Positions 1 to 62,487 of a stretch of DNA of 62,487 nucleotides are shown here, piece by piece. Both the position numbers and the translations under genes were made by a program. Under the pieces are notes generated by a model. It saw nothing but the letters and a program-made list of their open reading frames with translations. It was not told the origin of the DNA and did not search any database. Position 1 is the first letter of the stretch. Each line of letters opens with the position of its first letter. The stretch spans positions 1-62,487 of the forward strand of contig JAJRSG010000231.1 in assembly GCA_024278915.1 (NCBI GenBank), read 5' to 3'. This DNA is from Alphaproteobacteria bacterium. Lineage in GTDB: Bacteria > Pseudomonadota > Alphaproteobacteria > Caulobacterales > Maricaulaceae.

Positions 1-191
1 CCTCGATAAGGATCAACCAACGAACTTAATCACGTCCCATCTCCACCCCAAAAATATCGACCGTTTTTAGTGGCCGTTTTCACTGGAACAGGTGGCCGGA
101 TTAAATCGGAATCACTGGCCGGAATGGATCGGAATGCGCAGTTTGATTGAAATGGTGCCGCCTGCATGATTTGAGGTTTATCGCACATGGC

Positions 192-234
192 ATGATTAAG
201 GCCCCTGAAGCTTCAGGGGCCTTAATCATTTTTG
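192..234 (+). terminator. Rho-independent-terminator-like hairpin
   Basis: Perfect inverted repeat tgattaaggcccctgaag/cttcaggggccttaatca (193-228) with no loop mismatch, followed by TTTTT (229-233). It sits at the decayed end of the IS21 remnant. Confidence 0.5.
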
Positions 235-272
235 TTCTGGCCTGACTTTGTTTGAGGCGGAAGCTTTACCGT

Positions 273-959
273 TCATTTCCAGTTCTGCCAACCTGGAGAG
301 ATACTGAACATGGTTTTTGTTTTCCGCCGCACACTGCTGTGCCTGTTTTCATATTCGCTCTTGACGGTGGGCAGACGCAGTTGCTTAAGGTGATGGTGCA
401 GAAGTATCTGTGGAACTTCACTTATGATGAGGCCCCCATCAAACTCATATAGCTGCCGGGGTTGGTCATACCCACTGTAGCCTTGGGCAAAACGGGTAAT
501 TGTCTGAGCTGAGCTTCGGCGAACGCTTCTCGATCCGGCACAACACCAGATGTTTGATGGCATCATAGCCAATGGCACCCATGTTGATAGCCTGTTTGAT
601 GCCACCAGCCACATCCTCCATGACATAGGTCTCCATAAGGTGGAGAACCTGCACATATACCTTACCCTTGTCATTACCGCGTGCGGGTCTGCCGAATATA
701 TCAAGAAACAGATAATGTGTTTGCAACCGGGTAAAGCTCTGGGTGCGCACCCTCTGGCCGCCAGTGCCTCGCCAAAGTCAACTTGCGCATGTCCCGGATC
801 ATGGGCCAGTGGCACAAATACTTTTTTTGTGCGCAGCCTCTGATCACGAACATAGTTGGATACGATAGTTCGGCACCCCGTAAATTCATGCTCGTTACAA
901 AGCCGCTCGTGAATGCGAACCCCTTCAGTCCGAAATTCCGCTGTTCTTTTAATACCCAT
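273..959 (-). pseudogene. Decayed IS21-family element remnant (istA' fused to istB' fragment)
   Basis: The first ~65 codons (MGIKRTAEF...VPLAHDPGHAQVDFGEA) resemble the IstA N-terminus. A second frame (466..750) carries FTRLQTHYLFLDIFGRPARGNDKGKV, a conserved motif from the IstA C-terminal half. The tail LKQLRLPTVKSEYE resembles an IstB N-terminus. The DDE core is missing and the frames are broken. Confidence 0.6.
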
Positions 960-1097
960 AAATACCTCCGGTTTTAGATTTTTGGAAAATATTGGTTGAT
1001 TAATTATGAATTAAAAATTAATAATACATAAGGCTCATAAAAATAATCGAAATTTAACATATTTTTTTAACTCAAAATTCAACAGGAGAAGGTTTAG

Positions 1098-2138
1098 ATG
1101 AAAAATTTACTGATGACTGGCGCGGTGCTGGGCTTGATGATGACATCAATCCCATTGCACGCAGAGACGATAAAATTAAAAGTGTTGGGCCAGCCACACG
1201 CAACCGGGCTTATTCAAAAAGTCAAGGAAGAGCCGTTTTTCAAAACATTTGCAGAAAAATCCGGTCTTGATGTAGAAGTAGATTACAAAGCACTTGATGT
1301 AACCGGTATCAAAGACACAGAAGAATTGCGGGTCTTGAAAAATGGACTTTTTGATATTGTATCTTTGCGTATGTCACAGGTATCTCGTGATGCACCAACG
1401 ATTCTGGGTTTGGACCTTGTCGGACTTAACCCGACTTACGGAGCTGGTCGCAAAACCATGAAAGCCTTTTCAAGTGTTGTTGATGAAGAATTACAGAAAA
1501 AGTTCAACACCAAGCTTCTTGGCATTTGGCCATTCGGACCTCAGGTTCTTTTCTGTAAGGATGAGATCACTAAACTTACAGACATCAAAGGAATGAAAGT
1601 CCGGGTATATGATCAAAACCTGGCCAAATTCGTATCTTCCGTTGGCGGAACCCCTGTGCCAATCGGTTTTGCAGAAGTCCATCAGTCTCTTGCCCGCGGT
1701 GTTGTTGATTGCGCTATCACCGGGCCCAGTTCTGCTAACTCTGCCGGTTGGATGGAAGTTACAAATTATCAATTGCCCCTGGCTTTCCAGATTGCGCTCA
1801 ACGGCTATGGTATCAACCTTGATACCTGGAACAAGTTCACACCAGACCAGCAAGTTACAGTTACTGTTATGTTCGACAACCTTATCGAAGATATCTGGCA
1901 GTATTCTGAAGAATTGTTCGAAGATGCTGTTCGTTGCAACGTAGGCAGTGAACCGTGCACAACAGGCAAAAAATACAGCCTTAAAGATGTTCCTGTCAGT
2001 GACACGGATATTGCCATCGTGCAGGACGCAGTACGCGAAATTTCATTCCCAACCTGGGCGGAGATTTGTGACAAAAGCAATCCAGGTTGTTCTGACAAGT
2101 GGAAGAAGACCGTTGGCCTGATGGTCGGCATGAAATAG
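1098..2138 (+). CDS. TRAP transporter substrate-binding protein (DctP-like)
   Basis: 346 aa with a signal peptide (...SIPLHA/ET) and an aggaga RBS. It lies directly upstream of DctQ/DctM-type genes. Confidence 0.8.
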   Translation: MKNLLMTGAVLGLMMTSIPLHAETIKLKVLGQPHATGLIQKVKEEPFFKTFAEKSGLDVEVDYKALDVTGIKDTEELRVLKNGLFDIVSLRMSQVSRDAPTILGLDLVGLNPTYGAGRKTMKAFSSVVDEELQKKFNTKLLGIWPFGPQVLFCKDEITKLTDIKGMKVRVYDQNLAKFVSSVGGTPVPIGFAEVHQSLARGVVDCAITGPSSANSAGWMEVTNYQLPLAFQIALNGYGINLDTWNKFTPDQQVTVTVMFDNLIEDIWQYSEELFEDAVRCNVGSEPCTTGKKYSLKDVPVSDTDIAIVQDAVREISFPTWAEICDKSNPGCSDKWKKTVGLMVGMK

Positions 2139-2189
2139 TACCCTGTATTTAATGGGTGTAACCCCACCTCATAATTTACAAGGGCAAAT

Positions 2190-2233
2190 GGTTCTCCGGG
2201 GTAATCTCCCTCCCCGGAGAACCAATCGTTTTT
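2190..2233 (+). terminator. Intercistronic hairpin between the TRAP binding-protein and membrane genes (partial terminator/attenuator)
   Basis: 12-bp perfect stem ggttctccgggg (2190-2201) / ccccggagaacc (2212-2223) with a 10-nt loop, followed by aatcgttttt. Confidence 0.5.
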
Positions 2234-2278
2234 AATAAGTTGTACAAAACCAGTATTAAACAGTGGAGCAAACGAGTC

Positions 2279-2872
2279 ATGGCCCGAATCTCTACCATTT
2301 TAAGTTGTTTATTTGGATATATGTTTCTGGCACTGTCTTTTTTTGTGACCGCTGAAACAATCCTTCGAAAAACATTCAATGTATCCTTCCAGGGTGCCGA
2401 TGAGCTTGGCGGGTACGCTCTCGCCGTTGGCTCATCCCTGGCCTTTTCAATCGCCTTGATTGGAAGAGGGCATATACGTATCGATTTGCTACACGATCAT
2501 CTGCCTAAAAATATTCAAGCCGTTCTCAATTGGGTCTCGGCCGTCTTGCTCGCCATGTTTGCTATTTTACTGGTGAAGGTTTGCTATACCGTCGTCCGCG
2601 ATACAATCGATTATGGTAGTGTTGCACCAACACCCTGGGCAACACCCATGATTTATCCTCAATCGGTATGGTTTGGCGCGTTGGCCATGTTTGGGGCCAT
2701 CGCAACATTCTACGCTATTCGAGCCACATACCTATTATTCACGAGTCGCATTGAGTTGCTAAATGAAGAGTTCCATCCAAAAGGGGCTATGGAAGAATTA
2801 TCGGAAGAAATGGAAGATCTAGAGCATAGAGAAGACCTTGGGCACAAAAGCGAACCGGATGGAGCACATTAA
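2279..2872 (+). CDS. TRAP transporter small permease (DctQ-like)
   Basis: Four hydrophobic segments and a position between the binding-protein and DctM genes. The ORF track starts at TTG 2240. ATG 2279, with ggag 10 nt upstream, is preferred. Confidence 0.75.
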   Translation: MARISTILSCLFGYMFLALSFFVTAETILRKTFNVSFQGADELGGYALAVGSSLAFSIALIGRGHIRIDLLHDHLPKNIQAVLNWVSAVLLAMFAILLVKVCYTVVRDTIDYGSVAPTPWATPMIYPQSVWFGALAMFGAIATFYAIRATYLLFTSRIELLNEEFHPKGAMEELSEEMEDLEHREDLGHKSEPDGAH

Positions 2873-2874
2873 CC

Positions 2875-4176
2875 ATGGAAATCGTACATATTATTTTCGC
2901 TTTTATCATCATGCTGGGCCTGTTGATGCTTGGCATACCGATCGCCGTCATTATGGTTCTGCTCGGTGCCGTGGGTGGTGTCATGGCGTTTGGCTGGCCA
3001 TTGGTAGATTCAATCGGATCAATTGTCTGGGGTGTTGCCAATGAGAACATTCTGACTGCTATCCCGTTATTTATTTTGCTCGGAGAACTACTTTTACGAA
3101 GTGGTATTGCAGACCGAATGTATAGCTCTCTTGCGATCTGGCTGGGTCGTTTACCGGGCGGGCTCTTACACACAAATATCGGTTGTAGCGCTTTGTTCGC
3201 AGCCACTTCAGGTTCATCAGTGGCTACCGCCGCGACAATCGGTACCGTAGCTCTGCCTGCCTTGAATGAGCGTAATTATTCAAAGTCTCAATCACTTGGA
3301 TCGCTTGCGGCCGGTGGCACACTTGGAATATTAATCCCCCCCAGCGTTAATCTGCTGATTTACGGATCACTGACAAACACATCCATTGGACAGCTCTTTA
3401 TCGCCGGTATTATTCCGGGCATCCTGTTGACGTTATTATTCATGCTGTATATCGGGTTTGCTAATTTTAACCGAGAAGCCGATATGCAAGAAGCGGATGT
3501 TCCGTGGGCCGATAAAATTCGTGCCCTTGGTGGTCTTTTCCCCCCCACATTAATTTTTTGCATCGTCATGGGGAGTATTTATTTCGGTATCGCAACACCC
3601 ACGGAATCGGCTGCAATCGGTGTTGTCGTAGCTCTGGGCTTCTCCTGGTATACCGGGTCTCTGTCATTTGAATTTTTGCACCGGTGCTTCAAACATACCG
3701 CTCGTACCACAGGCATGGTTCTGCTGATTATTACGGGTGCGTTTATCCTGAACGTTACTCTGGCTCTGATCGGGGTGGCCCAGACCATGACCATATGGGT
3801 TGCCGGCATGGGCTTGTCGTCAACCGGATTGATATTGGCACTCATCGTATTTTATTTATTGCTCGGGATGTTCATGGACGTATTGTCCATGCAGGTTTTG
3901 ACCATCCCGGTCGCCTTTCCCATTATCATGGCAGCAGGCATTGATCCCATCTGGTTTGGTGTCTTCGTCGTCCTGATGTGCGAAGTTGGCCTGATTACAC
4001 CGCCGGTGGGTATGAACCTCTATGTTGTTCAGGGGGTCCGAACCGATGGCGGAGACTTTAAGGATGTGATGTGGGGAGCATTACCTTACGCCGCCCTGAT
4101 GCTGTTATTTACAGGATTACTTATCGTCTTTCCAAACATCGTACTCTGGTTGCCCCGTATAATGTTAGGATCTTAA
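2875..4176 (+). CDS. TRAP transporter large permease (DctM-like)
   Basis: 433 aa, polytopic, with typical DctM sequence (GGLLHTNIG..., LITPPVGMNLYV). Confidence 0.85.
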   Translation: MEIVHIIFAFIIMLGLLMLGIPIAVIMVLLGAVGGVMAFGWPLVDSIGSIVWGVANENILTAIPLFILLGELLLRSGIADRMYSSLAIWLGRLPGGLLHTNIGCSALFAATSGSSVATAATIGTVALPALNERNYSKSQSLGSLAAGGTLGILIPPSVNLLIYGSLTNTSIGQLFIAGIIPGILLTLLFMLYIGFANFNREADMQEADVPWADKIRALGGLFPPTLIFCIVMGSIYFGIATPTESAAIGVVVALGFSWYTGSLSFEFLHRCFKHTARTTGMVLLIITGAFILNVTLALIGVAQTMTIWVAGMGLSSTGLILALIVFYLLLGMFMDVLSMQVLTIPVAFPIIMAAGIDPIWFGVFVVLMCEVGLITPPVGMNLYVVQGVRTDGGDFKDVMWGALPYAALMLLFTGLLIVFPNIVLWLPRIMLGS

Positions 4177-4180
4177 AGAC

Positions 4181-5593
4181 ATGACAGATAAATCCCAATT
4201 CTGGGAATTAACGGCCAGTCAATTAGGTGCACTGCTAACGACGGGGGATGTCTCCCCCGTTGAGCTCCTGGAGGTAACGTTTGAGCGCATCGCCAGGGTA
4301 AACCCCGCGATCAACGCCATCATTGCAATTGATGAAACGGGGGCACGGGAGGCGGCTAAAGAAAGTGAACAACGAATACGATCAGGCAAGCAACGTAGTC
4401 CCCTTGAGGGAATTCCCCTGACGGTCAAGGACCATATTCTGGTCAAGGGTCTATTGGCCTGTTGGGGCAGCAAACTATTTGTCGATTTTGTTCCTGAAAA
4501 AGATGAATTACCGGTTGCCCGCCTCCGTGAGGCCGGGGCAATCATTCTGGGCAAAACCAATGTTCCCGAATTTACCCTGGCCGAATATACCGACAATCCA
4601 GTACACGGCGTTACCCGTAACCCGTGGAACCTTGAGTTAACACCTGGTGGGTCAAGTGGCGGAGCCGTTGCTTCCGTTGCAGCGGGATTGGTGCCTCTTG
4701 CCATTGGTACTGACGGTGGTGGGTCTATTCGACGTCCTGCATCTCATACGGGACTGGTAGGCTTCAAGCCATCCATCGGCAGTGTCGCCCGTTGTGACGG
4801 GTTTCCAAAAATCCTTCTGGATATGGAAGTATGTGGACCGCTTGGAAGAACAGTCGCCGATGCAAAACTGGTCTTTGATATCATGGCCGGACCGTCTCGG
4901 CTTGACCGTCGATCTAGTCTGGTTTCGTCACGAAGCCCCGATAAAAAGAAACAAAGAATCCTGTATGTTGAAAGATTTGGTGCTTCGCCACTGGAACCTG
5001 ATGTCGCCTCAAGCGTCATGGAAGCGGCTGATGTCTTGTCTAATCTTGGTCATGATGTGATCGCAGGCGAACTGCCTTTTGATTTAACAGAAATAACAGA
5101 TTCCTGGTCGAAAGTTGGTCCCGTTGGTATTTCATATTTGTTTGATATGCATCCCAATGCAACAGAATTGGTATCTGAACGGTTTATTGAATTGAATGAA
5201 GCTGGTAAAGCCACAACGTCTTCAGAATTTTTGGCTGTCATAGAGACAATTGATAAATTTCGGGGCCAGGTTGGCACTGCCTATGAGAATATTGATATCA
5301 TCATGACGCCAACCGTTGCCACGCTACCCTGGTCGGCCGAGATTCCGTTCCCGAATGTAATCGATGGTCAAACCGTAGGGCGCAGAGGTCACGCTATTTA
5401 TACCGGCTGGGTCAATGCCTGTGGCCACCCGGCGATTAATTTGCCTGCAGCCCATTCACAAAGTGGACTGCCGATTGGTTTTCAACTGATTGGTGATTTT
5501 GGCGCCGATCAAATGTTATTTGAAATTGCCGCGCAATACGAAGAAGTCAGTCCGTGGTTTAACAAATGGCCCGAGTATGCTCAGAATTCCTGA
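4181..5593 (+). CDS. Amidase-signature family amidohydrolase
   Basis: GGSSGGAVASVAAG...GTDGGGSIRRPAS amidase signature plus an upstream catalytic Lys context (LTVKDH). 470 aa, 4 nt after dctM. Confidence 0.85.
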   Translation: MTDKSQFWELTASQLGALLTTGDVSPVELLEVTFERIARVNPAINAIIAIDETGAREAAKESEQRIRSGKQRSPLEGIPLTVKDHILVKGLLACWGSKLFVDFVPEKDELPVARLREAGAIILGKTNVPEFTLAEYTDNPVHGVTRNPWNLELTPGGSSGGAVASVAAGLVPLAIGTDGGGSIRRPASHTGLVGFKPSIGSVARCDGFPKILLDMEVCGPLGRTVADAKLVFDIMAGPSRLDRRSSLVSSRSPDKKKQRILYVERFGASPLEPDVASSVMEAADVLSNLGHDVIAGELPFDLTEITDSWSKVGPVGISYLFDMHPNATELVSERFIELNEAGKATTSSEFLAVIETIDKFRGQVGTAYENIDIIMTPTVATLPWSAEIPFPNVIDGQTVGRRGHAIYTGWVNACGHPAINLPAAHSQSGLPIGFQLIGDFGADQMLFEIAAQYEEVSPWFNKWPEYAQNS

Positions 5594-5617
5594 TTGCTCA
5601 ATACATACCGCAACTGA

Positions 5618-6379
5618 CTATGCCGGAAACGATACCTCTACTCGTCCAATTCCCGGGAATTCAATAACGACTTCAGAATCTGGCTCAACAAATATCATCC
5701 CTGTATACGTACCGGTGGTTATTATATCGCCAACGCGAAACTCTAAACCACGATTTGCGCAGTGGTTCGCCGCCCAGGCCATTAATTCAAACAGGTCGCC
5801 AGCCCGGTTACCCGCTACACCTGAATACTTTGTTACACCGTTAACAGTTACACTGGCTTCCAAATTAGTAAAATCCAGTGACCGCCAGTTAGATACACCC
5901 TCGCCAAAGACCAACCCTCCATTCGATTGATTATCAGCAAGTATCAATTTTTTATTTTCTGACAGCCCATCCTGCATGCGTGTATCGACGATTTCGATTG
6001 CTGGAATTAATTCTCCAACGGCTTCCATAAGATCTTCAGGCACATATGGTTTCGGCCCAAGGGGGAGGTCCCGGGCGATCCGAAAGGCTATTTCACCTTC
6101 AATGCCGATTATGAAAAATTTTGATGCCGGCACAATTGCCCCACTCATAAATATAAGATTCGAATAAATCGGGGCCGCAATTGGTATAGACACAGGATCG
6201 GGTGCAGATGTTTTCCATCCACCGATATCTTTGCCGGATTGTTTTGTGACAATATCCTGAATGGCGTATGCCTCATCAACCGTGTCTGGAGATGCCGTAT
6301 TACGGGCATCCCACTGACGGTTATCCCGCCGTGCTTTGATAAGTTCGTTGGCAATATCAGCTATATGGGATTTGAGCAT
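5618..6379 (-). CDS. 2-keto-4-pentenoate hydratase / 2-oxohepta-3-ene-1,7-dioate hydratase-like protein (COG3971)
   Basis: 253 aa. The N-terminal AYAIQD...GGWKTS pattern and length are typical of the MhpD/HpcG-like family. Confidence 0.55.
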   Translation of the reverse strand: MLKSHIADIANELIKARRDNRQWDARNTASPDTVDEAYAIQDIVTKQSGKDIGGWKTSAPDPVSIPIAAPIYSNLIFMSGAIVPASKFFIIGIEGEIAFRIARDLPLGPKPYVPEDLMEAVGELIPAIEIVDTRMQDGLSENKKLILADNQSNGGLVFGEGVSNWRSLDFTNLEASVTVNGVTKYSGVAGNRAGDLFELMAWAANHCANRGLEFRVGDIITTGTYTGMIFVEPDSEVVIEFPGIGRVEVSFPA

Positions 6380-6383
6380 TCAA

Positions 6384-7664
6384 TTAATATCCGAGGTAGT
6401 GCGGCAACGCCGTGACCAATTGTGGAAACACCGTACACAAAATAAGAACAACATATTGAAGGACGACAAAGGGCCAAACACTACGTATCATTTCGCTCAT
6501 GGAAATTTTCGAAATACCACACATAACGAATAACAATACACCAACGGGGGGAGTCATCATTCCAGCCACCAGATTCAATACAAACAAGAAACCGAAATAC
6601 AGAGGGTCAATGCCGTAGGAAATAGCAATCGGCGCAAACAAGGGGACCAGCATGATATAAGCAGCATTGGATTCAATGAACATGCCAACAACGATCAGGA
6701 GCAGCATTACCATGAGGATGAAGACTTGCGGGTTATCCGTAAATTCCTGAATAAAGCCTGTGAGACGCATGGGCACCAAATCAATGGTAAAAACGAAGGT
6801 CACAGTCGCGGCAAACGCAATGAGCGCCCCGACCATAGCCGCCGTCACCGCCGAACGGAACAACACCCCCGGCAAATCAGCCAGTCTCAGCTTGCGCGTA
6901 ATAAAGAAACCAATAATCAGTGAATAGACAACAGCAATTGCAGCCCCTTCCGTTGCTGTAAACACCCCGCCGACAATGCCACCAACGACAATTACCGGCA
7001 TCATAATGATAACGATTGCACGGCGTGTCTGGATGATGACATTACGGATCTGAAATCCTTCCCCGGTCAGTGGATAGTTCCGTCTATGGGAAATGAAGCT
7101 CGCCAGCACCATAAAACCGATCGTCAAAATAAGCCCAGGCACAACGCCCGCCATAAACAGACCGCCGACGGACACACTTGATCCAGCCATCAAGGCGTAG
7201 ACAATCATCGCGTTACTCGGTGGAATAATCGCGCCAAGGTTTGCCGCTGAAGCAATTACCGAACTACTGTAACCGGTATCGTATTGTTTGCGCATCGAGG
7301 GCACCAGGGTACTGCCCAGAGCGCTGGCGCTGGCGACGGCGGCTCCACTGACGGCAGCCAGTATCATTCCGGAAATAATAGCAACGTGGGCAAGTCCACC
7401 ATGGACCCGGCCAATAATGCTATTAGAAAAATCGATGAGACGCTGCATGATCCCGGCGGATACCATCAATTCGCCTGCCAGCATAAACAGGGGAATAGCC
7501 ATCAACGGAAAATTATCAATCGAATGCATCATACGCTGCGGCATAATTGACAGGTCCATATCAGCAATATAAAGACCGCCTAATGACGCAAATCCCAAGG
7601 CAAAAGCCAGTGGCATACCAAGCAGGGCAAAGACAAGAAAGATTGTTATGGCAGCAAAACTCAT
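6384..7664 (-). CDS. TRAP transporter large permease (DctM-like), second system
   Basis: 426 aa, polytopic (MTPPVGVLLFV motif). 4-nt ATGA overlap with the upstream dctQ-like gene. Confidence 0.85.
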   Translation of the reverse strand: MSFAAITIFLVFALLGMPLAFALGFASLGGLYIADMDLSIMPQRMMHSIDNFPLMAIPLFMLAGELMVSAGIMQRLIDFSNSIIGRVHGGLAHVAIISGMILAAVSGAAVASASALGSTLVPSMRKQYDTGYSSSVIASAANLGAIIPPSNAMIVYALMAGSSVSVGGLFMAGVVPGLILTIGFMVLASFISHRRNYPLTGEGFQIRNVIIQTRRAIVIIMMPVIVVGGIVGGVFTATEGAAIAVVYSLIIGFFITRKLRLADLPGVLFRSAVTAAMVGALIAFAATVTFVFTIDLVPMRLTGFIQEFTDNPQVFILMVMLLLIVVGMFIESNAAYIMLVPLFAPIAISYGIDPLYFGFLFVLNLVAGMMTPPVGVLLFVMCGISKISMSEMIRSVWPFVVLQYVVLILCTVFPQLVTALPHYLGY

Positions 7665-8194
7665 CGCTCAGTCTCCGCCCAAATTGTGGGCCCACCCCAT
7701 GCCAGGACCAAAAGGTGCAGAAATGCGTGTCCAGTAGCAATCAACACTGCAATGTAGTAGACAGCGGCCGTGAGTTCCAAAGTCGGCATCAATTCCTGCC
7801 ATTTATCGCCAACTACAGAGATCGTCATGACGAATACCACGCCCATCAGCAAGGCAGCAGCGAGGCTCATCAAACGGGATAATTGTGTTCTGAGGCTATC
7901 ATCCAATCGGCACACAATCACATCAATGCCAACGTGAATACCGGATTTTATGCCATGAGGAATGGCGAGGAACATAGACCAGACAAAAAACAATCGGGAT
8001 AATTCATCGGCAGAATCGATCGATGATGACAAGGCATACCGAAAGAAAACCTGAGCGGAAACGAGCCCCGCCATTAACGCCATGCAAATTACAATTGCGA
8101 CAATCGAAACGTTGTCGACCCCACGCACAAATTTAATAAATAATTTAAAAATGGAACCGGTGACATGCACCGGCTCCTGATTTTTATGGTCCAC
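7661..8194 (-). CDS. TRAP transporter small permease (DctQ-like), second system
   Basis: 177 aa with four TM segments. The GTG start overlaps the binding-protein stop by 1 nt (TAGTG). Confidence 0.75.
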   Translation of the reverse strand: MDHKNQEPVHVTGSIFKLFIKFVRGVDNVSIVAIVICMALMAGLVSAQVFFRYALSSSIDSADELSRLFFVWSMFLAIPHGIKSGIHVGIDVIVCRLDDSLRTQLSRLMSLAAALLMGVVFVMTISVVGDKWQELMPTLELTAAVYYIAVLIATGHAFLHLLVLAWGGPTIWAETER

Positions 8195-9186
8195 TATTTT
8201 AGTTCTTTCAAAACGGCATCAATAATGTCTGAGCCAATTTTCTTCTTCAAATCAACAACGACACCAGCTGTTGCAGATTTAAGCTGAGCCCGAACTTCGG
8301 CTGAGATTGGATCAAACTGCATACCGGAAGCAATCAAGGCATCTCTGGACGCTGTGTCTTCATCTGCTGCTTTCGAACGCTGCCAGGCGATAGCTTTTGC
8401 CATTGCAGTCCGAACAGCATCCTGGTTGGTTGCTGATAGTTTACTAAATTTTTTCTTGCTGGCAACAACGACAATAAAATCAAAGAAATGTCCTGAGTCT
8501 GACAGATATTTCTGAACTTCATTAAACCGTTTCGTAGCAATAATGCTGAAAGGGTTTTCCTGTCCGTCAAGAACTCCTTGTTGCAAAGCTGAATAAACTT
8601 CTTTAATCCCCATTGGGAGAGGGCTCGCTCCGATGGACCGGAATGAAGCCAGATGCGTTTCATTTGGCTGCATCCGGATTTTTAATCCCTTGAAATCTTC
8701 AATAGTTTTGAGAGGATGAACATTATTGGTAACGTTCCGGGAACCAAGTTCCATATACCCAAGGGTCGTGAACCCTTTTTCAGCAAGCTTTTTGTTCAAA
8801 AGATCACCAACCCCACTATCGATTACCTTGAAGGCCTGTTCCCGGTTTGCAAACGCAAAAGGAAGGCTTACAGCTTCCAGTTCCGGAACGGTACGCGATA
8901 GATAAGAAATACCAATCCAGGTGCCCATAATTGCTCCGGAACGAACCTGATCGACATTCTCTTTCGCCCCACCCAATTGCATGGCCGGGAAAATGTCTGC
9001 CGTCAGTTTACCGCCCGTCAGGTTGTCTAACTCGGTTTTAAAAATTTCCATTGCCTTACTGCTGGAATGCTCAACGGCGAAATTTCCTGCAATTCGTATT
9101 TTTTCAGCCTGAGCAGTATTTACACTGCCCATCGCCATAACTGCAACGATTGCAATTCCAAGTCCACGTATATAGTTTTTCATCAT
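8194..9186 (-). CDS. TRAP transporter substrate-binding protein (DctP family), second system
   Basis: Typical DctP sequence. The start was moved from 9234 to ATG 9186 (MMKNYIRGLGIAIVAVMAMGSVNTAQA signal peptide, aaggga RBS). Confidence 0.85.
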   Translation of the reverse strand: MMKNYIRGLGIAIVAVMAMGSVNTAQAEKIRIAGNFAVEHSSSKAMEIFKTELDNLTGGKLTADIFPAMQLGGAKENVDQVRSGAIMGTWIGISYLSRTVPELEAVSLPFAFANREQAFKVIDSGVGDLLNKKLAEKGFTTLGYMELGSRNVTNNVHPLKTIEDFKGLKIRMQPNETHLASFRSIGASPLPMGIKEVYSALQQGVLDGQENPFSIIATKRFNEVQKYLSDSGHFFDFIVVVASKKKFSKLSATNQDAVRTAMAKAIAWQRSKAADEDTASRDALIASGMQFDPISAEVRAQLKSATAGVVVDLKKKIGSDIIDAVLKELK

Positions 9187-9270
9187 AAAAATTCCCTTTT
9201 CTGATATGATCAATGTTGTAATTTTGATAACCACCTCATCGGCTTTGATTTAAACATTGACGGCTAAACG

Positions 9271-10704
9271 TCATGTCCTTACACCGTTATTTTTGGGCTT
9301 CGCTGGTTCCGGGCTTTCACATTTAAGAAAGTTTCCGCGACCCGCTTCACCAATAAAATTGCCCTCTTTCACAATGACTTCACCGCGTGACATCACCATT
9401 TCAGGCCATCCGCGAACACACATGCCTTCATAGGGGGTGTAATCGACATTATGGTGAAGAATGTCGTTGGTGATCTCGACTTCCTTGTCGGGATCCCAGA
9501 TCGCGATATCGGCATCAGAACCCACGGCTATGGTTCCCTTGCGTGGGTACAACCCATAAATGCGGGCTGGATTTGCAGATGTCAGTTCGACAAATCGACG
9601 AAGATCAATCCGGCCTTTGCCTACCCCTTCGGAAAACAGCAAGGGTAATCGGGTTTCAACACCGGGAATACCATTGGGTATAGACTTGAACGGTGTGTCT
9701 TCCCCGTGCATTTTCTTACCCTTGTCATCTTCATAACGGAACGGCGCATGATCAGATGAGAATATCTGGAAGGTCCCATTCTCTAGAGCACGCCAAACAT
9801 CTTCCTGACTTGATTTGTCCCGAGGCGGCGGACTGCAAATGCATTTTGCCCCTTCAAAACCGTCTTTGTTCATATCTTCTGCCGTCAGGAATAAATACTG
9901 TGGACAGGTTTCGGCATACACACGGAAGCCTCGATTCTGTGCCCATCTGATTTGATCAATCGCCTCGGGTCCCGATACATGAACGATAAGCAAAGGCACA
10001 TCCACCAACTCGGCCAGGGAGATTGCCCGATGGGTTGCTTCGCGCTCAACAATTGCTGGACGGGATGCCGCATGAAAATGAGGCGCTGTGTCTCCGGCTT
10101 GCTCCAGCTTTTCAGTGAGCCAGGCAATACAGTCGGAGTTTTCAGCATGGATCATTGCCATCGCACCATGACGGCGGGCAACAGAAAGAATATCCAGAAT
10201 CTGGTGATCGTTCAATTTAAGCGCGTCATAAGTCATATAAATCTTGAAAGATGTGTATCCATCCTCAATCAACGCAGGAAGTTCCTGGCCCAGAACCTGA
10301 TCCGTTGTATCGGTTACAATCAGATGGAAGGCGTAATCAATGACAGCCTTTCCCTCAGCTCGCGCATGATAATCATCAACGGCATGACGGATCGTATTAC
10401 CTTTTTCCTGGCAGGCAAAAGGAATGATTGTGGTCGTGCCACCACAGGCTGCTGATATACTTCCTGTACGAAAATCATCTGCCATGACCGAACCGTCACC
10501 GGTCGGCTGATCCAAATGAAGATGAGCGTCAATCCCGCCCGGCATCACGATTTTGCCGCTTGCATCAATAACCTCATCGCCATCCAGGTCTTCACCAAGG
10601 GCAACAACTCTGCCATCAAAAATTCCAACGTCGCAGGCAATAACGTCAGCTGCGGTCGCTACTGTTCCGTTTTTAATCACCAAATCAAGTTTCTGCATAA
10701 TCAT
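9271..10704 (-). CDS. Hydantoinase / dihydropyrimidinase-type cyclic amidohydrolase
   Basis: GGIDAHLHL (HxH), SFKIYMTY (carboxylated-Lys context), IHAEN, IVHVS and SSDHAP motifs. 477 aa. Confidence 0.85.
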   Translation of the reverse strand: MIMQKLDLVIKNGTVATAADVIACDVGIFDGRVVALGEDLDGDEVIDASGKIVMPGGIDAHLHLDQPTGDGSVMADDFRTGSISAACGGTTTIIPFACQEKGNTIRHAVDDYHARAEGKAVIDYAFHLIVTDTTDQVLGQELPALIEDGYTSFKIYMTYDALKLNDHQILDILSVARRHGAMAMIHAENSDCIAWLTEKLEQAGDTAPHFHAASRPAIVEREATHRAISLAELVDVPLLIVHVSGPEAIDQIRWAQNRGFRVYAETCPQYLFLTAEDMNKDGFEGAKCICSPPPRDKSSQEDVWRALENGTFQIFSSDHAPFRYEDDKGKKMHGEDTPFKSIPNGIPGVETRLPLLFSEGVGKGRIDLRRFVELTSANPARIYGLYPRKGTIAVGSDADIAIWDPDKEVEITNDILHHNVDYTPYEGMCVRGWPEMVMSRGEVIVKEGNFIGEAGRGNFLKCESPEPAKPKNNGVRT

Positions 10705-10719
10705 ACTTTCAGCGACTGA

Positions 10720-11448
10720 TTAATTAACTTCTGTAAACAAACGGCCCCAGCCTTTAATTCTCGATGGGTCGGCCCCTGCCTGTTTCATTGCTTTCCAAAC
10801 AGAAGTAGAGACGGTGTCATAAATCGGGATACCAGTTTCCTGCTCAAGTTCATGGACAATACGTGCCCCATGAAGATTGGTGCAGAAGATGGTAATGGCT
10901 TCAGGTTTTTCTTTGGCAACGTCGCGCACCATATCGGCAATCGTCTGTTCTGATACTTCTGAAAAAGAAAAATTACCCTTGTCTTGAAGGTGTCGCTCTG
11001 AGACACAGTCAAAACCTTCCGATGCATAAGTTTTGATCACCTTTTCCTGAATTTCGTCCAGGTAAGGGGTCACCAGGCCAAATCGCTTTACGCCTGTAGC
11101 TTCAAATATTTCATTAAGGGCCAACACGGATGTAGAAGCGGGAATACCCGTTTCCTTGGTGATTTCTTTACACAGTTTTCTGTCAGCATCAAAACCTAAC
11201 CAGCCAGCAGAGGTGCCATTCCACGAAATTGCCTGAACCCTGGCATCTGCCAACAACTTGGCGGCATCAATTAAAGGCTGGTTCTGAAACTGTCCCAACG
11301 CCATTTCACCAAGGGAAATCTCTGTTACACCGAACCGGCCAAAATGAGCTGTTACATCCGCAAGACCTGACAATATATTACTCGTCATCGGCTCCAGTGT
11401 TGTGTTCGATGATGGTGTCAGCATTCCTAATAGAACCCGGTTAATCAT
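10720..11448 (-). CDS. Asp/Glu/hydantoin racemase superfamily protein (maleate isomerase / arylmalonate decarboxylase-like)
   Basis: 242 aa. The N-terminal GMLTPSSNTTLEP motif and the second-half FCTNL segment are typical of this family. Confidence 0.65.
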   Translation of the reverse strand: MINRVLLGMLTPSSNTTLEPMTSNILSGLADVTAHFGRFGVTEISLGEMALGQFQNQPLIDAAKLLADARVQAISWNGTSAGWLGFDADRKLCKEITKETGIPASTSVLALNEIFEATGVKRFGLVTPYLDEIQEKVIKTYASEGFDCVSERHLQDKGNFSFSEVSEQTIADMVRDVAKEKPEAITIFCTNLHGARIVHELEQETGIPIYDTVSTSVWKAMKQAGADPSRIKGWGRLFTEVN

Positions 11449-11580
11449 TTCAATCTATTTCCTTGTTGATTCGTTGTTTGAACCCAACACAACTTATGTT
11501 TGGTTACAGTTTTTGATTACTTTTATTATCGATATTTTTAAATATATTGCAATGAATTTTTAATTAAAAATTAAAAAAGT

Positions 11581-11596
11581 AAACAAGACCTTGTTT
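11581..11596. promoter_or_regulatory. Perfect 16-bp palindrome in the divergent promoter region (candidate GntR operator)
   Basis: aaacaag-ac-cttgttt lies in the AT-rich 281-bp gap between the racemase-like gene (-) and the GntR gene (+). Confidence 0.3.
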
Positions 11597-11729
11597 AAAA
11601 ACAATATTTACTTAATATGATTTTGATAGCTATCTTTAATTTAAAATTATGTATTGGATTTATGGCGCACTCTTGATATAGAGGTCACTGATGACTTAAT
11701 GACTTGAATAATGCGAAAGAATTTCGAAT

Positions 11730-12458
11730 ATGGCCGACAATAATACTACCAAGGATTTTCCTAAAAAACGAATTCAACGCCAATCTCTACATCTTGAGGT
11801 TGCAGATAATTTACGGGATATGATTGTAGAAGGTAATCTTGCACCTGGTCATCGTATCTCAGAAGGTGATCTGTGTGAGCAATTCGGCATATCGCGGACA
11901 CCAATGCGAGAAGCCCTTAAAGTCCTTGCTTCTGAAGGATTGGTTGAAATCAAGCCAAACAGAGGCACGCGTGTTTCAGAGATCACCCTTGAAGATATCG
12001 AAGAAATGTTTGAAGCGGTCAGTGGCATAGAACGCCTCTGTGGCGAACTCGCAACGAAAAAAATGACTGAGCAAGACTTCAAACACCTGCAAGGTCTCCA
12101 TAATCGTATGACAGATCATTTCAATAACAGGCGTCGCAATGATTATTTCCGATTGAATCAGGAAACTCATAATCTGATTGTTAAACTGTCTGGTAATTCC
12201 GTCCTGATGGAAGTCCACCAAAATATTATGGTTAAAGTTCGACGCGCCCGCTACCTGGCAATACTTTCTGTTGACCGCTGGGAAGAATCTGTAAAGGAAC
12301 ATGCAGGCATTTTAGCCGCCATGGAAGCACGTGATGTTGATCTGGTTGGAAAATTGATTCGAGACCACGTCTATAAAACCGGAGTAACGGTTAAACAGAG
12401 TTTTAATGCAGATAATAGCAATTCAGGTGACCCTGTCCTCTATGCTAACGGCCAATAA
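11730..12458 (+). CDS. GntR-family transcriptional regulator (FadR/FCD subfamily)
   Basis: N-terminal winged HTH (GDLCEQFGISRTPMREALKVLASEGLVE) plus a helical FCD-like C-terminal domain. Confidence 0.85.
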   Translation: MADNNTTKDFPKKRIQRQSLHLEVADNLRDMIVEGNLAPGHRISEGDLCEQFGISRTPMREALKVLASEGLVEIKPNRGTRVSEITLEDIEEMFEAVSGIERLCGELATKKMTEQDFKHLQGLHNRMTDHFNNRRRNDYFRLNQETHNLIVKLSGNSVLMEVHQNIMVKVRRARYLAILSVDRWEESVKEHAGILAAMEARDVDLVGKLIRDHVYKTGVTVKQSFNADNSNSGDPVLYANGQ

Positions 12459-12582
12459 GTTCTGGCAGATTAATCGCCTTGTTATGCTGATTGCCACTCT
12501 GTCGGTTTGACATAAAATTCTTAATACACAGGCCTGCAGCCAAGTGCCTGAAGCATCTTATCTCTTATAGAGGAGAACACCA

Positions 12583-13353
12583 TTGGCTCACTGGATACGG
12601 TTCATTCATCGCGGGCAAACAGCCTTTGGGACACTCGATGGCGACCAGGTAATTGTATATGAGGGGAATATGTTTGAGCAACCAAAGCTGACTGATCAAA
12701 CGCTGTCACTATCATCCATTACCCTCCTTACCCCAACGGTCCCCAGCAAAATGATCGGCATGTGGAACAATCTGAAAGCCCAGTCAAAAGAACTTAATTT
12801 TCCAATGCCAGGTAATCCCTGGTATTTTATCAAGACACCCAATACTTATCTCGCATCCGGCGATATTATTCGCCGCCCTCCCTTTCATGACGGTAAAATT
12901 ATTTTTGAAGCTGAACTTGGGATTGTCATTGGAAAACAATGCATGGGTATCGCAGAAGAACAGGTTGATGATTATATCTTCGGTTATACGTGCGTTAACG
13001 ATGTTACGGCGTTTCAGTTGCTTAAAGAGGACCCGTTTTTCGAACAATGGACGAAAGCAAAATGTTATGACACATTCGGTCCTTTCGGGCCCAGCATCGC
13101 GACCTCTTTGGATCCTGATCATTTAACCATTACGGGAACCCTGAATGGGCGGAAATTCCAGGATTATCCCGTCAGCGATATGATTTTTTCACCCCGACAG
13201 TTGGTTAGCCTCATATCAAAGGACATGACCCTGGAGCCAGGCGATATAATTTCTTGCGGCACCTCTTTGGGAGCCAAGGTAATGCGTGACCCAATCAACA
13301 CCGTTGAAATTTCAATTGACGGTATTGGCACGCTAACCAACACTTTCCAATAA
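12583..13353 (+). CDS. Fumarylacetoacetate hydrolase (FAH) family protein
   Basis: FEAELGIVIGK...GYTCVNDVTA...PGDIISCGT motifs. TTG start with an aggaga RBS at 12571. Confidence 0.8.
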   Translation: MAHWIRFIHRGQTAFGTLDGDQVIVYEGNMFEQPKLTDQTLSLSSITLLTPTVPSKMIGMWNNLKAQSKELNFPMPGNPWYFIKTPNTYLASGDIIRRPPFHDGKIIFEAELGIVIGKQCMGIAEEQVDDYIFGYTCVNDVTAFQLLKEDPFFEQWTKAKCYDTFGPFGPSIATSLDPDHLTITGTLNGRKFQDYPVSDMIFSPRQLVSLISKDMTLEPGDIISCGTSLGAKVMRDPINTVEISIDGIGTLTNTFQ

Positions 13354-13404
13354 CCTGTTCTATAACAATTATAACAAAACAACCTATATTCAAGGAGCAA
13401 TTAA

Positions 13405-14412
13405 ATGAAGGTCTGTGTCATCGGAGCCGGGGCGATTGGTGGATTACTTGGAGCCAGGATGGCGCTCGCGGGCGACGAAGTAAGCGTCATCGATCAGGGG
13501 CTGCATTTGAAGGCTATTCAGGAATCTGGAATAAAACTTATCTGGCAAGACGGGACTGAACATATTGCACCAATTGCGCTGGCATCATCCAACATTAATG
13601 ATGCAGGCCCCCAGGATTTGATTGTTCTCGCGGTAAAAGCTCACTTCCTAGAGCAAATTGCCCCTGAAGTTCCCTCCCTGATTGGTCCGGACACAATGAT
13701 CATGCCAGTTCAGAATGGCATTCCCTGGTGGTATTTTCATAATCATGGGGGTGAGTTTGATGGCAATAATCTGTTCACGCTCGATCCAACAAAAAAACTC
13801 AGTAAATACATTGATAGCGACCGGATCATTGGCAGTGTTGTGTACCCTGCGGCTACGGTTTCTGCTCCAGGTGTTATCCATCATGTTGAAGGGGATCGTT
13901 TCCCGATCGGCGAACTGGATGGCAGCAGTAGTGATAGAGTTCAAACACTCTATGATACACTTGTTAATGCAGGATTTCGATCCAGAATACTGGATGATAT
14001 CCGTTCTGAAATATGGCTCAAAGCGTGGGGCAACCTCTCCTTCAATCCTATCAGTGCCTTAACTCACGCCACCATGATTGATATTTGCCAATTCTCAGAG
14101 ACCCGTAAACTTGCCGAAACAATGATGCAGGAATCTCAGGTAATTGCTGAAAAACTGGGCATCACATTTCGTCACACGATTGAGAAAAGAATCTCCGGCG
14201 CTGAAAGCGTCGGGGCTCACAAGACCTCGATGTTACAGGACGTTGAAGGGGGGCGGTCCCTTGAAGTAGAAGCTTTGATCGGTGCCATTCTAGAGCTTGG
14301 CAAGCTGACGAATTCATCGGCCCCTGCTATTCAATCCATCTACGCCTGCATAAAGCTCCTGAACAAAACAATGCTCATGGAAGGTGCAGGTATCAAAATC
14401 AGTGCAAATTAA
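13405..14412 (+). CDS. 2-dehydropantoate 2-reductase (PanE/ApbA) family oxidoreductase
   Basis: MKVCVIGAGAIGG Rossmann N-terminus, 335 aa, C-terminal ApbA-like domain. Confidence 0.7.
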   Translation: MKVCVIGAGAIGGLLGARMALAGDEVSVIDQGLHLKAIQESGIKLIWQDGTEHIAPIALASSNINDAGPQDLIVLAVKAHFLEQIAPEVPSLIGPDTMIMPVQNGIPWWYFHNHGGEFDGNNLFTLDPTKKLSKYIDSDRIIGSVVYPAATVSAPGVIHHVEGDRFPIGELDGSSSDRVQTLYDTLVNAGFRSRILDDIRSEIWLKAWGNLSFNPISALTHATMIDICQFSETRKLAETMMQESQVIAEKLGITFRHTIEKRISGAESVGAHKTSMLQDVEGGRSLEVEALIGAILELGKLTNSSAPAIQSIYACIKLLNKTMLMEGAGIKISAN

Positions 14413-14828
14413 TAAACGCTTTAAAAACGTATCATCGCTTTAAATATAAAACTCGGAAGGCTCCTTAGTCAGACCCTTATTCTGTTTCTTTTCTGGTGCA
14501 CCATAGGCTTCTTTTGATGGCTTTTTGCAATGGTAATGCCCCCGTAAAAAAGTTGTCTTCATAAGTAGAATTTTCTCGTAATGTAAACGCAGGAAATTCA
14601 CTATGAAAATCACAATACACAGATACGCCTTAGCGCGCCTTCGGAAACATCGTTTCCAGGGGCTATGCCGTTGCCGAGAGCTTTTTCCAGCTCTTGAAGC
14701 GAGAGCGCATCAGACGAAAAACCTACCCAACCCGCAAAGAGGCACGGCAGCAAAAATGGAAGTCACCGGGTGTCTAAGAAACTGGGGGCTATTCAATTAC
14801 TAGCAGCTTCAATATTGGGACGGCAGTT

Positions 14829-15773
14829 TTACCTGTGCGCAGACTGAGTTTGATTCAAAAAAGAAATTGTCTCGTCAATTCCAGATTTAATATCTCCGTT
14901 GAATGTAAAGCCCTGGGACTCGAAACGCTTACAACTGACTTCATAGGACAATTGGTTCATGATCTCATTGTCGACAAAACTGACATCAACAGCAGGAATA
15001 AACCCACGAATAGTTTCGACAATATTATGCACGGTCAGATTGTGTGAGAGCACATTATAGATCCGGCCATCAAAAAGATCCTGGCGAATGATAAAAGCCA
15101 GGGCGTTCGAAGCGTCGGACAAATCAAGATAGGGACGTTTTTGTTCGTAGGCCGTGCTCCAGACAGTCAGTGGCAGCCCCATGACAGCCTGCCAGCAGAA
15201 TTTGTTAACGGCGGTGTGAAAACGCATGCCGACGGAGGGACCGAAAATGGTTCCAAAACGAAGTGTCGCTGCCTGCAGACCCTTTTGCTTCAGGCTTGAC
15301 ACAAGCTGTTCTTCCTTGAGCTTTGTCGCCGCGTATGGGCTTTGGGGTTGCAGTTCCAGCGGGGAACAGTCCTCGGAAACAACATCCTTCTGGGTTCCGT
15401 AAACACTGGTCGATGATAGAGTAATCATCCGCACACCGCAGTCTGCACAAGCCTCGGCAACCTTGGATGTTGAGATAAAATTATTGGCTTCTATTTCCGA
15501 GGCATTGCCGAAACTGCCTGCCGCATCAGTAATCGCAGCCAGATGAATGACAACATGGGCATTGTGCAGCAATGATTTTAAATTAATCTCTCGTACATCA
15601 GCCTCGATAAAATTATAGAGACCGGATTCCGGAAGGTTGAACAGCGAGGCAAAGCGTTGCGTCATCATATTATCAATCATGACGATTTCTGTGCCTGGAA
15701 ATTGACTGGCAAAATCGCGAATAACATAAGACCCGATATGGCCCAGTGCGCCGGTAACAACAATTTTCTTCAT
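14829..15773 (-). CDS. NAD-dependent epimerase/dehydratase (extended SDR)
   Basis: VTGALGHIGS glycine motif and YAATK catalytic motif. 314 aa. Confidence 0.75.
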   Translation of the reverse strand: MKKIVVTGALGHIGSYVIRDFASQFPGTEIVMIDNMMTQRFASLFNLPESGLYNFIEADVREINLKSLLHNAHVVIHLAAITDAAGSFGNASEIEANNFISTSKVAEACADCGVRMITLSSTSVYGTQKDVVSEDCSPLELQPQSPYAATKLKEEQLVSSLKQKGLQAATLRFGTIFGPSVGMRFHTAVNKFCWQAVMGLPLTVWSTAYEQKRPYLDLSDASNALAFIIRQDLFDGRIYNVLSHNLTVHNIVETIRGFIPAVDVSFVDNEIMNQLSYEVSCKRFESQGFTFNGDIKSGIDETISFLNQTQSAHR

Positions 15774-15804
15774 TTATGTCTTCTTTCACATGGAGAAAAT
15801 TGAA

Positions 15805-17370
15805 TCATAATTGTCCATTCGCAATGGCGGAGTGGTTCTTGCCGGGATATACAGGTTCAACGGCCAGCATTGCTCTTTTTTTTGAAATATAGCTCTGGTC
15901 ATTCAGACTTTCCCAGGCTTTACGCTGGATTTCCTCAAGTTCGTCAGGGGAGACTAGCGTGTTAACCATGTTAGCACGGAGCCAGTGCATTTTATCGATA
16001 TTAAAATCAGGCCGCAAATTTCCATTTTCCATAGCTTCGTCGTACATCGGCGTTCCTGGCAACGGTACGGCAATGGAGATGTTAACTGTATTGAGGCCAG
16101 CTTCGCGCATTTGCCGCGCAAAATCGAGCGTCATCTCAATTTCTTCGCGGGATTCGTCGGGAAAACCGATCATGAATGCGCCATTAATAGACATTCCGTA
16201 TTTCCGGCATTTACCGATCAGGGCAGGGATATCGAATTTTTCGACACTCCACTTGTTGGTTGCATATTTCTTCAGAATTCTTGAGGATGCAGACTCAAAT
16301 GGTAAGTCAAGTTCTCTAACCCCTGCCTGTGCAAGAACTTCGATAACCTCTTCGTCCGGACGATTGTGGCGCATCATATGAGCAATATTCATACCGTTCA
16401 CACACATGAAAGCAGCGTCAATGGTGTTAAATTTCCGTAATAGATTAATGGCGCGGTGTTTGTGACCAAATAAGGTGTCATCTTCCACATAGATTGTATT
16501 GACACCAATCTTGATAAGATTGTCGATTTCCTTGAGCACGCGCTCATCAGATTTGATGCGGAATTTTCCAATGTTCCCGGCATCCGAGCCATCTGATTCT
16601 CCGGCAATGTGACAATAGGTACACGAAAAAATACACCCCAGAGAGGTCATGATTGAAGCGTATCGGATATTATCTTGCGGGCCGAAAACGCCGCCGTGGG
16701 GGCGACCAATCTGCCAATACCGTTCATTAGGCATCAGGTGCCAGGCCGGGTAGGGTTGTTCGTCCAAATCCCAGATAATGTCATCAAGCCGGGTCTTGTT
16801 ACTGACAATAATGCCATCCTTTAGTGATGCGACAGAACGGATCGTGCTGAAATCACGGCTGTTTATTGCCACCACATCGACGATATCAATAATTGTTTTT
16901 TCTGCTTCACTCAGGCATACAATATCGACACCATTGGATAGAAATATGTTTTTACGTGCACGGGCATTAACGCCACCGGCAACGACAACTTTTTCGGGGA
17001 AATGGGCTTTTATTAACCGGCTACAGTGAAGAACCATGGACTCCTGAGCCGAAAAAATGGATGTCAGTCCAATAATGTGAGAATCTTTGATCTCTTCAAG
17101 GATACGCTCATCACTGACACCGGTACGCAGTAATCCTGAATCCAGTTGCGTCGATGCGTAAAAGACTGTTTGTAAATCGTCTTTGTCATTGCCGATGCAG
17201 GCATCAAAGATTTGAACTTCAATGCCTTTTTCCAGTAAGGCTCCTGCAATCTGTGGGTATGCCAGAGAACCATTCGGTTTAACCATAACCTCTGGCCACG
17301 ATTGATGGGGTGGATAAAGCAGCGTTACTTTAATATCTTTTCGCATTGATATTATGTTTGAACCGGACAT
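15805..17370 (-). CDS. B12-binding-domain radical SAM enzyme (class B, methyltransferase-like)
   Basis: The N-terminal ~150 aa are a cobalamin-binding-like Rossmann region, followed by a CIFSCTYC (CX3CX2C) radical-SAM cluster motif. 521 aa. Confidence 0.75.
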   Translation of the reverse strand: MSGSNIISMRKDIKVTLLYPPHQSWPEVMVKPNGSLAYPQIAGALLEKGIEVQIFDACIGNDKDDLQTVFYASTQLDSGLLRTGVSDERILEEIKDSHIIGLTSIFSAQESMVLHCSRLIKAHFPEKVVVAGGVNARARKNIFLSNGVDIVCLSEAEKTIIDIVDVVAINSRDFSTIRSVASLKDGIIVSNKTRLDDIIWDLDEQPYPAWHLMPNERYWQIGRPHGGVFGPQDNIRYASIMTSLGCIFSCTYCHIAGESDGSDAGNIGKFRIKSDERVLKEIDNLIKIGVNTIYVEDDTLFGHKHRAINLLRKFNTIDAAFMCVNGMNIAHMMRHNRPDEEVIEVLAQAGVRELDLPFESASSRILKKYATNKWSVEKFDIPALIGKCRKYGMSINGAFMIGFPDESREEIEMTLDFARQMREAGLNTVNISIAVPLPGTPMYDEAMENGNLRPDFNIDKMHWLRANMVNTLVSPDELEEIQRKAWESLNDQSYISKKRAMLAVEPVYPGKNHSAIANGQL

Positions 17371-17391
17371 TGTGACCGTTGTTTCCCGTGG

Positions 17392-17955
17392 TTAATAGTG
17401 AATGTGTGGTAGCTGGGTTTCAGGGATTGAACCAAGAACGGGTAGTTCCATATCGCGTTTGGTGAGGGTCGGGTTTTTAATCGGCCATGAGATATTGATG
17501 GTTTGATCGTCCCATAAAACCCCGCCTTCGTCATCGGCATTATAAACATTGGTGCATTTGTAATGGATCGTCGTTGTATCGCTCAGCGTGCAAAACCCAT
17601 GGGCTATGCCAGGGGGGAAGTATGCCTGATTATACATATTGTTTTTTGCCACAAGTTCAAGACCAGTCCACTGCCCAAATGTCGGGGATTTGTTTCTGAG
17701 ATCAACACCGACGTCAAAGATCTTACCTGATATGATGGTAATCAGATGGCCCTGTGGTTGAGAAATTTGATAATGCAAACCGCGCAGGACGTTTTTAGAT
17801 GATGAAGAAATATTATCCTGTACAAAGTTTTCCTTTATACCGGCATCGCGATAGTCCTGGTCTCGCCAAGTTTCTGAAAACATCCCCCGTTCATCAGAAT
17901 AAACCGGGCGTTTGAAAAAAATGACACCGGCGATATCCGTGGTCATGAATTCCAT
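17392..17955 (-). CDS. rfbC: dTDP-4-dehydrorhamnose 3,5-epimerase
   Basis: DERGMFSETW, LRGLHYQ, GKIFDVGVDLR and GIAHGF motifs. 187 aa. Confidence 0.9.
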   Translation of the reverse strand: MEFMTTDIAGVIFFKRPVYSDERGMFSETWRDQDYRDAGIKENFVQDNISSSSKNVLRGLHYQISQPQGHLITIISGKIFDVGVDLRNKSPTFGQWTGLELVAKNNMYNQAYFPPGIAHGFCTLSDTTTIHYKCTNVYNADDEGGVLWDDQTINISWPIKNPTLTKRDMELPVLGSIPETQLPHIHY

Positions 17956-17956
17956 T

Positions 17957-18853
17957 TCAGCGTCGCCTTAAGCCAAAAGTGTGCGAGAGAATTTCCCCAT
18001 AAGGTGTTGATTTAATGGGGTAAATAAGACGATGAAGCTGTTCTTTGTCAATAAATCCCATATTAAATGCAACCTCTTCCGGACAGGCAACCCCGATACC
18101 CTGTCGGCTTTCAATAGCATCAATGTACATGCTGGAGTCTAACAGTGATCGCGGTACACCGGCATCGAACCATGCTATGCCACGGCTCAGCAAAGACACG
18201 TTTATTTTGTTATCGTTGATATAATGCTGAATAAGATCGGTAATCTCAAGTTCACCACGCGGCGAAGGGGATAGCTCGCGCGCTATGTCCACTACATTGC
18301 CCGGGAAGAAATAAAGACCAGGAACAGCCAGATTGGATTGAGGGTTCTGTGGTTTTTCTTCAAGATTTACTATGCCCCCCTTCGCGTTCAATGTCACAAC
18401 ACCGTATGATTCTGGGTTGCGGACAGCATAAGCAAAGATCGTTGCTTTATCGGCGATGGAGGCGGCTTTCTCTAATTGTTCGGAAAGTCCTTGGCCATGG
18501 AAGACATTGTCGCCAAGGCACAGGCCAACAGGTTCTTTATTGATGAAGTCTTCGGCAATTAAAAAGGCTTCAGGAAGACCTTTGGGTTCCGCCTGAACAG
18601 CATAGTGTATTGATATGCCCCATTTGCTTCCGTCTTCGAGCAAGTCTTCTATCTGCGGTGTTGCCTGGGGTGTGCTTATGATCAGGAATTCTCGTATGCC
18701 TGAGAGCATGAGCGTGGTCAACGGGTAATAGATCATCGGTTTGCTGCCAACCGCCAGCAGATGTTTGTTGACGGCTTTGGTCAAAGGATACAGGCGAGTG
18801 CCGTGACCACCCGCCAGGACTATGCCGCGTCGCTTACCGAACTGTGTCATCAT
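17957..18853 (-). CDS. rfbA: Glucose-1-phosphate thymidylyltransferase
   Basis: GIVLAGGHGTRLYPLT...NKHLL...KPMIYYPL N-terminus. 298 aa. Confidence 0.9.
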   Translation of the reverse strand: MMTQFGKRRGIVLAGGHGTRLYPLTKAVNKHLLAVGSKPMIYYPLTTLMLSGIREFLIISTPQATPQIEDLLEDGSKWGISIHYAVQAEPKGLPEAFLIAEDFINKEPVGLCLGDNVFHGQGLSEQLEKAASIADKATIFAYAVRNPESYGVVTLNAKGGIVNLEEKPQNPQSNLAVPGLYFFPGNVVDIARELSPSPRGELEITDLIQHYINDNKINVSLLSRGIAWFDAGVPRSLLDSSMYIDAIESRQGIGVACPEEVAFNMGFIDKEQLHRLIYPIKSTPYGEILSHTFGLRRR

Positions 18854-18855
18854 GC

Positions 18856-19878
18856 TTATATCCGTAACATTCCACCATGGAGCTCCAGGTCCTTTATGAC
18901 CTTATACCAGTATTCAAGATCCTGATAATGCTGAAGCGTATTGGTTTTAGAGTTTTTAATCATAATGCCCGCTTCATTGGCGTCGCATATTTCCTTGACG
19001 CCATCTTCAACTATTCTTGTGGCACGATACCCCAAGGCTTCAATTTTCGCAAAAGAGACTCTGTAAGAACGATGATCGGGGTCGCCATACCATTCGATAT
19101 CGACAGTGCGTGGTATGGCCTGTGCCACCCGTTCGGCCAGGGGTAGAATTTGGTAGTTATTATTGTCTGACCCGACATTGAAAATCTTGGCGTTTACCGT
19201 ATCTGCATTCGCCATCATCATAAAGTGCATTGCCTCGGCAACATCGAGCACATGCACCATAGGTCGCCATTGAGTACCGTCGCGCATTAATGGCAGCTTG
19301 CCGGAAGATAGGGCACCATATGTCATGCCATTGATAGCCAGATCGAGGCGCATTCGCGGCGAGTAGCCATAGACTGTGGACAGGCGCAGGATCACCACAC
19401 AGAAATTTTCATCGCTCAGCGGCAGAATACTGTGTTCTGCTTTTTCATTTGCCTTGGCATATGTTGTTAATGGATTTGTTGGACTTGTTTCATTGACGAT
19501 GACGCCCGTTTCCTGAAAGCCATAGATGCTGGCGGAGGAGGGTAGAATATAGCGTTTTACCCCAGCTTGTTTTGCCATCGTGGCCGTCGCATAGCGGCTC
19601 TTATAATTTATATCCCATGTTAGTTCCTGGAAATGCTCGCCGCTTGGGTCATTTGACAATGCCGCCAGGTCAATGACGGCGTCGATATTGTCAAAATGCT
19701 CAAGGGTTAATTTCCGGGTGTCCTCCTGCACGAGTTCAATATTATCACTGTCTGGCAACAGGTTTTTACCAAAGAAAAACCGGTCAATAACACGGACAGA
19801 ATGTCCTTTGGTGACTAGGAAGGGAACCAATGTTGTGCCGATATAACCCCCACCGCCTGTGACAAGTATTGTACTCAA
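18856..19878 (-). CDS. NAD-dependent epimerase/dehydratase-family protein (specificity unclear)
   Basis: VTGGGGYIG motif, 340 aa. It does not show the usual dTDP-glucose 4,6-dehydratase TDEVYG/YxxxK context. Confidence 0.65.
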   Translation of the reverse strand: MSTILVTGGGGYIGTTLVPFLVTKGHSVRVIDRFFFGKNLLPDSDNIELVQEDTRKLTLEHFDNIDAVIDLAALSNDPSGEHFQELTWDINYKSRYATATMAKQAGVKRYILPSSASIYGFQETGVIVNETSPTNPLTTYAKANEKAEHSILPLSDENFCVVILRLSTVYGYSPRMRLDLAINGMTYGALSSGKLPLMRDGTQWRPMVHVLDVAEAMHFMMMANADTVNAKIFNVGSDNNNYQILPLAERVAQAIPRTVDIEWYGDPDHRSYRVSFAKIEALGYRATRIVEDGVKEICDANEAGIMIKNSKTNTLQHYQDLEYWYKVIKDLELHGGMLRI

Positions 19879-19893
19879 CGTAACCCCCTATTA

Positions 19894-20325
19894 TCAATTG
19901 ATCTTCCTGGTTGTTAAATCCATGAACGTTTTATAGTCCCGAATATAGTCGTTATCATCGTACGGTGCATCCGCCAGGACCAGAACCAATGTATCGTCGC
20001 TCAGGTATTCTTGCTCTCCCCAGACCATTGCCGGAATATAAAGCCCTTTGTCCGGTTGATCCATGATGAAGTCATGTCTGGCATATCCATTATCACAGCT
20101 AAACCGGCAAGACCCCCGCAGGCATATGAAGAATTGTTGCCCTTCATAATGTGCGTGCTGTCCGCGCGGTGCATGTTTGGGAACATTCCAGATGTAATAT
20201 GTCCTGAAAATATCAAACGGTACCGGGCTGGCCTTTTCCAGAACGACCAGTGACCCCATATCACCGCCTATGATGTCCAGGTTAACAAGCCGTGCTTGAG
20301 GAATGGTTTGGCTGTTCATTGGCAA
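19894..20325 (-). CDS. WxcM/FdtA-like cupin (dTDP-4-keto-6-deoxyhexose 3,4-ketoisomerase-like)
   Basis: 143 aa. The FDIFRTYYIWNVP...RGQHAH...FICLRGS pattern is typical of FdtA/QdtA-type isomerases. Confidence 0.65.
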   Translation of the reverse strand: MPMNSQTIPQARLVNLDIIGGDMGSLVVLEKASPVPFDIFRTYYIWNVPKHAPRGQHAHYEGQQFFICLRGSCRFSCDNGYARHDFIMDQPDKGLYIPAMVWGEQEYLSDDTLVLVLADAPYDDNDYIRDYKTFMDLTTRKIN

Positions 20326-20400
20326 GAACCATAAGGTGCAATGCGGTTAGACCCGGCAATTACAGTACGTTTCATTAGATTAATATTCTCCCGCCGAAAG

Positions 20401-21024
20401 TTATTGTTTCTTTTGAGCCGTAAGGCCAAGCATAAAATCGCGACCCCCTTTCCATTGAAACCGGTCAATTGAGACTATTTCAAGATTTATACGACTACAT
20501 ATGGCTCGTAATTTCGCCTCGGTATAGCAATTTTTGTGAAACTGACCAGCGCCATTCTGACTTCCGTAGATTGTGGCGGTGAGATACCCCCATCGATTAT
20601 CGGGGCTGTAAGTGTAGGTCCCGAACCAGTGTTGTTGTTGGATAGCCTCTGCGTCGTTGCGATAGAAGTCCTTCCAGTCATCTTTGGCATCCAGCCACTG
20701 TTTAACAGTTTTCTCAAAATCGACCGTTGAAAGATAAATTGTTCCACCCGGTTTTATAATGCGTGCAATTTCATGAAAAAACCTAGGTTCATCAATAAAA
20801 GGTAAATGCTCAATTAGTCCCTCAGAGCGGATTTCATCTACCGAATTATCTGCGTAGGGCAGATTAAATATATCATACTGAAGCACCACCAGATCATCTT
20901 CAAATGCTTGATTTGGATATCGAGCCCGTATGTCTTCAAGGGTGTCCATGTCCACATTAACGTACCCTTTCAAAGGACGACCGCCGCACCCCAAATTAAG
21001 CCGTATGGGTGTTTTCTCTATCAT
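20401..21024 (-). CDS. Class I SAM-dependent methyltransferase
   Basis: LNLGCGGRPLKGYVNVD motif I and IIKPGGTIYLS post-I region. 207 aa. Confidence 0.7.
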   Translation of the reverse strand: MIEKTPIRLNLGCGGRPLKGYVNVDMDTLEDIRARYPNQAFEDDLVVLQYDIFNLPYADNSVDEIRSEGLIEHLPFIDEPRFFHEIARIIKPGGTIYLSTVDFEKTVKQWLDAKDDWKDFYRNDAEAIQQQHWFGTYTYSPDNRWGYLTATIYGSQNGAGQFHKNCYTEAKLRAICSRINLEIVSIDRFQWKGGRDFMLGLTAQKKQ

Positions 21025-21085
21025 GATGGTTCCTTATAATCAGCAATTCGAATTTCCCTGGATATCTCATCGTGCCCCTGACAGG

Positions 21086-21997
21086 CTATCGACGGGAATA
21101 GAGTACATGATGGTAATATGAAAACATTAACATCGGTATGTGGTTCAAAAGACTCCAGTCCTCACCGGCTGGTCTGTAGGCCTTTAAATAGGCTTCTCGT
21201 GAATGGCGCAGTTCAGAATCATTGAAAATATCAAGCGTGTTCCTGCACCTGCCAAGTTCAAAAACATCGAGTATTTTTTCTGGGCTCAATCCAGGTAATC
21301 CAATAGATTCAGGCAGATATTTTCCAATCGGATTCTTACAGTAAAACAATTCCGAGTTTTTGATGATTCTGTTCATGTAACCATCAATTACATTTAAATG
21401 CATTTCCTGAAAACTATCGATGTTAATGGCTAGATCTGCTGATATGGCTGACTGTAATTCAAGGTCCTCACTGGAAACGAAGCGAATGCGATCAAATTTT
21501 TCCGGGATCACTTTCTTTAAATAAGCGGAACTCAAAGCCAGCATCGGATCCAGATCAACAATTGTGTAAACGTCTATATGCGGACAAAGAGACAGAAGAG
21601 TATGACATGTTCTTCCAAATCCGGCGCCAATTTCTACAATATTATTGATCCCACCATGAGATATCTTTATTGAGTTTTCGAGAAACTCCCATTCTTCTAC
21701 TGCCGCAAGGTAGTCGGCATTTATGGCGCAATCTGCATATTGAATGCTAAGTGGTTTTCCAAGGTCGAGATTTTGAATTTTCCTATAGGATTCAAGATAA
21801 ATATCGGATCGTTCCTGTGCTGTGGCATACAACAGAAATTTAAAATAACGGGTTGATTTTTCATAAGGGTCCCATGCGGCAAACTGATTGGCTGCACCAG
21901 GCATTCTGAAGTTCTGAATAAAGTCATCATCTATACGTGAAAAAATATTCTGTGTCAGGTTCTTCCATATTTTTGACCCTTCACCCATTGTTGGCAC
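21086..21997 (-). CDS. Putative SAM-dependent (sugar O-) methyltransferase
   Basis: VEIGAGFGRTCHTLL glycine-rich motif, 303 aa. Context within the sugar cluster. 17-nt overlap with the upstream gene. Confidence 0.5.
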   Translation of the reverse strand: MPTMGEGSKIWKNLTQNIFSRIDDDFIQNFRMPGAANQFAAWDPYEKSTRYFKFLLYATAQERSDIYLESYRKIQNLDLGKPLSIQYADCAINADYLAAVEEWEFLENSIKISHGGINNIVEIGAGFGRTCHTLLSLCPHIDVYTIVDLDPMLALSSAYLKKVIPEKFDRIRFVSSEDLELQSAISADLAINIDSFQEMHLNVIDGYMNRIIKNSELFYCKNPIGKYLPESIGLPGLSPEKILDVFELGRCRNTLDIFNDSELRHSREAYLKAYRPAGEDWSLLNHIPMLMFSYYHHVLYSRR

Positions 21998-22961
21998 TCC
22001 CGCTAAATGTATGAATCATCTTGCTGATTCCAGATTTTATTGAAACTTCAGGGCGCCAGAAAAAAGCTTTATTCATGGCATTATTGTCCCCGATAAAATT
22101 TCTGTGTTCGATTGCATCGGTGTTATCCGGCCAGGGAACACAAGAAATCGCCACCCTGTTTCCGGTGATTTTCGAAACTTGATCGGCGACATTGCCAAAG
22201 GCCTCTTTCAAACTTGTACCTCTACCACTGGCGATATTAAAGGACTGCCCTGCATGGGCTTGTGAGGCTCCAGCGCACAGAAAAGCCTTGATCACATCAT
22301 CGATAAAAACATAGTCTCGTAAATTCTTTCCGTCGCCGTATAACACCAGGTTATGTCCCTTCAGTGCCATCATGGAAACTTTGTTAAGAATGCCACGGTC
22401 AGATGCGGAGCTTGAGCATAAACTTGGACCATAAACATTGGCAAGCCGCAGCGAAACGCTTTGTAGTATTCCATGACTGGTCGCCAATGCTAACTGCTTT
22501 TCTGCAAAATACTTGTGCAAATCATAGATTGTAATTGGCTGGCATGTCTGGTTTTCTGAAACGGGAAGATCATCTGTAAGTCCATATACGGTTGCTGTAG
22601 ATGCAAAAACCAATCGGGGAGTAGCACTCGACTCTTGTGCTGCTGCGATAAGATGGTTCAATGGAAGCAACGTTGAATTTAAGCTATCTACAGGGTTATT
22701 GGCCGCCGTATAGATGCTTGTATTACCCGCCAGATGGAAAATAACTTTTGCTTCAGTGACAAGCCTCTGCCAGCAATTCAGTGTGTTAACATCGGCCTGC
22801 CAATCGGTTATTCCAGGCTTAGGCGGTAGTTTTCTTCTGCTGACACGTATAACGTTTGCCGAACATTGGGCCAGGGCCTCAGCCAGGGCGCTGCCGATAT
22901 AACCGCTGGCTCCTGTAACGGCGACGGATTTTCCTTTCAGATTATCCAAACTCTCTATCAT
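21981..22961 (-). CDS. NAD-dependent epimerase/dehydratase (extended SDR; candidate ketoreductase)
   Basis: VTGASGYIGS and YFAEK motifs. 326 aa. Confidence 0.7.
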   Translation of the reverse strand: MIESLDNLKGKSVAVTGASGYIGSALAEALAQCSANVIRVSRRKLPPKPGITDWQADVNTLNCWQRLVTEAKVIFHLAGNTSIYTAANNPVDSLNSTLLPLNHLIAAAQESSATPRLVFASTATVYGLTDDLPVSENQTCQPITIYDLHKYFAEKQLALATSHGILQSVSLRLANVYGPSLCSSSASDRGILNKVSMMALKGHNLVLYGDGKNLRDYVFIDDVIKAFLCAGASQAHAGQSFNIASGRGTSLKEAFGNVADQVSKITGNRVAISCVPWPDNTDAIEHRNFIGDNNAMNKAFFWRPEVSIKSGISKMIHTFSGSANNG

Positions 22962-23048
22962 AAAGCATCGCTTTCATGTGCAGTGATATATGATGGTTGA
23001 ACCACCAGCGCATATGGCTTGTCATTTTCTGATGTATTACAAACCAAA

Positions 23049-24152
23049 TTATTGTTCGAAGCAATCACGTGACAACGATATGACTGCATTCAAGTCATTA
23101 GCCGATAACCCGGGAAATATGGGAAGGCTGAGGATGTTTTTGATTAACTTATTGGTCACGGGCAAACCGTTTTTCGGCAATCGGCAAAGTTGATCATAAC
23201 CTGTGTGTTCATGGGCGGCAGTTCGATAATGTATCCCTGTGGCGATGCCGGCGTTGTGAAGGTGTTCTGCTAAAATATCGCGTTGAGGACAGCTAATAAC
23301 ATATAAATGATAAACGTGAGTGGAATTTGGTCGGGCCTTGGGCAACGTAATGCCGAGTTGATCAAAACCGTCGTGATACAGTATGGCCAGTTTGCGGCGT
23401 TTATCGTTGTCTTCATCAAGGTATTTTAGCTTCACGTTCAAGATTGCTGCCTGGATTTCATCCAGCCGGGAATTCAACCCGGTTTCCAGGGTCATTCTGT
23501 TTTGATCCCAGCCATATTGGCGTAATCGTCGAACCCTTTCCCCCAATTCCTTGCATTTGGAGACAACCATTCCGGCATCACCAATGGCGCCCAAATTCTT
23601 TGTCGGAAAAAAACTGAAACAGCCAGCATGTCCGATACTGCCAACTTTTTGTTTGTTGTATGTGGCTCCCGCAGCCTGGGCGCAATCTTCAATAACGCTC
23701 AGGCCGTGTTTGTCTGCAATCTCCATTATGGCATTCATATCGGCGCATTGACCGTACAGGTGAACGGGAATGATTGCCTTTGTTCTGTTGGTAATCGCAT
23801 CGCCAATGAATTCAGGGTTCATGGTGTAGTACAGCGGATCGACATCCACCAGAACGGGGGTTGCTCCGCATGTGATAATGGCTGAAATAGTTGCCAGTGC
23901 GGTGTGGGAAACGGTTATGACTTCATCCCCCGGTCCGATATCCAGGGCTTTCATTGCCAGAATTAAAGCGTCAGTCCCGCTATTGACTCCGACCCCATCG
24001 TCAACGTCACAATAGGCCGCAAAGGATTTTTCAAATGTTGCCCCTTCCGATCCCAGAATATAATGTCCGCTATCGAGAACGTGCGTGATCGCGCCCAGTA
24101 TCTCGTCTCTATGGCTATTGTATTGTGCTAGAGGGGAGGCAAACGGGATCAT
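23049..24152 (-). CDS. DegT/DnrJ/EryC1/StrS-family PLP-dependent sugar aminotransferase
   Basis: 367 aa with typical family sequence ([28 protein letters not shown] containing the PLP Lys). Confidence 0.85.
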
Positions 24153-25372
24153 TCTATTATTCCAACCTCGGGAACAAAACTAATCCATTTGCCGCCATCA
24201 TTGAGAAATTTTTGCTCTTTCTCAAAGATTTCAGCTGCATGATTCCATGCGAAGAGTACGGCGTAATCAGGTGGGTTGGCAGTGAATTCATTATAGGACT
24301 TTACGGGAATATGTACGCCTGGTGTATATTTACCCTGCTTGATCGGGGTGGTATCTGAAATAAACTCAATATGATCAGGGCCAATTCCACAGTAATTCAG
24401 GACCGTGGTACTTTTTGATGTGGCACCGTAGCCCACAATTCTCTTGCCGCAGCTGCGTAGCGTTTCCAGCAAGCCCACCAGGTCAGCTCGTGATTTTTCA
24501 CAATTACGCCTGAATTGCTCATAGGTTTCGCAACGATGTAATCCTTGTGAACGCTCTGTTTCTATCAACTTGGATACACTGTGTGAAACAGTATGGCTTC
24601 CTTTGGGGGCCAGCATATAGCGCATGGATCCGCCATGGGTGATCTGCGGCATGACATCAATCAGTTCAAGGTTATGACGCTCGAATATGGAAGACACAGA
24701 TGTTGCGGAAAAAATGAAAACGTGCTCATCATAGATCTGATCATAGGAAGTTTTTTTGATTACATCACCCAGATATGGGTCTTCAAACGTCAGTACTCCA
24801 TCGGGTTTGAGCAACGTGGCAAAACCGGCTGCGACGCTGTTGATATCAGGAATATGGCACAGAACATTGGCACAAACCACGGCGTCGGCTTGTCCATGTT
24901 GTGCAACGAGCTGTTCGGCCAAATCAAAACTAAAAAATTCACTGAGTGTTTCGATGCCCTGCGCTCTTGCCACGTCAGCAACGTTTTCTGACGGTTCAAT
25001 GCCTAAATGCCGGTAGCCTGCGTCCTTGTAGTGCTTCAGCATAATGCCATCGTTGCTACCAAGTTCGACGATGAAAGGGTCAGTACGGTCATGAAGGATG
25101 CGCTTCACGATCATCTCGGCGAATGCCTGGAAGTGTACCTGCATGTACCGTGACGTACTTGCGAAATAGGCATAATTCTCATGGAACATGCGCTCAGGTG
25201 CGGGCTGGTTAATCAGTTGAAACGTGCAGCACTGCTTGCAAAAAGCGACCTCCATTTGAAAAAAAAATTCTTCAGGATAGTCTTCTTCCATTAGGAAGCC
25301 ATTGGCAATTGGCATGTCACCAAAGCTCATAAAGGGCTGGATATCAGAGTTGCAAACACGGCATGACGTCAT
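24149..25372 (-). CDS. NDP-hexose C-methyltransferase (TylCIII/EvaC-like)
   Basis: N-terminal zinc-ribbon-like CRVCNS...[10 protein letters not shown], a central class I methyltransferase fold (VELGSNDG) and a C-terminal C-methyltransferase-type domain. 407 aa. Confidence 0.7.
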
Positions 25373-25385
25373 TATTTGTTCCGTT

Positions 25386-26612
25386 TTATTGAGGTAGCAT
25401 GTCTTCGAGGGTCCAATCGGTTATCCGGAAGGTTTCAAACAGATCGGCCAGGGCCATTCCCGAAAATTTTACGGCGCCTGTGTCAATTCCAAATTGTTTG
25501 AATTCTTCATAATTCCGGACAAGAACAAATTTTGTCATCAAATCCTGGTCTGCAAGCTCTGAGGGTGGGAAAATGGAAATGTTCTCGTCTCCAATGTAGT
25601 CACGTAAAGTTTGGGAAAATACCCGCAAATCGGGTTGTTCCGCCATTATAACACCATCAAGGCTAACGCTGGATGTTAGAATTCTACTGATTTTTTCAGC
25701 TATAAAATACGCCATATACTTGCGTTCGATTTCCTGGATTCTTGCTTCTTCAATGGCACCATAAGCCCGACTCCTTAAAAGAAAGCTGCGGGCCTTTAGA
25801 TATTCTTTTTTCTGAAGTGCAAACCGTACAGCGGCCTTATAACCCGAAAGTATGCTTTGCGTTACAAATATGGCGTTATCTATGACCCCTGGAAATTGTT
25901 CACCAATAAATATTTCATAATCGGCGCGATTCATGTCCTGGTAAACACCTTCGGTCAATTTATCTTCCATGGTTGGTATGGACTGCCGTGTTGCGTGTCT
26001 GTAGAAAACATCTGTAATCACGCCCACATCACCATGGTTGAGCATTTTATTGACAAGGGGCCATTGCCCGAACATGTGGTTATCCATTTGAAAGTGACGC
26101 TGGAATAATTCACGACGCATCACGGGATCCCAGAGCAATGGGAATTTTTTTAAAATCTCTAATTGGCTACCTTTTTTATAAATTTTGTCTTCATCAATAA
26201 CGTTTATTTTTGCGACACTGCCATCAGCCGGTATCCATTCCTGATAATTCCCGAAGACCCCTGTAAGAGATGGATTGCTTTCAAGCAGCTCCAGGGCCCG
26301 ATTGATACCCCTGACGACGATCTGATCATCATCAGACAGGGTGTAGATATATTTTGATGTTGCTAATCGATTGACGAGTTCAATATTTGGTACGGCCCCT
26401 ATATTCTTGTCCAGGATAACCGTGCGGAAACGTTTCCAGCGTCCGCGAAATTCTTCCAGAACCTCAGATGTATGATCACCCGAACAATCATCTGAAACAA
26501 TAATTTCCCATGACGGGTCAATTGTTTCCATAAGACTCGACAATGTCTTACGTAATACATCCGCCCTTTCAAAGGTTGGAATACAGATGCTAAGAAGAGA
26601 TTGGTCAGACAT
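25386..26612 (-). CDS. Family 2 glycosyltransferase
   Basis: LSICIPTFERADVL...EIIVSDDCSGD N-terminal GT-A signature. 408 aa. Confidence 0.75.
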   Translation of the reverse strand: MSDQSLLSICIPTFERADVLRKTLSSLMETIDPSWEIIVSDDCSGDHTSEVLEEFRGRWKRFRTVILDKNIGAVPNIELVNRLATSKYIYTLSDDDQIVVRGINRALELLESNPSLTGVFGNYQEWIPADGSVAKINVIDEDKIYKKGSQLEILKKFPLLWDPVMRRELFQRHFQMDNHMFGQWPLVNKMLNHGDVGVITDVFYRHATRQSIPTMEDKLTEGVYQDMNRADYEIFIGEQFPGVIDNAIFVTQSILSGYKAAVRFALQKKEYLKARSFLLRSRAYGAIEEARIQEIERKYMAYFIAEKISRILTSSVSLDGVIMAEQPDLRVFSQTLRDYIGDENISIFPPSELADQDLMTKFVLVRNYEEFKQFGIDTGAVKFSGMALADLFETFRITDWTLEDMLPQ

Positions 26613-26736
26613 GATGATACTATACAGCTCAAAGGAATTAATGCTGAAAGTTTATATCAAATGATTAATGAATTAATTAAAATAGACGGATAGACGGATT
26701 GTAATCTGACCTTAATTTACGGGGCATTAGAATTCG

Positions 26737-26838
26737 TTATTGAAGCTTATCTCTGAGAGTCTCGTAAGGCGTTTTTCCGTTAAGGGCACCACGGGAACTT
26801 GCGAAGTTATAGAAGCATTCTAATTTAGCAAATTCCTT
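26737..26838 (-). pseudogene. C-terminal remnant of an rve-type (IS481/IS3-like) transposase
   Basis: The minus-strand translation KEFAKLECFYNFASSRGALNGKTPYETLRDKLQ* matches the conserved integrase-core tail pattern (YN..RPH.AL.GKTP). An in-frame stop lies immediately upstream, so only ~33 codons survive. Confidence 0.45.
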
Positions 26839-26991
26839 TTACCCCATCATAGTCAAAATATCCATTGAATAAGCTTGCAAAGCATACTATGAAGTTTGAG
26901 GTGGGGAATTTAAATGCAGCAAATTGTACAATCTAGTATTGAAGACAATTTAATACCCTACTGGTCTATACTTGGTCTTGTATAAAAAGGT

Positions 26992-28173
26992 ATGAGTATT
27001 TTGAATAAACAAAAATCCTTTGCGGCGCATATATTTGCACCAATTACTATTAGTTGGGAGCAACTCCGTAATTTATTATGGCCATTTGGACATAATATCC
27101 AGTCAAAAAAACATCGCTATGCGCTGATTATCTCCCGGGTTCAACTCATATCCGCTATATTTGGTATACTTGTTCCCCTGTGGACTATCGTCGATTGGTA
27201 CGTCATTCCCGAGCAATGGGAAGAAATCGCTCTAATTCGTTTTGTTTGTGGGGCGATGTTCATTGGCTTATCCTTGCCACGGCATTTGCCGAATACCATG
27301 CCCATGGCGATTGCCATGCTGGTGGCCATGCTGGCCATACCACCGATTATGTATATCTCCACATTGCCAATACTGGAGGCCATGCCAACCGAGGGCCTGC
27401 AAGGCGTGATGCGGACTTTGTATACTTTTCTGCCATATATAGTGGTTGGCGGATTGAGTATTTTCCCATTAACTGTATTTGAAATAATTCTCTATTGCTT
27501 GCCTATTTTTGGGGTTGCGTCCTTCGGTATCTGGCAACTTGAAGGCAATAACTGGGAAGTATTGACTAGCTCCCTATGGCTGTTATTTCTGATAATGGGA
27601 ATTTCCAGTTTTTCCGGTATGAGCCAGCTTCAATACATGATCGGTCTTATCAACCGAGCCTCGCTTGACCCTCTGACGGGGGCTTTTACCAGGCGTACAG
27701 GTGCGGAAACCATCCAGTTGCAATTCCGTATTTCTTCAATGCATAGCTCCCATATAGCAATTGCGTTTTTTGACCTTGATAATTTTAAGTCGGTCAATGA
27801 TACCTTCGGCCATGAGGAAGGCGATCGTGCTTTGATTGGCATGGCAGATGTGCTGCGCGAAAGCCTGCGGCGTGGAGATGCCTTAATTCGGTGGGGAGGC
27901 GAAGAGTTCGTACTGCTTCTCAACGATGCCGATCATGAAGGGGCCAAGCTGGTAATCAGCCGTATACTGGAACGCGGATTTGGCGCACGTCCCGATGGCA
28001 AACCATTAACTGCCAGCATTGGTATATCGGAATTGGCCGCCGACAATCCAAATAACTGGCCTGAGATGGTGGAACTGGCCGACACCCGTATGTACGAAGC
28101 CAAAAAGTCCGGGAAGAATCGGGCCGTGTTCCCAGGGCATGAAATACTGTTAGGACCTGAAACCAATTCATAG
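26992..28173 (+). CDS. Membrane-anchored diguanylate cyclase (GGDEF)
   Basis: An N-terminal ~220 aa polytopic domain is followed by a GGDEF domain with an intact RWGGEEFVLLL active site. Confidence 0.85.
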   Translation: MSILNKQKSFAAHIFAPITISWEQLRNLLWPFGHNIQSKKHRYALIISRVQLISAIFGILVPLWTIVDWYVIPEQWEEIALIRFVCGAMFIGLSLPRHLPNTMPMAIAMLVAMLAIPPIMYISTLPILEAMPTEGLQGVMRTLYTFLPYIVVGGLSIFPLTVFEIILYCLPIFGVASFGIWQLEGNNWEVLTSSLWLLFLIMGISSFSGMSQLQYMIGLINRASLDPLTGAFTRRTGAETIQLQFRISSMHSSHIAIAFFDLDNFKSVNDTFGHEEGDRALIGMADVLRESLRRGDALIRWGGEEFVLLLNDADHEGAKLVISRILERGFGARPDGKPLTASIGISELAADNPNNWPEMVELADTRMYEAKKSGKNRAVFPGHEILLGPETNS

Positions 28174-28280
28174 TCCGATATTGGGTCTTAAAGGTAACCC
28201 AATGTTCTCTTTTTGGATTTCCGTCAGTTGAGGGCGGCGATAGAGATCGCCCTGGAACCGTGACTGTCCTCCAGCAGATT

Positions 28281-28793
28281 TTAATGGGGCCGCCAGTTAC
28301 GGGAAGCAATTGTTGCCCGTTCTAGTTCTTCCGGGGTCATATTTTGGGAAATAATTCGAATAATATTGTCCAGATCTGCGTTCGTTGCTTCACGATCTTG
28401 GCGGCTATTTGCGAAGGTGATTCTGGATATCAGTATCCACTTGTAGGCTTTTACAGGATCCGGTTTAATCCCTATACCCTTGGAATAGCGTGTGGCGATG
28501 ATCAGTTGAGCCTGGGCATTGCCTGCTTCTGCGGCCAATAAAAACCAGTAAAAGGATTTCTCTTCATTTTTCGGCGTCCCATTACCTTCGGTATAAAGCA
28601 TCCCGAGATTGTATTGGGCGTTAGGATTGCCTGTTTCGGCCAGTTCTTTCCAAATATTATAAGCCGTAACATAATCTTTGTTCAAATAGGCATCATAACC
28701 TTCAATATGGGTATGGGAATGACCCGCTTGAGCCACTGAGCTAACCAGCACGATTGAAACAAAGATTGAGACAAATTTTAGACTGTACTGCAT
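28281..28793 (-). CDS. Secreted Sel1-repeat (TPR-like) protein
   Basis: Signal peptide (...SSVAQA/GH) and repeated AQYNLGMLY / AQLIIATRY Sel1 units. 170 aa. Confidence 0.8.
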   Translation of the reverse strand: MQYSLKFVSIFVSIVLVSSVAQAGHSHTHIEGYDAYLNKDYVTAYNIWKELAETGNPNAQYNLGMLYTEGNGTPKNEEKSFYWFLLAAEAGNAQAQLIIATRYSKGIGIKPDPVKAYKWILISRITFANSRQDREATNADLDNIIRIISQNMTPEELERATIASRNWRPH

Positions 28794-28807
28794 TGGCTAA
28801 TATCCCA

Positions 28808-30061
28808 TCACTCGAGCGACGTGATGTGTTTCAGGCCTCCTGTAAAACGCGCAACACCGCCGAAACTTCCGATCCAAGTTTCACCATAGTCCGAGAACGC
28901 CATTGAGAACACGTTATCTGAAAACAACCCATCATTTCGTGTAAAGGTTTCAAAAGATTTACCATCATACCGGGTAAGCCCTTTACTGGTGCCAATCCAG
29001 ATAATGCCGGCTTCATCTTTTTCGAGCATGAAGATATGATTTGAGGGCAAACCGTCATCGACGGTGAAGGTTTTCCAATTGGCCCCATCGAAAACGGATA
29101 ATCCACCCCCCCAGGTTCCTGTCCAGACATTTCCTTCGGAAAATAATAGGGCAATGATGTAGTTTGGATTATAGGCCACAGAAACATCTTCCAATCCCAT
29201 CTCCGTTTTCTGACGGGCGTGATGAGCCGATTGTGCGGCTGGATCGCTTTTTATGGTAATGTCGTCTACAACGTCTTCATATTTAGCACCTAACCCATCG
29301 GCATGGTTCCAGTTGGACCAATGATTATTGCGGTAGAGGGCAAGGCCGCCTTCAGTTGCCATCCAAACATCACCGTTATCACCTTCGGTCAGTCCATATA
29401 CCCAGTTGTTAGGTAACCCACCATCGGTATTTTCAACCGTAAACAAATCCCAGTTTTTCAGGTCATCCATATCATTGCCTGAGATTTTGTTGGCACCCGA
29501 CCAGGTCGCCAGCCAGATATCACCCGATTTCGTCTTCAAGGTATCATAGATAAAAGCGTCACCCACGCCTTGCGGCACATTGTAATTTTTCCAAGTATTT
29601 TTTTCGGGGTTAAAAATTGACAACCCCCCACCATAGGTACCAACCCAGATTTCATTATTAATTTTGCTCAGGTGGAAAACGCCGTTTGAAAGCAAGCCGT
29701 TTGTATTATCGAACAGATCATAGGAGTCCTTGATAATATCGTATTTGATGACGCCTCCCGAAGTGCCAACCCACATGATAGGTCCATCAGCCAGCATGGC
29801 CTTGACATTCCGTTTGCCGACCCGGAAGTGATCGAATGAACGGGTTTCTGTTATCTCAGTTTCCGGCGGTGATTGCGGCGTGGTCTGAACGTCGGGAACC
29901 GGTGCGATGTCGGTCTTTACCGGCGTTTCCTGTTGGGTAGCAACCGCTTCTTCGATTACAGTGACTACTTCTTGTTGGTCCATCATTTGACTGATTGTAA
30001 CCGCACCAGCAATCAGTATTCCTGTAACAGAAATTATACCAAATATACGGAGGTTCTTCAC
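28808..30061 (-). CDS. Membrane-anchored beta-propeller protein with two-component-regulator-propeller (Reg_prop)-like repeats
   Basis: N-terminal TM, a Pro/Thr-rich linker, then about seven repeats of the W(V/I/M)GT.GGG(L/V) type. 417 aa. Confidence 0.65.
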   Translation of the reverse strand: MKNLRIFGIISVTGILIAGAVTISQMMDQQEVVTVIEEAVATQQETPVKTDIAPVPDVQTTPQSPPETEITETRSFDHFRVGKRNVKAMLADGPIMWVGTSGGVIKYDIIKDSYDLFDNTNGLLSNGVFHLSKINNEIWVGTYGGGLSIFNPEKNTWKNYNVPQGVGDAFIYDTLKTKSGDIWLATWSGANKISGNDMDDLKNWDLFTVENTDGGLPNNWVYGLTEGDNGDVWMATEGGLALYRNNHWSNWNHADGLGAKYEDVVDDITIKSDPAAQSAHHARQKTEMGLEDVSVAYNPNYIIALLFSEGNVWTGTWGGGLSVFDGANWKTFTVDDGLPSNHIFMLEKDEAGIIWIGTSKGLTRYDGKSFETFTRNDGLFSDNVFSMAFSDYGETWIGSFGGVARFTGGLKHITSLE

Positions 30062-30082
30062 TTGAATTTCCTTATTCTAAGC

Positions 30083-31168
30083 TTAATTTTTATAACTAAA
30101 ACGGGTTACACCACCTTGCGTTCCAAACCAGAGCATCCCCTGGCCGTCAATGGCTATAGCGTATACGTGGCTGTTTAAAAGTCCGTCTTTGGTCGATATG
30201 GTCGACCATGTTTTACCATCATAACGTGTCACCCCATTATTCGTGCCAAACCACATTGTACCATCGCTTTCCTGAGCCATGCTATAAACAATGTTCCCCG
30301 ACAAACCTTCTAATGTTGAGAAGGACTTCCAGGTATCTTTACCGTTAAACCGGCTGACGCCACCGCCCCATGTACCAAACCAGATATTTTCATCGCGCTG
30401 GTCTACATGAACTGCGAAGACATAATCCGGATTATATGTATTGCTGTTTTCATTGGATGTAATGGTTAAGTCGTGGCGAGTACGAGTGCCGAGGCCGGTA
30501 TTGCTGCTGCTGTCCAGCCGATTGACATTGGGCGCACCCAATCCGTCTTTGTGATTCCAAGATGTCCAGTTCCCGTTATCGTAAACCGAAACGCCACCCT
30601 CCGTTCCATGCCAAACCCGTCCGTCTTTGCCAATCGCCAGGCCATAGACCCAGACATTAATCAATTCTTCGCGAAAGGTGGTAAACTCACCCGTTGCCCG
30701 GTCAAACCGGCTGACGCCATCCCAGGTCCCGATCCAGACATAATCATCGCCTTCGAAAGCGAAGGCATATACCCAGAAGTCTGCCAGTCCATCTTTGGGG
30801 AAATACGTTTTCCACTCATTGTTTAAAAGCGTACTAAATCCACCAGCGTTTGTTCCCATCCAAACTTTGCCCGCTTTGTCTGTATCGATTGCAAATATAT
30901 ATTCATTTGCCAGCCCTGATTTTCGATTATAAAAGTTCCGCATATCCTTTGTATTGAGATCGACTTCGATGGCACCGAGTGAGCTGCCAACCCAGAGGGT
31001 GTTCGTCAAATGATCAACATCGAGGGAGCGTACAAACGCCGTGTCGCCAATTCGATAGGATTCGGCAAAGACCGGCATTGTTTGATTGGCAGTGCTATTC
31101 TCAGCGGCCTTAACAGCGCCAACATTAAACAAAATCCCTAATCCAAGCAGAGCTAGAAATCGTTTCAT
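30083..31168 (-). CDS. Secreted 7-bladed beta-propeller protein with Reg_prop-like repeats
   Basis: Signal peptide (...GAVKA/AE). Seven repeats: LWVGSSLG, VWMGTNAGG, VWIGTWDG, VWHGTEGG, IWFGTWGGG, MWFGTNNG, LWFGTQGG. Confidence 0.65.
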   Translation of the reverse strand: MKRFLALLGLGILFNVGAVKAAENSTANQTMPVFAESYRIGDTAFVRSLDVDHLTNTLWVGSSLGAIEVDLNTKDMRNFYNRKSGLANEYIFAIDTDKAGKVWMGTNAGGFSTLLNNEWKTYFPKDGLADFWVYAFAFEGDDYVWIGTWDGVSRFDRATGEFTTFREELINVWVYGLAIGKDGRVWHGTEGGVSVYDNGNWTSWNHKDGLGAPNVNRLDSSSNTGLGTRTRHDLTITSNENSNTYNPDYVFAVHVDQRDENIWFGTWGGGVSRFNGKDTWKSFSTLEGLSGNIVYSMAQESDGTMWFGTNNGVTRYDGKTWSTISTKDGLLNSHVYAIAIDGQGMLWFGTQGGVTRFSYKN

Positions 31169-31234
31169 AGGGTGTTTTCTTTCATTGCAAATTGAAAATA
31201 TCTTTAAAACAAAAATAGTGAAGGGCAGGCTTTG

Positions 31235-31564
31235 CTATTTTTGAAGTGTACGGACAAAGGCTATCAAATCAAGGCCGTCGGAATTGCTGATGATACCCTT
31301 GAATGGAGGCATAAATGCTGTTCCATTCATGATCGAAACAAGTAATATGCCATCGGCTTTATCCATTCGATCGCCTCTGATAAAACTGGGTACCCCTGGA
31401 AAAATAGGTATGCCTTCTACGCCATGGCATGTCTTACAGGGTTGTTCGTCCCAAATCATTTTACCGATTGCTGGATCACCGGCAAATGTCGGTTTAGTCG
31501 CGGATAGACTTACGGCAATTGTAATAAAGACGGGTAGTATAGTCTTTAGGAGTAGAAACTTCAT
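31235..31564 (-). CDS. Monohaem class I cytochrome c
   Basis: One CKTCHG motif, a distal Met context (NGTAFMPPF) and a signal peptide from ATG 31564 (MKFLLLK...). The ORF-track GTG 31573 is probably too early. Confidence 0.8.
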   Translation of the reverse strand: MKFLLLKTILPVFITIAVSLSATKPTFAGDPAIGKMIWDEQPCKTCHGVEGIPIFPGVPSFIRGDRMDKADGILLVSIMNGTAFMPPFKGIISNSDGLDLIAFVRTLQK

Positions 31565-31637
31565 ATGTGCCACCTATTATTAGTGATATGGTTTAAAAAT
31601 TGGTATATCTGATAAACTAACTAAATTATACGGATAT

Positions 31638-32972
31638 TTACTCGCTCTCAAGCTTGCGGTAAATAGTGGAAAGACCAACCCTCAAATTATTAGCTGCTTT
31701 TTGTCTGTTGCCACCGGCGGACTTAATAGCTTGCATGATAATTTCTTTTTCAAATGCATGAACACGTTCTTTAAATCCACCGCCTGTCATTTGCGTAGCT
31801 TCTGTTTCGGTACAATGAATTGTCGACGGTAGATCGTTTATGGTAACATGGTCGTCGTCACACAGTAGCAATGCCCGTTGCAGGGCATTGTCCAGTTCCC
31901 GAAAATTTCCCGGCCAGGTATGGGCCTGCAGAGCGTCCCAGACTTCTGGGTCGATGGTTATGGAGTCAAGATTATATCGGTTCGTATATTTTTCGATTAT
32001 AAATTCAATGGCTGATTTAATAGCCTCTTTTTGATCCCTGAGGGGTGGCACCGTAATCTGGACCACATTCAGACGATAATACAAATCGCTGCGGAATGCC
32101 CCCTTAGAAACCATTTCCTCCAGATTTTGATTGGTCGCGATAACGAAACGGGTATCAATCTTGCGATCTTTCTTCGCGCCTACTGCCCGGACAGTCTTTT
32201 CTTCCAGCACATGTAATAATTTCACCTGGGCGGATAGGGGCATTTCTCCGATTTCATCGAGAAACAGGATGCCCTTACTTGCCGCCACGAACAGGCCATC
32301 TTGAGCGCGGTCAGCTCCGGTAAAGGCGCCCTTGACGTGGCCAAACAGCTCACTCTCCAAGAGATTTTCGGGGATGGCACCACAATTGACCCGTATGAAT
32401 GGCGCATTGGACCGGTCGCTGGCCATGTGAATCATACGCGCTACGACACCTTTGCCAACCCCGGATTCACCGGTGATCAGAACGGTCAGGTTTTTCGAGC
32501 TTACTTTCGTGATCAGGTTTTTTATTTTTTCTCCGCTTGGGGTGTCGGAGAACCAGAACTCGGAGTTTACATGTTGCACGATCCGCCTCAGGAAGGTGTT
32601 CTCCGTCTTTAGGCGATCTATGTCATAGAGTTGCTGGGCGCGCCGTATTAAATCAGGTACCCGCAGCGGTTTTATGACATAATCCTGGGCACCCATTTTA
32701 AGGGCCGATACGGCCGTTTTAACGGAAGCGAATGCCGTCATCAGAATAATCGGTGTGGTATTACCGGACTCGCGGACCTGCTGGATAATTTCCAGGCCCT
32801 CGATATCGGGCAAACGCAAATCCGTAATGATGACATCAAAATCATTATTTGCAATTTCATTGATGCCTTCGGTTCCGGTTCCAACTCCGATGGCTTCTAT
32901 GCCATCCTTCTCCATCTGGCTAACCAGGACCTGCCTGAATGCCGTTTCATCTTCAATGATTAAGACCTTCAT
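31638..32972 (-). CDS. Sigma-54-dependent response regulator (NtrC family enhancer-binding protein)
   Basis: REC domain (DVIITDLRLPD), AAA+ domain with GESGVGKG Walker A, GAFTGA loop and LFLDEIGEM Walker B, and a C-terminal Fis-type HTH. Confidence 0.9.
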   Translation of the reverse strand: MKVLIIEDETAFRQVLVSQMEKDGIEAIGVGTGTEGINEIANNDFDVIITDLRLPDIEGLEIIQQVRESGNTTPIILMTAFASVKTAVSALKMGAQDYVIKPLRVPDLIRRAQQLYDIDRLKTENTFLRRIVQHVNSEFWFSDTPSGEKIKNLITKVSSKNLTVLITGESGVGKGVVARMIHMASDRSNAPFIRVNCGAIPENLLESELFGHVKGAFTGADRAQDGLFVAASKGILFLDEIGEMPLSAQVKLLHVLEEKTVRAVGAKKDRKIDTRFVIATNQNLEEMVSKGAFRSDLYYRLNVVQITVPPLRDQKEAIKSAIEFIIEKYTNRYNLDSITIDPEVWDALQAHTWPGNFRELDNALQRALLLCDDDHVTINDLPSTIHCTETEATQMTGGGFKERVHAFEKEIIMQAIKSAGGNRQKAANNLRVGLSTIYRKLESE

Positions 32973-34480
32973 AATATTATTCCTTCAGGCAATTTGTCAG
33001 GGGTTGATCCGACCGGCAATTCAACAATGACCGTGGTGCCAACGTCCTGCTCACTCTCGATTATAATGTGGCCATCGAGCTCTTCGATGATATCCTTGCA
33101 TACGGATAATCCCAGACCAGTTCCCTTGCCACGAGGCTTGGTGGTGAAAAAAGGCTCCATAGCCCGTAATTTATTACTTTTTGTCATACCGTGACCGTTA
33201 TCGCTAATGGCGATACTGACCATATTTGTTTCGTATTTCGTGCTGATAGTGACCTTGCCATTTTTCGGTGATACGGCATCACAGGCATTAATAACAATAT
33301 TGAGGACAACCTGGATAACATGATCGGAAACCGCCATGACCGGCGGGATTAAAGTGTCGAGTTTAAATTCAATTGTCAATTTTTTGAAACGGGGATCAAA
33401 ACGCAATAAATTTGTCGCGGTTTCAATGTTGGTATTAATGTCAACCAATTCCCGGTCGGGAGAACCGGAGTAGGTAAATTCCTGAATGGTACGGATGGAT
33501 TTACTCAGGCGTTCGACCTGCTGGACGACAATATCCAGTCGTTTCAGGTTTTCATCGACATTTTTTTCGCTGGGATCTTCGCCGAGGCTCTCGCCAATTT
33601 GCGATATCAGAGCCATAATCGCCTGAATCGGATTGCCGATTTCATGGGCGATCCCGGCGGCAAAGGAACCAAGGGTAAACATTTTCTCCTGACTGGACAG
33701 GCGGTGATGGAATTCTTCGGCTTCCTTTTCCTGCTTTTTCAGAGCCTTCGCCATATTATTGATGGAACCGACCAGGTTACCAACTTCATCTTTGCGGTAG
33801 GTAATCATTTTCGAGCCATAATCACCCAGGGTGATACGCTTGGCCCGTAATTCCAGTTGTTCAAGGGAGCGCACCAGACGGGTAAGAAAAATCCCGCCAG
33901 AAATCACGACGATTAAGACCCCGATTATGCCAATGCCCAGGAGTATCACCATGTAGAGATTAGTCGTATTACGGAAATTTACGAATAAATTTTGGCGGTT
34001 TTCTGACAGCGTGCTTACTTTTTGATGGAGATATTTAGTGTGTTCATTAATGATTTTAATCAGGTCCGATGCATAAACCCGGAACTCGTCCACATCGGCG
34101 TTATTATCATTTAAAATACGCAATTGTTTGATCGCCACATTAAACTTTTCCAGGATCGCAAAATTGGCTAACTTGCCACTGGTCGATTCCAGGTGGCTGA
34201 GTTGCTCAAGGCGTTTAGTCCAATTATTCGTGCGAAGGAATACAGGTCCTTCTGATGGCACGGCAAGTTCCCGCGCCAATTCTGCGGCAATCCAAATACT
34301 GATCATGGGGTTTTGGGAGCGACGTTCAAGCTCGATCATGGCGCCAAAATGACTGGTCATGATATTGCTTTTGAACCACAGACCTAATGAGACTTCAATG
34401 ACAACGAATATGGTGATGCTGACGATCAGGTAGATCGCCTTATACCACAAACTGTCGGGCCTTAAATGAATTCTGTTCAT
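32969..34480 (-). CDS. Sensor histidine kinase (periplasmic sensor-HAMP-HisKA-HATPase)
   Basis: Two TM segments flank a ~150-aa periplasmic region. HAMP domain, H-box GIAHEIGNP, DNGHGM and GTGLGLS ATP-lid motifs. 4-nt overlap with the regulator gene. Confidence 0.85.
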   Translation of the reverse strand: MNRIHLRPDSLWYKAIYLIVSITIFVVIEVSLGLWFKSNIMTSHFGAMIELERRSQNPMISIWIAAELARELAVPSEGPVFLRTNNWTKRLEQLSHLESTSGKLANFAILEKFNVAIKQLRILNDNNADVDEFRVYASDLIKIINEHTKYLHQKVSTLSENRQNLFVNFRNTTNLYMVILLGIGIIGVLIVVISGGIFLTRLVRSLEQLELRAKRITLGDYGSKMITYRKDEVGNLVGSINNMAKALKKQEKEAEEFHHRLSSQEKMFTLGSFAAGIAHEIGNPIQAIMALISQIGESLGEDPSEKNVDENLKRLDIVVQQVERLSKSIRTIQEFTYSGSPDRELVDINTNIETATNLLRFDPRFKKLTIEFKLDTLIPPVMAVSDHVIQVVLNIVINACDAVSPKNGKVTISTKYETNMVSIAISDNGHGMTKSNKLRAMEPFFTTKPRGKGTGLGLSVCKDIIEELDGHIIIESEQDVGTTVIVELPVGSTPDKLPEGIIL

Positions 34481-34484
34481 GGGC

Positions 34485-35051
34485 TTATTCTTGATCCATC
34501 AACTGTTCTAAATATTCATAAATTTCGTCGTCATGCCATTCTTTTGCACCCACTATTCTATCCCTCAGGCAGCCCGTGGAATCAAAAATCAGTGTTTCAG
34601 GCAGGCCAGCAACTTTCCATTTTCTGATTGTTACGACTTGTTGAGCATCAACAAAATTCGTAAATGAAATATCATTGCGATACAGAAATTCCCGCACAAC
34701 GATAGGCTGAACATTGTCAACACTAATCCCCAGGACAACGCCGTCGCTGGGCGGTAACCGATCGCTGAGGGCCTGCAAACTCGGCATTTCATAGCGGCAC
34801 GGCGGGCACCAGGTGGCCCAGACGTTTACAATAACCAGCTTGCCAAGATAATTCCCCAAATTTTCCCGTCCGCCATCAACCCTCTCAAGAACCGTATTAT
34901 CCAGAGTGATGGGGGTATCCGGGTTTTCCAAATCATACTGACAGGCCACCTCGTCGACCTGATCGCACGAAGCAATCAGCAGAGCCATCCCCAACACTAG
35001 AAATAGCCGAAAATTTCTTATTACAGGGGGTAAGTGAAAATTCTTTGTCAT
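34485..35051 (-). CDS. TlpA/ResA-like thiol:disulfide oxidoreductase lipoprotein
   Basis: WATWCPPCRYE thioredoxin motif. The start was moved to ATG 35051, giving lipobox LIAS-C with Asp at +2 (inner-membrane retention rule). The start overlaps the upstream stop by 1 nt (TAATG). Confidence 0.8.
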   Translation of the reverse strand: MTKNFHLPPVIRNFRLFLVLGMALLIASCDQVDEVACQYDLENPDTPITLDNTVLERVDGGRENLGNYLGKLVIVNVWATWCPPCRYEMPSLQALSDRLPPSDGVVLGISVDNVQPIVVREFLYRNDISFTNFVDAQQVVTIRKWKVAGLPETLIFDSTGCLRDRIVGAKEWHDDEIYEYLEQLMDQE

Positions 35052-35662
35052 TATTCTGTATTGATTGCCGGGTTGTCTGATCGGGTTGTTGTGTTTGATG
35101 AATTTGAAGACAGAGCCACAATCTGTTTCCATTCCCATATTGCTGCTTCTGCCTTGCGTTTAAAGGGGCTATCGTTTTTTGTTAAATGGATATAGGTGTT
35201 CATGGCCCCAATAGCGCCTTGAATGCTGCCAAGTTTTTCCAATGCCTCGGCCATACCATAATAGGCATTTGCCTGTTCGGGGCGAAGAATAGTGGCTTCA
35301 TCAAATGCATTATAGGCTGCCTGCCATTGCTGTGTTTCCAAGAGCACGTAGCCGATATTAACATGAACTTCCGGAATGTTCGGGTTTCTTCTGTGCGCCA
35401 GTTCAAACATCGCCAAGGCATCTTTAGGGCGTCCCTGGCGCATCAATTCAAGGCCTTTGTAAAAATGCTCTGCAAATTCTCCTTTGTGTTTTCTGCCTTG
35501 TACGACCGGTGGAGTTTTATCGGTTTGCCCTGGGTTTTCCATAACCGGGGCAACCAGGGTCGGTTGCAGCGCCGGTTTATTCAACAGATACCCCCCCATA
35601 GCGACACTAACGACCACCAAAGCCAAGGCAAAGGGGAGGCGGTGTTTGCGTTTTATTAACAT
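35051..35662 (-). CDS. Membrane-anchored TPR-repeat protein
   Basis: The start was moved to ATG 35662 (MLIKRKHRLPFALALVVVSV... TM anchor), overlapping the ccsA stop by 1 nt (TGATG). TPR units (ALAMFELAHRRNPN, AYNAFDEATILRPE, YYGMAEALEKLG). Confidence 0.7.
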   Translation of the reverse strand: MLIKRKHRLPFALALVVVSVAMGGYLLNKPALQPTLVAPVMENPGQTDKTPPVVQGRKHKGEFAEHFYKGLELMRQGRPKDALAMFELAHRRNPNIPEVHVNIGYVLLETQQWQAAYNAFDEATILRPEQANAYYGMAEALEKLGSIQGAIGAMNTYIHLTKNDSPFKRKAEAAIWEWKQIVALSSNSSNTTTRSDNPAINTE

Positions 35663-36495
35663 CAGACCGCCCCCTGGTGAGCTGCGTAGGAGAAAAATGG
35701 AACGCCATAAAATGTCAGGAAAGCCAAAACAAATGTCAGCAGAATAAGACAGGCGTTTATAACCGGCAAGCTGTGTTGAATATAGCGCAAATGCATATAG
35801 AAAATGACACATATCCAGGTCAAAAAGGACCACGTTTCAAGCGGATCCCAGGCCCAGTATCGACCCCAGGCATCCTGCGCCCAGATCGCTCCGACGATCA
35901 GCATCAGAGTTTGAAAGACAAAGCCAACCAGCATGAAACGGGCTGAAAGCTCATCAAGTGCTCCGGTGGCGGGCATGGTTGGAAAATATAAGGCCGCATT
36001 ATCCGCTAGTTCCTGACGTTCGCCATACTGCCGCATCAATATAATCAGCGAAATAGATGATGCGATGACTACGCAACCAATAAAGATTTTACCGACGATG
36101 ACATGTACCGGCAGCCAGATGGTATCGAACGTGATAGCGACCAACGCATCCCTTGGTTCAACAACCAGGTTCCATATAACCATAACGCTCAGGATTGGCA
36201 GCACCACAGCGAGAATGGGACGAATACGTTCAACCATTAAACAGGCAATTATAATTGCCAGATGATAGCCCCATACTCCACTGCTGATGACCTCCCAGAA
36301 ATCAACATAGGGGCCGTGACCCTGGCGGACCCACCGCAACGTCAGCGATAGGGTATTACCTGCCAAGGCAAAGCCAAGGAAAAACAATACGGGTTTCCAT
36401 CCGGGCTTACCATATTTCGCCGTCCCAATAGCGCCAAGCGTGGCCAGGAGGTAAAAGCCCGTGGAAAAGTAAAAAAAGTAAAATTCAGTCAACAT
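35662..36495 (-). CDS. ccsA: Cytochrome c biogenesis System II haem-handling protein CcsA/ResC
   Basis: Trp-rich WWD motif WAQDAWGRYWAWDPLETW. Polytopic, 277 aa. Confidence 0.85.
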   Translation of the reverse strand: MLTEFYFFYFSTGFYLLATLGAIGTAKYGKPGWKPVLFFLGFALAGNTLSLTLRWVRQGHGPYVDFWEVISSGVWGYHLAIIIACLMVERIRPILAVVLPILSVMVIWNLVVEPRDALVAITFDTIWLPVHVIVGKIFIGCVVIASSISLIILMRQYGERQELADNAALYFPTMPATGALDELSARFMLVGFVFQTLMLIVGAIWAQDAWGRYWAWDPLETWSFLTWICVIFYMHLRYIQHSLPVINACLILLTFVLAFLTFYGVPFFSYAAHQGAV

Positions 36496-36509
36496 TATGG
36501 CGTTTACGA

Positions 36510-37511
36510 TCAGCGATTAAGCGGGTTTTCTAGTGAACTTTTCAATGAATATTGGGCGGCATCCCAAGGGGTAGAACGGATTTTTAAAAAGCAATGCCAT
36601 CCCAGTCCGCATACGGCGACCAGCGAGGCCGCCAGTATCCAGGACATGGCTGGATTGTAGTAAATACCGTAACCCATCCACGCCCGCAACTCGCCATAAC
36701 GCAAAGTACCCCCACCTATGGGCATGACTTGACCGGGTAGTAAAGTTGTGCGGACATCGTCCACAGTGACAACCAAAGAGGCATCCTTCGGTACTGAGAA
36801 CTGCCATTGGGCATCCTCGGTATAAATTGGTGCGGATAATTCAAGCCACAATGCTACTGTCTTGGCTGTGTCTGGTGCCGTCCAGCTATTGGCTTGCACG
36901 GCCTCATTGAGCGGGTATCCCGGAAAATGAACACTGCCAGTCGATATTTGTCCGGCCTTGTCCGTATAACTGAGCAAAGTGGCAAATCCTTTGTTTGACG
37001 TAGTATAAAAACGGTAGCCGTTGATGATCAGCGGATAATGATCTCCGACAATCTGTTCATCCCATTTGCCGTCGGGGCCTTGAATTTTCACGGTGCTGTA
37101 GGTTTCACGGCGGGTCATTCCGGGTTTGTAATTAATGCTGAACGGACCCTGAATAAACCGTATTCTATGAAGAGTATCTCTATTCAAGGAACCATTCATA
37201 ACAGTAATCTGGTTCGGGTCAAATTCACTGCCTTCCGTCAGTTCAATGCTGGCGATCACAGCGCTTAATTGCCCGAAGGCTGCTAGCCCGGCCACGGCAG
37301 CGAGGGCTAAATGGAAAACCAGCAAACCGCCTTGAGTACGCAATTTCCTATTGTAAACAATAGCCACCATCAGGTTGAGACACAATCCAACCAATGGCAT
37401 AGCAATGAGCTTCCCGGAAACCGTTTCATCGACCATTCTGCTGTATAAAAGCAGAGCTGCCGCAATAGTCAGCAATATGAGTGTCAACCAGATTGAAGCC
37501 AGAAACTTCAT
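36510..37511 (-). CDS. ccsB: ResB/CcsB-like cytochrome c biogenesis protein (short form)
   Basis: N-terminal MKFLASIWLTLILLTIAAALLL, further TM segments, a large periplasmic loop and a C-terminal TM. It lies immediately upstream of ccsA. 333 aa is shorter than typical ResB. Confidence 0.65.
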   Translation of the reverse strand: MKFLASIWLTLILLTIAAALLLYSRMVDETVSGKLIAMPLVGLCLNLMVAIVYNRKLRTQGGLLVFHLALAAVAGLAAFGQLSAVIASIELTEGSEFDPNQITVMNGSLNRDTLHRIRFIQGPFSINYKPGMTRRETYSTVKIQGPDGKWDEQIVGDHYPLIINGYRFYTTSNKGFATLLSYTDKAGQISTGSVHFPGYPLNEAVQANSWTAPDTAKTVALWLELSAPIYTEDAQWQFSVPKDASLVVTVDDVRTTLLPGQVMPIGGGTLRYGELRAWMGYGIYYNPAMSWILAASLVAVCGLGWHCFLKIRSTPWDAAQYSLKSSLENPLNR

Positions 37512-37526
37512 GTATAATTCCTATAA

Positions 37527-39935
37527 TCAGGGGGCGTCTTGGCAGGTGTCTTTCATCCAGTCTTTACCCGTATTGCCGGGTTTTCCACAATCATTTTCCC
37601 GCCATGTACCGCTCTTGCGCCAGTTTACAATGCGCAGTGAAGCGTTCCGGTAATAAGGTGCATAACTATAGAAATTTGTCGCCACACTGGTGCCCGGTGA
37701 TTGACCGCCTTCGGGTCCTACATCGTTAAGATTAACCAATAAAGCCTTGTTTTTCCAACCATGGGGCAATGCTACATGGCAATAATTACACTTGATGCCC
37801 GTATCAATACGCTTGGCATGGAGACCATGCAGGTTGTTGTCACGATCACAGCAAAAACCACTTTTGGTGGAATTTTCCGTGGCATAGTTGTTGTAGCTAT
37901 GGCACATGAAACAAAGATCGTTGCTACTGCCCTGGCCCGTCCCGGCATCATAATCGCCTTTTAAAATAAACGGTTTACTTGATCCATGTGGCCCCCACGA
38001 ATTGCCGTCGTCACCGCCGCTGGGCTCAACGGTTCCAGAAGCCGTTGAGGAACCATGACAATCACTGCAATACATAGTCTGGTTGCCCATATCAGCGCTA
38101 CCGTTCCACGGTGAGAGGAACATTGAGCTCTGGTTCATACTTCCCCGAACGGAATACGTTCGCCCGGTTGCCGCCATGGCGGGATGCCAGGACCGGTGGT
38201 TGACGGTTATCTCACCCACATCCTCGCTGGGGGCTACGAACTCCATAGCCTGGTTCGTATAATTAGAAGGGCCACTTCCCGTCGGAGAAGGATAATTGGG
38301 GGTGGCCGCACCCAACGCCGGGGCACCCGTATTATTGGGATTGCCATCTTGTGTGATAGCATCAGGGTATCCATAATTTGAATGGCATTTCAGACAAACC
38401 TGATATTCCCGGGTCACATAGATATTGGTGACATCCGTGCTCGCCCCTGAGGTCGGATAACCTTTCTTGACAGTGAAATTAACCGGTTCCTCGCCGAAGG
38501 TAACAGACGACGTCGATGAGTAAATCGGCTCAACACCCCATGCACCGCTTAAAACACCCGATGCCAGATTGGTATGTCCTGAGCTATGGGTATGGGTTCC
38601 CACCGCATCAGGAATATTGCCGTTACCATTGAACAGCCGGGTTTTGATAACCCGGTGGGGATTATGACAGTCGGTACATTCAACATGCCTGTTCGAGGGG
38701 GTTGTGCGCCCAAGTTTAGCCGGGGTTTCAAGAAAATCAGCGCCGGATTTGCTTGCCACGACGGTGCCAATGTCATGGGCCTCGTTGGTTATATCAATGG
38801 GCATGGACCGCAACAGGGCAAAGTCAGTTTCAATGTCGGGAACCAGATTATTTACTGAACTCAAAATGCTGTTGCCACTCGAAGTGTGACATTGATAACA
38901 GGTCTCTTCGATAGCCGAATTGCCACCGGTTTTTGGTGAAAGGAGGCTATCGGTTCCTTCACGGAGCAGGCGTCTGGAGCCTTCAACTGTGTGAGTATCA
39001 TGACAGTTCAGGCAGGCGGCTTTCCAGACCGGAATGTCTGCCGGAAAATCTCTCAGGTCTGTTGCTCCCGGAAGATATGTTTCGTTGGCCACCGAACTGA
39101 TGGCATGAGCCGAGCTAGACCAACCGGATTTATTATGGCAGCCCAGACACAGGATGTCGGTAGTTTCATTATAGCTGCCACTGGATGGTGCCGCAGTCTG
39201 AAAGCGATTGTGGCGTAAAAACTTGATAGATTCTCCCGAAAGATCGCGAATATGGGGGTCATGGCAGCTCGAACATTGCAGTTTCCCATCCTCTAAGGGA
39301 ATCAGAGGTGGACTGACGCCGACTGTCCTGTTGTTGATCCAGGTTACCAACTCAGGATCGAACAATTCACCGTCAGAATTGGATAAGTCAGTATCGTAAT
39401 CAAAGGAAATCGGATGATCATTGGTCAGATTACTACCTAGATTACGGGTGAAACCGGAAGAGCTTCCATAGGTTCCAACAGGCATCTTGTCATTGGTCGT
39501 GCCGAACATGGAAATATCTTGACCTGAGGGCAATCCATTGAGCGCATTAACATTACCAATTGCTATAGTCCCATCATGACACGACAGGCAAAGCTTACTG
39601 CTGCCTCCAGGTTGACCCAACCCAGTTGCATCCAGGGATGAAGAAGAATAAGGGGTATAACTGGTTGATGATAAGGAGCGATTCCACAGCGGCGCGGCGA
39701 CAGAAATATCGGCCCCGTGTGGTGTATGACAAAAGACACACACCTGAGTTTCAGATTGTGCCGTAACATCTCCGGGGCCGCTAACCGAAAGGTTGTGTTT
39801 TGTATTAACCACATCTGAAATACGTTCGGCCTGTACAGGCGAAGCAACAAGCCCGGCAATAAGCATTACCAAAACACGGCAAAACGGGGGTACCCAATTA
39901 AAACGGTCTACGCAAAACAAGACATATATATTCAT
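37527..39935 (-). CDS. Secreted 11-haem c-type cytochrome (802 aa)
   Basis: Signal peptide (...SPVQA/ER). Eleven CXXCH motifs: CVFCH, CLSCH, CSSCH, CLGCH, CLNCH, CYQCH, CTDCH, CLKCH, CSDCH, CFMCH, CNYCH. Confidence 0.9.
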   Translation of the reverse strand: MNIYVLFCVDRFNWVPPFCRVLVMLIAGLVASPVQAERISDVVNTKHNLSVSGPGDVTAQSETQVCVFCHTPHGADISVAAPLWNRSLSSTSYTPYSSSSLDATGLGQPGGSSKLCLSCHDGTIAIGNVNALNGLPSGQDISMFGTTNDKMPVGTYGSSSGFTRNLGSNLTNDHPISFDYDTDLSNSDGELFDPELVTWINNRTVGVSPPLIPLEDGKLQCSSCHDPHIRDLSGESIKFLRHNRFQTAAPSSGSYNETTDILCLGCHNKSGWSSSAHAISSVANETYLPGATDLRDFPADIPVWKAACLNCHDTHTVEGSRRLLREGTDSLLSPKTGGNSAIEETCYQCHTSSGNSILSSVNNLVPDIETDFALLRSMPIDITNEAHDIGTVVASKSGADFLETPAKLGRTTPSNRHVECTDCHNPHRVIKTRLFNGNGNIPDAVGTHTHSSGHTNLASGVLSGAWGVEPIYSSTSSVTFGEEPVNFTVKKGYPTSGASTDVTNIYVTREYQVCLKCHSNYGYPDAITQDGNPNNTGAPALGAATPNYPSPTGSGPSNYTNQAMEFVAPSEDVGEITVNHRSWHPAMAATGRTYSVRGSMNQSSMFLSPWNGSADMGNQTMYCSDCHGSSTASGTVEPSGGDDGNSWGPHGSSKPFILKGDYDAGTGQGSSNDLCFMCHSYNNYATENSTKSGFCCDRDNNLHGLHAKRIDTGIKCNYCHVALPHGWKNKALLVNLNDVGPEGGQSPGTSVATNFYSYAPYYRNASLRIVNWRKSGTWRENDCGKPGNTGKDWMKDTCQDAP

Positions 39936-39946
39936 ATCACTCCCCG

Positions 39947-40999
39947 TTATCGCTTCTTGCTAAGTTCGCGAAAAATCGAAACCCGTCCGTTAAACATGTC
40001 TGCCACATAGACGTTATCCTCGGTGTCGGTCCACACTCCGTTTGGCAGATAGAATTGACCATCTCCATATCCGGTTCCGCCAATCGGTAGTAAGAACTCC
40101 CCCGTGTTACTATAAATTAACAGGTGGTCAAAATAGGATTCAACAACATAGATGCGCCCATCGCCGCCTACGGCAATGCCTTTCGGGCGAACCATATTGC
40201 CCAAATTTATACCCAAACTACCGAATGTGAGGTGGTTATCCAGGTTGCCGTCAATAACCTGGATACGAAAATTAAGCGTATCGGTAATATATAATCGGGA
40301 CTCTACAAATGTTAGATGCGTCGGGCTATTGAACTCTCCTACCCCAGATCCTCTGGTGCCTATCACATCGATCAGATTACCATCATCGGTGAATACCTTA
40401 ATATTGTGCTCAGCAGTATCGGAAACATAGATTATATGGCGGAAAGGATCCCGGGCGATCCCGGTCGGGCGATTGAGGACATCTTCGCCAAAATTGCCCA
40501 ATGGTATTCCATTTTCATCAATATGGAATACTTTTCCCAGCTCCGAGTCGGTAACAAAGAAGCCGCCTTTGCCATCTCCACTGATGGCGATTGGTGAAGC
40601 GTATGTGCTGAATTCGGAAATTCGATCCCATTTCAAGAATTGTTTTTGTTCCAGATCAAAAACCATAACGGCTTTGAGGGAGGCATCAACGACCAATATG
40701 CGGCCCTTTTTGTCCCGCATACCGCTTATGGGTTTATTAAGTTCCGTATATTTTTTCTCGCCATAAATCAACCCGGTCAGCCAGCTCATAACGGTCCGGT
40801 TCTTTTTGACTTCAGTTTCATTCTGAATAAAATCACGCTCGCCGATCAGTTGACCGACAAGAGAGTAATGGGGCGGATCGGGTGGTTGCGGCCAGACAAC
40901 ACTGTCCGGTGCAGGTTCGAGTACGATAGCAACCCGTTCTTCTTCAATGGCACATGCCGAAATGATTAACGTAAAAGCCAGAATGTTTAAAATTTTCAT
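39947..40999 (-). CDS. NHL-repeat beta-propeller lipoprotein
   Basis: Lipobox IISA-C. Repeated blades of the P.G(I/V)A.D..G.(I/L)YV(V/S/A)D type (e.g. GIARDPFRHIIYVSDT, GIAVGGDGRIYVVES, GVWTDTEDNVYVADM). Confidence 0.8.
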   Translation of the reverse strand: MKILNILAFTLIISACAIEEERVAIVLEPAPDSVVWPQPPDPPHYSLVGQLIGERDFIQNETEVKKNRTVMSWLTGLIYGEKKYTELNKPISGMRDKKGRILVVDASLKAVMVFDLEQKQFLKWDRISEFSTYASPIAISGDGKGGFFVTDSELGKVFHIDENGIPLGNFGEDVLNRPTGIARDPFRHIIYVSDTAEHNIKVFTDDGNLIDVIGTRGSGVGEFNSPTHLTFVESRLYITDTLNFRIQVIDGNLDNHLTFGSLGINLGNMVRPKGIAVGGDGRIYVVESYFDHLLIYSNTGEFLLPIGGTGYGDGQFYLPNGVWTDTEDNVYVADMFNGRVSIFRELSKKR

Positions 41000-42096
41000 T
41001 ACATTATACTATTTGTGTTTGGTTGCGGCGGCAACCAAGATTGCTTACCTCTAAGAGATTGAAATGTCTTCTCCGATAAAACCTTTATTACCTGTATGCG
41101 CCCGTTGTTGGTATCGGCAACATAGAGAAATCCGTCTGAAAACCAAATATCGGATGGTGAATCAAATTCACCTGGTCCTTTGCCGCGTGTGCCAAAGGTT
41201 TCCAATAATTCACCTTTTCGAAAAACAAGAATATTATGTTCCAGTCGATCGATGACATAAAACCGATTTTCATCATCGACGGTTATGGCTGCCCCGTCGT
41301 TGAACAGGTCCTTCGCGAAGGTCGATAAATATGTGCCGTCCAAACCAAAAACCTGAATTCGACGGTTCATGCCATCGATGATATAAAGTGCCATGCGCCC
41401 TTGTATCATGCTGCGAATATTTCGAAATTCACCAGCACCGTTACCGCGCCTCCCCATCCTGTACACAGGCTTGCCCTCGGAATTGAAAACAATAACGTGG
41501 TCAAAAAACCCGTCAGCTACGAATATTCGTTCAAGGCGTCGATCAACGGTAACGGCAACGGGATGGTTGAGATGCTTCTTGCTTTTGAAAATTTGTTCCA
41601 TTTCGCCATCTTCGGTGTAACGAACTACCTTCTGCCCATTGCCGTCCGATATATAAATATCGTTCTCTGCCGTAACGTAAATATCGGTCGGATTCATAAT
41701 ATCACTCAGGAAAGTCAGCCGATCCAAAGCTGGATGGGAGCGTCCATCATGTTCATCACTTATATGCTCAAATGAGTCATGGCCTTCGGTGTTCCATGAA
41801 AATTTGTTAAGGGAGCCTGTATGACCGTCGATTATAAACACATCATCCCCGTTTACGGAAACTCCAACTGGTTTTTTGAATAACCGTAATTCTGAATCTC
41901 CTGTCACAATAGTATAGGCTAGATTTTTCCCAGTGCTGGAGGCGTTCATGTATCCTGCAATCGTGGTCCAGGGAATAAGCCGGGAGGTTAAGCTGGCATT
42001 GGATGGAGAGTCATATAATTGCCGGTTCGCCTGGTTAGTTGTAGAAACACACCCGGTGACTAACAAAATAAATAGAGTTGTGCTGATACGCATCAT
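40999..42096 (-). CDS. NHL-repeat beta-propeller lipoprotein (paralogue)
   Basis: Lipobox LVTG-C. NHL-type blades (IFVADGFFDHVIVF, LYIIDGMNRRIQVF, LYVADTNNGRIQVI). The stop overlaps the next start by 1 nt (TAATG). Confidence 0.8.
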   Translation of the reverse strand: MMRISTTLFILLVTGCVSTTNQANRQLYDSPSNASLTSRLIPWTTIAGYMNASSTGKNLAYTIVTGDSELRLFKKPVGVSVNGDDVFIIDGHTGSLNKFSWNTEGHDSFEHISDEHDGRSHPALDRLTFLSDIMNPTDIYVTAENDIYISDGNGQKVVRYTEDGEMEQIFKSKKHLNHPVAVTVDRRLERIFVADGFFDHVIVFNSEGKPVYRMGRRGNGAGEFRNIRSMIQGRMALYIIDGMNRRIQVFGLDGTYLSTFAKDLFNDGAAITVDDENRFYVIDRLEHNILVFRKGELLETFGTRGKGPGEFDSPSDIWFSDGFLYVADTNNGRIQVIKVLSEKTFQSLRGKQSWLPPQPNTNSIM

Positions 42097-42635
42097 TCAT
42101 CCAACACTCTTTTATCACGAACGGAACTGTGACATCGAAAACAATCCGTTAAGGGGAACGATACCTTGCCATGACAGACACCACAAAACTCGCCCTTTAA
42201 AATCGTATACATATTTACAGGATTGGCATCCTTCTTTGGCAGGAAAATAGCCGTATGACAATTTGTACAGGATAGAATCAGGGAGTGATCATAATGCGGG
42301 AAACGGACATAAGGCATCGATCCTGTTTGTTGCATTATGACATCCATACTGATAGCGCGCATTATTTGGTCACCATAGATACTGGCACGTGGCTCAATCA
42401 GGGAATCATCCATGGCCTTAACCCAGTCCACATAATTGCCGGTCGGGCTTGACGGTAACAGGGAAAGCGCTTCGCTGGGCTGCTGAAGGTATTCTATTCC
42501 AGGGTTTTCCGGGTCATAGATGCCTTCCGTACCAAGCGGTGGGTGTAGGATGTCATACTCCTGAGCAAAACTTGCAGCTATGCCACTGCCCGACAAACAA
42601 ATAGTGAGGATAAAAAGCCAGTATCCAGATTTCAT
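42093..42635 (-). CDS. Periplasmic trihaem cytochrome c (c7/c3-like)
   Basis: Signal peptide. CTNCH, CGVCHGKVSF and CFRCH motifs. It shares the architecture ...VDWVKA...FPH..H...C.NCH...F......M..I..G..CG.CHGKV.FP...C..CHS with 43635..44468. Confidence 0.85.
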   Translation of the reverse strand: MKSGYWLFILTICLSGSGIAASFAQEYDILHPPLGTEGIYDPENPGIEYLQQPSEALSLLPSSPTGNYVDWVKAMDDSLIEPRASIYGDQIMRAISMDVIMQQTGSMPYVRFPHYDHSLILSCTNCHTAIFLPKKDANPVNMYTILKGEFCGVCHGKVSFPLTDCFRCHSSVRDKRVLDE

Positions 42636-42641
42636 TCAGGC

Positions 42642-43538
42642 CTACCCCGGTATAAAATTACCACCCATTCTGATTGCCCGAATGAGATTCTTTGTGGATT
42701 TATTCAAAATATCGGTGGCAGCTTCATAATTTCCGGATTTTGCTTCATTATCGGCATCTGCCCGCATTCCATCGGATTCTTCACGTAGTTTCTGTATGGA
42801 CAACAGCATTTTTGCCGAGGGTTTCTTTTCCTTAACTGTTATATCCAATAAAAAATAGTGGCTGTCGTTGCGGTCAATCTCATACAGATATTCATCTTTG
42901 GCCGTTTCGAAATTAAGTTCGCGTATCAGAGTAATGCCATCGCGAACCTCTATGGTAATCCGTATGGCGACATCATAAGCCTTGTCGACGTTCACGATTG
43001 CACCGTCTACCTCGCCATTTGTAATGTTGGATTTGGCCTGGTTTAAAAAGTCGTCGACCATCCGGCGCCGGGGTTCAAGACTTTCGTTGGCTGTTTGTTC
43101 GTTTGTGGTAATTTCATCAAACGTCTTCATCAAGGCAATAATAGTTGCCTTGCGTTCGTTGTAATATCTTAATGAATTCGTCTGGTCATTTGTAACTTTG
43201 GATTCTTTACGTGTAATACTCGTAACAAGTTTAACTATTTCATTAAGCAAGTTATTGGCAACTTCATAATCACCCTGCTGTACGCTAAGCTCTGCTTTTT
43301 TATAAAGAGCCTTAACATTGGCAATATCCTCGAACACATCCTCATCACCATGAGCTTCGATATTCTTAAAGGTTTTTGACCTTTTGATTAAATTACCAAT
43401 GAAAATAAATTTCTGATTCACCATAGATTCAGTAACCGGCAACCGTGATTGACCGCTTGTTTTTTCAACAGCATGGGCCGTACCCGCCCAAATTAAAAAG
43501 CTCAGCAAAATTACCAATGAATGCGTTATATATTTCAC
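42642..43538 (-). CDS. Secreted helical protein of unrecognised family (paralogue A)
   Basis: Signal peptide (...AGTAHA/VE) and a charged, helix-prone sequence. I recognise no known motif. It shares the block LNFETAKDEYLYEIDR with 59669..60697 and 61631..62371. Confidence 0.6.
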   Translation of the reverse strand: MKYITHSLVILLSFLIWAGTAHAVEKTSGQSRLPVTESMVNQKFIFIGNLIKRSKTFKNIEAHGDEDVFEDIANVKALYKKAELSVQQGDYEVANNLLNEIVKLVTSITRKESKVTNDQTNSLRYYNERKATIIALMKTFDEITTNEQTANESLEPRRRMVDDFLNQAKSNITNGEVDGAIVNVDKAYDVAIRITIEVRDGITLIRELNFETAKDEYLYEIDRNDSHYFLLDITVKEKKPSAKMLLSIQKLREESDGMRADADNEAKSGNYEAATDILNKSTKNLIRAIRMGGNFIPG

Positions 43539-43634
43539 TTTTTAGTACCCCTCAAAAATACAGGACAGGATCGAATTAACGAGAATTTGAAACCATAATC
43601 AAAATTTCCATATCATATATCTTTTATCAGTCTA

Positions 43635-44468
43635 TCATTGTTTCGCGGTAACCATGTCATCAACCAAGATGGCATCCTCAGCGTTGTCGCCAGATGTATT
43701 GCCTTCATTTGTAATAACGGCGGCAATATTCACGTCGTTTGAATATACCTGCAAAAGCGGCATGGCAGTTTCGGCATAACCATCCGGAACAACTTTCCTA
43801 TGGTCTTCAACCATGCCGATACTGCTCTGTTTGTCAGGGAGTGTTTTGGAGGACTTCTTTCGCTCAGAGCGTTTTAATTTTAATTGTTCAAGTTCTGCTT
43901 TGGTTTTTTTCTTCGAATGACAAAGACGGCATTCAGACAATGGGAAGGCAACCTTGCCATGACAAACACCACAATATTGCCCCATCAGGATCGACGCCAT
44001 ACTGATGTTATTACTACCTTTTTTTGGCGTAAATAATTTCGGGTGGCAATTTTTACAATCAAGCCATTGGGTATGTATGTCATGCGGATAAACCACATCG
44101 GGCATGGTGCCTTTGACCTGTCGGATAATATTCAGATCTAAAACCGTCATTTTCTTGGTATTGTCATAGCTACTGGTACGTGGATTTATATCTCCGTTAT
44201 TCAGCGCTTTAACCCAATCCACCCGGTTACCTCCACGGCTTTTAGGTAGCGACTCAAAAGCTTTTTTGGGTGTCTGAAGGGACAGTGTACCGATATCATC
44301 CGGGTCGTGGATGCCATCTTCCCAAGGCGGAAGGTTAAATTTATTTGCCCCTTTAAACAGCCGGTTAAATTTGTTTGCATCATCTTCGGCGGCAAAACTG
44401 AGCTGTAGCATCCCACTACCAAAAAGCAGGGCGCTTAAACAAATTGTCAGTATAATGCGTCTGTTCAT
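43635..44468 (-). CDS. Periplasmic trihaem cytochrome c (c7/c3-like) with Lys-rich C-terminal extension
   Basis: Signal peptide (...LSFA/AE). CKNCH, CGVCHGKVAF and CRLCH motifs. C-terminal ~95 aa tail (KKKTKAELEQLKLKRSERKKSSK...). Confidence 0.85.
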   Translation of the reverse strand: MNRRIILTICLSALLFGSGMLQLSFAAEDDANKFNRLFKGANKFNLPPWEDGIHDPDDIGTLSLQTPKKAFESLPKSRGGNRVDWVKALNNGDINPRTSSYDNTKKMTVLDLNIIRQVKGTMPDVVYPHDIHTQWLDCKNCHPKLFTPKKGSNNISMASILMGQYCGVCHGKVAFPLSECRLCHSKKKTKAELEQLKLKRSERKKSSKTLPDKQSSIGMVEDHRKVVPDGYAETAMPLLQVYSNDVNIAAVITNEGNTSGDNAEDAILVDDMVTAKQ

Positions 44469-44488
44469 CGCTTTGCTCCTTCGGCAAT

Positions 44489-44905
44489 TTATTGTCCGGT
44501 GACACCGGGCGGTATAACAAGACGGTCTATAGTGCTGTTATGAATCTGGGTCGGGGTGCCAGGTTTTCCAGAATGGCAAAGCGAACAGTTTTCTACAGAC
44601 CAGGCGATCTCGTCGTTGTGACAGGCACCACAATATTCACCATCAAATATTTTTAACATGGTAATGTCGTTGCCGCCGGCTTTGAATTCGAAGCCAAGAT
44701 CACTGTGGCAGACTTTGCAGCGAAATCGAATGCGATGGAACCAATGGGGAAATACAACGGGTCGCATCCCGGCATCATCGGAATAATTATTGATGACCAC
44801 ATCACCATATTCCGAACGTGCTTGTGAATTTGGAACTATCAGAAACCCAATCACTGCAATGAACATTGCAATACGCCTGAGGCGTGATTCCCAAAAAATT
44901 AGCAT
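44489..44905 (-). CDS. Small trihaem cytochrome c (c7/c3-like)
   Basis: CKVCH, CGACH and CSLCH motifs. The start was moved to ATG 44905 (aggggg RBS; MLIFWESRLRRIAMFIAVIGFLIV signal/anchor). Confidence 0.8.
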   Translation of the reverse strand: MLIFWESRLRRIAMFIAVIGFLIVPNSQARSEYGDVVINNYSDDAGMRPVVFPHWFHRIRFRCKVCHSDLGFEFKAGGNDITMLKIFDGEYCGACHNDEIAWSVENCSLCHSGKPGTPTQIHNSTIDRLVIPPGVTGQ

Positions 44906-45143
44906 ATCAGGCCCCCTAGTAAAATGTACCGCCCACAAGCCTGTCTTCTCACATCAAACCACAACTCGTCAAACATAATAATATTACCTAAATTAAGTCA
45001 CGCTGAACATGATCATGATATGATAACAGTAAACAATAATATCAAAGATATTTATTTATTATTGCAACAGGCTCCATAAAATTAGACTTGAACAGCAATG
45101 TTTATTACTATCCAGCGCACTCGGGAATGATACGGAAACCGGA

Positions 45144-45806
45144 TCATGGTATTTGCATGATATAGGTTGAGACATCGAGTACAGCCTGGTCATCAGACAA
45201 AATCAGCGACATTGATTGCATCTGTTGGCCGCGTTCATCCTTTACATGGGTACCACGCAGGCCGTTTCGGAAGGCATCCAACTGTTTAATCAGGTACCAG
45301 TCTGATTGGCCCGCCAGGCGTGGTGCAGAAATTTCTCTATTGCCTGCACCGTCTTCGCCGTGACAGAAAGTACAGTTTGCCAGCCAAATTTCTTTACCAA
45401 CCTCGGCATCTCCCCCCTCAATAACGGGTTCGGCTGCCATTAATTCCAGGGTGCTAATATAGCCAATAACATCAATAATATCCTGCTCGCTTTCCAGCAT
45501 GGTGGCCGCATCACGCATCATAGCACCGGAATCATCATCTTCGTTATAACCACGAAAACCAGCCAGGAACTTTATGATCTGGTTGTGCAAATACCACGGC
45601 TGTTGGCCATTCAGGCGCGGTCCAAGATCTTCAATGCCCTCACCGCCTTCACCGTGGCAGCCAGAGCATTCTTCGAAAAGAAGTTTACCATTTTCCAGAT
45701 CAGCCGATCTGGCAGTATTCATCCAAATGAAAACACTGAAGATCGTCACACAAATAAAACTAATAATATTATAACCGGATAAATTATTAATTATCTTGTC
45801 ATTCAT
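45144..45806 (-). CDS. Dihaem class I cytochrome c (c4-like)
   Basis: Two class I domains, CSGCHGEGGEG and CTFCHGEDGAG, each followed by a PRLAGQ/PRLNGQ segment. ATG 45806 is preferred to the ORF-track 45857. Confidence 0.8.
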   Translation of the reverse strand: MNDKIINNLSGYNIISFICVTIFSVFIWMNTARSADLENGKLLFEECSGCHGEGGEGIEDLGPRLNGQQPWYLHNQIIKFLAGFRGYNEDDDSGAMMRDAATMLESEQDIIDVIGYISTLELMAAEPVIEGGDAEVGKEIWLANCTFCHGEDGAGNREISAPRLAGQSDWYLIKQLDAFRNGLRGTHVKDERGQQMQSMSLILSDDQAVLDVSTYIMQIP

Positions 45807-45895
45807 TGAACACCCCATTGTATAAGAACTGATAACCTCAGGTAATTCTAATCTCATTGTAGAAGCGGGGTTATAGTAAATAAAAATATAAAAAT

Positions 45896-47956
45896 CTAGA
45901 ACTGTCGTCGAATATTAAAAGATAACGATGTGGCCCTGGGCGAACTTTCATTTTCTGACATCTTCAGGGTCAGGTCAGACCTGAGCATGCCCAGGGCAAA
46001 CTTCAACCCTACTTTCCAATCTCTGTTCCAACTTACAGCGTCTTCGGATTCTGTTGTAGAGGTCTTTAAAGACAGCGGAATCAGGGAATCTGACGAAAAT
46101 GTCAGAGAGGAAACAAAATTCAGATTTGGCATATCCAGAAAGTTAGACGCAATATAGTCAATGTTGCCATTTGAAGACGTCGTCCAGGGGGCTTTCGCGG
46201 TTTCACTGGTCTGGCGCGATGTCTGGGCGGAGACGGCGATAGATAGTTTGCTTTTCTGGGTTAAAGATAGAGTATTGTTGACTTGTAGATTAACCAGTTG
46301 ACGGGAAGATTTTTCCAGACCGCTCAGTGTACGTGAATCTGTAAAAGACACGCTGGAGGACGTCCATCGAGATTCGCTGCTATTGCTCTCAGATAATCTG
46401 AGTCCGTGACTCACACTGGTGCCGACGGGAGAATCAATCGATTTGTTTAAGGTAAGCCCTTCATTCCCGACTACCGACAATCGCGGAAATAATGGGAATG
46501 AGAAATCCCGCCGTATCGATTGATTAATATTGGCTGCCTGGCTGTGTGTTCGTTGTTCCGGGGTAATATTCGTTGATAGCGATCCCGTTGTTCCCCAGCC
46601 CCAGTTCCAATCTAATACTTTTTGCTGATCGCCCTTGTAAGATGCGGTCCCGGTCGCTCCGGTAGAAAGCACGGTCGACGCTTTAAGGGAGTTACTCGTC
46701 GTGGTCGTCGTCAAATCCGTTGATGAATAGCTGGCGTCCCCGGAAAATGTCATGTCGACTTTTGGCGAATACCTGTAGGTGATCCCAAGTTGACCATTCA
46801 AAGCCGAATCCATAATTTTCGTTTCTCCGGCCGAGCTTGAATTGCTGGTATCCGAGGTTGTCTTTAAATCAGCGAGGGTGCGCGATATGCCTGTAATGGT
46901 TATGGGTTGATCCCTCGGCGTCCAGCTCAGTGTGTATGTATTCTGAATCATAGCCTGTTCACTTTCAGATAAGGGGTTTTCGCTTGTGGAGAGCAACAGG
47001 GAAGAAATTGAATGATAGGTGACATTTTTCCACGGTGTATAACTGTGGCGAAGCGATATTGAGTTCGACAGGCTTTCAGAGTCTTCACTGTTCACCATAT
47101 CTTCAAACAAAAACAATGAGCTGGATGTTTGAAAATTAATCCGATGATCATCATAAATTTTGCTAACACCAAATGTATTCTGATAGGACGTCTGGTTCGA
47201 CTCTTCTTCACGTTCCGTTGTGTTAACCGATGTCCTCAACTTGAAATTAAGAGACGTATCCCATTGGTACAAAGCTGATAAAGTCAATATGTCTGATATG
47301 GTACTGGAACTGGTAGTTGCACTCGACAGGCCATTGGTGCTCGTTACGCTGGAATCCGATCTGCCATAAGAAAGCGTCAATGGATAACGGCTTAGAGGAA
47401 GAATGTTAAAACTTAAATTTCCGCTTATTCTTGTGGAGTTTGTATTGGATGTGCCGGTGTTGTTTAGCGATTGTGTAGCGTCAAAATCACCCTTTACGCG
47501 GGCAAACCATGGCTGCCAGATGTAAGAGCTCAGGCCTGCACCGCCAGTAAAAGAATTTTCCGATGTCTGATCACTTCCTGATTGCTGGTTGGCGGAAAAC
47601 CGGTAACCGGTATAGCCTGAAATTTTGGAGGCTGGAATTAACGACAAAAAACTGAAGCCATCGTCTTCCGCCGGATCGGCGGTGGCAAGTTGCAGTTGCG
47701 GTAGTGCCGGAAGGAGGTCTGAAATATCCGAGAGGCCACCAACTTGAGTGTTATTCGAATAACTTTTACCGTGGGAGAAAATCCCATGAGATGCTTGGGC
47801 AGGATCTGTAATCGCCAGGCACCAGCCTGCCAACAGCCCGCAAATTATATAAATCCTGCTGACAGAATAAAAGAATTTGGTTCTGAAGCTAATTGAAATG
47901 ATCAGATTTAAATTGATCTTTCTAAATGAGTTTTCTGGTAGGAATCGTTTTTTCAT
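45896..47956 (-). CDS. Putative outer-membrane beta-barrel protein (porin-like), Ser/Thr/Asn-rich
   Basis: 686 aa with an N-terminal hydrophobic signal (...GWCLAITDPAQA/SH). The composition alternates and is rich in S/T/N/G with no long hydrophobic helices. The C-terminus ...SLSFNIRRQF ends in Phe, as in OM beta-barrels. First gene of the cytochrome operon. Confidence 0.6.
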   Translation of the reverse strand: MKKRFLPENSFRKINLNLIISISFRTKFFYSVSRIYIICGLLAGWCLAITDPAQASHGIFSHGKSYSNNTQVGGLSDISDLLPALPQLQLATADPAEDDGFSFLSLIPASKISGYTGYRFSANQQSGSDQTSENSFTGGAGLSSYIWQPWFARVKGDFDATQSLNNTGTSNTNSTRISGNLSFNILPLSRYPLTLSYGRSDSSVTSTNGLSSATTSSSTISDILTLSALYQWDTSLNFKLRTSVNTTEREEESNQTSYQNTFGVSKIYDDHRINFQTSSSLFLFEDMVNSEDSESLSNSISLRHSYTPWKNVTYHSISSLLLSTSENPLSESEQAMIQNTYTLSWTPRDQPITITGISRTLADLKTTSDTSNSSSAGETKIMDSALNGQLGITYRYSPKVDMTFSGDASYSSTDLTTTTTSNSLKASTVLSTGATGTASYKGDQQKVLDWNWGWGTTGSLSTNITPEQRTHSQAANINQSIRRDFSFPLFPRLSVVGNEGLTLNKSIDSPVGTSVSHGLRLSESNSSESRWTSSSVSFTDSRTLSGLEKSSRQLVNLQVNNTLSLTQKSKLSIAVSAQTSRQTSETAKAPWTTSSNGNIDYIASNFLDMPNLNFVSSLTFSSDSLIPLSLKTSTTESEDAVSWNRDWKVGLKFALGMLRSDLTLKMSENESSPRATSLSFNIRRQF

Positions 47957-48199
47957 TTATTCACGATTACAATATTTTCGAAATATATATATGCGCGGAG
48001 CTTCATTATCCTTCATTCCCAGGAAATTTGACGCACCCAATTCTACACCATAATCGAATAAATATAACAATAATACAGTCCTTGAAAAAGTGAATTTTTT
48101 AACCGCTATATTGTCAATTCGATTTCTCATGATCCGAGCACAAATAAAAATAGAACTCTCCAATCGTGACAAATCGCCGATATTAATAAATTTTCCTTA

Positions 48200-48215
48200 T
48201 GGCACGAAACATGCA
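48200..48215 (+). promoter_or_regulatory. Sigma-54 (-24/-12) promoter
   Basis: TGGCACGaaacaTGCA. GG and GC have exact consensus spacing (TGGCAC-N5-TTGCA). It lies 288 nt upstream of ATG 48503. Confidence 0.7.
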
Positions 48216-48502
48216 TTATTTAACCCTAAAATTTGGTTATTTCAAACAAACCATGATCGGTGGGTGGCATGTATGATATAATTATCGGCAGTCAAGAATC
48301 GCTGGAACATAGGTATACTGCGGTGTACCTGTTATTTGAATTACGAATTTTGCCGGATTCTGCGACCATAAATGCGCTCTCGATCACCAAGAGGCTGTTT
48401 TGAAAATTATCATATTTGAGAATTTCAAGACGGGCTTTATCTGTTGTTGGATTTGTATAAGGATGTTTTTTTTGAAATATACGATACGGGCATTTTGTAA
48501 TT

Positions 48503-49243
48503 ATGCGTAATTGGTTTGCAACTATTTTGGTTTATCTGATTTTGCTAGGTCTGAACGTCGGTGGTGTTAACGGTGCTGAACTTGTTGGCTCAAAGCATGA
48601 TCTTACATCATTGAACCAACGCGCCGGCATGGAGGCAATGACCGGCCTTGCCTTCAACGATTACAAAGACCCCTGTATTTATTGTCATTTACCCAACTAC
48701 ATTATTGACGGCGGTGAGGATACTCTCTCGTCGAGTCAGATACCAAGATGGAACAGGCTAACCAACGAAGATGGCTATCAATTGTATAGCAGCTTATCGA
48801 TCAGTTCGCTGCCCGATGAACTGGGGGCGGAGAGTCTGCTCTGCCTGTCATGCCATGATGGATCCATGGCCGTTGATACGGTCGTCAATAAACCGAGCGA
48901 CTGGGGCATCACCGATGAGGCCCCCATGCATATGCGAATTGATAGCGGTGGTGGCATTGATAAATGCACCCAATGTCACGATGGTACTACGGCGCATAAG
49001 ATGGATTCTGTTATCATCGGCACCGATTTGAGGGATGACCATCCAATCGGACTACGCTACGCAGGCTTAACGGGACAAGATGAATATTTCCGTCCGGGCC
49101 TTGGAACAGAATTTTCAAATGGTATAAAGCTGTTTGATGGAAAGGTCGAATGTGCTACATGCCATAATGTTCATGACGACGAAATATCACCATTTCTGAG
49201 AGTGGAGCAACGAAGACTATGTCAAACATGCCACAACAAGTAA
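48503..49243 (+). CDS. Secreted pentahaem c-type cytochrome
   Basis: Signal peptide (...GGVNG/AE). CIYCH, CLSCH, CTQCH, CATCH and CQTCH motifs. The protein ends ...CQTCHNK*. Confidence 0.9.
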   Translation: MRNWFATILVYLILLGLNVGGVNGAELVGSKHDLTSLNQRAGMEAMTGLAFNDYKDPCIYCHLPNYIIDGGEDTLSSSQIPRWNRLTNEDGYQLYSSLSISSLPDELGAESLLCLSCHDGSMAVDTVVNKPSDWGITDEAPMHMRIDSGGGIDKCTQCHDGTTAHKMDSVIIGTDLRDDHPIGLRYAGLTGQDEYFRPGLGTEFSNGIKLFDGKVECATCHNVHDDEISPFLRVEQRRLCQTCHNK

Positions 49244-50328
49244 TGCGTATTATTAAACATTATTCCTACCTTATTATTACTCTCGGTGTGATGTTTGCAG
49301 TAACTGGATGCAATTCAACGCCAAAAGTTACGAAGCCCGATGACTTGCAGTTGGTGTGGCCACTGCCGCCCAGTGAACCGCGTTTCTTTTTTGAAGGAAC
49401 AGTCCGTAGCAGTGCGGACATAATTGAGGAAACGGCTACCGAAAAATTCCAGCGCTTAGCAACGGGTGGGACATTTGCAGGCAAGGCAATGCAGAAACCA
49501 TTTGGTATCGTAGTCAAAAACGGAGTTGTTTATATCTCCGATACCGCAGCACGGAGAATTAGCGTTTACGATATTGATCGTAAACGCTACGAAGAATTCG
49601 GTACCGAAGGTGCAGGCAGACTTGCCAAGCCCATGGGCATTGCCCTGGATGAGGCCGGTACATTATATGTCACCGACGTTACGGCACGGCGGATTGTTAA
49701 ATTTGACAGCGAAGGAAACTATCTGGGTTCCATGGGGGATTCAGAACTCCTTACCCGCCCGACGGGCTTGGCAGTGTCGGCTGACGGTAAACGGATTTTT
49801 GTTGTCGATACGGGCGGTGTCGACAGTGATAATCACCGCGTCGTGGTGTTTGATAATCAAGGCGAACACCTGTTTAATATTGGTTCGCGTGGAAGTGAAC
49901 CGGGAGAGTTCAACCTGCCTCTTGGCGCCGTCATCACACCGGATAACACGCTGTTGGTCGTCGATGGCGGCAATTTCCGCGTTCAGGCTTTCTCGTTTGA
50001 TGGCGAGTTCCTATTTCAGATGGGGGCTATTGGCATTCGCTCAGGGCAGTTTGCCCGCCCCAAAGACATCGCCGTCGATCTCGGTGGAAATATTTATGTA
50101 ACCGATGCAGCTTTCGGCAATATCCAGTTATTTAACTCCAAAGGGGAGCTTTTGATGTGGGTCGGTCAACGCTCAACCGTGCCCTTACCCGGGCGCTATA
50201 TGCTGCCCTCGGGGGTCGCCATTGACCAATCAGATGGCCGACTTTACGTTGTCGATCAATTCTTTCGCAAGATGGATATATTCCGCCCCATCGGAACACC
50301 GGAACGGTTCACGAAGCAAACAAATTAA
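49243..50328 (+). CDS. NHL-repeat beta-propeller lipoprotein (third paralogue)
   Basis: The start was moved to ATG 49243 (TAATG overlap with the cytochrome stop), giving lipobox AVTG-C. NHL blades (VYISDTAARRISVY, LYVTDVTARRIVKF, IFVVDTGG, LLVVDGGNFRVQAF, IYVTDAAFGNIQLF, LYVVDQFFRKMDIF). Confidence 0.85.
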   Translation: MRIIKHYSYLIITLGVMFAVTGCNSTPKVTKPDDLQLVWPLPPSEPRFFFEGTVRSSADIIEETATEKFQRLATGGTFAGKAMQKPFGIVVKNGVVYISDTAARRISVYDIDRKRYEEFGTEGAGRLAKPMGIALDEAGTLYVTDVTARRIVKFDSEGNYLGSMGDSELLTRPTGLAVSADGKRIFVVDTGGVDSDNHRVVVFDNQGEHLFNIGSRGSEPGEFNLPLGAVITPDNTLLVVDGGNFRVQAFSFDGEFLFQMGAIGIRSGQFARPKDIAVDLGGNIYVTDAAFGNIQLFNSKGELLMWVGQRSTVPLPGRYMLPSGVAIDQSDGRLYVVDQFFRKMDIFRPIGTPERFTKQTN

Positions 50329-50370
50329 TAATTAAACCGTCACAACGGCTGAAATTGATCGAGACCAGGG

Positions 50371-50402
50371 AACGAGAGAAGAGAACCTTCTCTCGTTTTT
50401 TG
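50371..50402 (+). terminator. Rho-independent terminator
   Basis: 11-bp perfect stem aacgagagaag/cttctctcgtt with a 5-nt loop, running into TTTTTT. Confidence 0.75.
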
Positions 50403-50429
50403 TGCCTTCATCAGGATCTGTCACCAGAT

Positions 50430-50453
50430 TCCAGGTCCAGGTCCAGGTCCAGG
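50430..50453. repeat. Hexanucleotide tandem repeat (TCCAGG)x4
   Basis: Four perfect head-to-tail copies, 135-158 bp upstream of the sigma-54 -24 element at 50588. Confidence 0.9.
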
Positions 50454-50587
50454 GGGAAGCTAAAATGTTGCCAGGAAGTATCCGGCAGATTTCTCATTTT
50501 TGGGAATTTAAAACTTCAAAATATCCAAACTTGATAATTAAAAATAGCAAAAACTTGTAACCCATTGAAATTTAACGATTTTATTTT

Positions 50588-50603
50588 TGGCACGCTTTCT
50601 GCT
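50588..50603 (+). promoter_or_regulatory. Sigma-54 (-24/-12) promoter
   Basis: TGGCACGctttcTGCT with exact GG/GC spacing. It lies 85 nt upstream of ATG 50688. Confidence 0.7.
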
Positions 50604-50687
50604 TATGTTAACGCATAACTTTCATCAATTGCTTTAGATAGTTTGCTAAATCGGGCAGTTGCAGACTCTACCAGAGGGAATAATACT

Positions 50688-51500
50688 ATGAAAACCATAT
50701 TCAAAAATTCAAGTATACGCTTGGTGATGTCAGTTGCATTAATCATAACCGGTGTTCTTGGTGTCACGTTTGCTTCTCCGAGTGCTGCACAGGATATCAG
50801 CACAACCAAGCATAACCTTGGCTCTTCGGGCACGGGTGCAAACAATACGGCAACAACGGGCGAAATCTGCGTCTTCTGTCATACGCCTCACGGTTCCGAT
50901 ACAAGTGCTGCTGTCCCACTTTGGAACAGGACCTTGTCTCTTCCAGGGGCCTACACGACCTATGATAATCTTGGCACAGTTTCACTCGATGCAGAGATAC
51001 TGCCTGTCGGTTCCGTATCGCTTGCTTGCTTGTCCTGCCACGATGGCACCCAGGCTATGGATGCAATGATCAATGAACCGGGATCTGGTTTCAATTCCAT
51101 CGGATCATTTGATTGGACCGGAAGTACGAATATGAACACGGTTACCGGTAAGTTGACGGGTGATGCCGCCCTGGGCGTTGACCTGCAGAACGATCACCCC
51201 GTTGGCGTTCAGTTCGCCGGTATCGCTACTGGTGTATTCACAACGGCTATCGATGGCGATTTCAATTCTGCGTCACGCGTTGGAACGACTGACAGGTGGT
51301 ACGTTGAAACCGGCGGAGTCACAGGTAAAGATAAAACCGACTTGATGCTCTATACCCGTGACAATTCGGCCGGTGGTGGTGGCGCAGCCGAACCGTTCGT
51401 TGAATGTGCAACCTGTCATGATCCACACTCAAACAATGCTGTTTTCCTGCGGATTTCAAATTCAGGCAGTGGCGTATGCCTTGCATGTCATAACAAGTAA
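50688..51500 (+). CDS. Secreted tetrahaem c-type cytochrome
   Basis: The start was moved to ATG 50688 (gaggga RBS; signal peptide ...SPSAA/QD). CVFCH, CLSCH, CATCH and CLACH motifs. The protein ends ...CLACHNK*. Confidence 0.9.
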   Translation: MKTIFKNSSIRLVMSVALIITGVLGVTFASPSAAQDISTTKHNLGSSGTGANNTATTGEICVFCHTPHGSDTSAAVPLWNRTLSLPGAYTTYDNLGTVSLDAEILPVGSVSLACLSCHDGTQAMDAMINEPGSGFNSIGSFDWTGSTNMNTVTGKLTGDAALGVDLQNDHPVGVQFAGIATGVFTTAIDGDFNSASRVGTTDRWYVETGGVTGKDKTDLMLYTRDNSAGGGGAAEPFVECATCHDPHSNNAVFLRISNSGSGVCLACHNK

Positions 51501-51543
51501 TCCGATAACAATTTTTTATAGAACTACCCTATAAGTCTGAATA

Positions 51544-51579
51544 AATTAAGGTAGTTCCCCATAGGGAGCTACCTTAATT
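51544..51579. terminator. Strong hairpin downstream of the tetrahaem cytochrome gene (terminator-like, no clear T-tail)
   Basis: aattaaggtag (51544-51554) pairs perfectly with ctaccttaatt (51569-51579), with additional inner pairing. Confidence 0.4.
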
Positions 51580-51765
51580 ACGTCTTAAACAAATACTTTT
51601 TCTACGAAACAATACGATCAAATGCATTGCCATCGTTGATTTGCCAATACACTTCATCGATATCCGGTTCTGGTTCTGTAGCAATTGTCCGGATATATTT
51701 ATCAAATGAAGACAACCGAACTAGATAAATTAATCAGGCACAAATGGGAATAGAGAATTAATTTT

Positions 51766-54729
51766 ATGCACCGTATATTTTCCAGTATATTTTCAATTGT
51801 CATTGCCGGACTAATTCTTTTTGCGGCTTACGGCTATAGCACCTCAGCCCTGAACATTGAAAAATCAGATGAAAGACTGCATATATTAGAGCAGGCAACG
51901 CTTGCCAGTCTGAGCCTGCACTCTGCTCTGATTGCCCGTCTGCAACTGGTCAAGGGTCTTGTCGGCCTAAGAAAATCCCATTCCAATATTGATGACGAAT
52001 TTTATGATTTTTCTCATGAACTGGCCATGTCGCAGGACGGCGTGCTTAGTCTGCAATATGCAAAAAATGGCATCGTTTCCCACGTTTACCCACGTGATGG
52101 GAACGAAAAAATTATCGGCCATAATCTTCTGAAAGATCAGAAGCGCAATGGCGCTGTCATACGTGGTATTTTAAGTCAGGAGTTTGTTATTGCCGGACCG
52201 CTGGACCTGATCCAGGGGGGGCGTGCAATTATCGGACGCTATCCAATTTTCCTAACCCCCCCCTTACCCGGTAAGGAAATGGAATCGTTTTGGGGATTTG
52301 CAATTATTATAATTGATGTCAGCTCCTTGTTCGATGAAAGCGGTATAACAGAGCTTGCAGATAAAGTTCAACTCTCCATACGTGGCATCGATGGTCTAGG
52401 CAAAGATGGAGCAGTATTTTTTGGTAATCAGGGCGTATTCGATCAAGATCCTGTTCTGATCAACGTGCAAATTCCCAATGGCTCATGGCAGATGGCAATC
52501 ACCCCGATCGGAGGGTGGATGGTAACAGTCCCACAGCGAAATGTTATCCTGGCTATCGGCATCTTGATTGCAGCTCTTTCTGGTATTCTGGCATTCGTTT
52601 TTTTAGAACGATCTGCCGTTCTGGAAAAGAAAGTAAAGCAAGCAACCAAGAGCTTAAGGAAAAGCCATGCTGAATACCGCAAGATTCTGGACGGCATCAA
52701 GAATGAATACTTCATTTACCAACATGATTTGAATAATGTTTATACCTATCTGAGCCCCAGCATCACAAACCTGCTCGGATATTCTACCAGTGAGCTTTTA
52801 AACACGCAACAATCGCTCATGTCAGACCATCCTGACAATGTTGATATATTTGAAATAATGGGTAGGGTCTCATCAAACGCCGGTTCACAATCGTTTTCCG
52901 TTGTTTTGAAACATGCTGATGGTACGGACAGAGACTTCGAAATTCTCGAATTTCCCACATTCTCTGAAACCAAAGAGATAACCGGTATTCAAGGGATTGC
53001 CAGGGACGTTACCGATAAACGCGAGTCACAAGTCCGTCAAATGCGCGCCCAGGCGATGTTCGAAAACACAGATGAAGCCATCCTCATTTCAAATTCAGTA
53101 AATGAAATCATTTCTGTTAATCCAGCATTTATGAGAATTACAGGCTACACGGAAGAAGAAATTCTTGGTAAATCCCCATCAATATTAAGTTCACAACGTC
53201 AGGGAAAAGAGTTTTACAAAACTATGTGGGAATCCATCCGGGATACCGGTTCGTGGAATGGAGAAATCTGGAACCGACGTAAAAATGGCGACTTCTTCCC
53301 CGAATGGCTGTCAATTTCGACCATCAAGGACGATAAAAATAAAACGCTTAACTACATCGCTATTTTCCGGGATATTTCCAAACAAATATTTGATGCTGAT
53401 CTCATACAGAAACAGACAACAACTGATGCGTTGACGGGGTTACCCAATCGCATTTTATTTATGGATCGGTTATCACAATTAATCGAATCTTATGAACGCG
53501 ATACAAATCAGTTTGCCATCCTTCATGTAGATATTGATAATTTTAAACTTGTTAACGAGACCCGGGGCCATTCGGTCGGCGACAAACTTTTGATCGAAGT
53601 CAGCAAGCGCCTGAAATCCGATATTCGTAAAAGCGATACGGTATGCAGACTTGGTAGCGATGAATTTGTTATTCTGCTGCGTGGAATTCATGACGTGTCA
53701 ATCCCGGTTCAAATTGCCGAAAAGATCATCAAATCTTGTTCAGAAGTTTTTTTCCCCGGCGATGAAGAAATGTTTATATCATGCAGTATCGGGGTTGCCA
53801 TGTATCCGGTTGATGACCGGAATTCCATCGATCTGATGGCCCATGCCAATATGGCCATGTACAGGGCTAAGGAACTGGGCCGTAACAATTTTCAATTCTT
53901 TTCAATTGACATGGCTGAGCGTATTCAGAACGTGTCAAACTTGAAAACCAAAATGCGCAAGGCAATTGCCAACAGTGAATTTGAAGCATTTTATCAACCG
54001 ATTGTTTCCTGCAAGAGCGGTAAAATAGAAAAAGCCGAAGCCCTGGTCCGTTGGATTGGTTCTGACCAAAAATTAATATTTCCCGATGAATTCATCCCCG
54101 TTGCTGAAGATGCCGGGCTGATTGTACCAATCGGAGCGCAAATGTTGAAACAAGTGTGTAATGATTTGCCAGAATTTCAGTCGACCAGCCGCTTTTTAGA
54201 ATCCGTATCGCTAAATTGTTCGATCAGGGAGCTCAAAGAGGCTAATTATGTCGAAAATTTTATGAACACAATACACTCGGCAAATATTGACATCGACTTA
54301 TTGGTACTTGAGATTACAGAGAGCTTGTTCATGGACGTACACGAAACCGTCGTACCCACGAATATTCGGGCCTTCAAGAATATAGGCCTTAAAACAGCCT
54401 TGGATGATTTTGGCACGGGGTATTCTTCTTTAGGCTACCTGCAAAAATTTCCGACAGAATTCCTGAAAATTGATAAATCCTTTGTCCAGGATTTTGAGAC
54501 CAATGCAGCTAACAAACGTCTGGTTAATACCATTATTAAAATGGCCCATGGCTTTCATATGAAAACCATTGCGGAAGGGGTGGAAACCGAATCCCAATTG
54601 AGCCTGTTAAAGGCCATGGGTTGTGATTATATCCAAGGATATTTGATAAGCCGCCCGGTACGGAAAAAAGAATTCATTGGCTTGCTTGAGTGGGATAATA
54701 AAAATGATCTTTTTGCAAAGGCTGTATAG
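51766..54729 (+). CDS. Membrane sensor protein: periplasmic domain-PAS-PAS-GGDEF(degenerate)-EAL
   Basis: Two TM segments flank a ~240-aa periplasmic region (CHASE-like, uncertain). Two PAS regions follow. The GGDEF domain has an RLGSDEFVILL site (GSDEF, not GG[D/E]EF). The EAL domain has EALVRW, DDFGTGYSSL and KIDKSF motifs. Confidence 0.85.
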   Translation: MHRIFSSIFSIVIAGLILFAAYGYSTSALNIEKSDERLHILEQATLASLSLHSALIARLQLVKGLVGLRKSHSNIDDEFYDFSHELAMSQDGVLSLQYAKNGIVSHVYPRDGNEKIIGHNLLKDQKRNGAVIRGILSQEFVIAGPLDLIQGGRAIIGRYPIFLTPPLPGKEMESFWGFAIIIIDVSSLFDESGITELADKVQLSIRGIDGLGKDGAVFFGNQGVFDQDPVLINVQIPNGSWQMAITPIGGWMVTVPQRNVILAIGILIAALSGILAFVFLERSAVLEKKVKQATKSLRKSHAEYRKILDGIKNEYFIYQHDLNNVYTYLSPSITNLLGYSTSELLNTQQSLMSDHPDNVDIFEIMGRVSSNAGSQSFSVVLKHADGTDRDFEILEFPTFSETKEITGIQGIARDVTDKRESQVRQMRAQAMFENTDEAILISNSVNEIISVNPAFMRITGYTEEEILGKSPSILSSQRQGKEFYKTMWESIRDTGSWNGEIWNRRKNGDFFPEWLSISTIKDDKNKTLNYIAIFRDISKQIFDADLIQKQTTTDALTGLPNRILFMDRLSQLIESYERDTNQFAILHVDIDNFKLVNETRGHSVGDKLLIEVSKRLKSDIRKSDTVCRLGSDEFVILLRGIHDVSIPVQIAEKIIKSCSEVFFPGDEEMFISCSIGVAMYPVDDRNSIDLMAHANMAMYRAKELGRNNFQFFSIDMAERIQNVSNLKTKMRKAIANSEFEAFYQPIVSCKSGKIEKAEALVRWIGSDQKLIFPDEFIPVAEDAGLIVPIGAQMLKQVCNDLPEFQSTSRFLESVSLNCSIRELKEANYVENFMNTIHSANIDIDLLVLEITESLFMDVHETVVPTNIRAFKNIGLKTALDDFGTGYSSLGYLQKFPTEFLKIDKSFVQDFETNAANKRLVNTIIKMAHGFHMKTIAEGVETESQLSLLKAMGCDYIQGYLISRPVRKKEFIGLLEWDNKNDLFAKAV

Positions 54730-54952
54730 ATTTATCCAGATGTTTGCCTTAAACCCATTGGTGATACATAAGCATAAAAGAGTTTAAAGGTTAAGGAAGA
54801 TCAAGTTCCTTACGGTTAATTTTATGGATGATATTAAAGCAAATTATGTAATAATTAGATACTATAATGAGCACGGCAAGGTCGATTAAAATAATATTGA
54901 TAAGTTAATACGGGCTCCACCACGCCCAATATTGCAGAGAAAGAATACTCAT

Positions 54953-56059
54953 ATGTTTGTACGATTAATAAATAGTCATCTTCAGGGAGCGAGAATCTTT
55001 ATTGCTTGCTTTATTTCTATTTTAATCTTCGCCGCGCCATTGAGCGCACAGAATGCTGCGCCAGAACAGACAACTGCACAGAAACAGAACTCACTACCGG
55101 ACTATATGGCAATAATCGATGGTGAAGAAATCCTCTGGCTTGACTATATTGATGCCTTTAATACAGCCGCCAGAAAAACCTTTTACCATGGGGAAGTATC
55201 GCAACAGCGCCAGCTTGATCTTCAAATTTCCATTTCAAATGACATGATTGAAAAACAATTGGTTGTTAATGAGGCTGTACGTCGCAATATAGCTATTGAT
55301 GAGACGATCATTGACCAGCGTCTGGAAGATTTTGATAAGGAAAACAGTACGAGTGAATCATGGGCATCTCACCGCGAAGCCGTGTTGGAATCTTTGCGAA
55401 AGAAAATGCTCAACAATATTCTGGAACAGGCCCTGGAGACAGAAATTCGTAAAGTTGATGAGCCGAAAGAGGAAGAACTGCGATCTTTTTATACTGAAAA
55501 TATCGACATGTTCACCGAGCCTACGCAGGAACGCGTTGGTGTGATTTTGCTTGGTGTTGAACCTTCTGCTTTATCCAGCGTGTGGGCGGCGGCGAATGAA
55601 GAAGCCAAGAGAATTAGAGGCTGGTTACTCGATGGTGCTGAGTTTGCGAAACTTGCAAAGCTTCATTCAACCGAAGAATCCAGTGAGAATAGCGGAGATA
55701 TGGGATATCTGCACCGGGGTATGCTTTCCGAATCGGCCCAGACCGCCGTTGATAAGTTATCTATTGGTGAGATTTCAGAAGTCGTGCAACTACTTCAAGG
55801 ACCTGCCCTGTTCAAACTTTATGACAGACGCCCGTCGGTAGTAATTCCTTATGAGGACGCACGAGAAAAAAGTGCAGATTTATATGTGCGAAATAAAACC
55901 GAAACCCAGTGGGAAGAATTTATCTCCTCACAATTGATTTCCGCATCTATAGAATATCATCCGAAGATTCTTGAAATGCAACAAAACCTGAAAGCCTTGA
56001 ATGCCGAAGAAGCAAAAAAACAACAGGAACGCGAAGCAACCGCTGAACCTGCTCAATAG
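54953..56059 (+). CDS. Periplasmic parvulin-type peptidyl-prolyl isomerase / SurA-PpiD-like chaperone
   Basis: Signal/anchor sequence and a PpiC-type rotamase block (VGVILLGVEP...GDMGYLHRGML...GEISEVVQLLQGPALFKL). ATG 54953 is preferred to TTG 54932. Confidence 0.75.
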   Translation: MFVRLINSHLQGARIFIACFISILIFAAPLSAQNAAPEQTTAQKQNSLPDYMAIIDGEEILWLDYIDAFNTAARKTFYHGEVSQQRQLDLQISISNDMIEKQLVVNEAVRRNIAIDETIIDQRLEDFDKENSTSESWASHREAVLESLRKKMLNNILEQALETEIRKVDEPKEEELRSFYTENIDMFTEPTQERVGVILLGVEPSALSSVWAAANEEAKRIRGWLLDGAEFAKLAKLHSTEESSENSGDMGYLHRGMLSESAQTAVDKLSIGEISEVVQLLQGPALFKLYDRRPSVVIPYEDAREKSADLYVRNKTETQWEEFISSQLISASIEYHPKILEMQQNLKALNAEEAKKQQEREATAEPAQ

Positions 56060-56069
56060 GATAAAATTG

Positions 56070-57299
56070 ATGAATTATACGTTGGCGAAACCACAGGACA
56101 CTGTGATTTATTCTACGCCAGTTTTTTCCCCGCGCCTTCGCCTCGGTTTTGTAAAGATCGTTTGTAAAGCCGTTATTATTCTAGCGGCCGTTGTATTACC
56201 GGCAACTGGTTTTTCAGGGAACGTCCAGGGTGCAATCACCTCATCGGGGAACGGTCTATCTGCCGGCAAAAATATTTATATTGAGCTTTGCCAGTCCTGT
56301 CATGGTGTGCCTCGTGGTTCCGAGCATATTGCTGCCTCTGGTAACCTTGTGCATGAGCAAGAACATGAACAAAAAAAAGAACATGCACTCGGTGAAGACC
56401 ATGATGAAGAAGAGGCAACGCCACCCAAAATAATTATGGAACTGGCTGTCATTGCCTCCGATCTGACCAAAGATCGTTTACATGCATCCATCAGGAAGCC
56501 CCATCCGGAAGGGCAGCAAAACTGGCAATTGGATCCCGACGAGATGAACGATTTGATTGCCTATGTCATGGAAGAGTTTATTAATCCGTCAATGGTCAAA
56601 GACCTGTCGATCGGACGGTCAGTTTTTTCGAAAACCTGTAGTGTTTGTCATGGCGAGTCCGGCAATGCGTCGTCATGGGCACAAAAAAGTTTAAACCCAC
56701 CGCCATTTGATTTCACATCCTATCAGGCAAAAAAGTTATCCAAACGGCACATGGTTAACACCGTCACATATGGTGTGGATAGAACGGCGATGATGGGCTT
56801 TGCCATTCAACTCAGCCAGGAAGAAATCGTTGCGGTCGTTGATTTTATCCGTCAGGAATTTATTTTCCCCAACCTGGTGGTTCAAGATCGCATCGATGAC
56901 CATTCCAGCCATCCCGGGTTGGATATAGAACACGATGTTGTTGTAGATGATATCAAAACCTCTAGTTATATGAGTTTGCCGTTTAATGGTGGCCTGGTTG
57001 GTAATCATTTGAATGGGCAAAAGCTATATGATGAAAACTGTTTAGCATGTCACGGCAAAGAAGGTATGGGGGACGGCCCAAGGGCTTATTTTATTTTCCC
57101 CAGACCGCAGGACCTGAACAGTAAACGAGCCCAGGCCGAATTAAACCGGCCCCACCTTTACACTGGTATATCAGCCGGAATTGAAGGTACGGTAATGCCT
57201 GCATGGTCAAAGGTTCTGACCGAACAGGAAATCGCTGATATTGCCGAATATGTGTACATTTCTTTCAGTGGAAAGTCGGGAACACTAAAAAAAAACTAA
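56070..57299 (+). CDS. Three-domain class I cytochrome c (3 haems); probably the N-terminal part of a longer frameshifted gene
   Basis: CQSCHGV, CSVCHGESG and CLACHGKEG motifs, each in a class I domain with a downstream Met ligand context. The reading frame stops 1 codon after an A9 run. ATG 56070 is preferred to 56001. Confidence 0.8.
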   Translation: MNYTLAKPQDTVIYSTPVFSPRLRLGFVKIVCKAVIILAAVVLPATGFSGNVQGAITSSGNGLSAGKNIYIELCQSCHGVPRGSEHIAASGNLVHEQEHEQKKEHALGEDHDEEEATPPKIIMELAVIASDLTKDRLHASIRKPHPEGQQNWQLDPDEMNDLIAYVMEEFINPSMVKDLSIGRSVFSKTCSVCHGESGNASSWAQKSLNPPPFDFTSYQAKKLSKRHMVNTVTYGVDRTAMMGFAIQLSQEEIVAVVDFIRQEFIFPNLVVQDRIDDHSSHPGLDIEHDVVVDDIKTSSYMSLPFNGGLVGNHLNGQKLYDENCLACHGKEGMGDGPRAYFIFPRPQDLNSKRAQAELNRPHLYTGISAGIEGTVMPAWSKVLTEQEIADIAEYVYISFSGKSGTLKKN

Positions 57300-57301
57300 C
57301 G

Positions 57302-58252
57302 GGAAACCCGCCCCAGGGCATACTTGGTAAAGCCATTGAGAGGGGGCGGGAAGTCTATAATTTTCGATGTTATTATTGTCATGGCTATAATGGTGACGCT
57401 GAGACATTGGCAGCTACCTTTCTTGACCCAAAGCCAAAGAATTTTCTTGCCGCAACTGACCTAACTCGAGATGTTATTGAAGATGCCGTGCGCCATGGTC
57501 GCGCGAAAACAGCGATGATAGGGTTTGCCAACCAGATATCCAATGACGAGATTAATGACGTAACGTCTTTTATTTTCAATACGTTTGTACAGCAGCAATT
57601 AATCAATACATTTTATCATATTCCTGAAAACGGTTGGCCGGATCATGAAAGGCAATATAAAGCAGCCTATCCTTTTGCCTTGCGTGAAATTGCAATTGAT
57701 ACCCAATGGGACCAATTAAATGAAATTCAGCGTGCCGGGCTGAGGCTGTTTATGAGCAGCTGTATTACCTGTCACGATGTTGGCAAAGTTTTGGAACCCG
57801 GCGTGAACTGGGATAAATACCCGCTGTCGAGTCAGGGGTGTGGAGTGGTTTGTCATGATGGCGATGTTTACTTTCCGGGCTCAACAATTCCCGGACAACA
57901 AACTCCCCATCGAACACCCTATGCAATCCATGAGATTAAACCAAATCTTTCGGATTTAACGGATAATGAGAAAATCGGAGAAATACTGTATCAGGATAAT
58001 TGCTCTTTTTGTCATGCTGCAGACGGGACGGGTAAAAACTGGATCGGTAGCTTTCTGGAACCCCATGCCCGAAATTTGACCGATCGCACGGTAACGGCTC
58101 ATCTTGATCGACCGGCATTGCTTCGGGTCATTCAAAATGGTCTTGAGGGAACATCCATGCCAGCCTGGAAGAATGTTCTGAACGAAAGTCAGATTATCAA
58201 TATTGCAGCCTATATAGAACGTGCATTTTTCCTGCCTATGAGACAAGAATAA
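57302..58252 (+). CDS. Class I cytochrome c domains (3 CXXCH + 1 CX3CH), frame-shifted continuation of 56070..57299
   Basis: The ORF track starts at TTG 57407. The same frame is open from 57239 and encodes GKAIERGREVYNFRCYYCHGYNGDA upstream of it, which is the haem site of the first domain. No start codon precedes that motif. CITCH and CSFCH follow. Confidence 0.7.
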   Translation, partial: GNPPQGILGKAIERGREVYNFRCYYCHGYNGDAETLAATFLDPKPKNFLAATDLTRDVIEDAVRHGRAKTAMIGFANQISNDEINDVTSFIFNTFVQQQLINTFYHIPENGWPDHERQYKAAYPFALREIAIDTQWDQLNEIQRAGLRLFMSSCITCHDVGKVLEPGVNWDKYPLSSQGCGVVCHDGDVYFPGSTIPGQQTPHRTPYAIHEIKPNLSDLTDNEKIGEILYQDNCSFCHAADGTGKNWIGSFLEPHARNLTDRTVTAHLDRPALLRVIQNGLEGTSMPAWKNVLNESQIINIAAYIERAFFLPMRQE

Positions 58253-58305
58253 CCTATGTGTGGTCAAATACTGTACTATATGGACGATAAATTAATGGGG
58301 ATTAC

Positions 58306-58905
58306 ATGATGCGGTCAATGAAATTCTTTCAGTCAATCCTGATGATCCTGGCTTTATCAGGATGCGTATATGCTGGAGACAACGAGGAATTTCAAAAGGC
58401 TAAACAGGCTTATCAGGCGGACAATTTTATCTATGCCTGGAACAAGTTTAAGCCCTTGGCAGAATCCGGCCATAGGGAAAGCCAGTATTATCTGGGCTTG
58501 TTGTATAGTGCATCAGGTACGGGACGGGCTCAGAACCTGCCACGCGCAGCAGAATGGTATTCCCGTGCCGCACAACAGGGACATGTCTTGTCACAATTTT
58601 CCACCGGAATGATGTACCAGTATGGTACTGGCCTTACGGTTGATTATTCTGAGGCCTTTTACTGGCTGGAAATGGCCGCAAAAAATGATTTGGGAGAAGC
58701 ACAGTTGGCCGTGTCGAGATTGCTGGCAAATAAAAAGAACCCAAATTTTGACCCTGTACGATCTTATATGTGGTTTTTATTGGCCCGTTTTTCCATTAGA
58801 GACAAAACCATGACAAAACATTTTTATGACACGGAAATACTCGGTTTTCACCTTAGAAAAGATCAGGAAGACAAAGCTTTGACCCTGGCTCTGGAAACAA
58901 AGTAG
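58306..58905 (+). CDS. Sel1-repeat lipoprotein
   Basis: Lipobox ALSG-C and Sel1 units (SQYYLGLLY, SQFSTGMMY, AQLAVSRLL). Confidence 0.8.
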   Translation: MMRSMKFFQSILMILALSGCVYAGDNEEFQKAKQAYQADNFIYAWNKFKPLAESGHRESQYYLGLLYSASGTGRAQNLPRAAEWYSRAAQQGHVLSQFSTGMMYQYGTGLTVDYSEAFYWLEMAAKNDLGEAQLAVSRLLANKKNPNFDPVRSYMWFLLARFSIRDKTMTKHFYDTEILGFHLRKDQEDKALTLALETK

Positions 58906-59022
58906 TACGGTGATTACCCAACCCGTGAGACCTTGAAATATATTTCTCTATTTTAACTGTTTCTTACAAGAATCAATGCGAATCTGTGACTATCGAATAA
59001 TGGGTCATGGGGGAGTAGCTAC

Positions 59023-59619
59023 ATGAATAAACCTATTGGATTTCTATTCGCGCTTGGTTTTTTGCTTTCATTCTCCGGCTCTCTATCAGCAGATACAGTT
59101 CAGGCACTGAAGGCCTACGAATCGGGAAATTACAAACTTGCTTTTAAGTATTTTAATCAATCGGCTTTAGATGGCGACCCCGCCGCACAGAACAACCTTG
59201 CGGTAATGTACGTCAATGGTCAGGGTATCAAACAGGATTATACTGTAGCCGCCCAATGGTACACCGAAGCTGCGGAACAAGGCCTGCTTGATGCGCAATA
59301 TAATATTGCAACAATGTATTATGAAGGCAAAGGCGTTGTTCAGGATACGCTTTCGGCGCTGGTGTGGTATCATCTCGCCGCGACACAAGGCGACGCCATG
59401 TCCCAATTAAAACTTGGACAACTTTACGCCAGCGGCGAAGGTGTTGAGCGAGAGCCCCCCTTGGCTTATTTCTGGCTTGTGTTGGCCAGCACACGATCAT
59501 TAAATAATGCCATACAAAAAAAGGCCGGGGCAGCCCTTCGGACTTTAGAGCAACAACTGACCCAGGATCAGATCGCCGATGCTAAAATAATGGCCGAATC
59601 GTGGCGTCCAGAGAGCTAA
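59023..59619 (+). CDS. Secreted Sel1-repeat protein
   Basis: Signal peptide. Four Sel1 units (AQNNLAVMY, AQYNIATMY, SQLKLGQLY...). Confidence 0.8.
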   Translation: MNKPIGFLFALGFLLSFSGSLSADTVQALKAYESGNYKLAFKYFNQSALDGDPAAQNNLAVMYVNGQGIKQDYTVAAQWYTEAAEQGLLDAQYNIATMYYEGKGVVQDTLSALVWYHLAATQGDAMSQLKLGQLYASGEGVEREPPLAYFWLVLASTRSLNNAIQKKAGAALRTLEQQLTQDQIADAKIMAESWRPES

Positions 59620-59668
59620 TATACAAATATTTCTTTGCACATTTCGCCTATAGTAGTAAAAAGTATGT

Positions 59669-60697
59669 ATGCATATAGGGGGAAATTTAAGTTCTATAGA
59701 TAGGCCATTTCTGCGCCCAGGCAAAAATGATAAATTGGACGGGCAGCGGCTTCCGTACACCATTGCCCTATTGATTGTCTTGTTTATTACCCTGGCAAAG
59801 CCCCCCGGCAATGCTTTGGCGGCATCTGAAGTAAAACAACAGCCAAACTCTCCACAAAGCATTGATCCCTCATTATACGATACCCAGGTGGTGACACCTG
59901 AGCGTAAACGAGTCGCAGACAAGGTGGATTTACTTGCGTACTTTTTACTATCTATTTCAGATGCAAGCATTTTACTGTCGCCGGAAGATAAATACTGGAA
60001 GGATGTTCAATCTCTTAATGGACTGATGAATTCAGCCCAATATTTACTATCAACGGGTAAATTTAAAGAAGCTGAAATATCTGCGAATGAAGGGCTAAGG
60101 CGCGCCCCCATATTAGGTTCAAGTCTTGCCCGGCTGGGTTATCAAATTCAAGACAGCGAAGACGGGAAACGCTATCATGCGATGTTGGACCTTGTTTTAA
60201 AACTCCGGCAGAATCTCGATACGGAATTATCAGAATTACCGTATCCGCCAGATTTTACATTCTCAATTATGAAATATGATGAACTTATTACCCAATCAAA
60301 ACACGAAATCACAGGTGGCATATATCAACGTGCACTAGAATATTTAAGACAGGCAAAGTCTCTTGTGGTGATGATGCTTAGAACCGTAGGGGTCAAAATG
60401 AGTGGTTTTTCGAAAATTACATTCGCGACACCCCAACAAGAATTGCTCTATGACCAAAAACTGAATAATAATTTCTCACTACTTATCGGGGTAATGGTTC
60501 AAGAACGCGAGATTTCGCAAGACGTACAAAATAAAATCAGACTGATTATATCGGAGAACAAACGGCTGATCGAAGCGTCGGTAAAAATGGCCGAATTGCA
60601 AGATTATAGTACCGCCATAATTTTTATAAAACAGGCCAATATTATTTTAGGCAAAGCACTACAGTCAATCGGGCCTCAATATAAGAGCAAACCCTAG
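59669..60697 (+). CDS. Secreted/anchored helical protein of unrecognised family (paralogue B)
   Basis: Hydrophobic N-terminal segment YTIALLIVLFITLAKPPGNALA. It shares ITFATPQQELLYDQKLNNNFSLL and the C-terminal DY..A........N.L..A block with 42642..43538. Confidence 0.55.
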   Translation: MHIGGNLSSIDRPFLRPGKNDKLDGQRLPYTIALLIVLFITLAKPPGNALAASEVKQQPNSPQSIDPSLYDTQVVTPERKRVADKVDLLAYFLLSISDASILLSPEDKYWKDVQSLNGLMNSAQYLLSTGKFKEAEISANEGLRRAPILGSSLARLGYQIQDSEDGKRYHAMLDLVLKLRQNLDTELSELPYPPDFTFSIMKYDELITQSKHEITGGIYQRALEYLRQAKSLVVMMLRTVGVKMSGFSKITFATPQQELLYDQKLNNNFSLLIGVMVQEREISQDVQNKIRLIISENKRLIEASVKMAELQDYSTAIIFIKQANIILGKALQSIGPQYKSKP

Positions 60698-60806
60698 AGC
60701 AGGCTCAATATTAACTTTAGACGTCCATCTGTCAGGAACCTTGCGGGACAGAATTATCATCAACAATCTTCGCGTTGTATTATTATCCTATAATTATTGG
60801 TGTGGT

Positions 60807-61481
60807 CTACTGACACCGCAATGATGAATAATAGGTGGCGAGTTCGTGAATATCGTTGTCGGTTAATAATTCGGCCTGTTCATTCATAACATCATGCGTT
60901 CTGCGAGAATGCTCTATATATATGTCCGGTATGTTCGTCGCCGATGCGCGGAAGGCCCGTAATTGCGATGTTAAGTAGGAGTATTTTTGCGATGTAATAT
61001 TTGGTATTCCATCTGAATGACTGATACCATTCTTGTTGTGGCACTTGGCGCATAAAGGTAATTTCTCTGGAATATAAGGGTTGATGCCCGCTGTTATTTT
61101 TTTAATCTGTGAACATTGCTGGTTAGAGTAAAAAGCTGCTACGTCCCTCATCTCTTTTTCGCTCAGTGTGACTGAGACCTGACTCATCAAATCATTAAAG
61201 CGCCCCGATTTGGATTCCCTTACTTTCAGGTCGAGTCCTGATTGTTTGAATGCCTGCAACTGATAAAAAATATACAGTTTGTTCTGACCAGCCAGATTTG
61301 GAAATTGGGGTTGATTGCTGATACCATTTTCTCCGTGACAGTCAAAACAGTGATGAACGAGTACAACTTTTGCCCCAGGGGAATTGTCAGCCCGGTATGT
61401 GTCTTTAGGTTCAGTACACGCTGATAAAAATATATTTATAATTATTAATATTAAAATGTTCGGTGTAAATCTGCATCCCAT
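60807..61481 (-). CDS. Dihaem class I cytochrome c lipoprotein (c4-like)
   Basis: Lipobox FLSA-C. CFDCHGENG and CAKCHNKNG motifs, each followed by a P.(L/I).(G/S)Q...Y...QL.AF segment. Confidence 0.8.
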   Translation of the reverse strand: MGCRFTPNILILIIINIFLSACTEPKDTYRADNSPGAKVVLVHHCFDCHGENGISNQPQFPNLAGQNKLYIFYQLQAFKQSGLDLKVRESKSGRFNDLMSQVSVTLSEKEMRDVAAFYSNQQCSQIKKITAGINPYIPEKLPLCAKCHNKNGISHSDGIPNITSQKYSYLTSQLRAFRASATNIPDIYIEHSRRTHDVMNEQAELLTDNDIHELATYYSSLRCQ

Positions 61482-61630
61482 AAATATGGTAACCCTTTAT
61501 TTACAATGGCAAATATATATATTACATTTTTTATGTACTCCAGTAAATGGAATACGGAAAGATTGACTCATGACCTGATATGCAATGGATATATGAGAAG
61601 AAGAAAAATAAACTATACGGAGATTCATAT

Positions 61631-62371
61631 ATGCCTAAAAGGACATCGAATGACATAACAACCTTTGTCGCTTATATGGTATCGCGCTGCGCCTTCATAT
61701 TCATGATATTAATCATTGTTGGGATCACCGCTAATCCGGTATCTGCCGGATCGGATAGCAAAGTTGATCTGCTTAACCAAAAGCGCAATATTATTGAGAA
61801 ACTTTTGGGATCAAATGCCACAAGGCGACTTATGGAGTCAGGCCATAAAGATGCTATTGCAAGTATTTTACTAATTCGTGACGAACTGAAAGAGGCTGAC
61901 AGCGCCCTGGCCACTGGTGATTCTGCACGGAGCGGCATATTACTTGATCAGGCTTTGATAAACTTCTTTCAGGCCTTGCGATTAGTCAATAAAAAAACAG
62001 TTACCAATATCGCCGTAGAGAAAAAATCTTATACCGAAACACTCGATAGTGTCTTTGGTTATTTAGCCTCGCTTGATATTGCATTTCTACAATCGGCAGC
62101 TTCTGATTCAGAGAAACAGTCCGTAATCGCAATCAAAAAATTAATAAGCGACGCACAGCAGGACTACAAATTAAATAAAGTTCGAGAGGCCAATCTCAAT
62201 TTAGCCAAAGCAGAGACTTTGGCCGAAAAATTAGTGACAGTGGTTCAGCACAATCAAACGATTGTCTATGATTTAAAATTTGACAGCCCAAAAGATGAAT
62301 ACGAATACGAACTCAAGCGCTACAGGGTAATCCCCCCATTATTAGGGGCCTTTGAGAGTAGAATCGTTTAA
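61631..62371 (+). CDS. Helical protein of unrecognised family (paralogue C), apparently 3'-truncated by IS insertion
   Basis: ATG 61631 (ggag RBS) gives a TM/signal segment. It shares IVYDLKFDSPKDEYEYELKR with paralogues A and B but lacks their last ~70-85 residues. The reading frame runs into the IS3-like end. Confidence 0.55.
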   Translation: MPKRTSNDITTFVAYMVSRCAFIFMILIIVGITANPVSAGSDSKVDLLNQKRNIIEKLLGSNATRRLMESGHKDAIASILLIRDELKEADSALATGDSARSGILLDQALINFFQALRLVNKKTVTNIAVEKKSYTETLDSVFGYLASLDIAFLQSAASDSEKQSVIAIKKLISDAQQDYKLNKVREANLNLAKAETLAEKLVTVVQHNQTIVYDLKFDSPKDEYEYELKRYRVIPPLLGAFESRIV

Positions 62372-62487
62372 GCGGCTATGGGCCTTACCGTGGCCAGTTT
62401 TTGCATCGGCGTTATGCCACCGAGTGCCATGTTGGGTCTTTCATTGTTATTTGTCCAGAGCCATGCGGTAGCGGCCTCCTGAACGTC
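62368..62487 (-). mobile_element. IS3-family transposase (OrfB) 3' end; the element continues beyond the window
   Basis: The minus-strand translation DVQEAATAWLWTNNNERPNMALGGITPMQKLATVRPIAA* is a typical IS3/IS407-group integrase-core C-terminus. Confidence 0.75.

Follow-up and report, generated by a model that had tools for sequence, protein, structure and literature searches.

A divergent uet gene cluster encoding OmcE-family cytochromes in an alphaproteobacterial genome

Gene content of the locus

The window analysed here is a stretch of 62,487 nucleotides from an alphaproteobacterium of the Maricaulaceae (contig JAJRSG010000231.1), of which the locus occupies ~28.3-58.3 kb (Table 1). According to ORF calls and translations, nine tightly packed genes on the minus strand at 37527-47956 encode a barrel-like protein, cytochromes and NHL lipoproteins. 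The genes of this block overlap by 4 and 1 nt or are spaced by 6-38 nt, apart from two wider gaps, one of 205 nt separating the c4 gene from uetD, the first of the trihaem genes, and one of 96 nt preceding the gene of the helical protein. The initial annotation, confined to 37.5-48.0 kb of the locus, had described the packing, overlaps and kinds of genes correctly but counted ten genes, and a search of this interval yielded no further credible ORF. It also had the operon run on into CcsBA genes and a histidine kinase/sigma-54 regulator pair, and Pfam matches agree: genes for ResB/CcsB, CcsA, a TPR protein, a thioredoxin-like protein, a HAMP histidine kinase and a sigma-54 activator response regulator lie downstream. 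The annotation missed the divergent plus-strand half (48503-58252), an inverted block in which uetA and uetB lie together with genes for a five-haem paralogue and a third NHL lipoprotein. As the annotation had reported, no inner-membrane quinol dehydrogenase is found among the scanned ORFs (on the left side of the locus those of at least 150 aa, on its right side the main ones).

Table 1. Features of the locus in window coordinates.
Feature	Coordinates	Strand	Basis
Two secreted Reg_prop beta-propeller proteins, 417 and 361 aa	28808..31168	-	Pfam Reg_prop
Sigma-54-dependent response regulator (NtrC type)	31638..32972	-	Pfam Sigma54_activat 4.5e-68
HAMP histidine kinase	32969..34480	-	Pfam; conserved downstream partner in 22 loci
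Thioredoxin-like (ResA/TlpA-type) lipoprotein	34485..35138	-	Pfam AhpC-TSA, Redoxin; downstream in 12 loci
TPR protein, start likely near 35665	35051..35833	-	Pfam TPR; after ccsA in 32 loci
CcsA, system II haem lyase subunit	35662..36495	-	Pfam Cytochrom_C_asm; conserved position
CcsB/ResB, system II cytochrome c maturation	36510..37511	-	Pfam ResB; after uetJ in 41 loci
UetJ, secreted undecahaem cytochrome, 802 aa	37527..39935	-	11 CxxCH; signal peptidase I type signal (..VQA/ER)
UetI, NHL beta-propeller lipoprotein, 350 aa	39947..40999	-	Pfam NHL; lipobox IISAC
UetH, NHL beta-propeller lipoprotein, 365 aa	40999..42096	-	Pfam NHL, DUF5128; lipobox LVTGC
UetG, c7-type trihaem, 180 aa	42093..42635	-	TIGR04257 58 bits
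UetF-like secreted all-helical protein, 298 aa	42642..43538	-	jackhmmer; UetF position in 40+ loci
UetE, c7-type trihaem with N- and C-terminal extensions, 277 aa	43635..44468	-	TIGR04257 66 bits
UetD, c7-type trihaem, 149-aa ORF, start likely internal Met	44489..44938	-	TIGR04257 65 bits
Dihaem c4-type class I cytochrome, 237 aa	45144..45857	-	2 Cytochrom_C domains (Pfam), 2 CxxCH
UetC-family outer-membrane beta-barrel (predicted), 686 aa	45896..47956	-	Family HMM, AF2 model
Sigma-54 promoter-like site TGGCACGAAACATGCA	48200..48215	+	Upstream of five-haem OmcE-like gene
Five-haem OmcE-like cytochrome, 246 aa	48503..49243	+	5 CxxCH; 7tfs_A E=4e-16, full length
Third NHL beta-propeller lipoprotein, 369 aa	49219..50328	+	Pfam NHL 2.6e-29; lipobox AVTGC
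Sigma-54 promoter-like site TGGCACGCTTTCTGCT	50588..50603	+	Upstream of uetA
UetA, four-haem OmcE-family cytochrome, 285-aa ORF, start likely Met16	50643..51500	+	PDB sequence match
CHASE-PAS-GGDEF-EAL c-di-GMP signalling protein	51766..54729	+	Pfam matches
UetB, SurA-like parvulin peptidyl-prolyl isomerase, 375 aa	54932..56059	+	Pfam Rotamase
Two class I c-type cytochromes, 432 aa/3 haems and 281 aa/2 haems	56001..58252	+	Pfam Cytochrome_CBB3, Cytochrom_C

The protein classes named by the initial annotation are largely borne out. Pfam, TIGR04257 and CxxCH counts agree with one dihaem c4-like and three c7/c3-like trihaem cytochromes, Pfam matches and lipoboxes with two NHL lipoproteins at 37527-47956, and an exact count of haem motifs and the signal cleavage site with a secreted 11-haem cytochrome. 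UetD, UetE and UetG carry signal peptides and three CxxCH motifs each, and all score above the curated thresholds for Pfam Cytochrome_C7 and TIGR04257 (40 bits for the latter). UetG is a paralogue of UetE (43% identity over the full UetG length). The 298-aa protein, previously described as helical, secreted and unrecognised, has no match in Pfam or NCBIfam. It is predicted to fold into ten helices (AF2, pLDDT 86), and Foldseek against the PDB returned nothing under E=0.1 for this model. Its counterpart within UetF of the Tenderia type, a protein of 514 aa, is the C-terminal stretch of ~280 residues (residues 234-513 in Ca. Tenderia sp. L017).

Membership of the uet family

The initial annotation regarded the operon as an uncharacterised and unassigned conduit. 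However, its synteny is that of the uet (undecaheme electron transfer) cluster, named uetABCDEFGHIJ-ccsBA-TPR in Candidatus Tenderia and composed of the UetC barrel, the c7 trihaems UetD/E/G, UetF, the NHL proteins UetH/I, the undecahaem UetJ, CcsAB and a TPR protein (Eddie et al., 2022). The cluster was proposed to be an electron-uptake conduit (Eddie et al., 2022), and a 'Uet' porin-multihaem cytochrome complex is cited in papers on Gallionellaceae and Leptothrix, with the cluster reported in Gallionella and Leptothrix. In the literature we found no study in which a Uet protein had been tested genetically or biochemically, and as of 2026 the complex, presumed to carry electrons across the outer membrane of bacteria that oxidise minerals or electrodes, is still 'predicted'. 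The novelty claim had been set against a possible assignment of the synteny to a characterised system; this objection holds half-way, because uet is a named cluster, yet its function is only predicted and the system is experimentally uncharacterised.

For comparison, 80 public genome loci were fetched by UetJ similarity, and the window proteins were compared with their ORFs by BLASTP. The locus matches uetA-J/ccsBA/TPR of Tenderia and many other Pseudomonadota gene for gene. A search for the gene order, as the initial annotation had proposed, found the full order A-B-C-D-E-F-G-(H)-I-J in 18 of the fetched loci, including that of Ca. Tenderia sp. L017 (a MAG), and because it recurs in this way, the arrangement is far from chance. 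The locus is a divergent member of the already named uet family, sharing 27% (UetC), 72% (UetD) and 46% (UetJ) identity with Ca. Tenderia sp. L017. Identity to positional orthologues is 59-83% for UetD, 47-68% for UetE, 39-53% for UetG and 40-54% for UetA. UetI shares 37-56% with the gene directly upstream of uetJ in nearly all loci, and in 45 loci UetB shares 30-40% with the gene that separates uetA from uetC; UetH likewise has positional orthologues. UetJ has >6,400 homologues, the best of which show ~52-58% identity at ~790-815 aa. None of its 11 CxxCH motifs varies across the alignment, and the number of 11 is shared by 45 of 49 close orthologues.

The downstream order CcsB-CcsA-TPR-(Trx)-HK-sigma54 RR-Reg_prop is also conserved among uet loci. 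The response regulator is kept in 23 loci (identity up to 57%), and Reg_prop orthologues (49-54% identity) follow the kinase/regulator pair in nine, including Ca. Thiodiazotropha L006. The TPR protein occupies the NrfG-like position of Eddie et al. (2022). The third NHL gene, a paralogue of uetH and uetI, recurs at its position in L001, L015, L035, L129-L152 and the Geobacter-like loci L084-L119. Homologues of the 432-aa and 281-aa class I cytochromes (32-47% identity) divergently flank the uet cluster in L129, L133, L134, L137 and L150, and both proteins are associates of the extended uet locus. In contrast, the c4 dihaem is an insertion specific to this window: no homologue lies between uetC and uetD in any fetched locus covering that position. 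The c-di-GMP signalling gene sits between uetA and uetB here and is not at that position in other loci.

Of the two sigma-54 promoter-like sites, the one in the divergent intergenic region has one mismatch to the consensus. In 31 of 71 loci (44%), a sigma-54 motif of this kind precedes the OmcE/UetA homologue at a distance of no more than 400 nt, as against 0-7% for every other gene class. The separate motif on uetA suggests that it is made in amounts different from the rest.

OmcE homologues and the UetC barrel

While the uet synteny was known, we recognise here, judging from the sequences, that OmcE, which forms nanowires in Geobacter (PDB 7TFS), has homologues in UetA, in the five-haem protein and in the N-terminal ~270 residues of UetJ, a membership that the initial annotation missed for UetA and the UetJ N-terminus. 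UetA matches 7tfs_A (OmcE filament) over its full length (E=1.2e-27) and 9yuq_N (E=9e-25), and keeps all four CxxCH and the four distal histidine motifs (KH, TPH, DHP, CHxxH) of OmcE. The five-haem protein has an extra CxxCH between haem 2 and the DHP motif and fits the '5-haem OmcE-like' class (bioRxiv 10.1101/2025.10.22.684050). In UetJ, a seven-haem extension follows a four-haem module that resembles OmcE (~residues 22-269); its N-terminus matches 7tfs_A (E=4e-21) and is 33% identical to the window's UetA. The matches of the three proteins to 7tfs_A preserve the haem ligands. OmcE polymerises into extracellular nanowires in Geobacter and Desulfuromonas, and homologues are reported in Pseudomonadota. 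UetA may polymerise as well, although many OmcE-like tetrahaems may be monomeric.

UetC is S/T/N-rich, with a signal peptide ending in AQA, a disordered stretch (residues ~56-96) followed by 28 strands, and a C-terminal RRQF. The initial annotation had read it as an outer-membrane beta-barrel, and it models confidently as a large empty one, with 28 long strands and no plug (AF2 mean pLDDT 85.4, mostly >90 within the barrel). The same number of strands is predicted for the Tenderia protein (Eddie et al., 2022). UetC has no sequence match in Pfam, NCBIfam or the PDB; an exhaustive HMMER search retrieved 349 relatives, all of ~580-690 aa and aligning to residues ~105-686. A family HMM matched the barrel ORF in 34 uet loci (E=6e-114 in Tenderia sp. 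L017), which places UetC in this family.

A large barrel amid conserved secreted multihaem cytochromes with their own CcsBA supports the earlier comparison with porin-cytochrome conduits. The remark that the parts differ from those of MtrCAB also stands. The resemblance to MtrB/PioB was not sustained, as no MtrB/PioB match was obtained, and scores with the models of DmsE/MtrA and MtrC/OmcA stay well short of the thresholds; identity with MtrCAB is rejected. The locus might nevertheless work as a classical conduit without a filament, with UetJ or UetA inside UetC as MtrA is inside MtrB, the other capping the surface and the complex staying monomeric at the membrane. This is the original Uet model, put forward for Tenderia (Eddie et al., 2022), and it agrees with the length of the 11-haem UetJ, about that needed by a membrane-spanning haem wire, and with an empty barrel wider than MtrB. 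We consider it possible but rather unlikely, as MtrA/DmsE-family and MtrB/PioB-family members are absent, just two structures are solved in the family of UetA and its five-haem paralogue, each of them a polymeric filament, and the sigma-54 motif of uetA suggests an output differing from the rest.

The OmcE core cluster is described as comprising, besides OmcE, a pair of multihaem cytochromes, a pair of beta-propeller lipoproteins and a large barrel labelled 'putatively secretion or anchor'. Geobacter-like omcE loci were among those fetched; they carry resB-ccsA, cytochromes with 9 and 8 haems, OmcE, two NHL lipoproteins, one listed before OmcE and one after it, and a barrel-like protein of ~750 aa. 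An NHL gene directly precedes the OmcE homologue, like the third NHL gene here. The uet locus could be chiefly a machine for nanowire secretion or assembly of the OmcS-companion/OmcE-cluster type, with UetC as secretion or anchor pore, UetB as chaperone, NHL proteins as morphology factors and electrons taking another route. The same part classes occur here: the Geobacter osc operon is proposed to supply a prolyl-isomerase chaperone (OscH), channels (OscEFG) and a propeller (OscD) for OmcS nanowires, and the OmcE preprint leans towards secretion through a porin. Still, this seems improbable. The operon has three highly conserved periplasmic trihaems and the 11-haem cytochrome as integral parts, an argument for the complex being the route of electron transfer itself. 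Moreover, hhalign aligned UetC with the Geobacter OmcE-associated barrel out of register (probability 30%), and because homology could not be demonstrated, a common role of the two barrels is an analogy only.

Proposed electron path and its direction

We favour the view that the uet locus most likely encodes an envelope-spanning electron path, with extracellular electron transfer through the barrel via OmcE-family cytochromes. The apocytochromes would be exported by Sec and then loaded with haem by the dedicated set of CcsBA, thioredoxin-like and TPR proteins. UetB and the NHL lipoproteins might act as chaperone or scaffold for assembly at the outer membrane; both domains are generic, and these roles are guesses. 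An OmcE-family cytochrome (UetJ and/or UetA) would cross or be anchored in the outer membrane within the UetC barrel of roughly 5 nm, and UetA, perhaps also the five-haem form, may polymerise outside the cell.

A redox system of the periplasm or outer membrane for a soluble sulfur, nitrogen or metal species, with the barrel as substrate porin and no extracellular electron transfer, would suit hosts that include sulfur oxidisers and denitrifiers (Ca. Thiodiazotropha, Sedimenticola, Aromatoleum, Rhodocyclaceae), and enzymes exist among NHL propellers. We give it very little credence: all haem sites are plain CxxCH, with no catalytic haem motif or cofactor-binding enzyme domain, the empty 28-strand barrel far exceeds a solute porin in size, and the nearest solved homologues are extracellular nanowires.

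In the envelope-spanning path, the periplasmic trihaems, the c4 dihaem and the neighbouring class I cytochromes could carry electrons between the complex and inner-membrane complexes encoded elsewhere. The trihaem genes of Tenderia are among its most strongly expressed on cathodes. Cytochromes of the c4 and class I types typically feed cbb3 oxidases. Since the hosts are mostly lithoautotrophs or iron oxidisers and the associated carriers are c4 and class I cytochromes, electron flow is probably inward, a direction read from host ecology and carrier type and not from the sequence, and the uet system would thus serve the oxidation of Fe(II), minerals or cathodes.

Gene content and membership of the uet family

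The genes on the minus strand at 37527-47956 belong to a locus that is a member of the named uet ("undecaheme electron transfer") family and not an unassigned system. The cluster uetABCDEFGHIJ was named in Candidatus Tenderia electrophaga and related orders. It encodes a tetrahaem cytochrome (UetA), a peptidyl-prolyl isomerase (UetB), a 28-strand outer-membrane barrel (UetC), two c7 trihaems (UetD/E), UetF, a further c7 trihaem (UetG), NHL proteins (UetH/I) and an undecahaem cytochrome (UetJ), followed by CcsA/B and a TPR protein (Eddie et al., 2022; bioRxiv 10.1101/2022.05.06.490989; mSphere 7:e00223-22). From UetC onward, the gene order in the window is that of this published cluster. The interval holds nine ORFs; ten genes had been announced and nine listed, and a small-ORF search of the interval found no tenth. 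The protein sizes, haem counts and targeting signals first described agree with the ORF translations, and Pfam and NCBIfam searches find class I cytochrome c, c7 trihaem, NHL-repeat and Paired_CXXCH_1 domains. The three trihaems score 58-66 bits against TIGR04257 (cut-off 40). Pfam matches downstream of uetJ are to ResB and CcsA, to TPR and thioredoxin-like proteins, and to a HAMP kinase with a sigma-54 activator. The assignment of the genes to the class of candidate trans-envelope electron conduits was correct, and a scan covering ORFs of 150 aa or more left of the locus and the main ORFs right of it likewise finds no inner-membrane electron partner.

Features of the uet locus and its surroundings in the window
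Feature	Position and strand	Length	Characteristics
Catabolic genes	1098-14412		two TRAP transporter gene sets, amidase/amidohydrolase, FAA-hydrolase genes, GntR regulator
Sugar-nucleotide/glycosylation block	14829-26612		dTDP-sugar epimerases and dehydratases, nucleotidyl transferase, DegT aminotransferase, C-methyltransferase, B12-radical SAM enzyme, GT2
UetJ	37527-39935 (-)	802 aa	11 CxxCH; signal peptidase I type signal
UetH, UetI	minus strand		NHL proteins with lipoboxes
UetF-like helical protein	minus strand	298 aa	no family match in Pfam or NCBIfam
UetD, UetE, UetG	minus strand		3 CxxCH each; c7-type trihaem domain
c4 dihaem cytochrome	minus strand	237 aa	2 CxxCH; class I cytochrome c domains
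UetC	minus strand	686 aa	S/T/N-rich; signal peptide; C-terminal RRQF
Sigma-54 motif, one mismatch	48200-48215		intergenic, before the five-haem gene
Five-haem cytochrome	48503-49243 (+)		OmcE-like; divergent from uetC
Third NHL lipoprotein	49219-50328 (+)
Sigma-54 motif, one mismatch	50588-50603		intergenic, before uetA
UetA	50643-51500 (+)		four-haem cytochrome
CHASE-PAS-GGDEF-EAL protein	between uetA and uetB (+)
UetB	54932-56059 (+)		SurA-like PPIase
Two class I cytochromes	56001-58252 (+)
Genes just right of the locus	58306-59619 (+), 59669-60697 (+), 60807-61481 (-), 61580-62371 (+)

Over 6,400 homologues of UetJ are on record; the top ones share 52-58% identity with it and measure about 790-815 aa. 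All 11 haem motifs are invariant in a 25-sequence alignment, and exactly 11 CxxCH motifs are present in 45 of 49 close orthologues. The window UetJ shares 46% identity with that of a Candidatus Tenderia sp. MAG (L017) and 50-55% with many others. Scanning the 25-sequence alignment against one genome per species yielded at least 582 relatives; the 80 loci returned cover Gamma-, Beta- and Alphaproteobacteria and Nitrospinota, and forms of about 30% identity occur in Nitrospirota, Campylobacterota, Aquificota and others. According to BLASTP of the window proteins against the locus ORFs, the order A-B-C-D-E-F-G-(H)-I-J is found in 18 of the 80 loci, among them the Tenderia MAG (haem counts 4/3/3/3/11). 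UetD, UetE and UetG are 39-83% identical to their positional orthologues and interleaved with UetF; the two NHL genes uetH and uetI lie directly upstream of uetJ, with ccsBA and the TPR gene downstream. The genes uetA and uetB are present as well, not co-directional directly upstream of uetC but inverted and interrupted by the GGDEF-EAL gene. Three MAGs match best overall, L001, L014 (alphaproteobacterial) and L035 (Rhodospirillaceae), with 45-57% identity for most proteins and 20-83% overall. Some genomes, among them that of the cultured denitrifier Aromatoleum tolulyticum ATCC 51758 (L032; also L013, L040 and L057), carry a UetJ homologue of about 47% identity, and no other uet gene is detectable in the 10 kb to its left or right.

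All ten gene families are common to the Tenderia cluster and the window, the order C-D-E-F-G-H-I-J is identical, and CcsB, CcsA and the TPR protein follow uetJ in both. What sets the window apart is that its uetAB block is inverted, a c4 gene is inserted and UetF is short. The inverted, divergent block additionally contains the five-haem OmcE-like, third NHL and GGDEF-EAL genes, and the c4 dihaem gene inserted between uetC and uetD is seen there in no other fetched locus. The UetF-like protein of 298 aa corresponds to the C-terminal domain only of the 514-aa Tenderia type, the N-terminal domain being missing. Tenderia UetF has been labelled a "cupredoxin" (Eddie et al., 2022); the sole Pfam match of the longer type is a weak one to PF25489 in the N-terminal part, which the window's protein lacks. 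For the confident all-alpha model of the latter, Foldseek lists no PDB structure at E below 0.1. The one near relative of the source organism encountered comes from a JGI metagenome (L163; 3300037628, contig Ga0310922_0059668) and may give a clue to the habitat: its UetF-like protein shares 82% identity with that of the window, and a 180-aa c7 trihaem gene follows. The genes just right of the locus (58306-62371) encode two secreted helical UetF-like paralogues (BLASTP 3e-4 and 3e-7). A further dihaem cytochrome of c4 type and a pair of Sel1-repeat proteins are encoded there too, and homologues of this cytochrome and of the Sel1 proteins flank other uet clusters.

The right-hand boundary first drawn at 47956 cuts the system midway, since the divergent uetA/uetB block continues beyond it. 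Elsewhere (L001, L015, L035, L129, L133, L137, L144, L150, L152) a multihaem cytochrome gene, an NHL gene, uetA, uetB and uetC onward are all co-directional; the window therefore carries an inversion of the multihaem-NHL-uetA-uetB block and an inserted c-di-GMP gene. Homologues of the two class I cytochromes sit divergent just upstream of the co-directional block in other loci. On the left side, the window lacks BatABD genes, unlike Tenderia, and instead has thioredoxin-like, HK/sigma-54 RR and Reg_prop genes, an arrangement common to many non-Tenderia loci; the series CcsB-CcsA-TPR-(Trx)-HK-sigma54 RR-(Sel1)-two Reg_prop propellers is kept in many uet loci. With flanks conserved on both sides, the conserved locus spans about 28.3-58.3 kb. 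It is thus about twice the size of the named cluster and adds the HK/sigma-54 pair, the Reg_prop propellers, the third NHL lipoprotein and the class I cytochromes. A few kb past the regulator end lies the sugar-nucleotide/glycosylation block; in Geobacter, glycosylation genes follow omcE clusters and OmcE is glycosylated. The catabolic genes further left form an apparently unrelated island.

Relation to the OmcE family

UetA aligns over its full length (residues 29-285 against 5-232; E=1.2e-27) with the 232-aa chain 7tfs_A, which we take to be the G. sulfurreducens OmcE filament, and with 9yuq_N (E=9e-25) from a 16-chain structure that is presumably a D. soudanensis OmcE bundle. All four CxxCH motifs of OmcE recur in UetA, and so do its distal-His motifs KH, TPH, DHP and CHxxH. 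The five-haem protein matches OmcE with E=4e-16 and has an extra CxxCH between haem 2 and the DHP motif. A four-haem module resembling OmcE spans residues 22-269 or thereabouts of UetJ, with E=4e-21 against 7tfs_A and 33% identity to the window UetA; the seven-haem extension (270-802) has no PDB sequence match. UetJ resembles a fusion of this extension to a complete OmcE-like module, which ends in CLGCHNK (CLGCHKK in OmcE); two Cys residues near the C-terminus of UetJ, C783 and C798, are invariant. Judged by these alignments, UetA, its paralogue with five haems and the module at the N-terminus of UetJ belong to the family of OmcE, a tetrahaem nanowire subunit (bioRxiv 10.1101/2025.10.22.684050). 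The same study proposes an uncharacterised nanowire family of "5-haem OmcE-like" proteins, a class that the window's five-haem protein fits.

The likeness extends to gene neighborhoods. Besides OmcE, a minimal omcE cluster encodes a pair of multihaem cytochromes, a pair of beta-propeller lipoproteins and one large barrel, to which a putative role in "secretion or anchor" is given; OmcE homologues occur in Pseudomonadota, and resB/ccsB are found beside the omcE cluster (bioRxiv 10.1101/2025.10.22.684050). Geobacter-like omcE loci from metagenomes contain resB-ccsA, 9- and 8-haem cytochromes, an NHL lipoprotein, OmcE, a second NHL lipoprotein, a barrel-like protein of about 750 aa ending in F, and glycosyltransferases. 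Thus, the window and the Geobacter/Desulfuromonas omcE cluster share an OmcE-family subunit with all haem ligands conserved. In both, an NHL lipoprotein gene directly precedes the subunit gene, which also has a sigma-54 motif before it, and the cluster encodes other multihaem cytochromes and a large barrel of the outer membrane, with resB/ccsA adjacent. In contrast, Geobacter-type clusters lack c7 trihaems, UetF, the PPIase and a UetJ-type undecahaem and have 8- and 9-haem proteins instead, and their hosts are metal reducers, whereas uet hosts are lithotrophs. OmcE is not mentioned by Eddie et al. (2022), and our literature search found no paper joining UetA/UetC with OmcE in this sense.

The UetC barrel and other conduits

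UetC evolves fast: a word-indexed search gave only four relatives at about 24% identity. Exhaustive HMMER searching recovered 349 cluster representatives, all of about 580-690 aa and matching residues 105-686 approximately. The family HMM matches the ORF in the UetC position in 34 loci, including Tenderia sp. (E=6e-114). An AlphaFold2 model built on a 50-sequence alignment (mean pLDDT 85.4, mostly >90 across the barrel) has disordered residues 1-96, 28 long strands and short loops, and a plug domain is absent. The 686-aa protein therefore models as a large beta-barrel, as originally suspected. For Tenderia UetC, 28 strands and a pore of about 5 nm have been predicted (Eddie et al., 2022). UetC has no match in NCBIfam or by PDB sequence search, and Foldseek returned only generic 22- and 26-strand barrels (Cir, BtuB, LptD; TM 0.2-0.3) rather than a solved structural homologue.

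Between the UetC family and the 750-aa Geobacter protein, hhalign gives a probability of 30% (E=5.5e-4), and the regions that it aligns are out of register. The two barrels are parallel in composition and position; homology between them could not be shown. One metagenomic locus (L135, 11140-13023) has a minimal NHL-OmcE-like-PPIase-barrel cluster, whose 627-aa barrel weakly matches the UetC family (E=2e-12); this locus may be intermediate between Geobacter-type and uet-type clusters. In more distant loci (L058-L082; Nitrospirota, Campylobacterota, Aquificota, Bacteroidota, Ignavibacteria and others), a UetJ-like cytochrome of some 600-1200 aa, about 30% identical and mostly with 10-11 haems, occurs with NHL lipoproteins, OmcE-like four- and five-haem proteins and often a PPIase. 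The UetC HMM detects no UetC-family barrel there, and a different barrel or none may serve.

The membrane-bound conduit originally proposed for Uet, operating without a filament, is the main rival to the mode of action outlined below. The window shares with MtrCAB, PioAB and MtoAB the concept of a large barrel and multihaem cytochromes spanning the outer membrane, but the MtrCAB-type barrel has 26 strands compared with 28 in UetC, and the window lacks a decahaem insert. Membership in the known families was rejected: UetC has no MtrB_PioB match and no NCBIfam family, and the scores for MtrA/DmsE (TIGR03508, 33 bits against a cut-off of 192) and MtrC/OmcA (TIGR03507, 15-17 bits against 209) are far too low. 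PCC3 systems consist of a porin, a periplasmic cytochrome with 21-27 haems and an extracellular cytochrome with 10-35 haems, and are handled separately from Uet (PMC10734462); the window's haem counts of 2, 3, 3, 3, 4, 5 and 11 misfit this description. A lesser rival, a pure secretion machine, takes its model from the osc (omcS-companion) operon of G. sulfurreducens, which, as far as it is described in PMC13194489 (after Shen et al., 2025), likewise encodes, beside a polymerising cytochrome, a prolyl isomerase as chaperone, outer-membrane proteins resembling channels and a beta-propeller protein. However, OmcS is a hexahaem protein unrelated in sequence to OmcE or UetA.

Regulation, proposed mode of action and significance

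Two intergenic sigma-54 motifs precede the five-haem gene and uetA; over the whole window, sites allowing up to two mismatches show no enrichment (46 versus 36 expected). Across loci, some of them near-duplicate contigs, we searched up to 400 nt upstream for TGGCAC-N5-xTGCW with GG/GC fixed and at most one mismatch. The motif precedes the OmcE/UetA homologue in 31 of 71 cases, compared with 0-7% elsewhere in the cluster (UetC 0/30, UetD 0/70, UetB 0/45, UetJ 4/114). It lies upstream of OmcE/UetA in both Pseudomonadota uet and Geobacter-like loci; motif-bearing loci include L006, L014, L015, L035, L036, L055, L087, L092, L098, L101, L107, L116, L129 and L137. Sigma-70 promoter and terminator scans stayed at background level. 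The presence of the motif before the OmcE/UetA gene in both kinds of loci and the conservation of a sigma-54 activator with its kinase suggest separate control of the OmcE-type subunit, a common pattern for the subunits of filaments.

Starting from the observed parts list, homologies, targeting signals and barrel model, a mode of action can be outlined. The cytochromes would be exported by Sec and receive haem from the dedicated system II, with UetB and the NHL lipoproteins as putative chaperones or scaffolds. An OmcE-family cytochrome (UetJ and/or UetA) might cross or anchor in the UetC barrel, and UetA possibly polymerises. The periplasmic trihaems and the c4/class I cytochromes could then relay electrons to inner-membrane complexes encoded outside the window. 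Inward electron flow appears favoured because the hosts include Tenderia, Gallionella, Leptothrix, Thiodiazotropha and Sedimenticola, and because c4-type carriers, which typically feed cbb3 oxidases, are present.

We regard it as possible, if rather improbable, that Uet clusters are the OmcE-type nanowire systems of Pseudomonadota, serving electron uptake and not metal reduction. UetJ, with its OmcE module and seven-haem rod, would thread the 28-strand UetC as a membrane-anchored base; UetA, made separately from its sigma-54 promoter, would polymerise onto this base, and the five-haem paralogue would be a "leaky" wire variant. All ligand His residues are conserved between UetA and OmcE in the alignment; by homology, UetA may form an extracellular filament with His-haem coordination between subunits. 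A redox system unrelated to EET is another lesser rival. Genetic or biochemical studies of Uet proteins were not found in our literature search, and Uet in Leptothrix was still a predicted, untested candidate iron oxidase as late as 2026. In the Tenderia metatranscriptome, the three trihaems rank among the top-expressed genes on cathodes, and a later paper reports Uet in six Gallionella genomes and terms it a recently described porin-multihaem cytochrome complex.

The window copy adds no new kind of system. What it contributes is the placing of three cytochromes in the OmcE family, a conserved locus larger than the named cluster, and the conservation of the sigma-54 motif, points that our literature search did not find stated together. 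These three points link the literature on "porin-cytochrome" systems of iron oxidisers with that on "nanowire assembly" in Geobacter. If true, the nanowire reading would account for the anchoring of OmcE-type wires and for their connection to the periplasm, an open question in the nanowire literature. Uet is one of few candidate routes for electron uptake from solids in neutrophilic iron oxidisers and cathode oxidisers such as Tenderia, Gallionella and Leptothrix.
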